From positions 1-64,000 of the forward strand of contig CT868022.1 in assembly GCA_000165425.1 (NCBI GenBank): a stretch of DNA of 64,000 bases, written 5' to 3'. Position 1 is the stretch's first letter. The number at the start of each line of letters is the position of its first letter. Shown here one piece after another: positions 1 to 64,000 of this stretch. Position numbers and translations under genes: made by a program. The notes beneath the pieces were generated by a model that saw nothing but the letters and a program-made list of their open reading frames with translations, ran no database searches and was not told the origin of the DNA. Origin of the DNA: Paramecium tetraurelia (Eukaryota).

Positions 1-1260
1 TAGCTTTGTGAAGCCTACTTTGCTATGTAATACATTCCATAGAAGTAGCTCTTGATATCAAAGAATGGATATAGTAAGTAGGTTTACAATTATATATTCT
101 GATCAGAATGGGTCAATTTTTTATATGATTTTATTAATGTAAATAACTGTATTATGTTAATGTTCTTAAGTTGTGTATTTTGGTAATTGACTACTGACGA
201 ATTGTAAGTTGGAACTTTCAAATAGAAATTATGAATAATAATATCAAATTATATATATTTACATTATTTTTCACAATCTTATACTTAAATTATCAACACC
301 TATTAGAATATATTATTTTGTATCGTTTTAAGATATCATTCAAGAGTTGTAAAACAAAGAATATGTATTAGAATTATTAAAATATATTATAGGATTAATC
401 TTTTAAAGTTTTTTCAAAGCAAACTATTTTTCAAAATATCTTTTGATGTCGAAAATCAAAGTATTATAATGTTAATTATTTATTTTTACATTACAATTTA
501 TTATTGTTTCTATTTCCCTATTTTTATTACAATAATTTATGCTTCTTTTGTAGCTTTAAAATTGCTGCTTGTGATACATACTTCATTATCAAATGTGTAT
601 CTTAATCATAATTCACTATAGTTTCCATATTCATGAAAATCTTTATGACTATAAGAAACTGATATATAATAACACTATATTTATTAGCATTTAATTTTGC
701 GAAATACATTAATTGTAATCATGGGCATTTTTCAATTGCATTGAATAATTTGCAAGTGAACTTAGAGTAATGTCGCAATTCTTGATTATTATTAATTTTG
801 AAGAAATTCCCTTTCTCTTTATGCTTCAGTTACACAATCAAAGTTATTCTCAGTATTTCTACGTAACTTCCTTTTACATTATGCACCCCTTTGGTTGTAT
901 AATACCTAGAGGTTAAACTCGTTTTATTCACATCAATTTACATTCAATCTTTTTGCAGTATTTGAAATTAAACTTAAATTAATAATCTTTCACCACTTAT
1001 CTACATTTAAAGCTAATTAAAATATTATAAACTAGAGTCAATAAATTTTTATACATTTATAATTTTTCTCTCTTATTGTATATCATGTATTGTACTAATT
1101 AAAATAACATCTTATTCAAATGAGCAAAAATTTTTAAAGTCTATTAACTTCATTTTACATTTAAGAATTAGCTTGTGCAGTTTTGAAATTAATTGAAATA
1201 TTTTTAGATCAACTATTCATAAAATATTATATTTTGAATTATTTGAATAAAAACAAAAAA

Positions 1261-1332
1261 TCACCAACCCGGAGACTTGAACTCGGATCTTCGCTTCTCA
1301 AGAGCAACGTTTTCCCTCTAAACTACTTGGTG
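1261..1332 (-). tRNA. Atypical tRNA-like gene, anticodon TGA (Ser-type) but short variable loop; possibly a pseudo-tRNA
   Basis: Minus strand reads CACCAAG TA GTTT AGAGGGA AAAC G TTGCT CTTGAGA AGCGA AGAT CCGAG TTCAAGT CTCCGG GTTGGTG A. It folds into D, anticodon and T arms with a GTTCAA B-box, and is followed directly by TTTTTT (Pol III terminator). It has a G7:G mismatch and a bulged C in the T stem. Confidence 0.75.
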
Positions 1333-2584
1333 ATTTTGATAATACTAATTAAAGATTTACTTAATATTAATTTTAAAATCTTATGTCTTTTCTTTTCATT
1401 CTTTTACCAACTTGAGATAGAAAATATATATAATTATAATTCATGTTTATTAACTTAATGATAATAATAAAATACAATGCACTTGTTGTGAAACGTCAAT
1501 AACTTGCATTAAGGATTTTTCGAACTCTAAAATTTACTTAATTAAGCATCCAATCATTTTCAGCGTTTGCATTTCTTTTCAAGAGTTACTACAATCAAAG
1601 ATTGAGTTTCTATTATGGCATCATAAGCCAAAGAATGTTTGATCGAATATTCAGTTACAGGAAAACCTTTAAAGATTCGAATATTGGTATAATTTATATG
1701 TAGTAATCAAACTTCATGGTTCATACTAAATTAGCCTTAAATAATTATTGTGTAAATAGCATATTCAATCAAGAACAGACTCTCTATGTACAAAAGTAAA
1801 TTTCGATAAATCTTCAGTTAATTACTATTTGAATTGAAATTCACACAGTAAATATCATTAAAGAATAAATCTAAAAATTTATTATTACTTAGAGAATTTT
1901 CAGCAAATTATGAATTGTATGGAGAAGCATGTCACTTTAAATAAATAATTAGCTTACTAGGTTGTACTTTAAGGTTTTTATTACAGTTGTCAAAGGAGGA
2001 ATCTATCAATGGACAAGGACAAGATCAATAGCCAAATTCATATTCGCCTTGACACCTCCAATTTGATTTGTTAATTATAAGGACTTAAAATAATTTAACA
2101 TTTATTATATTCTCTTTACTTAAGAAAAATCTTCGCTAAATATTATCCCAAACATTTAAAATTAGCAATTGTAATAGACTCAAAATGTTTACAGATACAT
2201 ACACTAAGTTCTGATTAATTTTAATTTATCCTTAGTTTTATAATCGGAAACATGCCTTAAATTATTTTTGAAAGCAAATGGCATTTATCTAAATATTATT
2301 TTGAAGTATATACTTTACAAGTAATAAATTCTTCAAAATTTTCATTTTAAATTCATTTTCGCTGTGACATGTGGTTATATTTTATATTACTTAAGGTCCA
2401 ATTGAAAAGTATAAGAAATATAACAACATGCATAATAACTATCTTTTGCCTATACCTGATAAATATCCATTTATTTAACTTTACTTATAACACCATCTCT
2501 GTTAATAACTTCTTCCTTAAACCCATATAAATTGCTATAATTACTGCATATTATTATTTTTATATTAAATATATAATTTATACA

Positions 2585-3972
2585 TCATTACTTTTTTAAC
2601 TAATCTAAGGGCTTTTTAGTTAAGTCAATAGGATAAGATATTAATAGAATTAGCATGAAAAAACTGCATACGCCGCATATTAAGAATGGCAAATAATTAT
2701 TATTGAAGTAGATTGGGAAGACGACAAATGGTGCAAGAGATCCTGCTATTCTACCCATGGCCATTGTTGTTCCAACTCCTAATGATCGGTATAGAGTATG
2801 ATAGGATTCAGCAAATAATACATTTAATGTTCCCCAATTTATCTTGCAACAGAATTTGAAGATGATGAGTCCCATAATGATAATTTAAAATTTCCAAACC
2901 CAAATCGAAAATAGAATTATAATGAGCAGTGTTGTAGATAATAATAAGGTGGATAATCGACCAAATGTATCTATACTATATAACATTAAAAATATAGCTG
3001 GGATCTCACCTATGTCGACGATGTATAAATGTAACAAAGACTTGTTTTCATCATCCAAAATAAATGGCAATATGTTAAAGATAGCCAACATTGTGAACAT
3101 AAACAAGAAAAATATCAAATAATTCCTCCAAGTAATCGGAAGATTTTCTGAATTAAACAGTTGCTTAATAGAATTATTTTCTTATTGGTGGTGTAAATGT
3201 TACTCTGATGCCCACTCTTTTAAACTCAAAATTTCATTATCAGTCAACATCTCATAATCTGAATTATTAAATTATCCGATATTATTTAGATTATCAATTC
3301 CTTTTTGTATTTCTTAGTGTAAAATCAAAAATCTTGGGGATTCTTAAATCCAAAAGATTGTACCAATTAGACAAAACAAACATGGCATACTATTACATAA
3401 AGAGATGGCTCTCCAGTTGCCCTTTGAAATACCTTCCATAAAAATATATCCCAATATCATTATCCAACATCGTCCCAACAATATCATTATTTATAGTGCC
3501 ACTATAATCTTACCTCGATGAAGTTTTGGAGTCACTTCAATCATTAATATTGAACTAATAGGAAGATTCATTCCTATGACAGTTCCATATGTAAGTCGAA
3601 GCAGGATCATTTGAAGTATGTTTTAAGCAAATACTGTAAGAAAAACGACTCCAGTCTTTATATCATAACTCTATAAAATACTTGCAAAACTGTTCCTATT
3701 ATTAAAATACGTTTCCTTCCTATTTTATCTGCCAAGAACCCACATATTGTTGATCCTATCATTAAGCCTAAGTTAAATGAGCCACCAAATATAGAAAGTT
3801 CAACTATTGATAAATTCCATTCCTATTTTAATGTTGGTGTAAGTAATGATAAAAAAAGAAACTCGGCACCATCAAGAAAGTCGATAAAACTTATGATGAA
3901 GAATTATCTTAATTAATGCTTACCGAATCCTAATTTTCGTTCTAATAAATACTCAAAAATTTAATCACTCAT
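2585..3972 (-). CDS. Major facilitator superfamily transporter (SV2/SVOP-like)
   Basis: Code-6 frame MSDQIFEYYLERKLGFGKHQ...FIDFLDGAE...GFLADKIGRK (MFS motif A)...ESYHTLYRSLGVG...GRIAGSLAPF...KKPLDQLKKQ*. One ~26-nt intron near 3657-3682. Confidence 0.92.
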
Positions 3973-5264
3973 TTAATTAATATATTTATTCGATCTATTC
4001 AAAAGAATGTAACTATTCTATTTTTAAAGTTGAATGGAAATTAGAATAATTTGAAATAATATATCTCATTATATGTCCGAGTAGAGATTATGGATTATGT
4101 CTAATGCTAACTAATAAAAATAAAGAAAATTGTGGAATAGAAAATTATAAGAATTTATGTTCATTATTTTAATGAATTATGTACAAAACTAATAGATGAT
4201 CAGAAGGAAAATTTAATGTCGATTAAAGTGTTGCATATTCTGATAAATTAATAGTTGTATTTTATTTTATTTACTTTTTCTATAACTTGATAATAGATAT
4301 ATTTTTTCTAATTTTTAAGATATTTTGGAGTAGAATTCAAATATTAATCGAAAGAATTTCTAATATATGTTATGAAATTAGAAATTCTTTAACCTGATTA
4401 TTACACTAAAACAAACAAATTATAATGCTTTGCAATTTATTTTACACCTCATGACTGAAGTTGCTTTGCAAAATTTCTAAAGAAAACAAAATTATTAAGC
4501 ACAAAAAAAAGATTTATTTTTTTGGAAATGGCCAAAAAATATTTTAATTAGAGTCAAAGAATTATAGAATTAATTAAAATAAAAGAAGTTGGAATCATTA
4601 AAATTAATAAACTATTTAAAAGAATAATTTAATTGAAATAGTTGATATTTTCAGGAGTCACTTTAATACAAAAAAAAAGAAGCTATTGATACCAAAAGAC
4701 CTTGATTCTCAAGCAAATAATTAAAAACTTGCTTTCTGGGACAATAAAGTTAGTTGATGATTATTTCTTTTGTAAAAGGTTATACTAGTGAATCAGTTTT
4801 AAATAAAATTGATTTAAAAAAAGATGGAAAAGAAAAAAATATGATAAAAATTTATTAAAATGCGTCATGCTTAAAACTCATTCCAAATAATAAATCAAAG
4901 AACAGAATTATTTAAAAAATTTGTTAAATTTCAAAAGAATTAGTTTATATCACAAAAAATTTCTTCTTCCTAAGATTTATCCATAATACTAATTATAAAT
5001 GTTCAAAGAATTTTACTTTGAACAAATATAAGCATGAACTTTGGCCTGATCAAGGGGTTTAGAGGGATTATGTTAAGTTGTTGCCATAATGGTGTTTTCG
5101 ACATTGTTGGTTATAGAGTTTTATTCATTTTATATTTAAAATCTAGAATGGATTGTTTAATAGAGGATGTTATTTGACTTGTAATCATAATATGATTATT
5201 TATTTAAATTTTATATTAGGCAATATCTTAACTTCATAAATTATTCAATTAATATAATTCATTT

Positions 5265-8200
5265 TCAAACCAGTTATGAATGAATATTTTTGCTCACTAC
5301 TTCTGTCCAAACTTTCTAAATTTCTATGGGTTATACAGAATTTCTTAATGAAGCTTATTACATGTTTTATTAGAACTTCTAGATCATTAATTATAATGAA
5401 TGAGAAGATTTTTCTCCAGAACAGGCTATTAAGTTGATTAGACTTCTAATTTACGGTGGTAGTTAACAGAACTTATCAATTGTAGTTTATGGATAGCCTG
5501 CTTCTCCATCAGTATAAAATAATATTTAAATTCTAATATTTAAAATTTTTTTACTTATTGAAGCCTTTATATTTTACAATCAATTAGAGAGCCAAATTAA
5601 ATGGAGGGTCAAACGCAGTATTCCCTCCTTTATAAGAAATGCAGCTACTCATCTAAATGTAGTTTGGTTTTTAACATTCTACTACTATTCTTGCATCTCC
5701 ATTAAAGATTATAACGCTAACTTTTGCACAATCAACGTTTTCTAATGACTTTATACAATGTAAAGCTCCATTTTTGGCATTATCCCAATTAACTCCTTAC
5801 ATTGACCCTGAATCATCAAGAATGAGAATGTAATGAATATTCGAAATTGAAATTTGAAAATCTGATTTTTATGAGAATATGATTTCATGGTTTAATGATT
5901 TTTTTAAGTGTTAACAAATTAATTTTCCCAAACCAATATTCCAAACATTTTTCCATTTTACTCTATTTTCATTATTTTTTGCCTCGTTGATATTTTTGAA
6001 ATTCCAGTTTGAATGTGCTTTTTTGACTTCTTTCCAAGTTTTTTATACATTAGTTTCAAGAGTCCTAAGTATGCATTCATCAAGTATTTCTTCACATGTA
6101 TATAATGATGGGCTGTTATGTGATATCAAAATACCATTAATACCTAAAATATATTATAAAATTACCTCTTATTTAATGGCCATTTTAACATTTATGAATA
6201 TGGTTAATAACATCATCATTATCTTCATCACATTTTCTATTACAACATGGACATGTATATTCACAGCCATTCATCTACAATTTTAATTTCTCAAACTCAA
6301 TATCAAGTTAATACTCAGTTTATTTAAACCGTATTTAATCTATACTATCTAATATTAGATCAATTTATTGAATTAATGTTTCAACAAATGACTTTAGATT
6401 GTAAACTTATTGATCTTACGGATCGAATAATTACCAATTAATCTTAAACTAATTATCTACAGGATGGTAGTTGCTAAGCTAGAAGATTTCTTTATATTAG
6501 TCCTCTATAATATCAATTTTATCCTCAATCTTACCTAGAAGACATTAAATAAATAATCTAAAAAGATAATTTTCATAAGATATTTTATCTTTTTATTTGG
6601 CATCTTCAACAAAATATTTAATTGTTTTAACTTCCTTTTGTTGATTTTTGATATATTCAAAGAAAATTTTGGCATTTTTTTTTATGCTTTTTAAGTATAA
6701 ACTTAATTCTTTTCTATATTTATTTGAATACTCAGTTAATGATTAATCTTAAACTTATTTTAGTATGTTCAATATGTACAAATTAATAAATGATTTATGA
6801 TCAGTTGTATAAGATAGTATTTTTTTTTTAAACTGCTCATCTTCAAACATTTTTGCATTTAAACCAATTAATAATTCCTTATCTAATTTTGCTATAAGCT
6901 CAACGTTCGACATGCTTACTTAATTCATTTATTATACAACTTCCTTTTTAGTTCGATCCAAAAATTAGTTTTTTAACAATGTTTATATCTTACTGACTAG
7001 TTCAGTTGCTTTAATACAACTTTATTTTTAATTATCTTAATTAATTTCAGCCTTACATCTAATTAATTCAGTGTAATAATTGTGCTGATGTTTTTATTAT
7101 ATATTTTTTAAATTCCATCTTTAATAGCAAAGGAATCTCCATATAATTAAAATACAATAATAAAAGATACATCTTTCTCCAACATCAGTTAAAATTACAC
7201 CATATTAAGCAAATTAATTATTATATTTAATTTTAATGTTATTTTCAACCTTTTAAATTATACTTGTAATTAAATAAGGATTAAAAGATGAAATATTTTC
7301 ATCTTCTATATTATTTTGATAAGCCTATTTATTGATTGTAGATTTTGAATAGCCAATTTCTTATTTTATTAATTCGTAGAGTTCATTATAAAGCTTTCTC
7401 CAACCATTTTATTATATCATAATTTCATTAAATTGTTTTGGAAATGTTGTTCTGAAGTTATAAGGGACATCATTTTTAGGAGACTTTATGTAGTTAAAAT
7501 CTTCCTAAAACTAATTTTAATTTGGTTTAATTTCAATCTCCGTGTCAATTATTATATATTTTTAAAACTGTTATTATCTAAACTTTTGAGAATTATCCAG
7601 CGCACTACCAACACCATTTAATGGACTATCAACAATTTTGATAACTTTCAAACTTTGATATGCATCTTAAAAAGTTTGGCCAAATTACTTACCTGAGAAA
7701 TCTAATTCTAGAGTATCATTATCGTAAAATTTGAGTGATTTTTTTAATTTTGAAAAAGCTTCAGAAACTTAACTAGATTTAGAACTAATCAGCAATTTAA
7801 GTTGCTACCAACTAGTAGGATTATTTATGATGTTGTCTAATTCTTATTTTAACTCTTCATCGTATTTAATTTGCAAATAGTAAAGTAGAGATAGAAAATT
7901 ATAATAGTAATTTTTTATATTTCTTTGTTTCTCATATTTTTTAAAATAATTTTGAAAATCATTCTAAAATTGATTTTGTAAATAATTCTGAATTTCCTAT
8001 TTTGCAACAACCTAATAGATGCTCTTCTGTGAGTAAAATTATGTCATATCTAAAAATTAGGCTTTAGATTTTTCTAATTTCTCTTCAATTTTTTGTTAAA
8101 AGATGTCAAGATAAGCTAAATTATTCTGCTTTTTATTTATAAATATAAATTGTTCAGCTTCGGAGAATTCTTACTTAAAAAGTTAAAAAATTTACTCTTA

Positions 8201-11200
8201 TTCTTTGCTTTATTCATTGTTAGGATTTTATTTTATTATTTCATTCCTAAAATAGTTTATATATTATTATTCATTTTTAGTTCTTAAAATAAATTGGTTA
8301 GAAATACATTACAAGGCTTTGTATTATGCTTTAATCATTTCCAAATATTATGATTCGGATTACCTTTCAGTTTCACTTATAAATTCGTCCCATTTTTTTT
8401 TAAATTCTGATTCAATTTCTTTATCATTTCCCTGAAATTTCTTTCTCTTTAATTGATCATTTAAAACCTCTTAAATAAAATTATCAATTTAAACATACCC
8501 TTTCTTCTACTAATATTCTCTTTCATACTCTTGAATTAAATTTAATAATTTTAATTTGCAATCTGCTTCCAAAGCTTCTATTAACTTCTTAAGCTTTTCC
8601 AAATACTTTTACATGATTTTTTTCTAAATTTTATTTTCACTTCTAAATGTTTCCATCTTCTCTTCTAAATGAGTTTTAATTTATTAATTTGTTTATTCAA
8701 TTTTATTTTCTTGTTCTTATTTTATCTATCTAATATTTTGAAAAGCAATCTACTATTGACTTTATAACTGTAATTTAGCCTCTTGAATTAAATTCACACC
8801 TACCTATCTTATATCTTAATTATTCCAAAGTTCATCAAAATGTTTTTTCATCACTAAATTTTGTTAATGCTGCATTATTTCACTAAATTCTAATAAATCT
8901 GGCAATTTTTCTATACTTTCCCAATTTCTTTGAACATTTTGAAGAAAATGACTAAAATTATTTAATGAATCTTTTTAATTTTACAGTTTTTAAATAAATT
9001 GTTGTATCATATTAATTCCTTGCCTGTATGCTTCTTCGGAAAATGTGTGATTATTAACTGATTGAATCCAATCTTTCTTTTACCAACCTTTTTAATCTGA
9101 AGCAAATCCTAAACCATAAATGTTGTCTTTTATGTCCAAAATTTCTGCATAATCAATATGTTCTACTTATTACTCCTAATAATTTTCATTCCATTATATA
9201 TTTAAATCTTATGCGACGTCTTTAATTTATTGTCTAAATGGTTCAACATTTTTGTAATTATCATTTTGATTGAAGAACCAACTTAAAAACACTGATAATC
9301 CATTTTTTAAGTGCCCCAAAGTAAAAATGCACATTTCAACCAAACTTTTAAATTATTAATTTATTTCTCCTTTTACATTAATTATAATGATATCACTAAT
9401 TGAAAGCACAAATAATGCAATCTTTTTATCAAATTCTGGATCATTTTAATTTGGATTTTATAAGCCTTCTGTATCTAGGATTAGTATTTAATCAAAATGA
9501 TTTTGAAATTACTCTTCATTTTACACTTACAAGATTTACAAATCAATTCCTTTTGTACATCTCCCAACGCTAGCCCAAAAATGACATCCAAAAATTTTAT
9601 TTAATATAGTGGACTTCCCTGAACTTTATGGACCTAATATACTTATAACTAAGATCTTTTGTTTCTTATTCTATGTTATTTTACTTTCTAAGTCTAATAA
9701 AAATTGAGTATCAATTGACAAAGTATCTCCATCTAGAAATTCTAAGGACTCTCCTTTTCTCATTAATTAATAGAGTATTAACACAGGATCAATCTCTAGA
9801 TAATAATTTTTAGACTTTCTTAAGCCAATTAATTCTCTCCAAAATAATTAAAGACCAACAGTTTTTCGAGAAATATTTTACCTATTATTATCCATTTCTT
9901 ATTTTAATTAAGACATTTTACTCTTTATTTCTTTATTATCTTAACATTACTTTTCTAAACTATTGGGATATTTTTATTTTATCTTTTATTTTTCTTACTT
10001 TAATTTCGCTAATTGATTCGTTTAATTAATCATCATTTTNNNNNNNNNNNNNNNNNNNNNNNNNNNNNNNNNNNNNNNNNNNNNNNNNNNNNNNNNNNNN
10101 NNNNNNNNNNNNNNNNNNNNNNNNNNNNNNNNNNNNNNNNNNNNNNNNNNNNNNNNNNNNNNNNNNNNNNNNNNNNNNNNNNNNNNNNNNNNNNNNNNNN
10201 NNNNNNNNNNNNNNNNNNNNNNNNNNNNNNNNNNNNNNNNNNNNNNNNNNNNNNNNNNNNNNNNNNNNNNNNNNNNNNNNNNNNNNNNNNNNNNNNNNNN
10301 NNNNNNNNNNNNNNNNNNNNNNNNNNNNNNNNNNNNNNNNNNNNNNNNNNNNNNNNNNNNNNNNNNNNNNNNNNNNNNNNNNNNNNNNNNNNNNNNNNNN
10401 NNNNNNNNNNNNNNNNNNNNNNNNNNNNNNNNNNNNNNNNNNNNNNNNNNNNNNNNNNNNNNNNNNNNNNNNNNNNNNNNNNNNNNNNNNNNNNNNNNNN
10501 NNNNNNNNNNNNNNNNNNNNNNNNNNNNNNNNNNNNNNNNNNNNNNNNNNNNNNNNNNNNNNNNNNNNNNNNNNNNNNNNNNNNNNNNNNNNNNNNNNNN
10601 NNNNNATCCGTCGTGACCTTGAATATTATTTGCATATTATGAGTCAAACTATTGTAGTATTAGTAGGAACTATTCTATTTTAAGACTTTTGATTGCTTGA
10701 TTACAATTTTTTTTTAATGGATCAACAATTTAATCAAACAAAAAATTAGAAACATCTTAAGTTTAACTTATTTTAAATTACTTGTTTATTTAGATTTGCA
10801 TAGCTTGATTACGAATATAAATAAATTTAAATGTCCTGACCTTCTATTTTTAAAGTGCTTGGTGGTTTGTTGATTTAGTCTTTCTCTTCTGTATTTCTTA
10901 CAATAATGCAAATTTTAAAATTATATTTTGATTGTTAATCAATTTGCTATAAGATTTTTATCAATTAATCTAAATTTTCTTATAGTTCTCTAGAAGAATC
11001 TATTTAAACTATCCAAAATTTGAAAAATGGAAGTATTTTTATTAAGGTTTCAAAAATAATCTTTCCATGAACATCAGCCACAATAAAGTTTCTTGAATTG
11101 TTGAATTCAAAATCAAACATAATATCAATCGTATTGGAATTCATTTAACAAGTGTCACTAGTTTCAAACTTTTCTCTTTCATAAAAGATGTCGTTTATAA

Positions 11201-13978
11201 GTTCTGTTTTACCTATTTTTTTTTGATTCTCACTTAAAGACATGTTAATTATAGTATAACCTTAATCAAAAAAATAAAATAAATTGCTATTTAAAAGCAA
11301 TAATTCTGTTTTAAACTTGAGCTTATCCAAAATGGGATTTTAATATAGGAAAGGGATTGGAAATTCCTTTGAAAAAAATTTCATTATTATTAGCCTTAAT
11401 TCATCATTTGCATTATTGAAAAAGATCTGAAATACGGATTTTATATTGAAACATCCGATTCTATCTGCTAACTACCTATTTAATTATAAAATTTTATTGG
11501 CCAAAATTAATACATCTTTAGGTGATTCTCCTCTTTTAATTATATTAAAAAGTAATGGCAGTGTTAACTTAAATTTTTATGCATCTGTCATATCTTCAAT
11601 CCAGTTCTCAAGAATCTATTTTTATTTCTATTCAGAGTATTCTGACAATGATATGTTAAAGTCCTCTAAAGGAATATTCATTTATTTTGGATAATATTAT
11701 TGACTTGTTTTAATTCTTAAATACTCAATCGAAAGCATTACATATGATGGTTTTAAAATTCTGAACCATTCTTCATATAACTATTCATCCTGTTAAAATA
11801 ATTCTTCAGTTAATTATAACAATTTATTCTCTAAGTTTTTACATAAATAATATTGCAATTAAACAAATTTATTTATTTTTGAAAAATGAACTTTATTTTT
11901 TAAACAACGAAAAATAAATGGGAAATCATAACATTAATTTATAAAGAGCTACCAAATGCATTTTTCCACTTTTTAAAATTGGGATTAGTCTATTTTTTAA
12001 AATAGGTTAAAAATGGCATAAATAGTCCATTTTACTGCAGTGAGGGAAATATTCTAACTTTTATTGACCATGATTAAATATCCTAAAATATTTTGTGGAG
12101 AAATTTCTGATAAGAATACTAATAGATTGTAAATCTTCTGAAAGGGCAATTTATTTTATTCTAAAGATAGATTTCAAACTTAAAAGACATTCATAAAATC
12201 TTAACTTGATTATTGGGACGTCAAATAATTTAGTAGCTCTTAAGCCAATTTTGAAAGTGTTTAATTTGGAAATATTTTATGGAAAATATTACTATGTTAA
12301 TCTAATATAGCCTAGCCCCTTTCGCAAAAAAAGAATATAGATTTCTGGTCCGTAATTTATTAGAGATAAATTTATTGGCTTCTAAAACCATGGATGCCCT
12401 TAAAAGGCTTCCATAACTTTCAAGTAATTTTTTTAATAGCAAGTAATTATTTTCTTCATTAGGATATTCGGCATATATTATTCTCAGCAAATTTTAAAAT
12501 AATAAAAAATCTAAATTATTTTTACTAACAGTTATTAATTATTTAATTTCCTTTTCTATTGCACATACTGCTTCTAAGAATGATGATTTTTTATCCTAGG
12601 TGATTATATGTAATGTATTGAACAAGTTTTCATTTTGATTATATATCCAAACAAGATTTGTAATTAGTTGAACAATTTAATCGTTTTATTGTATAATGTC
12701 TGATTTATAAAACCTTAATGAGCGAATTATTCTCGAATACTCTTAAAATTTGAGATAATCTTTAAGTACTATTTAAGTAAGTATTTATTTCTTTTCTTGA
12801 TAGGCTTTGAAATTATTATCCATAATTTTAGTAAATTCTTTCGAAATTTTTAAAGATATTTCATCATCTATTTCTTTAACAAAATAACAAATTCTTTGAA
12901 TTACAAATAAATATATCGTATCTTAGATATTATCTTTTTATTTTTTGAAATACCTATCTATTAATATCTGCTTTCTATCAGTTCCTATTTTAGGTAAACT
13001 TTCCAATTAATTTTTGAGATCGGCTTATAAATTATATTTGAAACAATACTTTTTCCAATAATAAAAGACAGTTTATACATATAAGTCATTAATATTATCA
13101 TTTACATTTTCAATATTGTTAACATAAGATATAACTTAAGAGAATTAGCATTATTTTGTTGGAATCTAAATTAATGAGCTTATAAATTATTCTAAAGTTG
13201 ATCTGATGTTTATAACGTCTTTACTAAGATTCATTAATAAAACTTCGTATCTTTAGTTTTTTTATAAGAATGCTTATAAATTACTGTCCTCCTTAGAAAT
13301 CACTGTCAATTGTAAATTTTGTAAATATTCCACAAAAGTATGATAATTTATTGGATCATCCTTTTTTAAATTCTCAAAATAATAAGATATTTCGTATAAT
13401 TATTTTTATAATAAGGATCCTATTAATTGTTCAAGTGTTTTTGATTCATCTTCTGTAAATATTGAATTACAATAGAATAGCTCTAATAAAATTTTCAAGA
13501 TCTCTATTTGAGATAAATCATTTTTATCTAAATGATAGTCTAGTAAATCAAAAACTAATAAAGACTTAATTTTAAGTTTTATTAATTATGGTAAATTGGT
13601 AACAAGTTCATCTGGAATCTTATTCTATCTTCTATATTCAGGCATCTTTATCTTATCTAAAATAGATTCATAATTATAAGTTTTTCTGTCTTAATCGTAT
13701 ACCTATTAATAATCAATTACTTTCATTTTTGAAAAATTCCCTTAAAGCAAATATCCTCCTTATCTTACGAATTCATAGTCTCTAAAATATGTATTTAGTG
13801 CCTTAATTACTTCTTCCTTGTCAGGATTACTTAATTATTATATTAGTAGATTCAAATCTTCTAAAATATAATTGCTCTCAACTAGATATCCTTATGCTAT
13901 CTCTTAAAAAATTTCCAATATCTTTTGCTTGATATTTTGATTATTTAAGGTTAGTTCAAAATTAACCTCTAAATGCAT
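5265..13978 (-). CDS. Giant VLIG/GVIN-type (very large inducible GTPase-like) protein with C-terminal von Willebrand factor A domain, ~2,900 aa, spanning the gap at 10040-10605
   Basis: G1 ILGPQSSGKSTILNKIFGCHFWASVGRCTKG (~9550-9640), G3 ILDTEGL and FDKKIALFVLSISDIIIINVKG. Cys/His cluster GCEYTCPCCNRKC..NHIHKCQNGH (~6175-6270). vWA MIDAS ILDDSGSM..T..TDG (5500-5830). The frame is consistent from the ATG at 13978 to the TGA at 5265, with two 22-nt introns (6144-6165 and ~5535-5556). Confidence 0.85.
10040..10605. other. Assembly gap (other gaps: 19052-19201, 36911-37035, 38857-38901, 54995-55807)
   Basis: Runs of N. Confidence 1.
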
Positions 13979-16900
13979 TTTTTTCTTGAGATTTTATTCT
14001 ATTAAGAATTTTATTATTAATAGCTACTTGAAATTTACATGAATATAAATAATTAAAATAGAATAAAAATTTAATCGAAGATAATGATTATATATATAAT
14101 TAAAAGCTACAAAGAATACTATTATTCGATTATAGTCAGGATATGTAGCTCACATTTTCAGAAGTAATGAAAGAATATTAAATGTATAAATTTAATCCCC
14201 TCTAACTTTTCTAACTTGTGGTTTGAACATACTAAGCCTATAATATTTAAGTTGTTAATGAAAGCTAGAATAGACAAGAAATCTTGATATTCTCCAAATT
14301 AAATTTTTAACATAAAAGGACGCTGCTTGCATAATTAAACCTAAGAGGAATCCATTAAGAGATTTCTTTTTACTTATATAATTGTATATCTCCTTAGAAT
14401 CCTTTTAGAATTATATTATAATTCTTCCACTTATTTTTTTATGGATTTGCTTATCAAAATTATGAGCAATTACAATACATATAATAAATCGTATCTTTCA
14501 CTATAGGTTTGGTCACCATTTAAATGGGATTACTTTTTAATAGCTAGCAGTTTGTAAGAAATAAATATATGGTTTAAAATCTCTATGGGGATTATTAAAA
14601 TAATTCATACCTCTCCAATTTTATGTATTCTAATCAATTATCGAATAGTATTGACAATAAAGTTTCAGATAAGATAATCTAGTAGTTATTGGATTAGTAT
14701 GCATATCTTGAAAACTTCTGTCTATAAACTAAGCTCATAGACAAATGGGTTTAACTCAGTAAGAATCTATTTGTTGTAACTATTTACTTTTAAAATAACA
14801 TGTACTACTATATAAATGTAATTTATATATTCTTTAATCTTTTATCAATATTAAACTGTTTATGAATTTCAAAAAACTTCAAACCAAAAGTCTAATTTTT
14901 CTTGTTCTTAAAGATTATAATCTTAATATTGTATTTGTTTGAAAAATGGTTGATATTTGTTATTCAGAATGATTATATTGATTGAGTTTGATTTATTTAT
15001 GTTGTGACGCTACTAATTATTAGAATTTGGCTGGATTAATAAATTATCAAATATTTAGTTTCATAAAGTTAATTTTATATGAACATGATTTTCATATTAC
15101 TTCATATAATAAGAATAATCATAAAAAGGTGAACAATATTGAATTTTATAGGTTTAAATAACCACAAAATTAGGCAGCCTTTGCATACAAAATTTATACA
15201 AGTGATTCCTTTAAGTAATAATTATTTTTGTTATTCAACCAACTTTAATATAGATTTGTAAATAAAACTCGCACTAATTTGGTTTATTTATTAATAATAT
15301 ATGATAGAGTTTTTCAGATACATCAACAAATAATATTATTACAATTTCTATGGGAATAAGGGGAGTTGAAAATAATAATAGAAGGAATAATAAGTTTTCA
15401 TATTTATGTAGATTCATAATAAGACTAGGTTTGTTAAATAGTATTTTGGCCTATGTTACTAATATAATCAAATTATTTATAAGTTTACAAGATTCTAATT
15501 CTGAAAAGCTTATTAAATTTATCTTGAGTATTTATGATCTCAACTTCAAATTATGACCATATAATGGGGAGTTGATGCAAGAATCAAATATAATTCTGCA
15601 GCATTCTATAATTTAAAATCATTAGAAAAATTGGATGTATCAATTTTAATTATAAATATATTAAATATTATTAATTATTGGAATAGTATAAAATGTAATA
15701 TATAATATTGCATAAAAAATATTAAAATACTGTTATTTGAATTTCATTTCTAATACTCTAATTAAACAATCTACTTTTGAACTCGTAATGATCTTTTTAA
15801 ATGTATCCTTACCTGTATATAGAATTATATATTATTACCATGTTTTCAGAATATTAATAGAAATTCAATGCAATTAGTTTTTTACTTTCCTTCTTAATCG
15901 TCATAATCATTTTTATAATTCTATCGACTTCAAAGTTATTAAACCTTAGCTAACTTCTAACTAACATTTTTGAGGATTATTTTATTTTTTATATGGTTAT
16001 TAATTATGTTTGATAGAATTTTAAATATAAATAAATTTACATAAAGAAAATTCAATATATATATATGTATGTATAGCAGTTATCTGCATGAATAGTAAAC
16101 CAGAGATACTATTTTTTGCTCAAGATAATAATAACAACTTGTTTTGAGATTGCAAACGATACACTTTATAAAATAACAAGATTTATATCGTATAAAAAAT
16201 CATTCTTATGTTTCTAGGTGATGTTTGCTATCATTCTAACTAAATATATGGGAGACTATTATTAGATACATTAAACACTGAGTATCTAAGAATGATTATA
16301 GGATTTAATCATGCTCCTTCTTCTTGAAATTTTACTATGATCTCAAGATGATTCCCACCCCTCTAATAAAAATTTTAATTTGTTTGCCCACTTAAGCTTT
16401 GGTGAGAGTTTAATAAAATTGAATGAAAACCTTTAGAAGCAAAAAACTAAGGTAACTTTGAAAATAAATCTATCTTCAGAACGTTTGTAAAAGTAAATTT
16501 CAAATCTTACAAGGCTATCTTCTTGTTAAAGTCCTAAATTTATTGTAATTATACCATTATGATAAATTTGTCTAAACTTGGAAATATAAACTTTATTCTT
16601 TCATACTCCAAATTCATAAATTAAAAATCTTCTAAAATTGTAATCTAGAAAGGAATTCTTAATTCTATTAAAATACAACTAATAGAATTTAGGGATTTTA
16701 TTGTTTTTTCAATAGAAACTAGAACAATGTAATTTAATTCATCTCATTTTTTCTGTTTAAAATTCAATTAAAATGATAAATTAATTTCATTCTAATTACA
16801 TATTGATTGATTAGAGTATTATTTTATTGTATGCACTAATAAGTTCTATAACTTAAGATAAAAAATAATATAATATTTTTCAATTAAAATCTTAGCAGTA

Positions 16901-17649
16901 ATCTTAAATTAATTCTAATATTGAACTAATTTAATATTAAGAGCATTGTATTCTCAGGATTAAATACAAATAATATATATTAATCATCTGCAATAGTCAT
17001 TATTAAGTTTTCAGTAAAATCATTATCTAAAGATTTAGTTTTGGTCAAAATCTAATTAACATCCTAAGTGAGAATGAGAAAAGACTCATTTCAAAGCTGT
17101 TTAATCAAATAGTGAAGACTTTTATCAAACCCTTTCAATCATTAATAACTTCAAAGTATAATAAGAATTCTAATATAAGGAATTTACAATAGAAAATTAA
17201 CTTATTATATTTTCTAATTATTATCTGTTTAGATCTAGAATGTGAAATTTAAATTTAAAATGTAATCTAGAATATAGAATACAAATAGGTTAAGGGTTTA
17301 ATAAATAGTAAATTCATCAGTTGTGAAATTAAAGAGGAATTATAAAAATTAAAATATTGGATTATTCAAAAAGATAATCAAGCAGCAAATTAAGAATCAT
17401 ACAATCCTTTGGCGGATGTTTACGCTTTAGTTTTTATATAGGTGTTGCCAGAAATTAGAAAAGTATCGTAATATGGGGTTGCAAGTAATTGTATAATTTT
17501 AGAATTCAGCCTCTAACATTATTAATATAAATTATAAGTAATGTATTAAATTCGTTTATATTTGATATTTTTATGTAATTAAATTAAATTAAATTGAATT
17601 TATAATAATACCATAAATTCAGAATTTCCAAAATTAATATTAAAAAAGT

Positions 17650-19051
17650 TCAGAATAATTTTGTCATGCATTTACGTATTTAGATTTGTCTTGAACTACT
17701 ATCCCAAGTAAGGAGATAGTTTCCATCCTAGCTTAATTACCCATAATTGTCACAACTTCCAAATTAAATTAGTTACTCGATTACAAACTCACCCTTCTCT
17801 AAACTCCTCATTACATTAACACTCTTTCCATTCTTAATCACTAAAAGGCCCTTAGCATTTTAGTATTAAATTGGGAAGAAATTACATTCATCACATGAGC
17901 CACACGATACAGGATAATCTAGAATTTTCCTATACTCATTATGGTTGAGATCAAATTAATACAATTACAAGTTTTCTTGGAGACAAGGTAGGAATATGAA
18001 TTATTCATCATTAATAAAACACAATCTTACGCCATATTGATCTAATGGAATCTTTTATACAACTTGCCAAATTGTTGTGAAACTTGTTCTTTCTATAACA
18101 AAGATTTAATTATTTTTAGAACAAGAAATCAGTTTACTCTCTTTTTAATTTAGACTTAATGAAACTACCTCACTTTAATGTTCTGTAATTACTTATTGGC
18201 ATGAAAATCCATTATATTTTTTCCAAAATTTGATTGTTGTATCTGCACTACAAGATATTATGAGATTGTCATCTTTGTTTATTACAATACAAAAAATCCA
18301 ATCTCTATGAGCTTCCAATTTTTATACACAATTCCATTATTTATCTTGATACTATTACCATATAATAATGATTTCATCTTTACTTCCAGATAAAAAATGG
18401 TTAGTTTTTTTCATGAAATTTAATATACTAATATCAGATTTATGCTCGATTAATAATTAGATTTGATTCAATTTTCCTTTATCATGTTCGAATACTTTAA
18501 TTATTTCTCTACAACCTAATACAACAAATTATCCATCACTATTAAATGCTATTGCATAACACCTTTTATCTTGCTTTATACAATTATCTTTAAGTAGTTT
18601 AAACTTTAATTATTATTTTTTTTGTTTGGACTATTCTTATACGATTGGTATTGTACTTAAAATTTGAGATTCTTGTTAATTCACACTTGATTATTAATTC
18701 TTCATTTAAATTTTTAAACTATTTGCTATTTTTTAAAGTTTTTCAGATGATGATTTGAATTTTTAAAGTAAGTTTTCCTGAAATACTTCTATTTAGATAA
18801 AACCAATTACTATTTGGTTTACTTTGTTAAGTTCTAATTCAGATAGATATTCGAAATCAATGTTGATAAAAGGGTAAAACGATTTTCTAATGCTTTCAAG
18901 AGCCGTATTGCAATCTGAAATAATTACCTAAACATCTTCAATACATTTCATTTGTTTTAACATCCATTAATTTAAAATTTTTTGGGGTATTAATTTTGTC
19001 AAATGATTAGAATGGAAGGGCAATAGCTAATCTGCTAGTTTGATAAATGCG
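17650..19051 (-). CDS. WD40-repeat protein of the Paramecium expanded family, with N-terminal coiled coil; 5' end lost in the gap
   Basis: WD repeats such as FLSGSKDEIIIIW and HRDWIFCIVINKDDNLIISCSADTTIKFW, and the family C-terminus YGQLSQDGNYLLTWDSSSRQIQIRK...*. Confidence 0.85.
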
Positions 19052-19658
19052 NNNNNNNNNNNNNNNNNNNNNNNNNNNNNNNNNNNNNNNNNNNNNNNNN
19101 NNNNNNNNNNNNNNNNNNNNNNNNNNNNNNNNNNNNNNNNNNNNNNNNNNNNNNNNNNNNNNNNNNNNNNNNNNNNNNNNNNNNNNNNNNNNNNNNNNNN
19201 NAGTAATTTACATGATCCTTAGTTTAAGATTTTATTTCAATATTATAAATTAAGACAAAAAGTAATGAGAACTTAAATATTCTATTTATGCTACAACATT
19301 CACTCATTAGAATTATATCACTATTTCTTAAAATTACATAACAAATATTTACCATTTTCTTATTATAAATTCAAATCTACTTGTAAACTGTGAATCTATA
19401 TGAAAATATTGAAATTATTATCAATATATTATAGTTGGATCTCATTATCAGATATTATATATATGAATAAAAAGGTTTTTGACTTATTTCCTTATATTTA
19501 TAATTATTAAACAATAATTATGAAGGATAAGGAATTTTAATCAAGTATTTGAATGCTTTATAATAATTTATTTATTAACAATAATAAACTTTAAACGGAA
19601 TAATACTTTATAATAGAATTTAATATTTAAAATTGACCAAACCTATGAATTGGATATC

Positions 19659-21959
19659 TCATAATATGGAAATCAAGATGATAATAATTGTACTGATTAA
19701 TTAACCGTAGCATTATCCACATCCAATATTGTTATCCCATCTAGCGATTCCTCCAGTGGAATTATAGCAGTTTTGTGAAGTTCGAGTATTAAGGTCTGTA
19801 GTTTTATCACATACATTTCCGTTTAAGTTACAAAATTAGGCTTCATAATTTTAATTAGGTTAATTAAGATAGTAATCACAACTAGAGGTTAAATTGTATA
19901 GAGTAGTGCAATTAAACGTATAGCATGTGCCAGAATCCCAATAACAAGTGCGTAACATAGTATTGCATAAGGTTGAGTTTAATATCTTTTTACAATCGCT
20001 AGCACCTGAACAACTGGAAGAATTTTGATTCCACTAACACAAACCATCAGCACCTAAAGAACCAAAACATTAATAATATTCTTAATAATCATTGCACTAT
20101 TATAAGGATGATTAACATTAGCCTGTTTTAGTCGATCCAGCACAAAGAATCGATTGGCTTAAGCATTCTTGTTATGTATTTCCCAATAAGGATGAACAAA
20201 ATGATTAAGTTGAATTGGAGACACTTTAGCCTGTACAATTTTATGTTGTTTGATTCCAATAGCAATTTTTGTTCAATATACAAGAACCTTGAATTGTTAA
20301 TAAGCTACAATTCTGAATTTGACATGTGCTTGTCTTATAATCCCAATAACAATTAGGGAAGGATTATATGCATTCAATCTACTGACTAAAGTCTTGGCAT
20401 TCACACTTAGATTTGACATTTAAAAGATGTGAAAATTTACACGGTAAACAAAACCCCTTTTAGATAGTACTTCGTGGTTGACTCCAATGATGAGTTCTTC
20501 CAGATTATATGTAGCATGAATTTATATCATAATTTATTGAATTATAAAAGATATTGCACTTTTTTGTGTCTTAATTCCAAGCACAAATGTTGATATTAGC
20601 TTCATTAATGGAACTATAAACATAAGAGCAACTACTTTGAGTGTAATAATCTTCGCATTTTTTAATTTAACACACTTATTTTTACCAAATACAAGTTCTA
20701 TAAAATTAATTACATAACTCAAATGTCTAAAAATCACTACACTATGAAACACTCTAGCAAGCGGAATTTGAATATGTACAATATCCATCCTTCCCTATAG
20801 AATTATAGCAAATGCTAGGTTAGATAGGTTTGTTGTTGAAGAGCTCTGAACATGTACTTAAGCCTGATTAAGATAAACAATGACCATCTTTGGAACCTGG
20901 GCAATAAATGGAGGATGCAATACAGGTAGAGTAATTCTTTTCTAATATTTCCTCGCAATTATCATATGGTTGACATAGAGAAGGAATTATAAGTGCATTC
21001 CAAAAGCATCCCTAAATTTATGCACATTTTTATTATGATAAATACTCTGAGCATTATAATTTGATGCATTAATCATTGGCCCATTTACAATTTGGTGAAT
21101 TATTGCATTCGGATTACAAGAGTAGTTGAGTACAATCACAATCATTAGGAAAATGATATTAATTTAGATTACATTATGCACAAATACCAAATAATGGTTC
21201 AATTGGTACCCACCTATAATGATAATTGGTATTAGAAGCACAAGTGTATTCAGTTAATTGATCAGCTGTTCCATTTGTGCAAGTCTGACCATTCCAAAAG
21301 CATGGCTGAGTTAAAGCACCACTCAAAGGAGTTGTTTGAACAAATCTACATGTATTTTAAGATGTAAATTATGAACATTTTTAACTTACACAACTTGTAC
21401 CAGACCAATAGCAAGCGTAATTTAACCATTTTTTATTACATATACTTTCATATTAAATTTCTGCGCATTGACTCACAACCTTACAAGATGATACACTCCA
21501 AAAGCACATTCCTTCAGTTGTCAAAGTATATATATCCTATGTATCCTACATGGCTGTGCATTAACTTTATGATAATCCTTGGCAATAATCTCCTGAGTTA
21601 ATACATTTATTATCTATATTTGATTATACACACTTTGAATTAGCTCCTTAGCATGATTATCCACTTTTTAATGTTATGTGTTCGCAAGTATCAAAAGGAA
21701 AGCAATTAATTTATTAACTAGATTCTTAGTAGTAACATAGATGTTGTGAATTTTGACATTGCTATTAATTTAATTATTCACATTTCACTTTTCCACAATA
21801 GCCCGCCTATGATGTCGTACTTATCCATTAGCAATTCCAATTATTACATTCTACTTAGCTCATAATCTATTAGCATGCACAATACACATTCGGAATAGCT
21901 TTATCCTAACCAAAGACTGAAAATCCACAAAGCAAAAAAAGAAATGAAATTTTGAGCAT
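19659..21959 (-). CDS. Cysteine-rich surface protein (mini-antigen/surface antigen-like) with signal peptide and probable GPI-anchor signal
   Basis: MLKISFLFLLCGFSVFG signal peptide, periodic CxW/CxY cysteine repeats in about three larger units, and hydrophobic tail CGQCYGQLISTIIIILISIL*. Confidence 0.88.
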
Positions 21960-22718
21960 TTTTGGATTTAATTTATTTATAATACTAAATCATATCATTC
22001 TACTTTTAATATTTATGAGTTACATCTCTCTATTTGAAATCATCAAATAAAAGTTAAACGAATCAGATTTAACCGTAATCTTAATAGAATATATATAATA
22101 TTACAAATTACATTATATAATATCATAAGAAATAATTAACTGTTTACAAAATATCACGTGCTTATTATGTATCTGATATAATCAACTACTCATGCATATT
22201 AACAGCAAGCCTAATTAATGTCAAGAATTGCAATTTATATTAACCAATAAGAAATAATTTTCTCAATGTTTTGATTTTTTTTGTTTTTTGATTCATTCAT
22301 ATTTACATGCAATATATATTTTTCAAACTTATTGAGATTCTAATTATTGTCTGTTAAATAGGTAATACAAGGGTGAGATTTATTAATTTGGAATGATTAA
22401 GAATTTTAAATTAGAAATAGTCAAATAATTAACTCAGACTATTTTCTTAATTACTTCCAAAAGAAAATCAATTCAACAATGATTATCAAATCATCTTAAA
22501 TGAATCAAACTATTCCAAAAAGATTTTATTATGAGAATTGCTTTATTATTAATTTACCTAAAAATTGACCAAATTTCTTCATTTTTAAAATAAATAAGTA
22601 AAATATAATTCATTCTTTGCTAATCCAATAATCAATCGAATACTTATTCATTTTTATTTAGGCTTAATTTCAATCTACAACATTAATTTTAGAACATTTA
22701 CTTATTAATTATATATTT

Positions 22719-23753
22719 ATGTATTAATAATACAATCAAAAAAACTAAGTAAAATTTTGTTATGAATTACTCTCAGAATTAACAATCCACCAAAAACAAG
22801 TGTGCTATGCTATTACTTTCAATCAAAATAAATAATTAGTCTTAGTCTGTTGTGATCTAAATATTAAAGTTTATCAATTCAATGATGGATATTTAAAGTT
22901 AATATCAATACTATCAAAAAGTCGATTTACTATCACAGTCCTGAGTTTCTTTAAGAACAACAGAAAGTGTTAATTTTTATCAGGTTCGTGTGATAGTTTT
23001 ATAGAAGTTAGATCAATAACATAATTAAGAAGTCAAAAATACACTTAGAAATTGGATTCACATAAAAATGGCATTAATTGTTTAGTTATTGGTTAGGATT
23101 AAAATATGTTTTTATCTGGCTGTGTAGGTTAAGCGATTAAACTATGGAGTTGCTTCTAATAAAACTAACGTAGTTGTCAATGGTCCTGCTAATAGACAAT
23201 TACAGATCATACTAATTCTGTCTATACATTAGATATTAATTCAAAATAAAATAAAGCAGTATCATGTGGATATGATGACACTATGTTAATTATGGATATA
23301 ATAAAAAACATGGAAACTTATTAATTGGTTTTGAAATAAAAGATTAAATTACCAAACTTTAGTTATCGAATCCTATTCATAAATGATTCAGATTTCATAT
23401 TTCAATCCTATTCTGCAAAGTTTCTTCAATTGTTCCAATAAGATTAAAATGAAAAATATTTCATAACATATTCTCTACCTGTTTAGTGTAAATCCTAGCC
23501 TTGCAATATATTTTTCTAGCCCTAATTTATTTAGTCAAAAGGTTATTTTGTTTGTAAAAATAGTTAAAATCTTAATTTTGTTTATCATAATCCTGTTAAT
23601 AATGAACTTGTATTATTATATTCGATATATTTTGATAATTATGAATAATATGGGTCATTAAGTGAAGATGGTGAATATTTAATTACTTGGAATTAGAAAT
23701 TAGAACAAATAGAAATAAGAAAGTATAAACTTATTGATGATAAAAATAATTGA
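22719..23753 (+). CDS. WD40-repeat protein (propeller only, 344 aa)
   Basis: Intronless code-6 ORF with CYAITFNQN, FLSGSCDSFIEV, HTNSVYTLDINSKQNKAVSCGYD and YGSLSEDGEYLITWN. Confidence 0.88.
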
Positions 23754-24643
23754 TTTTAATTATTCATGTATACATAAATTTTATATAAAAATAGTAAATT
23801 ATTAATATAATTGTTTAAAATTGAATTTGCAATAATTTAGAATCATACTATTCCACAAGATTTCTTTCCGATTAATAAAAATAATGAATAAAATAATTCA
23901 TATTTAGTTTCTGATATATTATTTAAGTAAATTTTGATTCTAAATATTATCAGAGATTATATAACGTTATAAAAATTCATTACTCCAGTATTTAAAATTA
24001 ATTTCACTATTACTTTCTATCTAATTAAACTTCAGAATTATCAAGATTTCATTTTATACCTTAATCTATTAAATGATGCAACATTTTTGGAACCCTTGAT
24101 GAAAATTTTGAACATTAACTTTTTATTTGGTTCTTATAAATCTAAGAAAAATAATGTTTCAATGTTGTTAAATATCACTTTTGTGTTTTAAGGAAAATAA
24201 TCTTTTGTTTATTTTCTTAAACAAACGCAGCTACACTATTTAGCACAATATCCTAAGTAATAAACCAAAAATATTTAACAATTAACCTATTTAAATATAT
24301 TTTACTGTTATTCCATTAACTTTATGTCTATAATTCCAAATATTATTATAAGATGTTGCTTCATTAATACATAATCATTCTTGTAATCCTTAAGGAAATT
24401 TTTGAACATTTTTCTTCAATCTTAAATTGGCCTAGATAAAAAATTTTTATTCATAATTTTATTACAGTTAGTGTGATCTTAATGATAATTTCTAGTCCTA
24501 GAATAATGTAAGGGATAAAAATTATGATGAGGATTCATTTATATATAATACTTTGCTTCAGATTAATATCATTGTATTCTCTTATAATACCTTAAATTGG
24601 ACAATAAAATTTGGATTTTATCATATTATAATAGAATTTAATA

Positions 24644-26917
24644 ATGAATTCGTCAAATGATATATGGCGCTGTCAAGATCATAATGAACTTGTTGTATTT
24701 CTTGCAAGATCCATTTCAGAGTAAAAAACAATAAGACTTTGCCATAAATGTGTAATTGACAAGAAAAAGGATTTAACATTAAAGAACTTAATCTTAATAG
24801 ATGATGCAAAGAAATACCTTTAAGAAACAAAGGCTGGAATATTAGAAGAAAGAGAATCACTTAATAAATATAACATAGGAATATTAAATGATATTAAGGA
24901 TAGCATAGGAAATCTTTCATTGAATTTCAATCTATTAATTGATAAAATTAAAGTAAATATAGACTCTGGGATAAAGACTATAGAAGAATCTTCAATAAAA
25001 TTCTAAAAAGAATTAAATGATATTTCATTCGATCAAATAGAAAATACTAATATGGAAAAAAGCTCAATTTTATATTAATTGATTAATCAAAAAGAATTAT
25101 ACGATATAATTTAAAGTCAAATAGGTAATTTATTCAATATATAACTTTTGTAAAAGTGTCAACAATTAGTGTAAAGTTTAAAAGTTGGAGAATAAAGTGA
25201 GACTTTAAATTAACTATCCAACATAGGGTCATTTATTGATTAATAGACCTAGATAAAGGCAGATTGGATATGTGATAAGCATGAACAAGAAATAGTTTTT
25301 GCTGATTTATCCTAATAAAAAAGTATTCAAAATAGATTAGCTTGTCTTGAATGTGTGCCTGAATATCAGATTTAATACACAAATTTAGGATAGTTGTAAT
25401 AAAAGTGGTAGAAGTATACTGAATAAGCATTGAAACTATTTAATTTTTAGCAAAGCAATACTTAAAGTAAACAAACATAATTAATTCTATAACTTAAAGA
25501 GTTTCGAGAGATATTTTTGAAGATATTTGAGTAATTAATCTAATCAATTTAAAACAAAGTCGCATTAGAAAATAATGATCTCCATTATCATCATAAACTA
25601 TTTTAAAAGACATGGCAAGCATTAAGTAAAAATGATCTAATTAATATTGTTGAACTTCTGAGTTCGTAAAATAGATTAGCTCTGGTTAATCAACTGATTG
25701 AATAAGAATTTTAATCCAAAGATTAAGCTATTTATGCAACAATTTATGCTCAAATGTAACAACTCTAAAATTTGATAAACTCTACTTGTCTATAAGTAAT
25801 TTCTTCAAATATGAAATCCTTTGCTACAAATGAAAAAGTAAATTAAAATAAAATTAATATTGAATCCTAAATTTAAAAATCGCTATCCTTATCATCTTTA
25901 ATTCTCACTCTTTCTTTATAACTTAATAAATAAATCACACCATAAATTTTCAAACCATTTACCTATGAGATAGTCTCCTAAATCTCAGAAAGTATTAAAT
26001 GTAAAGCATTTGCATTTAATAATGATTCATCTATTTTAATTGCAGGTCAAGATGATGGATCAATAAAGGTTTTTGAGTTTAATTAAGGAAAATTAAAAGA
26101 AGTTTAATTACTTAAAGAACATTCAAATTATATTCAAAGTTTATATTTCATGTAAAGATCTTCTTCATTTATATCTGCTGGTAATGATAAATAGATAATA
26201 GTCTGGAGGATGAATAATTAGAAAGAATGGCAGAGTTATCAAAAATTAGAAGGTCACACTGATAGAATTAATTGTTTAATAATGAATAATAAAGAAGATT
26301 GCATCATATCTGGTAGTAATGATACAACTATTAAGTTTTGGGTTTAAGAGAATTAGTAATGGAAATGCAATTAGACATTATTAGATCATAAAGGCTATAT
26401 TAGATGTTTATCATTGAATATATCATAGAATATGTTGATATCATGTGGTCAGGATAAATTATTATTAATAATCTAGTAAAATAATAATAATAAAATTTGG
26501 AATACAATCTAAAAAATATCTGTTGAAAGATAGGGTTATAGTTTATGCTTTATAACTGATTAAATGTTTACATTTCAACCTTACTCAATAAATATAATGC
26601 ATATCTATTAATTAAACACAAAAAGTTAATAATTTATTAAAATAGAACAAGAAGTAAGCATTAATTCAGGTTCTGGTTGCTCATAGTTTTTCCCTTAAAA
26701 ATTTATTAAAGAGAAATAAATTCTACTAAACAAAAATGGATAAAACGTCAATTTAATTAGACTTCATGGTAATGGTTAATTCAAAACAGAATAATCTATT
26801 CAAAATAAGGGCGATTGTTGTGGATTATTTGGCATTATTTCAAATGATGGAAGCTATTTAGTAACGTACGAGAGTTAGAGTAAAGAGATAAAAGTAAGAA
26901 TATACAGAGAAAAATGA
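24644..26917 (+). CDS. WD40-repeat protein with two tandem N-terminal Cys/His (B-box-like) plus coiled-coil modules, 757 aa
   Basis: WRCQDH..RLCHKC and WICDKH..RLACLEC modules, each followed by Q/E/K-rich helical sequence. WD repeats GHTDRINCLIMNNKEDCIISGSNDTTIKFW and DHKGYIRCLSLN. Length 2274 nt, no introns needed. Confidence 0.88.
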
Positions 26918-27454
26918 TTGGGTAATTCTAAATTCCTTACATCTAATATATAATTTATCAATATGTTATTATTAATTGTTCCAAGTTATCAATTATTAAT
27001 ATATTTAATATGGATTTATAATATAAATCTTATCTTATATCAATTTAAAAATTGTGTTGATCAATTGATTTCTCTTAAAACTAATAAGTTTGATTACTTA
27101 ATTGAATTTTAACTATTATTCTAAAAGTACCATGAATGACAAAAATATGATAATATAGATTGTTTGCTGTGTATATCTGAATTTCATATAAATAACTATC
27201 AATTATAAATAAAACTTTTAGTTATTCGAAGAAATTAGTAAAATTCCAATACTGATGAATATTTTAATGATTGGAAATTAAGCTGAAATTTGATATTATA
27301 TTAATTTCCAATAACTTTATTATAATAATTCTCCAAAGTTAATTATTAATTAATATTTTTTACTTGAATATCTAATATAAATATTTTTCAAAAATAAGCA
27401 AAATAAATTGTTGGGTTGTCTACATATATATAATATTCAGATACAATCTTCTGT

Positions 27455-29526
27455 TCATTATTGCTTAATATATTCAATCGCAAAGGATTCAGAATTAAAT
27501 TCATTAATTGACCTAACAATAATATCTTTAAGAGTGCAAATTGTGGACTAATTTATTATATTTTAACAGTTCTAATCAAAATATTACAGAATTATTAAAG
27601 TATGTAGGATCCCAGATTTCCAAAAATTGCTTTCAGAATATTATACATAATCAATTTCTAATATTGAAATCTTCTCTATAAATAATTCAAATATATTGAA
27701 CTGATTTATTTCAAAATCTTCTTTCGTATTATTCATCAAATATAAGGATGCCTATTCTATTTCTCTTTTGTATTCAGATTTATCTGTTGTAAAGGCTTGT
27801 AAAATTGACTTTAAATTTAGTACTCTACTTTAAAGCTTCTTTTCTTAAGGATTTCCAAAAAAATCTAAAGCTCTATTAATTAAACCAAAAGTTTCGCTAA
27901 AGATAGGAACAAAGCCTTCATTAGAATTTTTGAGATTATCATTTTATTGGATTACTTCCAAAATTTATTTTGAATCAAATTTAGAATTGATCATAAAACT
28001 ATCCAATGAAATTAACTCTATAATATAAAGATAATTAAATAGATGCCAAAATAATGAATGCTAATACTAATTCATTTTTGGATTTAATGATTCTTTTTAC
28101 TTTGAACATTCTAAATTTATACTTAATTTTTCTGTTTAATTAAAAGGGATTTTTTCATTAAAATGATAATTTTGATCGTCCTAGTCCTAACTTAGATTAC
28201 TCTTTAATTTAGAAATTTCTATTTTGCAATTTAAAATGTTTTCCATCTACAATTTAAGTGTCTATAATATTTCTCCTTAATTTTCTTTTGATTTTGAGGG
28301 TGCAAATAATCCTAAAAGGTCTTCAATAATTTTAATCTCAGATTAATATTACTAATGATAAACTTCAGATAAAACATTGATTTTCAGCAGATATTCCATT
28401 TCTTCTTTAACATTTTATAATTCTTTGTCTATGGATGTTAAAATTTCTACTTTTTATAGTAGAAAAATAATTTTATCTTTCGTAATTTGGAATTGAAGTA
28501 TTTGTTAGGATGTTACTTTTAATGAAAGTTAAGTAGCTTTTTAAGAATTCTCATAGGCTTGATTTAAGTCTTTTAGAGAAAGATAAAGAAAACCTAAGCT
28601 AAAACAATATAACGGGTTTGCTGGCAATAATTCAATGGCTTTGGAATAGTCCATTATTGCTTTTTCATATATCTACTAATCAGAAAAGATGAGTCCTTGT
28701 TGTTATAGAATCTTGGTTACCTCTGTTATAGTAGGCTGCAGCATGTTTAGAATTTAATTCAAGCGCTTTGGAATAATCGACTATTGCTTCTTCATAATTC
28801 CCTTAATTTTTATATGCATTAGCTAGCTATTTAAGATTATTTACCTCTAATATAAAAAGCATCAGCATTTTCTCTTTGTAATTATAATGCTTTTGAACAA
28901 TCCATTATAGCTTCATCAAACTTCCCACAATTCACATATGCATTGCCATAATATACATATTATTTTTACCTCTATTGTTATAAGCAGCTGCATAATGAGG
29001 ATTGATTATAATTGATTTTGAGTAATCTGCTATTGCTTCATTGTAATTACCTAAATTCTAATTCGAGTTTGCTTTTTATTCTATATTTCATTACCTCTAT
29101 TATTATATGCTGATGCATTTTCAGGAACCATTTCTATGAATTAAGTATAATCGATTATTGCTTCTTAAAACTTTCCCTGTTTTCCAAATACTAATGCTTT
29201 TTATGATTAATAACTATTTTAAACCTCTATTAAAGAAGGCAGCACTATATTGGGGATTAATATTGATGGCTAAAGAATAATCTTTAATGGCATCTTCGAA
29301 ATTGGCCAAACTTTAAAAGGCATTGCCTAATTGTTATAATAAAGAATCACCTCTATTATGATAAGCAGCAGCATATTAAGGATTTTCTTCGATAGCTTTA
29401 TTAAACTCTTTTATAGCCTAATTGAATTTTCCCTACTTTGAATAAACAAGGCCTAATCATATCAGATTATTGACTACCATTATTTAAATAACCATAAGCG
29501 AAAATGCTTTAGTTAAATGAATTCAT
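27455..29526 (-). CDS. Tetratricopeptide repeat (TPR) protein with 7 phase-1 introns and a C-terminal helical domain
   Basis: Repeats such as GLVYSKQGKFNQAIKEFNKAIEENPQYAAAYHNR. Introns at 29453-29477, 29327-29350, 29197-29224, 29072-29094, 28947-28969, 28823-28844 and 28696-28720. Confidence 0.9.
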
Positions 29527-29841
29527 AATTAATTCAAGAATTTATATAAAATTACACCTTTTTTTTCTTTATCATATTTCTACTAACGGTTACCATTCTA
29601 AAATCTATAGCTTTAATGGATTATTTTATTGTTATTTATATGTTTTTGTTCGACTAAACCTTCCATTTAAGAAGTTTAACCAGGGTTGAGAAATTTGATT
29701 TAATTGCATAGAACATTATTGAATTCTTATCTTTATAATTAATGTAATAAGCAATTTTATGTAATAAATATAAGTCCATCAACAATTTTTAATTTTTAGG
29801 GAATTTAAAAAAATTATAACCTTAAATAAATTAATTATAAC

Positions 29842-30842
29842 ATGTAAAGTTTATAGAAGAAGGTTGTCAATATCGTTATTATCGGCGATTAAGGGTATAC
29901 ATATAACCTAATAAATGTTTAGAGCAGGTAAAACTACGCTTTTCAAGCAAGTTACAACTGGTTAATTCACTCCTGAATATTATTCAACAATTGGAGTAGA
30001 CGTAGGAATAAAAGAAATAAGTATTGAGGGTTTTTAATATCATTTATAAGTAAAACACCTATAAAATCCACTAGTTTTGGGATACATCAGGATAGGAGAG
30101 ATTCTAAGCTATAATTTAATCATATTACAGGAGAGCAGAATGCTGTGTTATCGTTTATGATTTAATTGATCCAGAAGACTACAAAAATGTTAAGCATTGG
30201 ATGAAACAATTTTCTTTTCGTTGTGACTTAGATCCTGAACAAAAATTTCCTTTTGTTATAGTAGGGACTCATTTAGATAAATTAACAGAAGTATAAAAAC
30301 AAAATCTTGATCCATCAGATAATATTCAATCTTTTTAGATTTCATTAAAGGATGATAATTCAGTATAATAAATAATATAAGCCATTATTAATTGTGCAGT
30401 ATTAGAATAACACAACAAAATTAAATATTAAGAAAAAGCTAAATCCAATCCAATATGTCAAAAGTTTACCAATTAAATCAATAACGACTTAGAAAAACTA
30501 AATGATATTATGACTTTGGTGTAATCAAGTAAAAAGCAAGTTGTTGAGACCTACGATTAACTTATTAATAATGTAGGAACATGGTAAAAGGAATTGAAAG
30601 ATCTTAAATAATTTTATAACAGTCCAACTTTTGTTAAATAAATAGAATCGTCCAATTTTTCAGAGGAGTTGTTTTTTGAATAGGAATCAATATCATTTAA
30701 TGATAAAATATAATAAGTTAATCAATCTAATTCAGAAAAATCAGAAATGAACCTTAAGGATTTTAGTAATGTATTAGAGGAGGCTACTAAATTGAAGGGT
30801 GAATTTAATTAAAAAAAAAACCAAATTAACAAAGAGAAATGA
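29842..30842 (+). CDS. Divergent Rab-like small GTPase with C-terminal coiled-coil extension and no prenylation motif
   Basis: IVIIGDQGAGKT, STIGVD, FWDTSGQERF, YYRRAECCVIVYD and G4 region VIVGTHLD. Two short introns (~29895-29922, ~30050-30074). Ends ...QINKEK*. Confidence 0.85.
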
Positions 30843-31439
30843 TGTCTAAGATATACAATGATCAAAATTAATATCAAAATTTCTTTATTTCAATTATGTA
30901 TAGGCTAAACTACAATTTAAGATATTCTTATAGTGTTCTCACTTTTATCTAATTTATGGATTTGACAAATAGTTTTATACACTATATTTTAGGTTTCTAT
31001 TTTTTTTTTAATACTTTTGAAGGGTGTTTTTCAAATAACATCATTATTTTTTAAACTTTAAAATATATTCAAATTGCGGATGTAATATATTATATTTTAT
31101 CTTTATCTTTATATTACGCAAGAATAAATTTTACATGAGGAATTCAAAATCTAGAACAGAATTCAATATAAGATGAATTGAAATATTTAAGAAAATAATT
31201 AATTAATTGATCTGTTTAATTGAAATAATGATGAATTAAATCGATCAGTCAGTATGTAAATTACAATCATAATATTGAGAATTTATTGAATTCTTTGTAT
31301 TCAAATGATAAACTTCTTCATTTGAAACTTATTCAAATAATTTGCGACTTTAAAATTACTTTGTAATTCAGTATTACTTCTTTATTTTTAAATTAAATAA
31401 AAAATAGATCAAGTATTGACTCTCAAATATCTAGAATCA

Positions 31440-31560
31440 TATCTCAAGTATAAATTGCATTTTTTTGCATCCTAAAAATGAGGATATGGTTGTTTCTGGA
31501 TCTATTGATTGCCCAATTAAATTTTGGGTTGTCTCATCATCTGAAATTTGCATACTAACC
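31440..31560 (+). pseudogene. Isolated WD40 repeat fragment
   Basis: HPKNEDMVVSGSIDCPIKFW is readable, but no complete propeller ORF flanks it. Confidence 0.5.
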
Positions 31561-32894
31561 TAATTCTTATAATAATTGTAGAAATTTACCAATTCTTGAG
31601 TTCACTCATCTAATAAATGGTTTCAATTTTTTCGTGAAATCTAATTTAAGGAAGAGAACACTATCGCTATTAGGGTTCCCTCAATTTCACATAATTCAAC
31701 ATCCTCCTCCGGGCATCTAGGTCCAGCCGGGATTTTAGGGGCATCATCAATCTTAAACTTCACTCTCTTTCCCTTTCCTTTTTCTTGACTTCCCTAAATG
31801 TCTTTGCATCAACCCTAGCCTCTTCTTAATTGCCAGAATTGGCTCAGAAGAGACTCTCTCGGGATGCTCAATTATGACATAATCAAGAATTTAAGTTTAA
31901 TTAAATTTTTTCCGTCAGTTTATATTAAATCTAGGAATCTATTGATTATAAAAAATTGTGTGTGTACATTAATGTATTAAAAGTTGTGCCTTCTGAGCAT
32001 ATATTTAAATTATATTAATCATTTGAATTTAAATTGAATATTTATTTGGAAGCCAAAGCTATGATAGAGATTTATTACTAACTTGGGATATCGAATAAGT
32101 AAGTTTTAAAATAAAATGAGTTAAGAAACAAAAAACAAACAAATAATTTCTATGAAGAAAAAATGATTAAAATCAAATATCGTATGAAATTCTAAAAAAA
32201 ACGCATCAAAATTAGATAGGGCATTAATTTCTTAGAAATTTAGAAGTATTTCCAAGGATATAATAGTGGGTATTGTATAAGAGAAGAAATCATAAAATAC
32301 CTGGAGTTTGGATTAAATTTTCGGAATAAAATAATCGATAGAATTAGATTAAATTCAAAATTATTGAGCTATATGCTTCGAAGTTTATTTAAAATTCTAA
32401 AATAATTAAACAAAATTTTAATGAGAATACTTAATCACAAAGTAGAATTATAAGTATAATCCCAGGTTCAGAAATGAATTCCTTTAGATTATGGATGGAT
32501 AAACATTGCAATTGAGTATTTATCATACCTAGGCAATACTTATACATAAATCATAAAAGTACCTTATTAATTCAGAAAATTCAAGTGATAAATTTGAAGC
32601 TCGCTATATATTGAAAATAATTGTAATACAACTACATAGAGATTCAATATTATTTTTAAGAATACAAGAAAACAATTATTTGATTTCTTATGTTTAGAAG
32701 TAGAGTCTGAGTTACTTCTGACACCTATTTAAATTAAAAAATATTATTTATATAATTTGCTTTGTAATTCCACATATGAAATGCAAATGAATTAAATAAA
32801 TTAATAAGTACTTTTAGAAACACTCAAATTCTATTAAGATTGAAATTAAGCCCTAATTTTATGAAAAAGTGAGATTTAAAAAATAGAGTAAAAC

Positions 32895-33797
32895 ATGAAG
32901 AACAAGTAATCTCAATAAAGGAAGTTGATACAAATTCAGAATTCAAACAAAAAAGAAAAAGTTAACCTTTGTAAAAAAGACACTTCTCGTATAGGAAGCG
33001 TCATAAATAAAACCCATAATAAAAATTAATAGTTACCTGTTGCCAAACCAATTACTTAAATTTAACCGAAACTACCTCTAATAATAAATTATGAAAATTC
33101 CTCCAAACCTAAAAATACAAATAAATAAATGTAACAGAAACCAATAACTGACCTATAAAAATAAAATGATAAAGTTGAAAATAATAATTACCCTAATGCA
33201 ATTTTATTAGGTGCTCCAGGAGTTGGAAAAACTTTTATTATGCATAAATTATTTCCAAAGGAAAAAAATATAAAAGAATTTATGTTGTATAAATTATCAC
33301 TATTAGAATACAATTTTGTTGACACTGTAGGATTCGATTTTGAGCGGGATATATAAATGAGGGAGGCTCAAATAAAAATGTTTAAAGAATTTTTCATACA
33401 AGTTAATAATAGAATTTCTTCAATATTTATTGTGGTGAATTTTGAAAGGACTGATTTAATGAAAAAAAAATTGATTTCTGTTTATAAGTACTTTAGGAAA
33501 TTTACAAATCTAATAAGTATAGTTGTGACTGATTTCCATTTAAGTGAAAGCAACGAAGATGAAGAAAATTTAATAAAAAGTCTGAAAATATTTTAACCTA
33601 ATGATGTATTGTTTGTAAGGGGGGATGTAAAACCAGAAGAACTAACAAATTAATTAAAAAAAAAATAATCAAAAATAATTAAGAAAATAAATTAGTTTAA
33701 TCAATTAAACTTAAAAGACACAATCTTTGAGCAAGATGATTTGGAAGAGTAGAATATACTAAGAACATAGTTATTAAAAAAAATGATAAATAAATGA
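32895..33797 (+). CDS. P-loop GTPase, AIG1/GIMAP/Toc34-like; 5' extent uncertain
   Basis: AILLGAPGVGKT (G1), NFVDTVGF (G3) and SSIFIVVNFER..ISIVVTDF. Upstream 32100-32890 looks coding but is not in one frame. Confidence 0.7.
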
Positions 33798-34466
33798 TTA
33801 TATTTTTTAAATTTTTTTAATAATTCATAACTAATAATAAAAAAAGGAGAAATTACTTAAGCATTAATTTTGCATATTTATTAGCTAATTAATATAGATT
33901 TATCATATAGATTGGATTTTTGAAGAAGGATTAAAATATTATCACACCCTTTTGTTTTTTTAAAGATAATAAAAAATATCATCTTCAATTCTTAAAATGA
34001 TTTCGCTTCGAAAGTATCCTTAAATACACTCCACTGTAATAATACCATATTCATAAACTAGCTCACTCGGATTGAATGATGTATTTTATAATAAAATTTG
34101 TTATTTTGTTGTCCTCTACTTTAAGGATTATTAATTTAATTATCAATTAACCCTTAAATTTTAAGATACTAATTTATTTTAAATATATAATAGAAATATG
34201 AATAAATTATGAAAATGTATTAAAATTAGAGTAATACAATGGTAGCTACATCTTCTGAAATATTTTAATATAGTTTTTCATTTTTGTAATAATTCATTTG
34301 AGACATGATCTCAATCGAAAAGATTGGTACAAAAAATAAAGGAATTGTAAATTTCTAAAAATGATTTATATTATTATTTAGAGAGAACCTGATTAACAAA
34401 ATAAATGCTATATTATTTGTTAATTTATTCCACTAATTTCCTTAAAATAATAAATATGAATATTAT

Positions 34467-36477
34467 TCATTATTTTATTTAACTGTTCTTTTCTAGAATT
34501 CTTTTAATGCTTTATCTTGTTATTTAATGGTAGAATTCTTAATAAGTTCTAAATGTTTAAACTGCAAATTCGCTTAAATAAATAAAAAAATTACTGATCT
34601 AATTCGTTTAGTGCTTGGTAGACAGGGCAGGAAATTTCACATGTACCAACCGACCCTAAGAAGTCTGAAATTTAAGTAAAGCGGGTTCGATCTCTAGCAG
34701 TTAAAATGGCTTTAAACCATCTAAATTTTAATTCACAGTCATTTTCATTAGTTAATTTTAAATCTTTGTCTATTTGTTCAATAACTTATTATGTTAATTC
34801 TTTATTTTGAGCCTTTTTAAATAATTCCTCCAAGAACACCTTTTTCTAGGATGGATAAAAATTAAAATAATCAGCATAATGATCAGGTTATTGTCCATCA
34901 GCCAGAATGTAAGCAGTAGTATATTATTAAGTTTCAACAAGTTTATTAGTAGAAAAATCTAACCTAATTGGTGGTAATCCTGGTTGATAAATCCAAGAAT
35001 CCCAATACTCTAAGATTTGATATCTTTTAGTTGAATAATTATCTACATGTTGTTCATATAAATATCTAATGATAAAGTTTTATAATTCTTGCTGATCAAT
35101 AGATTTATACATATATGTAGCTAAATACGATCTCAGCATATATTTAAAATCTTCTTCTCCAATGATTCCTTCTAAAAATGTCAAAAATTAGAATCCTTTT
35201 TCATAAAGTATATCAGAAATTGATAGTTAAGGATTAATTCCTGTTGTATCAGGATGAAGAGATGTAAAATTGCTATCAGGACCGAAATTCAAAATATCTG
35301 CATACATAGATGCATTTCCAATTATGGCTTTTAATTTAATATCATCAGGGACCTTATAATAAAATGAAGAAGCTTTTCTTTCTAAAAATACAGTAAATCC
35401 TTCATTAATCCACATGTTTCCCCAATTTACACATGTTACCGTATTGCCAAACCAAGAGTGAGCCATCTCATGGATGGCCACATATAATCCACTGCCAGTC
35501 TTTGTCATAATAGTTGGGCTAGCAAAAGTTAATAATGGATTTTCCATAGCTCCATAAGGAAAAGAAGGAGGTAATATCACAATAGTGTAAGTTCCCCAAG
35601 TGTATGGTCCTATATATTGTTCAATAGCCTATAAAAATTATTCCATATCTTTGAGTTCTTCTTTGTATTCATTAATTTTATCTGGCTCGCTAATTAAAAA
35701 GGTTCTATCTCCATTACTTGTGGGTACTTTTTATAAATTACCAGCAACTATAGCGATTAAGTAGCTTGGTATTGGAATTTTTTATAGAAAATATTTATAT
35801 TTCCAAGTAAAATTTGGATCAATCTCGGGATGGTTTTAAATTTTAAATTATTCTTAGCTTTCTTAGGCTGACATAAAAACATCTGTTGCTTCTGTATTCT
35901 TGTAATTATAGTAGCAGAATATGTTTATTTTATTGCAGGTGTATCTTATAATGGTGCTAAGGATCTGCAATATGCATCTTCACATTATGTAAATAAAAAA
36001 GGCATGCCTAGACATATAAATAAATTTTAACTTTTCGTCGATGTCTATGACACATTCATAAAACTAACTGATTCAGATCGAGAATCGATTGAGTATTTGA
36101 TTGATAACATGATGATTTCACCCCTTCGATACTCCCTATTAAGAAGTATATTCAATCGTTAGCCTTAATCACTATCAGCATATGGATTATCAATAATATG
36201 GCGAAGAAGAAGTCCATTTTCCATATAAATTGAATAGATATTCAATTCCTTTATGTCTAAACAAATCTATCATATTTTTGTAATAAACTTTGTTTATAGA
36301 GGATCTTGCAACATGAAATTTATAGTTAGCTGTAGCATTAATCTATTTCTTTTCCATATTTGATAGCAATTCAAAATGAATATGCTTATTTTATACATCA
36401 AGGTAATTTGAAAATGTGTTTACATCTATCTCCAATCCAAATGAAAAATTGATATATAAAAGTGCAAATATAAACAT
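34467..36477 (-). CDS. M1-family zinc aminopeptidase (leukotriene A4 hydrolase-like) with signal peptide
   Basis: PPSFPYGAMENP, HEMAHSWFGN..W.NEGFT (HEXXH-x18-E) and IPSYLIAIVAG. N-terminus MFIFALLYINFSFGLEIDVNTFSNY. Three short introns. Confidence 0.95.
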
Positions 36478-37660
36478 TATTTTTCTTGTTTTTTATATTA
36501 TTTATAACTTACTAGCATAAAAGAATAAATAAACTTAGATTTTGTTAGAAACTATATAGAAAAATACAAATTCATGTAATTTATTATTATGTTTATAATA
36601 AAATACAACCTCATATTTAAAGTGTTTTAATCTGCTCTTTACAATATTTCGATATTTTTCAATCTTACGGCTATGAAAACAACATTATATTATGGGAATT
36701 TTAATGAAAGCGAGTGTTCAAGCATAGAAAAATACAGCGCTATGTTTTTAAATTTCTTATCTTGCTCAGATAGATTAATATGGTGAGAGTGCCAAGCTTT
36801 TTTATGCATTTGAATTACTTGCATAACTATAGTTATGATATTGAGAGATTTATATTGAATTATAAAACGACAAATATTCACTTCCATTTTGGATTATCTT
36901 ATATGCTTAGNNNNNNNNNNNNNNNNNNNNNNNNNNNNNNNNNNNNNNNNNNNNNNNNNNNNNNNNNNNNNNNNNNNNNNNNNNNNNNNNNNNNNNNNNN
37001 NNNNNNNNNNNNNNNNNNNNNNNNNNNNNNNNNNNTTTAAGAAGTATAAGAATAAATGTTTATTAGCAATATATTTATACAATACCGTGTCAAAGATGAA
37101 TATAATACATTATTATTTATCATTATACATAGAATTTCAATTTGTTTTTAATCCTTAAATTTTTTAATATCTATATTATTAATTGCTTTAAAAACATTGA
37201 TAATTCTTAACCAACTTTAAAATTAATTTTATAGTAAAATGTTAAGACATCTCAACAATTTTGTGCTGGTGTGTTTTGTTTTTGAACTGCTGAATTAATT
37301 CACAATAATTTTTCTAATAATAGAATTCTTACTGATTGTTTATGAATAACTTCCACAATTTGATTTAGAATACTCACACTAAATGATTTTTTACTTCTAT
37401 CTAAAAGTATTCTATCTTAATTTTAAGGATATTGCATAATATATATTAAACTAATTATCATATTACAAACATAATTTATAAATTTGCAAAAATATTTATG
37501 ATTCGACAAACTTAAGGTAAATTACAAACAATATATCATTAGAATCTAAGTAGTTTGAATATACCTTTCTATTCTATTTTATTATCACAAATGACCTTTC
37601 AAATCATTCTAATAATATAAATTTTAACAAAAGTAAATTTTCTAATTGAAAATTAAGTTG

Positions 37661-40600
37661 ATGTCAACACAAATTCCTTAGTTAATGATTACAGAGTAGC
37701 CATTAGATGATTAATAGGATTTTCTAAACTATTCATTGTCTGAGGTTTATTTTTCAGTAAGCAAATTTAAAGACAATAGAAAAAATGTTAGCGAAAACTC
37801 AATGAATTTGAATTATAAAGAATAGGAAAATTCAACTCCAATTTCTCCTAATAATATAAATTAAACTAAACCTAGCTATCTTTCATCTGCTTAAAAATCA
37901 AACTCTTAAGAAAGAATAAGCGTAAATACAACATAAGAAAAAGTATATAGAGATTTTTTCCAATATTTTCTAATTTAAAAGTTTGTTCACAAAATATCAT
38001 TTAAAAAGAAGTTAAATTCGTTGTTTGACAGATATCATTTTGAAGTAATCAACGACCTGGGTGCTTCATTTGATATAAATTTATTTAGAGAAAATACAAT
38101 AAAATTAACACCTATTATTGTAAAATAAGTTAGAAAAATAGAAAATCAATTTTCCATGAGATTGAAATAAATAACCTCTTAAATTCAATAAAGGTGGACA
38201 ATATTCATAAATAAAATTCCATTAATATATCCAGAATCAAAATTGAAATTGATATGGGATGGAATAGTAACAGCAGCAAGATTTTATTTCATCTTTATAA
38301 TTCCTCTAGATCTTGCTTGGGAAATTGAATAATTTATGTTTGACTTTCTAATTGTACCTACTTCGCTTATGCTTGCTTTATTAATAATTGATTATATTAT
38401 CAGTTTTAATCAAGCATTTTATGAATTCGGATCTATTGTAACTGATCGGCGTAAGATTGTTCAATATGTTTTAACAAAAAGTTATGGTTTAGACATTGTA
38501 TCAATTTTATTCTTAATAATTTTTTTAATAATATCTGTGTTCGAGAATTAAGCAGTAAGCTTAACTGAGAATTGGTATCAATTATTATTACTGTTGTTTC
38601 TTATTTAATATAAGAATGTATCAAAATTATCAGAATAAGTTGAGGAAGCTTTGAATTTATCAAAATAGATGAGTTCATTGTTAGAATTAAGTAAGTTATT
38701 TTTTTTGTTGTCTTTTGTCTTACATATCTTTTCTTGTTTGTGGTTTTGGATTGGATATTACTAATTGACAAATAATCACAAAACCTGGGTACCTTTAAAA
38801 AACCTATATTAAATGAATTGGAATGAATAATACCCATATTCCTTTTTATTTTTCTCNNNNNNNNNNNNNNNNNNNNNNNNNNNNNNNNNNNNNNNNNNNN
38901 NTGTATGCGGAAACCAGTAAATATCATTTTATACAAAAGAGAAGAGAAAGAAGGTGTAAACAATAAATACTTACATGCAAAATAAAAAGATTAGCTATTA
39001 ATTATAATTTAAGATACGAGAATATTTGAATTACTATTGGTCCTGTAATTAACAAGAAGAAACTTAGGAAGAGAAGCAAATTATTAATTAATTATCGGAA
39101 AACCTCAGAGAAAACTTATAATTTGAAGCAAATTCTATGATTTTAAATAATTGTCCTTTATTCAAGAATTATTTTAGTGAATAATTAAAGAAAAAGTTAG
39201 TGAAAAAGATCAAATCGATTGTTGTATAACCAGAAAACATAATAGATTTCAATCATTTTTTTCCAGAATAGAAGCTGAATTAATGTATATGTTTCGTTGA
39301 AGAAGGGGAAATTCAAATTTTTATTGAGAATGAGATGTTATAAAACCATGTTTCATATAATTCAATTTCGATTGTGAATACTGTTTCTAAAGGCAGCAGT
39401 CTTGGATTAATGTCATTCATAACTGGAGTTAAAGCAAGAGAAAGATTTAAGAGTTTAGGATTTTCAAAACTATTATTATTATCAAGAGATGACTTTTTGA
39501 AAATTATTCCTGAGTTTCCTGAAGATTATGAGATCTTTAGAGAAATGCATGATGATTTAATTTTAAATGAAGATTCTCAGTTTCTTAAATTAGCTTGTTT
39601 CTCCTGTAATAGCATTGCTCATAAAGTAATTGATTGTCCTTTAGTTCATTTTATTCCTGACAAAGAGTTTATTATAAAAAAGCATTAATTTTCTAGGTTT
39701 TAAAAAAGGAATGAATCAATGAAATTGAAATTTCGGAGAAATCAAAAAAGATAGCATGGATATTTTTCAGTGAATCATGATTTAGATCTGATTTAAGAAA
39801 CAGCAAAATTGTTTTAAGCTGATAATTATAAATAATGTTTATTTTATGAGGAGATTGATGATGATTCTGAAAAAGATAAGCCAAAGTTGCATACTCCTTA
39901 ATTTATAAGATCAATAAATTATACATTGGCAGATTCTATAAAGCAAGAATTTCAATTAGAGTCATCTCCTAAGTAATTACCTTTCTAATAACCTTAATAA
40001 TCAAGAAGGAGTATTATATAAAACATGATATCAAAAAAATCACTATCTCTACTGGTTGATGATTTCACTCTACAACCTTTTAAAGGGATTAAAAAGTTCA
40101 AAAGAGTAGTTGAGGTTGTCAAAAGTTTAAACAAAATTGTAAATAAGAAGAGCTGTAAAGCCCAAACAAAGAATATTTTAGCTTCTTTAAATAGTGAGAA
40201 CTACAGAGATTTAGAATAAATATCCTTATTGAGTGGTATTATAAGACGATTAAAATACATTTAAAACCATAATATTGAATGCGTTGATAAGGATTATTAG
40301 GAGATGGAATTTTTGAGGATGAAATTGCAAGTTTTGTTATCACTCCAAAAAGGATTAGAAGATACCAAAGAGAAGTTTGAAACTGTTAGACAATTTAAAT
40401 TTTATTGTGTCCATAATAATGTGGATCAAATATTAACTGTTTAGAATGAATTTTATAAAGTGAAATTATAACAATTAGATCTACCAAAAATATTCTAGTC
40501 TTTTGTGAGGTATTTGATGTATCCTTATTCTTTTATCCATAAATATAAATTGAAAGCTGATAGTTTTGATGTAAAAGAAATAAAAAAAGAAGTGATAACC

Positions 40601-40708
40601 AAAAAGGAGTAAAATGCAAAATTTTCTAAACTTTTAACTTTGCATAAATAAAGTAAAAAGTTGAGAAATAAATTGCATATAAAAAAAACATAAATTTAGC
40701 CACTTTGA
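37661..40708 (+). CDS. Cyclic-nucleotide-binding-domain voltage-gated K+ channel (EAG/HCN-like); pore region falls in the gap at 38857-38901
   Basis: IYPESKLKLIWD, transmembrane segments and FSCLWFWIG (S5). C-linker INTYMQNKKISYQLQFKIREYLNYYW and CNBD KGSSLGLMSFITG..LLLLSRDDFLKII. Confidence 0.9.
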
Positions 40709-41797
40709 AAAAAATTATATTATATCCATTTTTGTTATTCAAAAATTCTTTAAATAACTTAATTCAATAATTCTGAATATTACTTCAAATATTAAAACTA
40801 AATACTTAATCTTATATAATATGTATAATTAATCACAATTGCCTAGTTTGGGATTGAATTTTTATTCATCTCGAGTTTAAACCTTATTATTATTGAGCTT
40901 AGTATTTTTACTTAGTAAACTAGATTTCATTTCAGCCAACATCCAACTTTTTAGCTTCATTTTAGAATTTAAATTTGAAAGTGGATAATAGGAAATTCAT
41001 TGTTTAAAGATTTTGTCAGAAGAATTCTGCATCTTTTTTAACCTTTTTCAAATAGTAATTAAGATAGGCTTAGAGAACAAATATGCATTTCTAATATAAT
41101 AAATCCAACTTATGTTTGAATTAAAAGTCATTTACTTTATTATAGTATAGCTTGTATTTCATCATAATAAACAACGATTTCATTTGGGAAATAGAAGACA
41201 ATTGAAAACCGTCTACGCAAGTGTTAAATAAAACAATTCTTAATTTATTTTTTAAATGATGTTTTCTTAATTCCAGAAATTAAGCATCTCAAATGAAGTT
41301 TGATTGTTGAAATCTTTGTCATTCAACCCAATTCCAAAATTTTTATTTGACATACAAATCTTGTTGGGAAAAAAAAACAGATATAATTAATCTAAGAAGT
41401 ATCTAAGTCTGGCAATATATATAATATAATTATTTATTAAGATTGATATGATTATCAATTTATCTTAAGTACACAAACCATATTATTCTTGATGGTATTT
41501 CCTTAATTATTTTCTCATTTTACTATTAGAATCTCTAATTGCAATTAATTAGAGAGATTTTATGAAATCCGTTTGAATATTAATCATAAGTTATCAATAT
41601 TTAGAAAGGAATAAAATTGGATTTTTATTGAATTCAATTTTAATTTATTCATATATCTCTTAGAAATGTTAATGCTTTTGTTGACTAATTCAGCCTCATG
41701 AATGAATTGAAAAATATTTTTATTAACAAAGACATTCTGTAATGAGTTAGTAGAATTGAAAGAATAATCATAATGATATTTAATTTAATTAACGATC

Positions 41798-43683
41798 ATG
41801 AAGGCTCAAATTCAACAGCTATCTTAGCTCCAACCAGATAAAAGGATTCTCAATTATACTTTCAGTTAATAAGCTGTAATCGGACGAGGGTCTTATGGGA
41901 TTGTATATGTCGGAATGAATATTGATACAAAGTATGTTGAAATTTAAATTTAAGTTAAGTTGTTGCTATTAAAGTTGTACCTTTGTAATGTGATCAGCAA
42001 TCCCTTAGGAAAGAAATTGATATAATGAAAGATTTGGATTGCCCAAATATTGTTAAATTATTAGATGTTGTCTAAACACCAAATAATTGTTACATAGTTA
42101 GCGAATTGTGCACATGCGGTGATTTGAGAGAATACATGAAAAGATATGGTTGTCTAACAGAATAATAAGCTTTACCAATTTTAACACAGATTTTAAAAGG
42201 GATTTTATAATCATTCAAAAGAGGGATCATTCATCGAGATTTGAAACCTGCCAATATTTTGATTACTTCTGAAAATATATTTAAGATAGCTGATTTTGGA
42301 TTTGCGAAACGATTTTAACACTTAGAGGGAGATCTTATGAATTCATTGGCAGGAACTCCTTTATATATGTCACCGTAAGTGTTGTTAAGGAAATAATACA
42401 CATCCAAATGTGATGTATGGAGTATAGGCCTTATTTATTATGAATTGATAGAAGGTAAAACTCCATGGAATGTTGCGGATATTCTTGATTTAATAAATAA
42501 ATAGAGAAATACCAATATCAAATTTAGTAAATTAAAATGTTTATAAATTCTAGGCAAAAAGATATCACCAATGTCATAATAATTCATATTGGGATGTTTG
42601 TAATATGAAGAATAAAAGCGGTTAGGATGGGAATAAGTGTTTACCCACTCTTTGTTTGACAATAAATTCTTGATGAAAGAGTAAGATTAAAAATCTCAGC
42701 ATTCGACTTCATAAATTAAAAATGAATCTGATTCAATGTTGAATGCAAAATTAGTTACAGTCAATTCTCCTCCATAAACTAAACATCCTCTATAAATATA
42801 CAATAAGTAGAAAGCCAGTTAAAAGGAATTATTATCAAAAGTAGAATCGCCTAAATAAGAAATTCGATAATTGTTTAATCATAGCAAAACAGTTATGCTT
42901 CCTGAAACATAAAAGAAAGATCGAACAATTAGTATTGGAAATTAACCATAAAGTACTAGAAATAGTGGGAACAAGATGTTTACTGAAAATTAAAATGGAT
43001 TTTTTAGATAAAAAAGTGATAATGATGAATAGTCAAATAATAAACAAATCATTCAAAATTAGATAGAATATTTGTAATTACTGAAACAAATTAGAAACTA
43101 ATTATTAGACTATTCGTAAGTCACGATTCAATAAACTAATGTATATAAGTTACAATTCATCATCTTGAAGAATATAATGATTATTACAACCTAGTTGAAA
43201 AGTTGTTTAATTGATGGAAATGTAAATAAATTCGAGTTGAAGAATTTCGACATCTTTAAACAGAGAGATACGTTTAAGAATATAGAAAAACAAATTCTAG
43301 AATTACATTTCGATGGTTTCAATAACTTTTAAGAATGCTAATTATTGTTAAATGAAAACTATACTCTTATAATGAATGATCTGGAATTTATGGATATTTT
43401 TAATAATAATTTTGAATATTCAGTATAGTTTTGTAATTTGGCTAAGCATTTAAGTCTATCATTTATTAAAGGTAATAAATTCAACTAAAATTTAGAATAT
43501 TTATATTAGATTCTTTTAGGATATGAAAATCCTAAGATTTAACTATTTACATTTCTATTGTGCAATTACGCAAAGTTCGTTGGCTAATACACTTAAAATG
43601 TAGAACAACTCTTACACACTAGCAAAACCTAATTGAGTAGGAACGAATGCATAAATTATATTGAAAAGATATTATTTAATTGA
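41798..43683 (+). CDS. Ser/Thr protein kinase (ULK/Atg1- or CAMK-like)
   Basis: [29 protein letters not shown] and DVWS motifs, with short introns near 41932 and 42530. Confidence 0.95.
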
Positions 43684-44085
43684 CTACTTATATATATATA
43701 TCAAAAGATTAAATAGTTATTAAAATGATTCTTAATCTATTATTTTTAAGATAAATTTGAAATATTCTAAATTTAAATATACGTTTTATGGATATTGAAT
43801 TGCCTTGTAAATTAATAGATTTTTCCCTAATACAAATGGTCTCTGTATATTAATTAACTAAATTACTAATTTGATCGGATGATATTGTAAGATATTAATC
43901 ATTCAATTAATATTGCCTTTTATAAATAGAATCAACATAATGAGTAAGATCAAATGAAATTAGAAAGTTGAACTTAATTCATAGTACTGAATGAATTTAT
44001 TGGTCTATAATGTTATTAGATTATTTAGATGTAGACAATTAGTCTTAATAATAAGTTTATAATATAATAAATAATAAATAATCAC

Positions 44086-47000
44086 ATGACAGAAGAAGAT
44101 GACAGTATGTACTTTCTTAATTAGATATCATTGCCTTTGAGGAAGATGATGACAATTCGCCCGCCCAAAGCTCAGCCAAAAATATCTACCAGATTTAAAC
44201 ATAAACAAGTGAGATAACAAGAGATAAGCAATGAACAAGCTTAAGAGGCGAGTGAAGACGGTCCTGTTATCAATTTTACCAAGCTTTTCAAAACTAGTAA
44301 AGAAGCAGGAACTGCACAGGGCTTAAAAGTGGATCCAACTTATGTGGCTCCGATGGCAAAATCACTCTTTCTAAATCCTGATGATAAACAAGAAGAGGAT
44401 GATGACCCTGGAGTCTTGAAATTAGAAGATCCTGAAGATTAGCCATTACCTCCAGAGGAAGGGGATGTTTTCATTAAGTCAAAATCAAATCGTTCTTAGA
44501 GGAGCACTCCTAAGAAAGATGAAAGTATTTTGGATGTCATTTAAAAATACGATGGAAAAAATATTGAGAACAGCTTAGAATTTTCAGTGCATCCAATAGG
44601 AAAAGGAACTACAGAATAATTCCCAGCCAGTTAAGAAAATAGAGATGAATTGGTTGACACTATCTTCAGTTAACAATTGAAGATCGGCATTCAATCAACT
44701 GATCCTAAAACAGACTTTTATGGAATTTCATTGCTGACCTAAAATGGTAGTTTGTTTTAGAATGCTCTTAAAATGTCATTAAAACGTGCTTTCATGACTC
44801 CAATTCTACCATTTATTATAATTATTACCATTCTGGATTATACAATGACGTCAGTTAATGTAATTATCTATCATTATTTATCAAGCAATTTTAATTCTTT
44901 ATTATATACATCTTGATACTTTCAACATTGCCCACATTTTTATGGTACAGGGTCTACAGATAGGAACTAGAATTGGAATTCAAATTTGATAGACAATTAG
45001 TAAATGTTTTTGATTTCGCATAAAAAAGATTTAGTAGTAGGACTATTATTAGACTATTTCCTGGGTGCATAGTGTAACTAAAGAAGGGGGAAAGAGTACC
45101 TGCACCTATGATTATTCTGAGTGCTGAAAGTTAGGAACATGCTTAAGTTAATTTTGGAGATGATGTAAAAACATATAAGGTAGCTGCTCCGAAATTATAA
45201 GAACCTGATTTAACATATATTGATGGTCAATTGGAATTCAACCAATTACCTATATTTTCAGAAAATACTAAGGCTAGATTGAGATTGGATTTGGTGGAGC
45301 CAATAGATGTGCAATTGAATCAGGAACATTTAGTAGAAGAAAATGGAATAGTTGAATCAAACTAATTGATAGGTGTATTACTTCATTCATCTACTCGTCA
45401 AAAGTATTTGAGAGAAGCTTTATCATTCAATTTACCATTATATTTAAATCCTCTGAATTCAGAGTTTTTCAGTATCGGAATTGCTATAGTACTCTCAATA
45501 ACATTTTCAATAGCTGGATCGATTTGGAGTAGCAATAATAAAGACAAGCATTTATACATAAGAGAATAGAGCAATTATAATTTTATATCCTTATTAATTG
45601 ATAGATTGATAATCTTTAGTAACATAGTTCCAATTTTCGTTGAGGTTTTTAGACCAATATTTTTATGGTTGGCCAGAAAGAAAGTGAATGGTGATATTGG
45701 AATGGATCCTTAGAGATCAGGATTATTAACTAAATTGAACAGCTATATAGCTTTGGATAATATAGCAAATACAAAGTTTATCAATTATGGTTAAGTATTA
45801 AATGAACCAAGATTAAGAGTGGGAAAGGCTACTTTATTAGGAGGACCATAAGGAGAGAAAAAAGATATCGAGAAGAATAATGATGATGTTAAATTACAAG
45901 GATATGAACCTAAACCTAATAAGGAGATTATGGATGATTAGATTTAAGTAAATTAATCAACTGCCTTTGAGTAAATTGATTTAGAATATGATGCTCAATG
46001 TGATGATAAGGAGCGCAGTACATTTGTATTTGAAAGAGCATTATTAACACTACCATATAAGACTTTAAGTTCTTCTTAATTGGCTATTTAAAAATATTGT
46101 TAATTAGGTGAGTGTGTACAATTCTCATATGATGATAATCAAAGAAGTGTCTTACTACCAAAGGAAGTGTTGAGAACATATACAGTGAAATTGGTTGTTA
46201 ATACTGAACAATGGGATGCATATTTATATGAGATGCCATTGTTGGAGGAGAAGGATTTAGAATCAGATGATGAAGAAGCATCAGATTTACAATAATTGTA
46301 GGATAGAATTAAGAAGGATAGAGAATTGTTTGAGAAAATGAATAGCAAAAGATATATTTGGGTTTTGTAGGCTGATATCGAAAGTACTTTATGTAAGGAG
46401 CATCCTCAATTATCATAATTTATGTAAGGAAAAGCCATTTTTGAATATACATTCTAAGAATAAGAATACTAGAGATTGTACAAATAATTAGGATCATCTG
46501 CTTTTAAGAGGAAATACATTCAATTGCCTCCATTTGCAGAAGAGCAATTGATGACATAAATTAAACCATGTGGAGTATTCCAATTCTAGACTGTTGCTCA
46601 TCATAATTTCCATTTGTTATTAGATTTGAATCTGGCTATCATTAGACAGTGGTTTTTCATTAGGGATGTAGAAAGAGATCAAACTCTACAATATTTGAAA
46701 TAATATATGGAATGTGTTGAATTCACAAAGGATGATTTACATAATGAAATGAATAGTGTTAAGAGTCAAGCTGTCCCATTATTCAAATAATCAACAAGAG
46801 AATTCAAAGTGTTTGATAATTTGTATAAGATTGATGATAAATTCATTACTTTGATAATCAATTAAGAAGTTTTAGATTAGGCATTATCAGATGGAGAAAT
46901 GAGATCATAGTTTTATGAAGTCATTATGATTGCATCCTTTTGTGGTCTTCCATGATCTTACTAAAATTCAAATTGAATAACTTATCACATTCTAAAAAGA

Positions 47001-48126
47001 TTAGTCTAAAAACTAAGCCATTATATCAGTTGGTCTACATGATGAAGATTTATGTTTGTGCAAAGTCAATACTGTAAGAGCAAGTGTTCAATCCCAAACC
47101 GCTAAAAATCCCTCATTATTTTCTGCTATGAGTCATATAGAATTGGTTAATTTAGATGGATTGTCCAAACTAATCTTAACTCATGCTAGACAAACCCATG
47201 TTAGAACTGCTGGATTCTTGCTATTCATACTTTATAAGGGTTTCCTCATCACTATGTGCGAATTCTTCTTTTCATTTTTTAATGGATATTCAAGCACACA
47301 ACTATTCACAACCAGTTTCCACTTCATGTTTTAAACCTATTTCACGCCAATCTATGGATTTTTGATCTTTTCTTTCTATTCAGATGTAAATCATCGAGTC
47401 ATCCGAATGTTTGCTAGTGAATTCATCAAATGTCAAAGGGATTACTATTTCAATAGGAAGAAACTTTTCCTAATATTCTTTGACTCTGTTTATTAAGGAT
47501 TCATAATATTTTATTTACCTGCAAATGTAATTTAACCATTATAATTTTTTAGATTCTATAATATGCTAACAATTAAGATGGTATCATAGAAGGATTTTAT
47601 TATATTTCCTTAGTTTCCTATTTGACTGTCCTTTTAACTACCCAAATGCAGCCAATTCTTTATTTAAGCACTCTTTCCAAAGAATAAATGTATATTAATC
47701 TTTCTAATTTAGAGTTGTAATTATGTTCAACATTACAATTTGCATATTGATATTATTCACTACATGCTCATCTGAATCTTGGAGTACAAGCATCCCATAA
47801 TATACTCATCATTTAGAATCCATTTTAGATAGTGTAAAAAGTGTATTCATTGTTCATATTTCTAGTCTTGTATTTCTTTGACTCCAACTATCATTCTCTA
47901 ATAATTTGAGACTGTGTCTGATTCTTAATTGATTAGAATGATCCACTATTACGAAGAGAAGGAAGAAGTTGAAGAAGAACCAAAGCCAAAAGCCTAAGAA
48001 CAAAAACCATCCTAACCAATAGACACAAAATAATTGTAAACTAAAGGAATGGAATAATCAATGATGATAGAATAAACTAGTTAAGATCAAATCAATATGT
48101 CCCAGGACAATTTATTGTAGAAATGA
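44086..48126 (+). CDS. Degenerate P4-type ATPase (flippase)-like membrane protein; contains a 1-nt frameshift near 46935
   Basis: P4-like segments IVQLKKGERVPAPMIIL, LIIFSNIVPIFVEV, SHIELVNLDGLSKLILTHAR and FILYKGFL..FFNGYSSTQLF. Catalytic motifs are not recognisable. Acidic N-terminus. Confidence 0.75.
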
Positions 48127-48157
48127 TTATCAAACATATTATTATTGATTATTTAGT

Positions 48158-48930
48158 ATGTCATAAGACCTTTTCAAAGATATCAATAATAATTATAAAA
48201 TGCTTTGTTTTAAAATCATTATTGTAGGTGATACTAGTATTAAATTATGGTCATATCGATTAGATGTTGGAAAAAGTTGTTTGCTATTGTAGTTTACAGA
48301 TCTTAGATTCAAAAATACTCATGATACCACAATTGGTATAGGGTTTGGCTCTCGGGAGATAAGAGTTATGGATCAAAATGTGAATCTACATATTTGGGAC
48401 ACTGCTGGATAAGAATCATTTCGTTCTCTAACTCGGTCATTCTATAGGGGGTATGATGCAATAAATTTTAAGAGCAATTGGAGGCATTCTTGTCTTTGAT
48501 GTTACAAGCAGATAATCATTTTAAGGATTGGTTTAATGGTATGAGAAAATATAAAGTTACGCTTGCGATGAGATTGAACTGATTATAGTAGGAAATAAAA
48601 CAGACCTTGAAGAATAGTATATATTGATTAAGTATGTAAGGCGTCAAGTGTCTTAAAAGGAGGGAATGCAGTTTGCAAAATAGTATAATTTTGAGTATTT
48701 CGAGACTTCTGCAAAGACTGGATTAAATGTGAATTAGGTATTTGAAAATTTGAGTTGTAAAATACTACAAAAGGTAAATTCTGGAGAGATTGATCCTTGC
48801 AAAGTAGATTTTGAAAATTTATAATTAGAATTATGGAATTCAATTAAGCAAAAAAGCGAAATTGGCAAAATAGGAATGCAAAATCCAAAATACTAAATAA
48901 GATAAATAAAAAAACAATACTTGTTGCTGA
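48158..48930 (+). CDS. Rab2-like small GTPase
   Basis: [53 protein letters not shown] and C-terminal CC*. Several ~23-27-nt introns. Confidence 0.92.
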
Positions 48931-49272
48931 ATTATATATATAATATATTAAGTAAATCAATCTTGAGAATCCTTGGTTATTATGTTTACTACAAAATCCT
49001 TAAGAGAATATTGTATATTTAAATAAATAAATGAATTCTCATCTGAAATGCTTATTGAAAGTAGTAATTTAGTGTTGAAATTGTGACTCAATAGAGTACT
49101 TACTATTTCTTAAGAATCAAAATATTATGTGTAATGAGTAAGAATAAGAATGATTCATAATTGAATGAGATTTCTATCAACAGTAAAAGTAGTATTAAAT
49201 CCTGATAGATAGGTAGGTGGAGTCTCATTGAAAATGTGAAATTCTTTTTATTCAAAACATATTATATAATAA

Positions 49273-49901
49273 TCATAAATTTGTATCAGGTTATTGTTTT
49301 TCTATGCTATCTTCATTTTACTTGTCAACTTATTCAAACTTGATATCATCTATTTATTAGAGTTGTTTAACCTTATGTGATCTAGTTAATACTATTCTTA
49401 CTATTTAATTAAAAGAGCTAGTCTGACAATTTAGACTATGTATCGCAAAACCATAACAACTAATCCAATTACATCATCAATAATAGCAGCAAACTCACTT
49501 AAATATCATGATTAAAATGTACTTGGTGATCATGTAGAAAAAGAGAAGTAATATTAAAATAAGAATAAAAGAACCCAAATCTATGAGATTCCATTTGTCT
49601 TTAAAAAATTGCTTAATAAATAGAGAAATAAGTAATACCTTCCTTTCTGCTATTATACGTAAGGAGATATCGACGAGGATAGCCAAGGTTAGTATCACTT
49701 CTGCTTGTACAACAATTGATTGATGCAAACTATTGTAATTAAAATGATTAAGTACTTTCGGATCGGATCTGTCATAATCTAGTTGTATATATTTCATACA
49801 TAGATCAAAAGTATTATTGATAAGATAACTTAAAGTATTGAAAAGAGGATATAGAATTTACTCATTCTAATAGTTGTGATAATATGTTTGCAATTTTGCA
49901 T
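49273..49901 (-). CDS. Small stand-alone voltage-sensor-domain (S1-S4) membrane protein without a pore
   Basis: After removing five short introns: S2 EVILTLAILVDISLRI, S3 FFKDKWNLIDL and S4-like VMVLRYIVQIVRLALLIK, then a short hydrophilic tail and TGA. Confidence 0.7.
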
Positions 49902-49939
49902 CTAATAATTCGTTTATATTATTTTTAATATCATAAACA

Positions 49940-51058
49940 ATGCAGTCAGATTATTTTACAAGTAAGTCTACAAAAAACCATCATTCCACTCAATAACTAA
50001 GAGCTCCAAAGACAGCCCCATCAACTATGTATGCGGTTCCCTGTATGAACTGTGAAAATCTTATTCCTATTAATGAAATCGATGTTCATACTATGAAGTG
50101 TCTAAGTGTTTCAAAGAGTGTCACTGCAGTCCTTAAATCCAATAAATTATTGGATGAAATCAATTTTAAGATATCAAAATTGAGAGAATCCATTTAGCAA
50201 TTAAATCAAAAGGAATCTAAATAGGACAACATAAAATATCTGAACAGAGCGGATGAAATGTCTGAACAAATCCTCACAATTCAAAACACCAATTAAATTG
50301 AACTTCGTAAACTGCAGGATCTAAATCAAGAATTGAAAACCATTACTGAATCTTACAGAGGTTCTCTTGCTATTGCTCTCTATCTTGAACGACTCCATTC
50401 TCTTGCCCTATAGAAATAGACATAATTAGAAAAAGAAGTGCGCACATCAAGAGTCGAAATCTAAACTCAGACCCAAAAAATTAATCTTATCAATTCTAAT
50501 AGCAGTAATTACAATCCTTACAATAATTACAGTAGTGTTTCATCATTTCGATACCAATAATAACCTGAATATAGTAGAACTTCTCAGTTACCCCTTCCTT
50601 CTTAATTTCAGAGTCCCCCTTTTGGCAGACCTACTATAATTACAAAATTCTCAGGAAGTCAGGATAGGAACCAATTGAATGATATCAAAAGTGAAATTCT
50701 TACAAAGATCTCCACATCGTAGTTTGATGAGAGTGAAGTAAATCAAAATGAAATTGATCCTAACAATTCTAACCAATACAATTAATAATAGAGAATCTTT
50801 TATTCAAAATGTTTGGCTCAAAAAACCAAATTACCCAATACTCATCCTTCTCAAAAAATACCTTTGTGTATCTTACATAAAGAAATGCTTCAGAGAAAAA
50901 TTCCATCTGCTATGTGGGATAAATTTATTTTAGATGCTTTAAACAATCCACATCAATATCTTGATATGAATAAAGTATAAAATCCTTAGGGACTCAAAAA
51001 TCAACTGAGATCGATGACTCAGGAACACTAATTCAAACAAAGAATTCAAAATATCTGA
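49940..51058 (+). CDS. Hypothetical protein with N-terminal C2HC (UBZ-like) zinc finger and coiled coil, 372 aa
   Basis: Intronless code-6 ORF containing PCMNCENLIPINEIDVHTMKC. Confidence 0.8.
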
Positions 51059-51129
51059 CGATTCCCATCTTATATATCGATTTTAATATATTATTAATAT
51101 CATATAATAATTATTTAAATCAAATCCTA

Positions 51130-51660
51130 ATGTAAGGAGCACCAGGTAAGTTTATATCGTTTTTATATTCTTTCTAGAAGTCCCAAGAAGATTTAGATTG
51201 CTTGAAGAACTCTAAAACGGAGAAAAAGGTATTGGAGATGGAACTGTAAGCTATGGATTGGAAGATGGTAAAATATTCATCTGAAACTTGTAGCTGAGGA
51301 TATGCAGATGACAAATTGGAATGGAACAATCCTTGGACCATATAATGTAATGATATTATTTTATATCGTAGACTGCATTTGAGAATAGAATCTATTCACT
51401 TAAAATCACTTGTGGTCCACAATATCCAAAGGTTGCTCCATAAGTCAAATTTGTTACTAAAATTAATCTTCCTTGTGTCTAAGCAAATGGATAGGTATTT
51501 ATCATTGACTACTACTCAGATTGATCTTAATAAATTTGCCATTTTAAAAAATTGGGTATCCAAAAATACTCTGGAAAGCATTTTGACAGGATTAAAGAAC
51601 GAAATGAGTTCTGCTGCTAATAAAAAATTGTAATAACCACCTGATGGCCAAACCTATTGA
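51130..51660 (+). CDS. MMS2: Ubiquitin-conjugating enzyme E2 variant (Mms2/Uev1)
   Basis: [64 protein letters not shown], with four short introns. Confidence 0.95.
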
Positions 51661-51699
51661 GTTATTAAAATAAATATATATATAAGTAAAGAAAGTTTA

Positions 51700-52259
51700 T
51701 CATTTTTATTATTCCTAAACATTTCTCTACCTTTTATGTTTTATTCTCATATGTAAATTCAATGAAACCATGGAGCCATAACTCTTATCACAATTCTTAC
51801 CATAACACTTTAAATATAATGATTAATTTAAACTTTATATTTCTTTTCTATTTAAGTAGATGTTCTTCTCACTCTCTTCTCTTTATACTTCATCTCCTAC
51901 TGTTTTAACTGTTATTCCAATTTGTTGGTTCTATTTTTTAATGCATCTACTATCGATTTAATCTCTTTAATCTTCTAATTGTTTTTTAAATATATGTTCA
52001 ACATCTCCTGTAACTGTCTCAAATCACACTTCTCTTTCCTTATTACACATACTTTACATTCGCCTAATTCATTAGTAATCAATCTCTAATTTGAATTCTT
52101 TTGATCACTCCTCTCTACTTCTATACCATTTTTCAATGGTTCTCTATTTATTATACTTGTATTCTCACTTATAGTCCCAGTTCTTATTAATATTACAAAA
52201 TAATACTTTTGATTTATGATAATCACTTTTTTTGTTACTTTTATTGATTTATTTAACAT
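51700..52259 (-). CDS. C2H2 zinc-finger protein; 5' exon structure uncertain
   Basis: KRVRRTSTQIEKKYK|CYGKNCDKSYGSMVSLNLHMRIKH, preceded by a coiled-coil segment. Confidence 0.75.
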
Positions 52260-53090
52260 AATATAATTATTAAAATGTTAAACATCATTAATCTTTATAA
52301 TCTTAAATTCTAACATGCCTTTGTACGTTCAATTTTTATGGAATTTCATAATTATATTTAAATATTCAGAATAATTATTTTTTAAATATTCTTATCTCTT
52401 TTTAATAAGTTTATTTTTAGTGAACTCACATAATATTATTAATATTGAAATAATTTATAATTATTCCTTTCTTATACAATTCCATATGATTTAATAAGAC
52501 TTATTGTAATTTCTGGTTTAAAAAATCAAGTGATAAATTATCAAAATGTTATGACTACTATTTATTTAAATAATTATACAATCATAATCCTATGAAAAAT
52601 ATAGACAAGCTAATTACCTGCTGCTTATTATAATACACAATAATTAAATGAGAATTTAAAATATGGAGAATGATTTTATTTATTTATATAAATTACGACA
52701 TAACAATCTTCAAAATATCTATCTATAAAAAATCAGTTATTTTCAGATAAATATTATTAATTAATTTCTTTTAATATTAAATTAAATTGTTATCTAAAAA
52801 TGAAGAAATTTTATTAAATATTAATAACTGTGTAAGCAATCATAATGCATTATAAAAATGACTAAGACTATATCAAAGCTGTTCTATATCTCATTAAATA
52901 AGTGTTATCTAAATATTATAGGAAATAATTAATTGATCTTTTTGGAATTGACTGTTAATGATATTTATATGATTAAGTTAAACACTAAATTAATTTTTAA
53001 TATTTATTATCTATAGACATTTATCATAACTACATTATTTTGAAAAACTATTATTATATAATTTATTTATATATAGAGGAAATAAATAAA

Positions 53091-54294
53091 ATGTAAGTTA
53101 ATAAGTGCATGTTCTGTGATAAGTTGAATAATGATGGATCTTGTCATTTAATTCTCACAAAAGCACTTTATTGCAAATACTCTCAGTCATAAAACTTTTA
53201 TTATGAAAAAGACATTAATGAAATATTGGATGACAAATAAGTTAAATCTACTATTCGATTCAAAGATTATGTTTAATTAGATGAACATACAGAATTCATG
53301 AGGAGGTATATAAAAAATAATATAATGAAAAAGATTTTATAGATTTTTTGAGAGCGATGATAGAATACCAGCTCTTTTAGAATACTATAAGTACCACATA
53401 AATATTCCCAGAAACTTTCATTGTAAAGTCATTAATAAGAGAATGGAAAAAAATAGGGAAATACAGTATTGTAAAATAAAAATGGAGTTGGGTTTATTTG
53501 AGGAAGTTAAATAATAATCTCAATCAAAAGTAAAGGACACTTCTGAAGATTGTTCAGTTAGTTAACTTAAGTATTTATTGAGAGATCTCAAAATTGAATC
53601 TACTTAAACTGACATATCTAAAATAAGCAATACGACTGTGCTCAGAGATTTGGTTTAGATGATTGGCGATACAAAAGTTCAGCCAAAGCCTTTCTAGATT
53701 TTCAATTAGAATAAACTAATTTAAAAATCTTTAAAACCTACTATCGATGCTCAAAAATAGATGTACTAAAATTACCATGGAACTCTCAAAAAAACCATTG
53801 AGATGTAATTAAGATAGGTACAATAATTAAAATCTCCACCTCTAACTTAAAGAATCCCAAAACCGGTTTAAACATCCAGATAGACATCAGCATAGAAGCA
53901 AAGATCTAAAATAGAAATTCCAATAAAAACTATAAAGAAGCCACCTTAATTAAAGTCAAGGTAAGCTTCATTAGGAAATATCGAAATGACTAAATCTTGT
54001 TTAACAACTGCAAGAAATACTCCATAACAGAATGAATTGTTATTGGAGTTGGCCAAAAAAATGTTTTCTACAAAAATGACTTTCAATAATAGCAACTCAA
54101 AAAAGAAAATTGAGAAACAATAATAAAATAATTTTTTTGTTAAAGGAAGAACTAGTTTAGCTAATAGTTAGAAAAACTTTGAAGATCTTAAAAGTTCAAT
54201 GAGAAGTTTAAGATCACGACATTTAACTCCTAGTTAAATATGTTCTTCAAATCATGGAACACCAAAAACTAAAAAAAAAATGATTTTAAAGTGA
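53091..54294 (+). CDS. Hypothetical protein (conserved-looking N-terminal domain, low-complexity basic tail)
   Basis: Open code-6 frame KYSQSQNFYYEKDINEIL..FKD..EFMRRFY..RIPALLEYYKYHINIPRNF, with one intron near 53306-53332. Confidence 0.8.
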
Positions 54295-54373
54295 ATATAA
54301 TAAGAATCTATTCATTCTTTTCAAATTTATCAAATATATATTTATATGGATTATAAGAATAATATCTTATAAA

Positions 54374-56203
54374 TCAGTTTCTTTGGGATGATTTTGGTTC
54401 TTCTTATTTTTATACTTAAATTTAACTACAGAATAAGATTGTAATTACTTTTTTGATGATATTTACATTAACATAGCTGTTCTATGTGGTAATTTTAGTT
54501 ATAGATTAGTTTGTGCAGGCTTTGAGAATAAAATAAATGATTACTTTTTTTACTTTTTATTACAATCCTTTAATTTCATCTTTGATTTCATCAACCTTTG
54601 CTAATAATTCTTCATTTTATTTTTCATTAGATATAGATCTTTCCCTTTAAGTCAGTTGACTTATTGTTAATCTAGAATGATTTATTATAGAATTGATATT
54701 CTAATTTTAAGATGAATAATGTTATGAATTATTAATAGGGTTACTAATGGTAGACATATTATTTTATTAGTGAACTTAAAAGCTGTTATTTTAAATGAAG
54801 TTATGAGTTGATTAACTTATTTCCTTGGATTATGGCTGATATTATGATGTATCAACATCTGTGTTAATCTTTTAATTTGCTGGTATGAATATGGTTTCAC
54901 ATTCTAGCTATCTATCATTAGATTATTGTTGAAGTTCTTCTTGAATTTGATCATTATGTTAAAGGAAGCAATTAACTTGATTTTCGAATCTTTCNNNNNN
55001 NNNNNNNNNNNNNNNNNNNNNNNNNNNNNNNNNNNNNNNNNNNNNNNNNNNNNNNNNNNNNNNNNNNNNNNNNNNNNNNNNNNNNNNNNNNNNNNNNNNN
55101 NNNNNNNNNNNNNNNNNNNNNNNNNNNNNNNNNNNNNNNNNNNNNNNNNNNNNNNNNNNNNNNNNNNNNNNNNNNNNNNNNNNNNNNNNNNNNNNNNNNN
55201 NNNNNNNNNNNNNNNNNNNNNNNNNNNNNNNNNNNNNNNNNNNNNNNNNNNNNNNNNNNNNNNNNNNNNNNNNNNNNNNNNNNNNNNNNNNNNNNNNNNN
55301 NNNNNNNNNNNNNNNNNNNNNNNNNNNNNNNNNNNNNNNNNNNNNNNNNNNNNNNNNNNNNNNNNNNNNNNNNNNNNNNNNNNNNNNNNNNNNNNNNNNN
55401 NNNNNNNNNNNNNNNNNNNNNNNNNNNNNNNNNNNNNNNNNNNNNNNNNNNNNNNNNNNNNNNNNNNNNNNNNNNNNNNNNNNNNNNNNNNNNNNNNNNN
55501 NNNNNNNNNNNNNNNNNNNNNNNNNNNNNNNNNNNNNNNNNNNNNNNNNNNNNNNNNNNNNNNNNNNNNNNNNNNNNNNNNNNNNNNNNNNNNNNNNNNN
55601 NNNNNNNNNNNNNNNNNNNNNNNNNNNNNNNNNNNNNNNNNNNNNNNNNNNNNNNNNNNNNNNNNNNNNNNNNNNNNNNNNNNNNNNNNNNNNNNNNNNN
55701 NNNNNNNNNNNNNNNNNNNNNNNNNNNNNNNNNNNNNNNNNNNNNNNNNNNNNNNNNNNNNNNNNNNNNNNNNNNNNNNNNNNNNNNNNNNNNNNNNNNN
55801 NNNNNNNCCAATTTCTCTAGCTTGTGAGATTTTCATTTGCAATTTAAAAATTACCCTTAATATTGTAGGCATTCTGTAAACGTTCCAAAGAAGTATTATG
55901 TTCAATGGAGTTATTTAATTTATAAGAGAGGGATCTATCTCTATCCTATTAAAAAATGTTGCTTTTTCTGGGGAGGGAGATGTTTTGCTTTGCTCGATCC
56001 GAATTATTGCTCAATGATTGATTCAGTTATTCTCTTGGATTATTGGGTGGAACCAAGGCCAACTGAAATAAACTTCGTTTTAGAGTTGACATGGATGATT
56101 GATTGGAATGTTGATTTAACATATCTACAACATTTAGATATCTAATACTTTAGGCAGCAGCATAAAACATAGTTTTTTTCGGATTTGAACTTAAAGTATT
56201 CAT
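54374..56203 (-). CDS. Hypothetical protein spanning the gap at 54995-55807
   Basis: MNTLSSNPKKTMFYAAAQ|..., with open frames on both sides of the gap and a Q-rich C-terminus ending SQRN*. Continuity across the gap is inferred. Confidence 0.6.
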
Positions 56204-56242
56204 AATAATATAATATATAAGTTATTAATTAGAAATAATCTC

Positions 56243-56887
56243 TCATAGTAATTGACATCCTGATTTCAATTGTTTTATACTCTCTTTTCTCATAGTAGAT
56301 CGTAAAATAGTCGAAGGTTATCGTTCACTGATAGTCATACTAACCAATTCTTCAAATATATTTTTAATGTTATTATTCAAGAATGCACTGCACTATCTAT
56401 ATTTTAATCCCTCTTATTCGCATCTTTCCCAAAACATTTAGAATTTATCAGGATCTTTCAGTTTATCTGATTTATTGCCCACAATTAATTTAGGCAGATC
56501 CTTTTTGCCAGCCATTTCTAATTCTGGTTTCCATTTGCTCCAAACATTATTGAAACTATCCATGTTGTCCACAGAAAACACAATCAGAAATGCATTAGCT
56601 GACTAATAGCTCAATAAACGTAATCTTTCATATGACTCTTGACCTGCTGTATCCCTTGATACTTATTGCATGTATATACCACAAAGTTAATTGTACTTGA
56701 GTATTATCAACACTAATTACATTTGAGTAATTTTCAAATACAGTAGGCACATAATCAATAGGAAATTTATCCTATGTGTATCTATGATTTCACAATTAAA
56801 TTACGTCAATAGAATTGATGTCTTCCCAACACTGCTATCTCCAACTACAACAATTTTGATTGATTAGGGTTCCTAATTACAATTCAT
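56243..56887 (-). CDS. Rho/Rac-family small GTPase
   Basis: [49 protein letters not shown] and CAAX motif CQLL*, with two introns. Confidence 0.93.
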
Positions 56888-56952
56888 TATAAAATTATTA
56901 TACTATTTTAGATATTTAAACAATTAATTTATTGTTTAAAGCAAACTATTCA

Positions 56953-58201
56953 ATGGTTTATATGGAATTGTTTTTCTTCAATTGGATTAGAATTTTATCT
57001 AAGAAGTAGCAATATATATAGAAAATGAAGAAGGTTGATCATTTAAAATAGAAGTTGAAATTTTCAAATATCTCTGTCTCATTGATGGCATACACAAATG
57101 TATAAGATTGTTAGAATAACATGGTCACAAAATAATAGATAACTAACATTTTTTGGCATCAACTTCATTTATTATTTAAAATTTTGGAAGCATGACTGAT
57201 AGCAAAATAATTGGTTTTAGTTTTAAAGCTCCATTTTAAATAATGAATCAATAGAGATCCAAAGAATATCCTCTTAGGTTCAAGAAAGATACTCAAAAAA
57301 TTGATCTGCTTAAAATTGGAATCGTTTAAAATTTAGAGTATTTGCAAGAAAAAAAGCATAATACTATTTATTCCATTGAGAGTGTAAATTCTTTTTGGGA
57401 ACCAGCAGTTCTTTCTCATTTGGCCAGAATTGAATTAGAAAAGTTCATTTAGAATAATATCACTTTATATAGATATCTAGAAAATAGTAGATCATATGCT
57501 TAATCAGAGGGAATCGATAACGACCTTAGTAATTAATAAATATGCTCAGAATTACTGATATATTACTGTCTGTATAAGATGATTGAATCTTAATTACCAA
57601 AAGGCAGCCGACCTTTGAGATCACATCTTTTGTAAAACCCTATGAACAAATTATTAAACATTCCAATTAGCTATAGGCTCAAAAACTGATCTTATTGATT
57701 AATACAAGATCGAAATATATGCTGAAATCATAATTATTCTAAATTCCATTAGTTCAATTGAAACTAATTCAAAATTGTATTTAGGTTTGATTTATTGAGT
57801 AGATATATTTATTGACTAGACTATTTTTGATATTATCTTATTTCTTTTTATCATTATTTAATTCATGCAATTATAAACTCGAAACTCAAATAGCTTAATT
57901 GAAGAGCTACAGACTGAAAAGAAATAATCAGAAGAGACAAAACAAATACTCAAAATGGTATACTATCTCATATAGGTTTTAGAAGGTGCAAGACTTTCAT
58001 TAGAAAATGTAAAAGGAGAGAAATGAAAAATTATTTTAAAAAAATAGGTAAATAGTGATGCTACCTCCAATTTTATAAGATGATCAAAACTATCCTTATT
58101 AATTTAATGAAGATGATTTTGAAGATGAAGAAACGTATCACATCAATAATTTTGATGAAATTGAAAAAGAACTTGAAACATTTTACTTACACAAAATTTG
58201 A
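56953..58201 (+). CDS. Hypothetical protein; start and intron structure uncertain
   Basis: Long code-6 open stretches (VEIFKYLCLIDGIHKC...) and an acidic/coiled-coil C-terminus ending FYLHKI*. Confidence 0.55.
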
Positions 58202-58245
58202 ATATTCTAGTTCAAAATATTTGTTTTATATTAAAAAATGATTTA

Positions 58246-61200
58246 TCACATCTTTTGCTCAAATCTCTTAATTGCATTATACACTTATACATCCAATAGG
58301 CTTTCATGCGGTAACAATACTAATGCCTATCTAATTGCTCTAATTTGTCTTTATAATTTTCTAGTTGCATAGATTACAACAGAAAATAAAATGGCTGAAG
58401 CCACTATCCCAAAAACTATATAATAGATTAAGTAATTCTAGTAATCGGTTTCTAAAATATCAACAGATGTCGATATTATTGTTACATAGAATTCTACAAT
58501 TGCTTTATTAAGATCAAAGAAATATGGCATTAATAGTTAAATATTTTCGGCAGTTTCCATAAAAAGAACTACTTCATCTGCATTTGTCTCCAATTCTCCA
58601 TTCAATTCCTTTACGAATTTACTTGAAAAAAGCGCTTAAATTCTAAAATATTTAAATTAAATCTTACTCCTAATACAATCCATTAAACCCTTATTTAAGA
58701 TGTTCCCTATTATTATTAATCTCCTATGGCTAAGGAAACTCTGGAAAGTATTGGAATTTCCCATTCTGATAATAACAAAACGGCAACTACTCACCAATAT
58801 AATCACAAAGATCATCTTAATACAAACCTAACAATAAGTTTTTATTTTCATCATTGATCTTGTTGGATGCCACTATATTATCATAAATTGAATTGTATTA
58901 TTCTTTCTATAAATCCAAACTAATCTTAAATTGAGCAAGTAGAATTTAATTGTTCTCTTAAAAAAATCCATTTGTTTTATTATACTCTGGGTTTTTCAAA
59001 TAGATACCACTTTTTCTCTGATGTTAACTTAATAATAATTAATTTTTTATCAATTAACTAATAATCATGCAACTATCAAATCTTTATTTAAATCTAACAA
59101 ATTTCATACACAAATTCAATTCAGGATTTGAATCTTTCAAGTTGATATTTTAGAATAGATAAGATGATAAGACATAAGCTGTTAGTATAAACCATAAAAA
59201 GAATAGCATCAAATAAATATGCATTATGGAATATTGAGTCTCCTAAATTCTTTAATTCATTTTAGCTCTTTATTATTACTTTAATTGCTTTTTATCAACT
59301 TAATGGGAATGTTTGAGTTTTTATAATTTTTTTAATTGTGATATTCTACAAGTAAAGAACTCTTTAAAATAATTGATTTATTTCCACTTACTAATATCAT
59401 TTATGAGAACATCCTTAAATGTTTTATACTTCAATATTAATAGTTCAACATCCTTTTCTTATACTCTGCAAATCATTAGAAGTATATTCTATTTATAACC
59501 ATATGGTTCTACCCATAATTTAAATTAAAGTAAAATAGCTACTATGATTATCAAAAGTTAAACAAAGAGAAAGACAAGATACAAAAATTCATAATTATCA
59601 ATATTTGCAAAAAATTCGCTCACAATATTTTCAACTACGTTGCTAACAAAATCAATTATATTATTGAGATTTGCTTTCAAGAATAATAATCTTATTTATT
59701 CATTAATTGCAGATTGTTCATCTGTTTCTTCCATCAAATTGTTTAATGCTTGAGTATATTCATTGACCATTTAATTGAATTACAAAAAAGAAATATTTTA
59801 CACTTGATAAATATACTAATTAACTATTTTGATTTCTGCTTTTGTTAACTTCCCTTATTAATCAAGAACCGAGAATTCTTGTTCTATTTGGACAATTAAT
59901 TCTAACAGTTACTGCCTTAATTACTAACTTTCTTTTATGATTCTATAGACATAATACTCACCATAATCAAAGTCAAGCAATCTAATTTCTAGATCAATTT
60001 ATCCTAAAACAGTAAATGTGCAATATAAGCGATTAAACTTATCAGGTAATCTGACAAGTGGAATTTAATATTGCAGATTGCTTGTATTGGCTCTTGCAAT
60101 AACCAATTCGAGAATGACTAAGAATAGCAGCACCAGAAAGAGAATTACTGTATTGATGAACACTTTAATAAGAGTAGTTTAATAGCGTTAAGTATATTAC
60201 AGATTTCTGAGAATATTGAAGACAGACATCTAAGTCCTATCAGATGTAGCACTAGATTAAGATTGTTTAGCATTATCTTTGAACTCTAATTCTAAATCTT
60301 TATATTATTAAATGACTTCTTCTACATTCTATTTATTTTAATTCTACTAAGAGCTACTCTTAGCAAATTCAAAGACTTATTTTTGATCCTCTTCATCTTC
60401 ATCATCGTATTATTCGACATTGATTAGGATTTCTTTATTTCCTCTTGGAGATACTAACTATTATTACTATTAACTTTCATTCAAATATGATTATTTTTTC
60501 TAACTATCATCAATGTCTGCATTTTGCACTTGATTGATTTTGTTAATGATTGGAGGATTGAATCTTATATCATTTTCTATTCCCTCATGATCCAATTAGA
60601 AATCAGATTCATTAAAGGGATCACTTGCAAGAGTCTTTTTGATTGTACTATAATAGAAACTAGTAGATGGTTGATTTAAGGACTTTTTTTTATTAACTTT
60701 TTCAATATCATTTATTTACAATACAAATTAAGGAAGGATGTCACTGCCTAAAACATTAAATGTCAACTAAAACTTGATTGAATATTGTGTATCTTTATCT
60801 ATATATCTAGGTTAATTGATTCTCGAAATAAAGTCATTGATAAATGATAGATTTTATTCTTTTAAAAAATGAATGGAGTTTATTTGATTACCATATGTTA
60901 AATAATTTTATTATTCAGTATCATTTACTTCAGTAAAATAATTTTGAGATTCATGATTTTTAACAGTACTGTTGGCTCTACTATATTCATGATCTACACA
61001 TAATTGATTAAAATTATTGATGGGACATAATATCATCGATTTAGGAATTCCCCTTCCTTGCAATTCTGATTATTACAACAGATATTCCTTCTCCAAAATA
61101 ATTTATTCAAAAATAGTCTAAAACCAAAAGTATACGAATCCTTTATTTAATAATTGGTCCAAAGTGAATCCTTCACCTAAAATGGAGAAGAGTTATTCGC

Positions 61201-63262
61201 TTATCCCTAAGATCTTGCCACGACGATCGAAAATAAGGAAATCATAACTCGTTTTGACTTTTTATAATGCACCTGTGATTATGTAATCTGAGTCATTTTC
61301 AAACATATGCAACAAACTAATATTGGCTGCTTATATAAAATTATTTTTCATCTTGACATATACTTCTTTGGAGTGTTCAATCAATAATGAATATCCTTTC
61401 TTCATGTATCTAAATATGATTTTATCATGGATCTATTAGATATATGGTGGCATCAATTATTCTATATAAAGTATATTCTAGAAATCCTTCTCATCCTTAT
61501 ATCCGAAGAATTGTGCCAATTATCCTCTATTCCTATTTAGGATTAAGCTCTTTTGCCTTGCAAAACTAGTAGCAATCATGACCAATTCATCATTAAATAG
61601 TGTTAAATTATTCACATTATCAGTTTGCACATTCCTTTCGAATTGCATAATTTCATCAATTCTTTATTCAATGTCCAATGTAGCATGATAATCATTTAGG
61701 ATAGCTGAATACAAAATAGACAATAATTTTAATTCTAATATGTTGAAGTGTACTAATCGAGTTTGCAATTTCATTGGCTGTATTGCAAACCAATTAAAGA
61801 ATGCGTCTCTCAAATTCCAAATCTTCTCACTCAATTTATAAGTGCATAATGCAAAATCTTCAATTCTTTAATATCCTTTATCTAAATCAATCCAAAATTT
61901 AATTTTGGTATCTAATATCGAAATCATTAAACTCAAATTATCCTCATACAATAACTCAGCTCTACGAATATCACTTAATTATAATTTCTTCTCTTAATCT
62001 CCTCCAACTTAAATTGTTTTCTTTTTTTCAGCCATTTTCTCTTATAAGATATTAGAAATAACTAGAAAATAAAAAGATTACCTCTAAGAATTAGTCATGT
62101 ATTATTTCAATTCTATGTAACCTAGCTGTGTTTTTTTGCAGGTGTGAATGACATACATGATTTTGTATAATTGTAGATTCTCCATAACAACCCAATCTTT
62201 GGTTTTAATTTGCTCAATTACTAAATTCATGAGATTCAACACAGTTTATTGGATTTTTGAAAAGAGATTGTCATTTTCTATCCAAATATTATGTTTGAAT
62301 TTAATATGACATAATATGGAATACAATTAGATTGGACTCATTTTAGTTTAATTCAAAATATCCACAACGGTAAGCATCTTTTCTTGAGTCATAGGGGAAT
62401 TATATATTTAGTTGTTCATCTATCGGTTATACAATGATGTAATTATGGCAACTGATAATGTTGAGAGCAAGAGTATGAAGTAAAATACTTCTGTTTGTGA
62501 AATTTCAAAGGACGTTAGTTTTATAAGAGAAACAAATAACATTAACGCAGTTGCACTCACATATTTTGTGTTTATTTAGTTACTGTAGGGTTAGATTAGA
62601 ACAGCGTCGATGAGAAAGAGTAAATTCATCATCACCAATATGATGGATGAAATAAGTTCGCTCACCATTGACTTCGTAATCATGAACACAATATCAACAA
62701 TTATTAACACAAAATTAAAATAGGAATATCTTCTTAAGAATTTGTTTCTCTGAGGTAAAAAGTAGTTCCTATTCACCAGGAAATAAAGAATGTAGCATAT
62801 GAAAATGGCGAAAATGATAATGAAACCAATAATAAAATCTTCTTCCTTTAACATTTAATTGTTTAAGTGTTGAATTATTGGTATGAGCACCAATAATTGG
62901 TAGTAAGTAAAGAAGCTTTTTAATGTATATTTTAACTTAAACGTTGTAAATATGTTGATGATGATCAACCATAAATACACGCAAATAATGTAAGATAAAA
63001 CTTTGTTTAAGTTCGTCCTACCAATTAATTAGATTGGAGTTTGTAATGTGAACCAATTAAATACTTGTTGCAGAATTTGCAATTTAAAATCGATATATGG
63101 TTTATCGGCAAAATAATCGTGATCAAATAATAAACTAATCCTCTGAAATGAAAACATGATCATAATCAAAGTGCTATTTACTTCTGTTTAACTCTCATTC
63201 ATAAACTCAATAAAATCTCTTGATCTCTCTTTGAAATATTCGATGAAAGATAAGCAGTACAT
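58246..63262 (-). CDS. Large multi-pass membrane protein with PAS domain (TmcB/TmcC-like family expanded in ciliates)
   Basis: N-terminal transmembrane cluster (62400-63200), PAS-like LMPPYIQQIHDKII and FLIFDRRGKILGISE, further transmembrane pairs, and C-terminus RQALVLLPHESLLDVQVYNAIKRFEQKM*. Confidence 0.85.
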
Positions 63263-63286
63263 ATATTATTAATTATTATATCATAA

Positions 63287-64000
63287 TCATAAATTTTATA
63301 TTGGCCCCCTAATTAAATCTGCAAAATTAGCAAGGATATTGATCTTACTATCACTTAGTACTCTAACAAACGTGTTTAACCTTATTCTAAATGACATATC
63401 TCTCTCAGCCAATGATTAAAATTCTACTTTCCTTGTTCTATTTCCTAAAGAACTATAACTAATAGAAGCAGCATAGTAAACTAATAAAAAGTTCAATTGA
63501 TTTTATAGGTTATAGTTCTCCAAGAAGGTATCCAAATTAGGATCAATTAATAGGAAGATATCATTTACCATCACTGCTGAATTAGGCAATGCTATTTTAT
63601 TATTGTTCTATTCACCTCTAAATCTGCAAGTGATGTTCTCAAAACAAATTATTAAGAATATTAATTTAAACTAGTAATCACTAAGTTCCAATTACTCCCA
63701 GAAGAACATGTCTTCTAAATGTTAATAGGATTAATTCTTCCTCACTTGATCCCAAGTGTATTTGATGTTTATGAATTTACTCTATAATTGAAGGTTTTAT
63801 ATTGTCTCATTATTGCAATCTATCTATTCCATTGAAGACAACATTCCATAGATCTATTTACTGATATCAAATGACAATTAAATACTCTTGTCTCTAATTG
63901 TAATATCATTATCACAATTTATGAATTTCTTGATCATAAGAAACAGAGTCCTAATCTGAACTTATTGTAACTTGCTGTTCATCAATATTTCGGCTGATCC
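63287..64000 (-). CDS. 3' part of a hypothetical protein that starts beyond the window
   Basis: Open code-6 frame of ~237 codons ending ...ADLIRGPIQNL*. Confidence 0.7.

Follow-up and report, generated by a model that had tools for sequence, protein, structure and literature searches.

A giant VLIG-type GTPase gene with a predicted C-terminal vWA domain in Paramecium tetraurelia

Animal VLIGs (GVIN1, interferon-induced very large GTPase 1; URGCP; PF25683 and PF25496) are giant proteins of multi-copy families, in which a second P-loop-type domain lies upstream of the G domain, switch I and G3 read SxGRCT[KR]G and DTEGL, and a long helical C-terminal part ends in a Cys/His module; the vertebrate members scanned were without vWA. 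A preprint describes a coat of human GVIN1 on Burkholderia thailandensis in the cytosol (bioRxiv 10.1101/2025.03.24.645074). VLIG-like proteins that end in a vWA domain come from protists, sponge and metagenomes (e.g. Oopsacas minuta P0069, P0102, P0107, P0016), with the part order URGCP-like domain, G domain with GPQSSGKS, stalk, Cys/His module and vWA-type domain; the VLIG-like Amoebophrya P0106 gave no vWA match. RHD3/Sey1p, atlastin and the GBPs belong to the same broad G-domain class, and a C-terminal transmembrane (TM) hairpin is a defining feature of the RHD3/Sey1 ER-fusion GTPases. We found no published study of a Paramecium VLIG-type gene family, only automatic database labels, such as "VLIG-type G domain-containing protein" for P0001 (1,574 aa), the part of the present gene after the assembly gap that is already public. 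To our knowledge, ciliates have no interferon system.

The window analysed here is a 64,000-nt stretch of P. tetraurelia contig CT868022.1. The gene runs from 13978 to 5265 on the minus strand and is read with the ciliate code (table 6); on this strand and in this code all sequence elements listed by the initial annotation were found (Table 1). Splicing the window at introns 1 and 2 regenerated P0001 letter for letter. Both introns are missing from run X1, which therefore represents RNA. After correction the gene totals 8,424 nt, i.e. 2,807 codons plus stop, and P. octaurelia P0075 (2,783 aa) is collinear with its entire length. The protein shares the animal VLIG features named above, the upstream domain by likely remote homology, and has the part order of the vWA-bearing relatives. 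It differs from animal VLIGs in its PF25683 score (124 bits, against 365-447 in six of seven animal proteins scanned and 221 in the lamprey one), in its P-loop (GPQSSGKS instead of G[IL]QS[ST]GKS) and in an added lineage-specific all-alpha N-terminus of about 560 aa and the vWA domain. The protist, sponge and metagenome relatives lack this N-terminus (0 of 77), many have VWA_4 (PF25106) instead of VWA_2, and outside the G core identity is 25-30% or less. We are highly confident that the locus is a single macronuclear gene, intact and transcribed, with about 2,807 codons, and that it encodes a giant VLIG-branch GTPase with the architecture of Table 1. For gene, family, mechanism and role taken jointly, the explanation developed below is the best available, and we regard it as somewhat probable.

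Table 1 Features of the VLIG-type gene in the window
Feature	Position	Strand	Remarks
Whole gene	5265..13978	-	ATG 13978-13976, TGA 5267-5265, three exons
Exons	13978-6166, 6143-5555, 5532-5265	-	splice model of the whole gene
N1, all-alpha N-terminal domain, residues 1-542	12353..13978	-	AlphaFold2 model
Assembly-error cluster	12091..12352	.	20 surplus letters at 9 sites; makes false frameshift and false in-frame TGA 12176-12174
Helical region, N1 to first G-fold domain	11373..12089	-	model residues 1-240 helical, mean pLDDT of model 86.7
First G-fold domain, URGCP-like	10890..11372	-	P-loop-like IGKT 11216-11205, conserved ADVHG
Assembly gap	10040-10605	.	566 N
VLIG-type G domain	9263..10018	-	PF25683; N-terminal ~55 profile positions fall in gap
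P-loop GPQSSGKS	9634-9611	-	motif
Switch I GRCTKG	9565-9548	-	motif
G3 DTEGL	9475-9461	-	motif
Helical stalk, ~1,000 aa	6272..9262	-	helicity read from composition
Cys/His module, C-x4-CPxC-x3-C ... HxH ... C...H	6268-6142	-	split by intron 1; GCEYTCPCCNRKCDEDNDDVINHIHKCQNGHQIRG
Intron 1, 22 nt, GTA..TAG	6165-6144	-	missing from run X1 contig, present in three other runs
C-terminal vWA domain	5268..5844	-	VWA_2
vWA motifs DDSGS, GGNTAF (T), YTDGEA (D)	5817-5803, 5628-5611, 5516-5499	-	MIDAS-type residues
Intron 2, 22 nt, GTA..TAG	5554-5533	-	missing from run X1 contig, present in three other runs

As given, the window letters do not form one open frame: frameshifts occur near 12352 and near 10800, in addition to the in-frame TGA. 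Contigs of four public runs, which come from four separate studies, omit 27 window letters (20 + 7). Eight of the nine error sites (12091-12351) are left out in all four runs and the ninth in two; the seven further letters, within 10620-11130, have no counterpart in any of the four, and one letter at 10015 is also left out of the run contigs. The gap is bridged by a contig in two of the four runs (X1 and X13), both giving 362 letters between 10039 and 10620. The gap fill and the 10620-11130 corrections are known as letter counts (362 and 7), not as letters read; together the counts 20, 7 and 362-1 exactly compensate the three frame changes needed, thus restoring one reading frame. With the nine sites removed, 13978..11279 is read as 893 codons with no stops, collinear with residues 1-896 of P. 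octaurelia P0002, and P0002 and P0075 are collinear with all pieces, also across the gap. A single X1 contig covers 9448 to 13996, running from the G domain over the gap and 18 nt past the ATG on its upstream side. Since all four runs lack the offending letters, the apparent frameshifts and the TGA, which lie upstream of the gap, go back to faulty assembly and are not real. The initial annotation had assumed a single gene across the gap, and orthologue collinearity, the compensated frame and the X1 contig bear this out, with the reservation that contigs cannot prove one transcript. No start or stop is forced by the gap, its 362 letters being counted and not read.

About 1,400 aa of uncharacterised N-terminus had been described. 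The length holds, about 1,365 residues preceding the P-loop; the word "uncharacterised" does not hold for the last ~160 residues, which form a G-fold, URGCP-like domain in the structure predictions. These divide the N-terminus into the all-alpha N1, a helical region and this G-fold domain. For N1, the AlphaFold2 model has 31 helices (pLDDT 85.3, pTM 0.78); no Pfam family scored above cutoff, no PDB match was clear, and the N1 profile matched none of the 77 non-Paramecium relatives. Five matches were obtained among 1.84 billion representatives, and, with species traced for part of these five, N1 appears to be found only in Paramecium. The first G-fold model (pLDDT 86.7) was aligned by VIA-align with GBP2 (Z 8.9), GBP1 (8.5), SMG9 (8.4), Sey1p (8.1) and atlastin-1 (8.1), the best rows of Z 8.0-8.9 being middling by the tool's rating of values below 9. 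All 29 sequences compared keep G293, K294 and D339, and the model suggests a divergent G fold that retains GK(T) and the Asp. The Pfam URGCP model PF25496 gave no direct match to the protein at E up to 0.1, and a Paramecium-only profile reached E 0.0055 and probability 6.7% against animal URGCP regions. When the profile was widened with 46 non-Paramecium relatives, hhalign matched it to the animal PF25496 region with probability 90.7% (E 1.2e-6, 178 columns), the P-loop-like and 'HG' motifs being aligned. Remote homology to the animal URGCP domain is thus likely, though not proven.

The stalk, in which no Pfam family scored above cutoff, varies more than any other part of the gene: residues 421-800 of P0001 are 51% identical to P0075, and the G core 90%. 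The Cys/His cluster, CxxxCPxCxxxC...H..H, lies at P0001 residues 1256-1290. Among 16 relatives from animals and fungi, 10 carry its motif, the remaining six being fungal or ending soon after the G domain; comparison with the animal and fungal modules by hhalign gave probability 91.7% (E 8e-7), in good agreement with the animal VLIG type originally assigned, and a Paramecium HMM of the region matches 27 of the 77 non-Paramecium relatives. VWA_2 scored a borderline 29.6 bits in P0001 (cutoff 27), and 35.1, 45.9 and 46.1 bits in P0075, P0004 and P0006. The metal site of a MIDAS is defined by DxSxS together with one Thr and one Asp. The best solved vWA matches are an archaeal, putatively ArnB-type domain (PDB 8s05, chain A, whose title names ArnAB) and 5a8j 'VWA2'. 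Against 8s05_A (E 2.1e-7), DDSGS, GGNTAF and YTDGEA align to DTSGS, GGQT and TDG; the likeness to these structures, DxSGS, GGxT and TDG, concerns the vWA domain only (E 2e-7), and the contexts are unrelated. The family consensus keeps LDxSxSM, GGxxTxF and YTDG. The predicted MIDAS residues are all in place, as proposed when the domain was called MIDAS-intact.

Altogether 43 Paramecium gene models of this family were found, 8 of them in P. tetraurelia. In the tree they form one clade (support 100) with P0102 and P0106 as nearest outgroups and at least six deep subfamilies older than the aurelia species; the G domains of animals and fungi group apart from them, in a clade with support 98-99. Most Paramecium genes have numerous paralogs owing to whole-genome duplications, and a high copy number is therefore of little weight by itself. 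VLIG plus vWA is the norm among the 43 models and recurs in 17 of the 77 non-Paramecium relatives, including a sponge; judged from these sequences, the combination is not special to this gene. Identity of the protein to P0075, its probable P. octaurelia orthologue by synteny, is 65%; for one lineage-specific neighbour (ORF 58577-63262) it is 93%, and the orthologue of that neighbour lies on a contig equal in size (424,913) to that of P0075. P0002 is 72% identical over the portion covered. The fast divergence could equally mean relaxed constraint or mis-assigned orthology. The genes in the neighbourhood are otherwise unrelated and ordinary.

HMM searches of P0001 placed URGCP_GTPase (PF25683) at 123.9 bits (cutoff 55) and, like VWA_2, above its cutoff; RHD3_GTPase (PF05879) reached 51.2 bits (cutoff 42.4), overlapping with and losing to the 2.4 times higher PF25683 match. 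MMR_HSR1 gave 22.3 bits, and the GBP N-terminal model PF02263 no match at E up to 0.001. P0001 carries SVGRCTKG and LDTEGL, and the seven animal VLIGs compared have S[AV]GRCT[KR]G and DTEGL; in their place the one RHD3 protein compared has GRSKTTNG and DLEGTDG. On this reading of seven animal VLIGs and one RHD3, the two motifs may be taken as defining the VLIG family. Among solved G domains the nearest by sequence are Sey1p (E 3.5e-11) and GBP2 (E 2.5e-6), GBP1 and GBP5 being weaker. In a quick tree of 36 rows with a single RHD3 protein, RHD3 sits on a branch 3.9 long, outside all 34 VLIG-like rows. A simple 19-residue Kyte-Doolittle scan showed no pair of TM-like segments; the top mean, 1.64, occurred twice, in one G-domain strand and one conserved stalk segment. 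By its sequence the G domain is of the VLIG (GVIN/URGCP) branch within the GBP/atlastin/Sey1-like dynamin superfamily, and the originally annotated kinship with animal VLIGs is upheld by the PF25683 score, switch I and G3 and the tree, and that with the GBP/atlastin group by the PDB matches.

Two other accounts of the gene's identity were weighed. The frameshifts and TGA in the window itself, and the split of the public models into P0121 (354 aa) and P0001, would fit a decaying N-terminal pseudogene, with a functional gene of smaller size beginning behind the gap. This is extremely improbable given that the offending letters are absent from the runs of all four studies, that correction yields an open frame collinear with orthologues, that the X1 RNA contig is continuous across the gap to upstream of the ATG, and that the letter counts make up for each of the three frame changes exactly; it is refuted for 11279-13978 by the open corrected frame, the argument for 10040-11130 resting on counts. 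An RHD3/Sey1-type ER-fusion GTPase with added domains would account for the RHD3_GTPase score above cutoff, the P-loop shared with plant RHD3 and the top PDB match to Sey1p; moreover, a P. primaurelia study has, in its eggNOG table, Pfam 'RHD3' on large 'GTP binding' proteins, which may or may not belong to this gene family. Nevertheless, we consider this identity very unlikely. Besides the higher URGCP_GTPase score, switch I and G3 are of the VLIG form, the downstream Cys/His module and, probably, the upstream URGCP-like domain are common to animal VLIGs, no TM hairpin was seen, RHD3 falls outside the VLIG-like rows in the quick one-RHD3 tree, and the gene is multi-copy and fast-diverging, with 43 paralogous models and not one conserved copy. 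The outcomes named in the initial annotation as refuting its reading thus failed to appear on any point open to a check: copies are many, divergence is fast, and the gap imposes no start or stop.

For the VLIG-branch GTPase, an assembly-type mechanism can be proposed by analogy, and its chances appear roughly even. The G domain would probably dimerise on GTP, as in GBPs, atlastin and Sey1p, and the GTP-driven dimers may bring the long stalks together to build an oligomer or coat. Zinc binding is probable for the Cys/His module, which would serve to hold the C-terminal vWA; the vWA in turn might grip, by way of a metal ion, an acidic residue on its target or on an adaptor. The many diverging paralogs, the fast change outside the G core and the analogy with the human GVIN1 coat lead us to favour, tentatively, the surveillance of bacteria inside the cell, of symbionts or of the vacuoles that hold them; an immune or conflict role is a possibility short of probable, drawn from family analogy and from comparing the rate of change with that of one neighbouring gene. 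Alternatively, the protein could be a giant GTPase scaffold with housekeeping duties in the cortex, membrane traffic or organelle dynamics of ciliates; its vWA would then be an ordinary docking module, its copies would stem from whole-genome duplications, and defence would be no part of its role. Intracellular vWA domains are generally docking modules. Transcription in run X1 (culture condition not given), the strongly constrained G core, closest solved relatives that include the membrane fusogens Sey1p and atlastin, and the ordinary neighbourhood are consistent with such a scaffold, which we nevertheless regard as somewhat doubtful. The sole cell-biological function of the VLIG family that we met in the literature is defence, for GVIN1 (bioRxiv 10.1101/2025.03.24.645074). 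The low identity to the probable syntenic orthologue, relative to the one neighbouring gene, and the age of the deep subfamilies, which predate the aurelia species, likewise argue against a housekeeping scaffold.

In this AT-rich window (GC about 0.23) the minus-strand gene, running from an ATG at 13978-13976 to a TGA at 5267-5265, reads open only with the ciliate code. The part after the gap is already a public gene model: P0001, a P. tetraurelia macronuclear protein of 1,574 aa automatically named 'VLIG-type G domain-containing protein' in UniProt, showed 100% identity to the post-gap frame in the database search and was reproduced exactly once the window was spliced at two 22-nt GTA..TAG introns. 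The model P0121 (354 aa), identical to the first 343 residues of the gene product, is the second fragment of the split public annotation. Upstream of the gap the frame as written is broken by a frame shift near 12352, a TGA at 12176-12174 and a frame shift near 10800. Introns were rejected as the cause of these frame changes: none of the GT..AG candidates at the A-to-B and B-to-C junctions was plausible. Further family copies were not found in the window, where tblastn with 8 Paramecium proteins matched 5268-13978 only.

Two P. octaurelia relatives read through the damaged region: P0002 (1,858 aa) is a single protein that spans every piece upstream, the gap itself and the first 600 post-gap residues, and P0075 (2,783 aa) follows the entire stretch from 13978 to 5268 collinearly. 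Contigs from four public sequencing runs, each from a different study, were then aligned to window positions 5200-14100. At eight sites within 12091-12351 a total of 1, 1, 1, 5, 2, 4, 1 and 2 window letters, respectively, were absent from all four runs; 3 further letters at 12307 were absent from two of the four, and 1 letter at 10015 again from all. After deletion of the nine listed sites by script, 13978..11279 gave 893 codons with no stop and aligned to P0002 residues 1-896 with 62.5% identity and 5 gaps. A 4,303-nt contig of run X1 matched 3,350 letters to 3,377 window letters across 10620-13996, so that all 27 gap letters of the alignment are surplus in the window, 20 of them within 11279-13996 and the other 7 within 10620-11130. 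In the contigs of X1 and a further run, X13, the true insert between 10039 and 10620 measured 362 letters, for which the 566-N gap and 14 flanking letters stand in the reference. The frame arithmetic (mod 3) is exactly what the three changes need: 20 leaves 2, 7 leaves 1, and 362, less two split-codon letters, leaves 0.

Two lines of evidence, orthologues and reads, thus identify the frameshifts and the TGA as reference errors. A stop within the 362 gap letters or the 7 letters of 10620-11130 is unlikely. Compared with the contigs of all four runs, the reference has no fewer than 28 surplus letters, together with several substitutions (12091-12352, 10620-11130, 10007-10015, 10040-10605). The public model is split and truncated because of the assembly gap and the 28 extra letters; the corrected ATG-to-stop total of 8,424 nt equals 2,807 codons plus TGA, and the real protein has about 2,807 aa, not 1,574. 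Long 'skips' at odd contig joints, with sides of 21-59 letters, were read as repeats or paralogs. The initial annotation had assumed a single gene across the gap, and this is supported by the collinear octaurelia proteins, the frame restored in four of four runs and the gap-bridging X1 contig; the 362 real letters seen in both X1 and X13 preserve the frame.

Coordinates of the gene and other features of the window
Feature	Position	Strand	Remarks
Gene under study	13978-5265	-	ATG to TGA
Intron	6165-6144	-	22 nt, GTA..TAG
Intron	5554-5533	-	22 nt, GTA..TAG
Assembly gap	10040-10605		566 N; as-written frame broken upstream
WD40-repeat ORF	17653-18963	-	
WD40-repeat ORF	22719-23750	+	
WD40-repeat ORF	24353-26914	+	
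Cys-rich ORF	19662-21959	-	766 aa; hydrophobic start and end; no Pfam match at E up to 1e-5
N gap	19052-19201		
N gap	36911-37035		
N gap	38857-38901		
N gap	54995-55807		
Neighbour ORF	58577-63262	-	1,562 aa; many hydrophobic stretches; no Pfam family

The same contigs bear on expression. The X1 contig over 5497-9477 lacked both introns at full depth and the other three runs kept them, and X1 was taken as spliced RNA because of this absence; the run is labelled 'DNA?', its RNA status is deduced solely from intron-free contigs, and none of the listed runs with the gene is on record as RNA. Three X1 contigs (5226-5526, 5497-9477 and 9448-13996, the last crossing the gap) overlap each other by 30 letters each and extend from 18 nt upstream of the ATG to about 40 nt beyond the stop. 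They fit one mRNA of about 8.7 kb, contigs being no proof of a single molecule.

We next examined the domains of the corrected protein. The N-terminal domain N1 (residues 1-542) was predicted as an all-alpha structure with 31 helices (pLDDT 85.3, pTM 0.78). It had five matches among 1.84 billion representative proteins, two of which, P0121 and P0002, were traced to Paramecium; the rest were P0122 and a pair of short fragments, with no species traced. The N1 profile matched 0 of 77 non-Paramecium relatives, and Pfam gave nothing above cutoff (RVE6 at 17.2 bits vs 27). Foldseek of the predicted model against PDB yielded no convincing neighbour (best E 0.19, TM about 0.13), and VIA-align wide gave a best Z of 6.7, to short helical bundles over residues 5-80 or 460-542 only. 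No known fold could be assigned to the N1 model, which does not show a new fold.

After N1 comes a helical region, followed at window positions 11372-10890 by an alpha/beta domain (predicted model, pLDDT 86.7) whose top VIA matches were all G folds: GBP2 (Z 8.9 over 160 aligned residues), GBP1 (8.5), SMG9 (8.4), Sey1p (8.1) and atlastin-1 (8.1). Almost all Foldseek matches listed were likewise GTPases. Two features were invariant in the 29 family members compared: the Gly-Lys of a P-loop-like 'IGKT' and the Asp of 'ADVHG'. When widened by 46 non-Paramecium relatives, the profile of this domain aligned to the animal Pfam family 'URGCP' with a probability of 90.7% (E 1.2e-6), vs just E 0.0055 with Paramecium sequences only; the window pieces of the gene gave no direct match to this family (PF25496). 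Of the N-terminus of about 1,400 aa, initially called uncharacterised, the description holds for N1, to which no known fold was assigned, and fails for the last part, which appears to be a URGCP-like G fold.

The VLIG-type G domain matched Pfam URGCP_GTPase at 123.9 bits (cutoff 55); since the gap takes up its initial portion, the match begins only at profile position 56. That the gene encodes an RHD3/Sey1-type ER-fusion GTPase rather than a VLIG would be in line with several observations: the RHD3_GTPase model also passed its cutoff (51.2 bits, cutoff 42.4), the P-loop GPQSSGKS is of the RHD3 type, and among solved structures Sey1p was closest in sequence (E 3.5e-11), ahead of GBP2, GBP1 and GBP5. 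However, switch I (SVGRCTKG) and G3 (LDTEGL) have VLIG forms where RHD3 has GRSKTTNG and DLEGTDG, the Cys/His module and, probably, the flanking URGCP-like domain are shared with animal VLIGs, and a hydropathy scan showed no TM hairpin. In a 36-row quick tree the lone RHD3 protein sat on a branch of 3.9, outside all 34 VLIG-like rows. Sequence comparison supports membership in the VLIG family, and the RHD3/Sey1 grouping, which the initial annotation had named as evidence to the contrary, was not seen in this tree. A larger tree of 112 rows placed all 43 G domains from Paramecium in one clade with support 100, its nearest outgroups being P0102, a 3,190-aa metagenome protein with vWA, and P0106 from Amoebophrya; animals and fungi formed a separate clade (support 98). 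The trees were built without Sey1, atlastin and GBP sequences, and this placement is provisional.

Downstream lies the stalk, about 1,000 residues long and without a match to any family, for which a profile of P0075 residues 1661-2080 matched 0 of 77 relatives and one of residues 2081-2470 matched 3 of 77. The Cys/His motif CxxxCPxCxxxC...H..H...H(R/Q)P was common to 10 of the 16 animal and fungal relatives, and hhalign aligned the module to theirs with a probability of 91.7% (E 8e-7). The terminal vWA domain reached 29.6 bits with VWA_2 (cutoff 27; relatives 35-46 bits), and its closest solved match was 8s05_A (E 2.1e-7), with DxSGS, GGxT and TDG aligned. The GTPase, Cys/His and vWA motifs of the initial annotation were confirmed.

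Paralogs were counted from the protein database, which gave 43 Paramecium models: 8 from tetraurelia, 11 from octaurelia, 10 from sonneborni, 8 from pentaurelia and 6 from primaurelia. The gene thus belongs to a multicopy family. A vWA family was present in 33 of the 43 (precomputed Pfam list; 6/13 + 27/30), most others being truncated models, and a vWA-type family in 17/77 non-Paramecium relatives (11/61 + 6/16), one of these being the sponge Oopsacas minuta with VWA_4. By these counts the VLIG-vWA fusion is old and widespread, not peculiar to the gene under study. The sponge proteins P0069 and P0115, together with about 40 ENA proteins, formed a tight VLIG-like clade with GPQSSGKS and, upstream of it, a P-loop of the form GWNP[IV]GKS; VWA_4 is frequent at the C-terminus. 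Since this clade includes Oopsacas minuta, animals may hold two VLIG-like lineages. P0115 is in addition fused to formin domains. A Paramecium subfamily named 'VWFA domain-containing' (P0103, P0104, P0105, P0101) has no PF25683 in the precomputed list and G domains on long branches of up to 2.0, and its G domain may be degenerate; its tetraurelia-octaurelia pair was the most conserved found (90%). In P. sonneborni P0007 the precomputed list names PF26772, which is also listed for several animal VLIGs.

The neighbour ORF at the far end of the window shared 93% identity with P. octaurelia P0125, and one of its relatives is named 'PAS domain-containing' by the source. The contigs of P0125 and P0075 are equal in size (424,913), which suggests synteny between the two species at this region, so that P0075 is probably the syntenic orthologue of the P0001 gene. 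P0001 and P0075 shared merely 65% identity (G core 90%, stalk residues 421-800 51%, vWA 66%); other tetraurelia-octaurelia family pairs had 76-90%. With one comparator gene, and at the protein level only, this pattern agrees with a protein whose engine is constrained and whose surfaces change fast.

Solved relatives give reason to expect GTP-driven dimerisation of G domains and stalk-mediated assembly, and by analogy the Paramecium protein would behave alike, with the vWA domain as a putative metal-dependent grip. A defence role of the gene or its family, put forward by analogy, and a housekeeping scaffold are about equally probable readings, each of them less likely than not. A recent preprint describes human GVIN1 as a functional antibacterial coat protein, not a pseudogene (bioRxiv 10.1101/2025.03.24.645074). 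A broader and rather improbable scenario would have giant-GTPase coats against intracellular bacteria predate animals. The ancestral VLIG would then have joined tandem G domains to a stalk, a Cys/His module and a vWA, a layout kept in Paramecium, other alveolates and sponges, and vertebrate GVIN/URGCP would have lost the vWA. In Paramecium, the expanded and fast-changing family would form coats on Holospora, Caedibacter, Megaera or symbiont vacuoles, or mark them, with the vWA MIDAS as target grip and the lineage-specific N1 as an effector or regulatory module.

Our literature search found no study of the VLIG-like family in ciliates, and the conflict-systems paper PMC3417536 nowhere mentions RHD3, GB1, GBP or dynamin. 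An infection transcriptome of Paramecium exists (PMC13134042); among the rows listed in its eggNOG table, 'VLIG' did not occur and 'RHD3' occurred at least five times. Apart from human GVIN1 the VLIG family has hardly been studied, and the present gene is a member of it whose limits are now correctly drawn. As Paramecium is tractable, with RNAi by feeding and well-known intracellular bacteria, this large, expressed, fast-diverging family would offer a cheap test of whether giant-GTPase defence predates animals, and a route to the roles of its conserved Cys/His module and of the URGCP-like G fold.

Gene models adjoining the four other N gaps may likewise be truncated. The three WD40-repeat ORFs, within 10 kb and on both strands, look like local paralogs. 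The regular Cys spacing of the Cys-rich ORF is reminiscent of Paramecium surface antigens.
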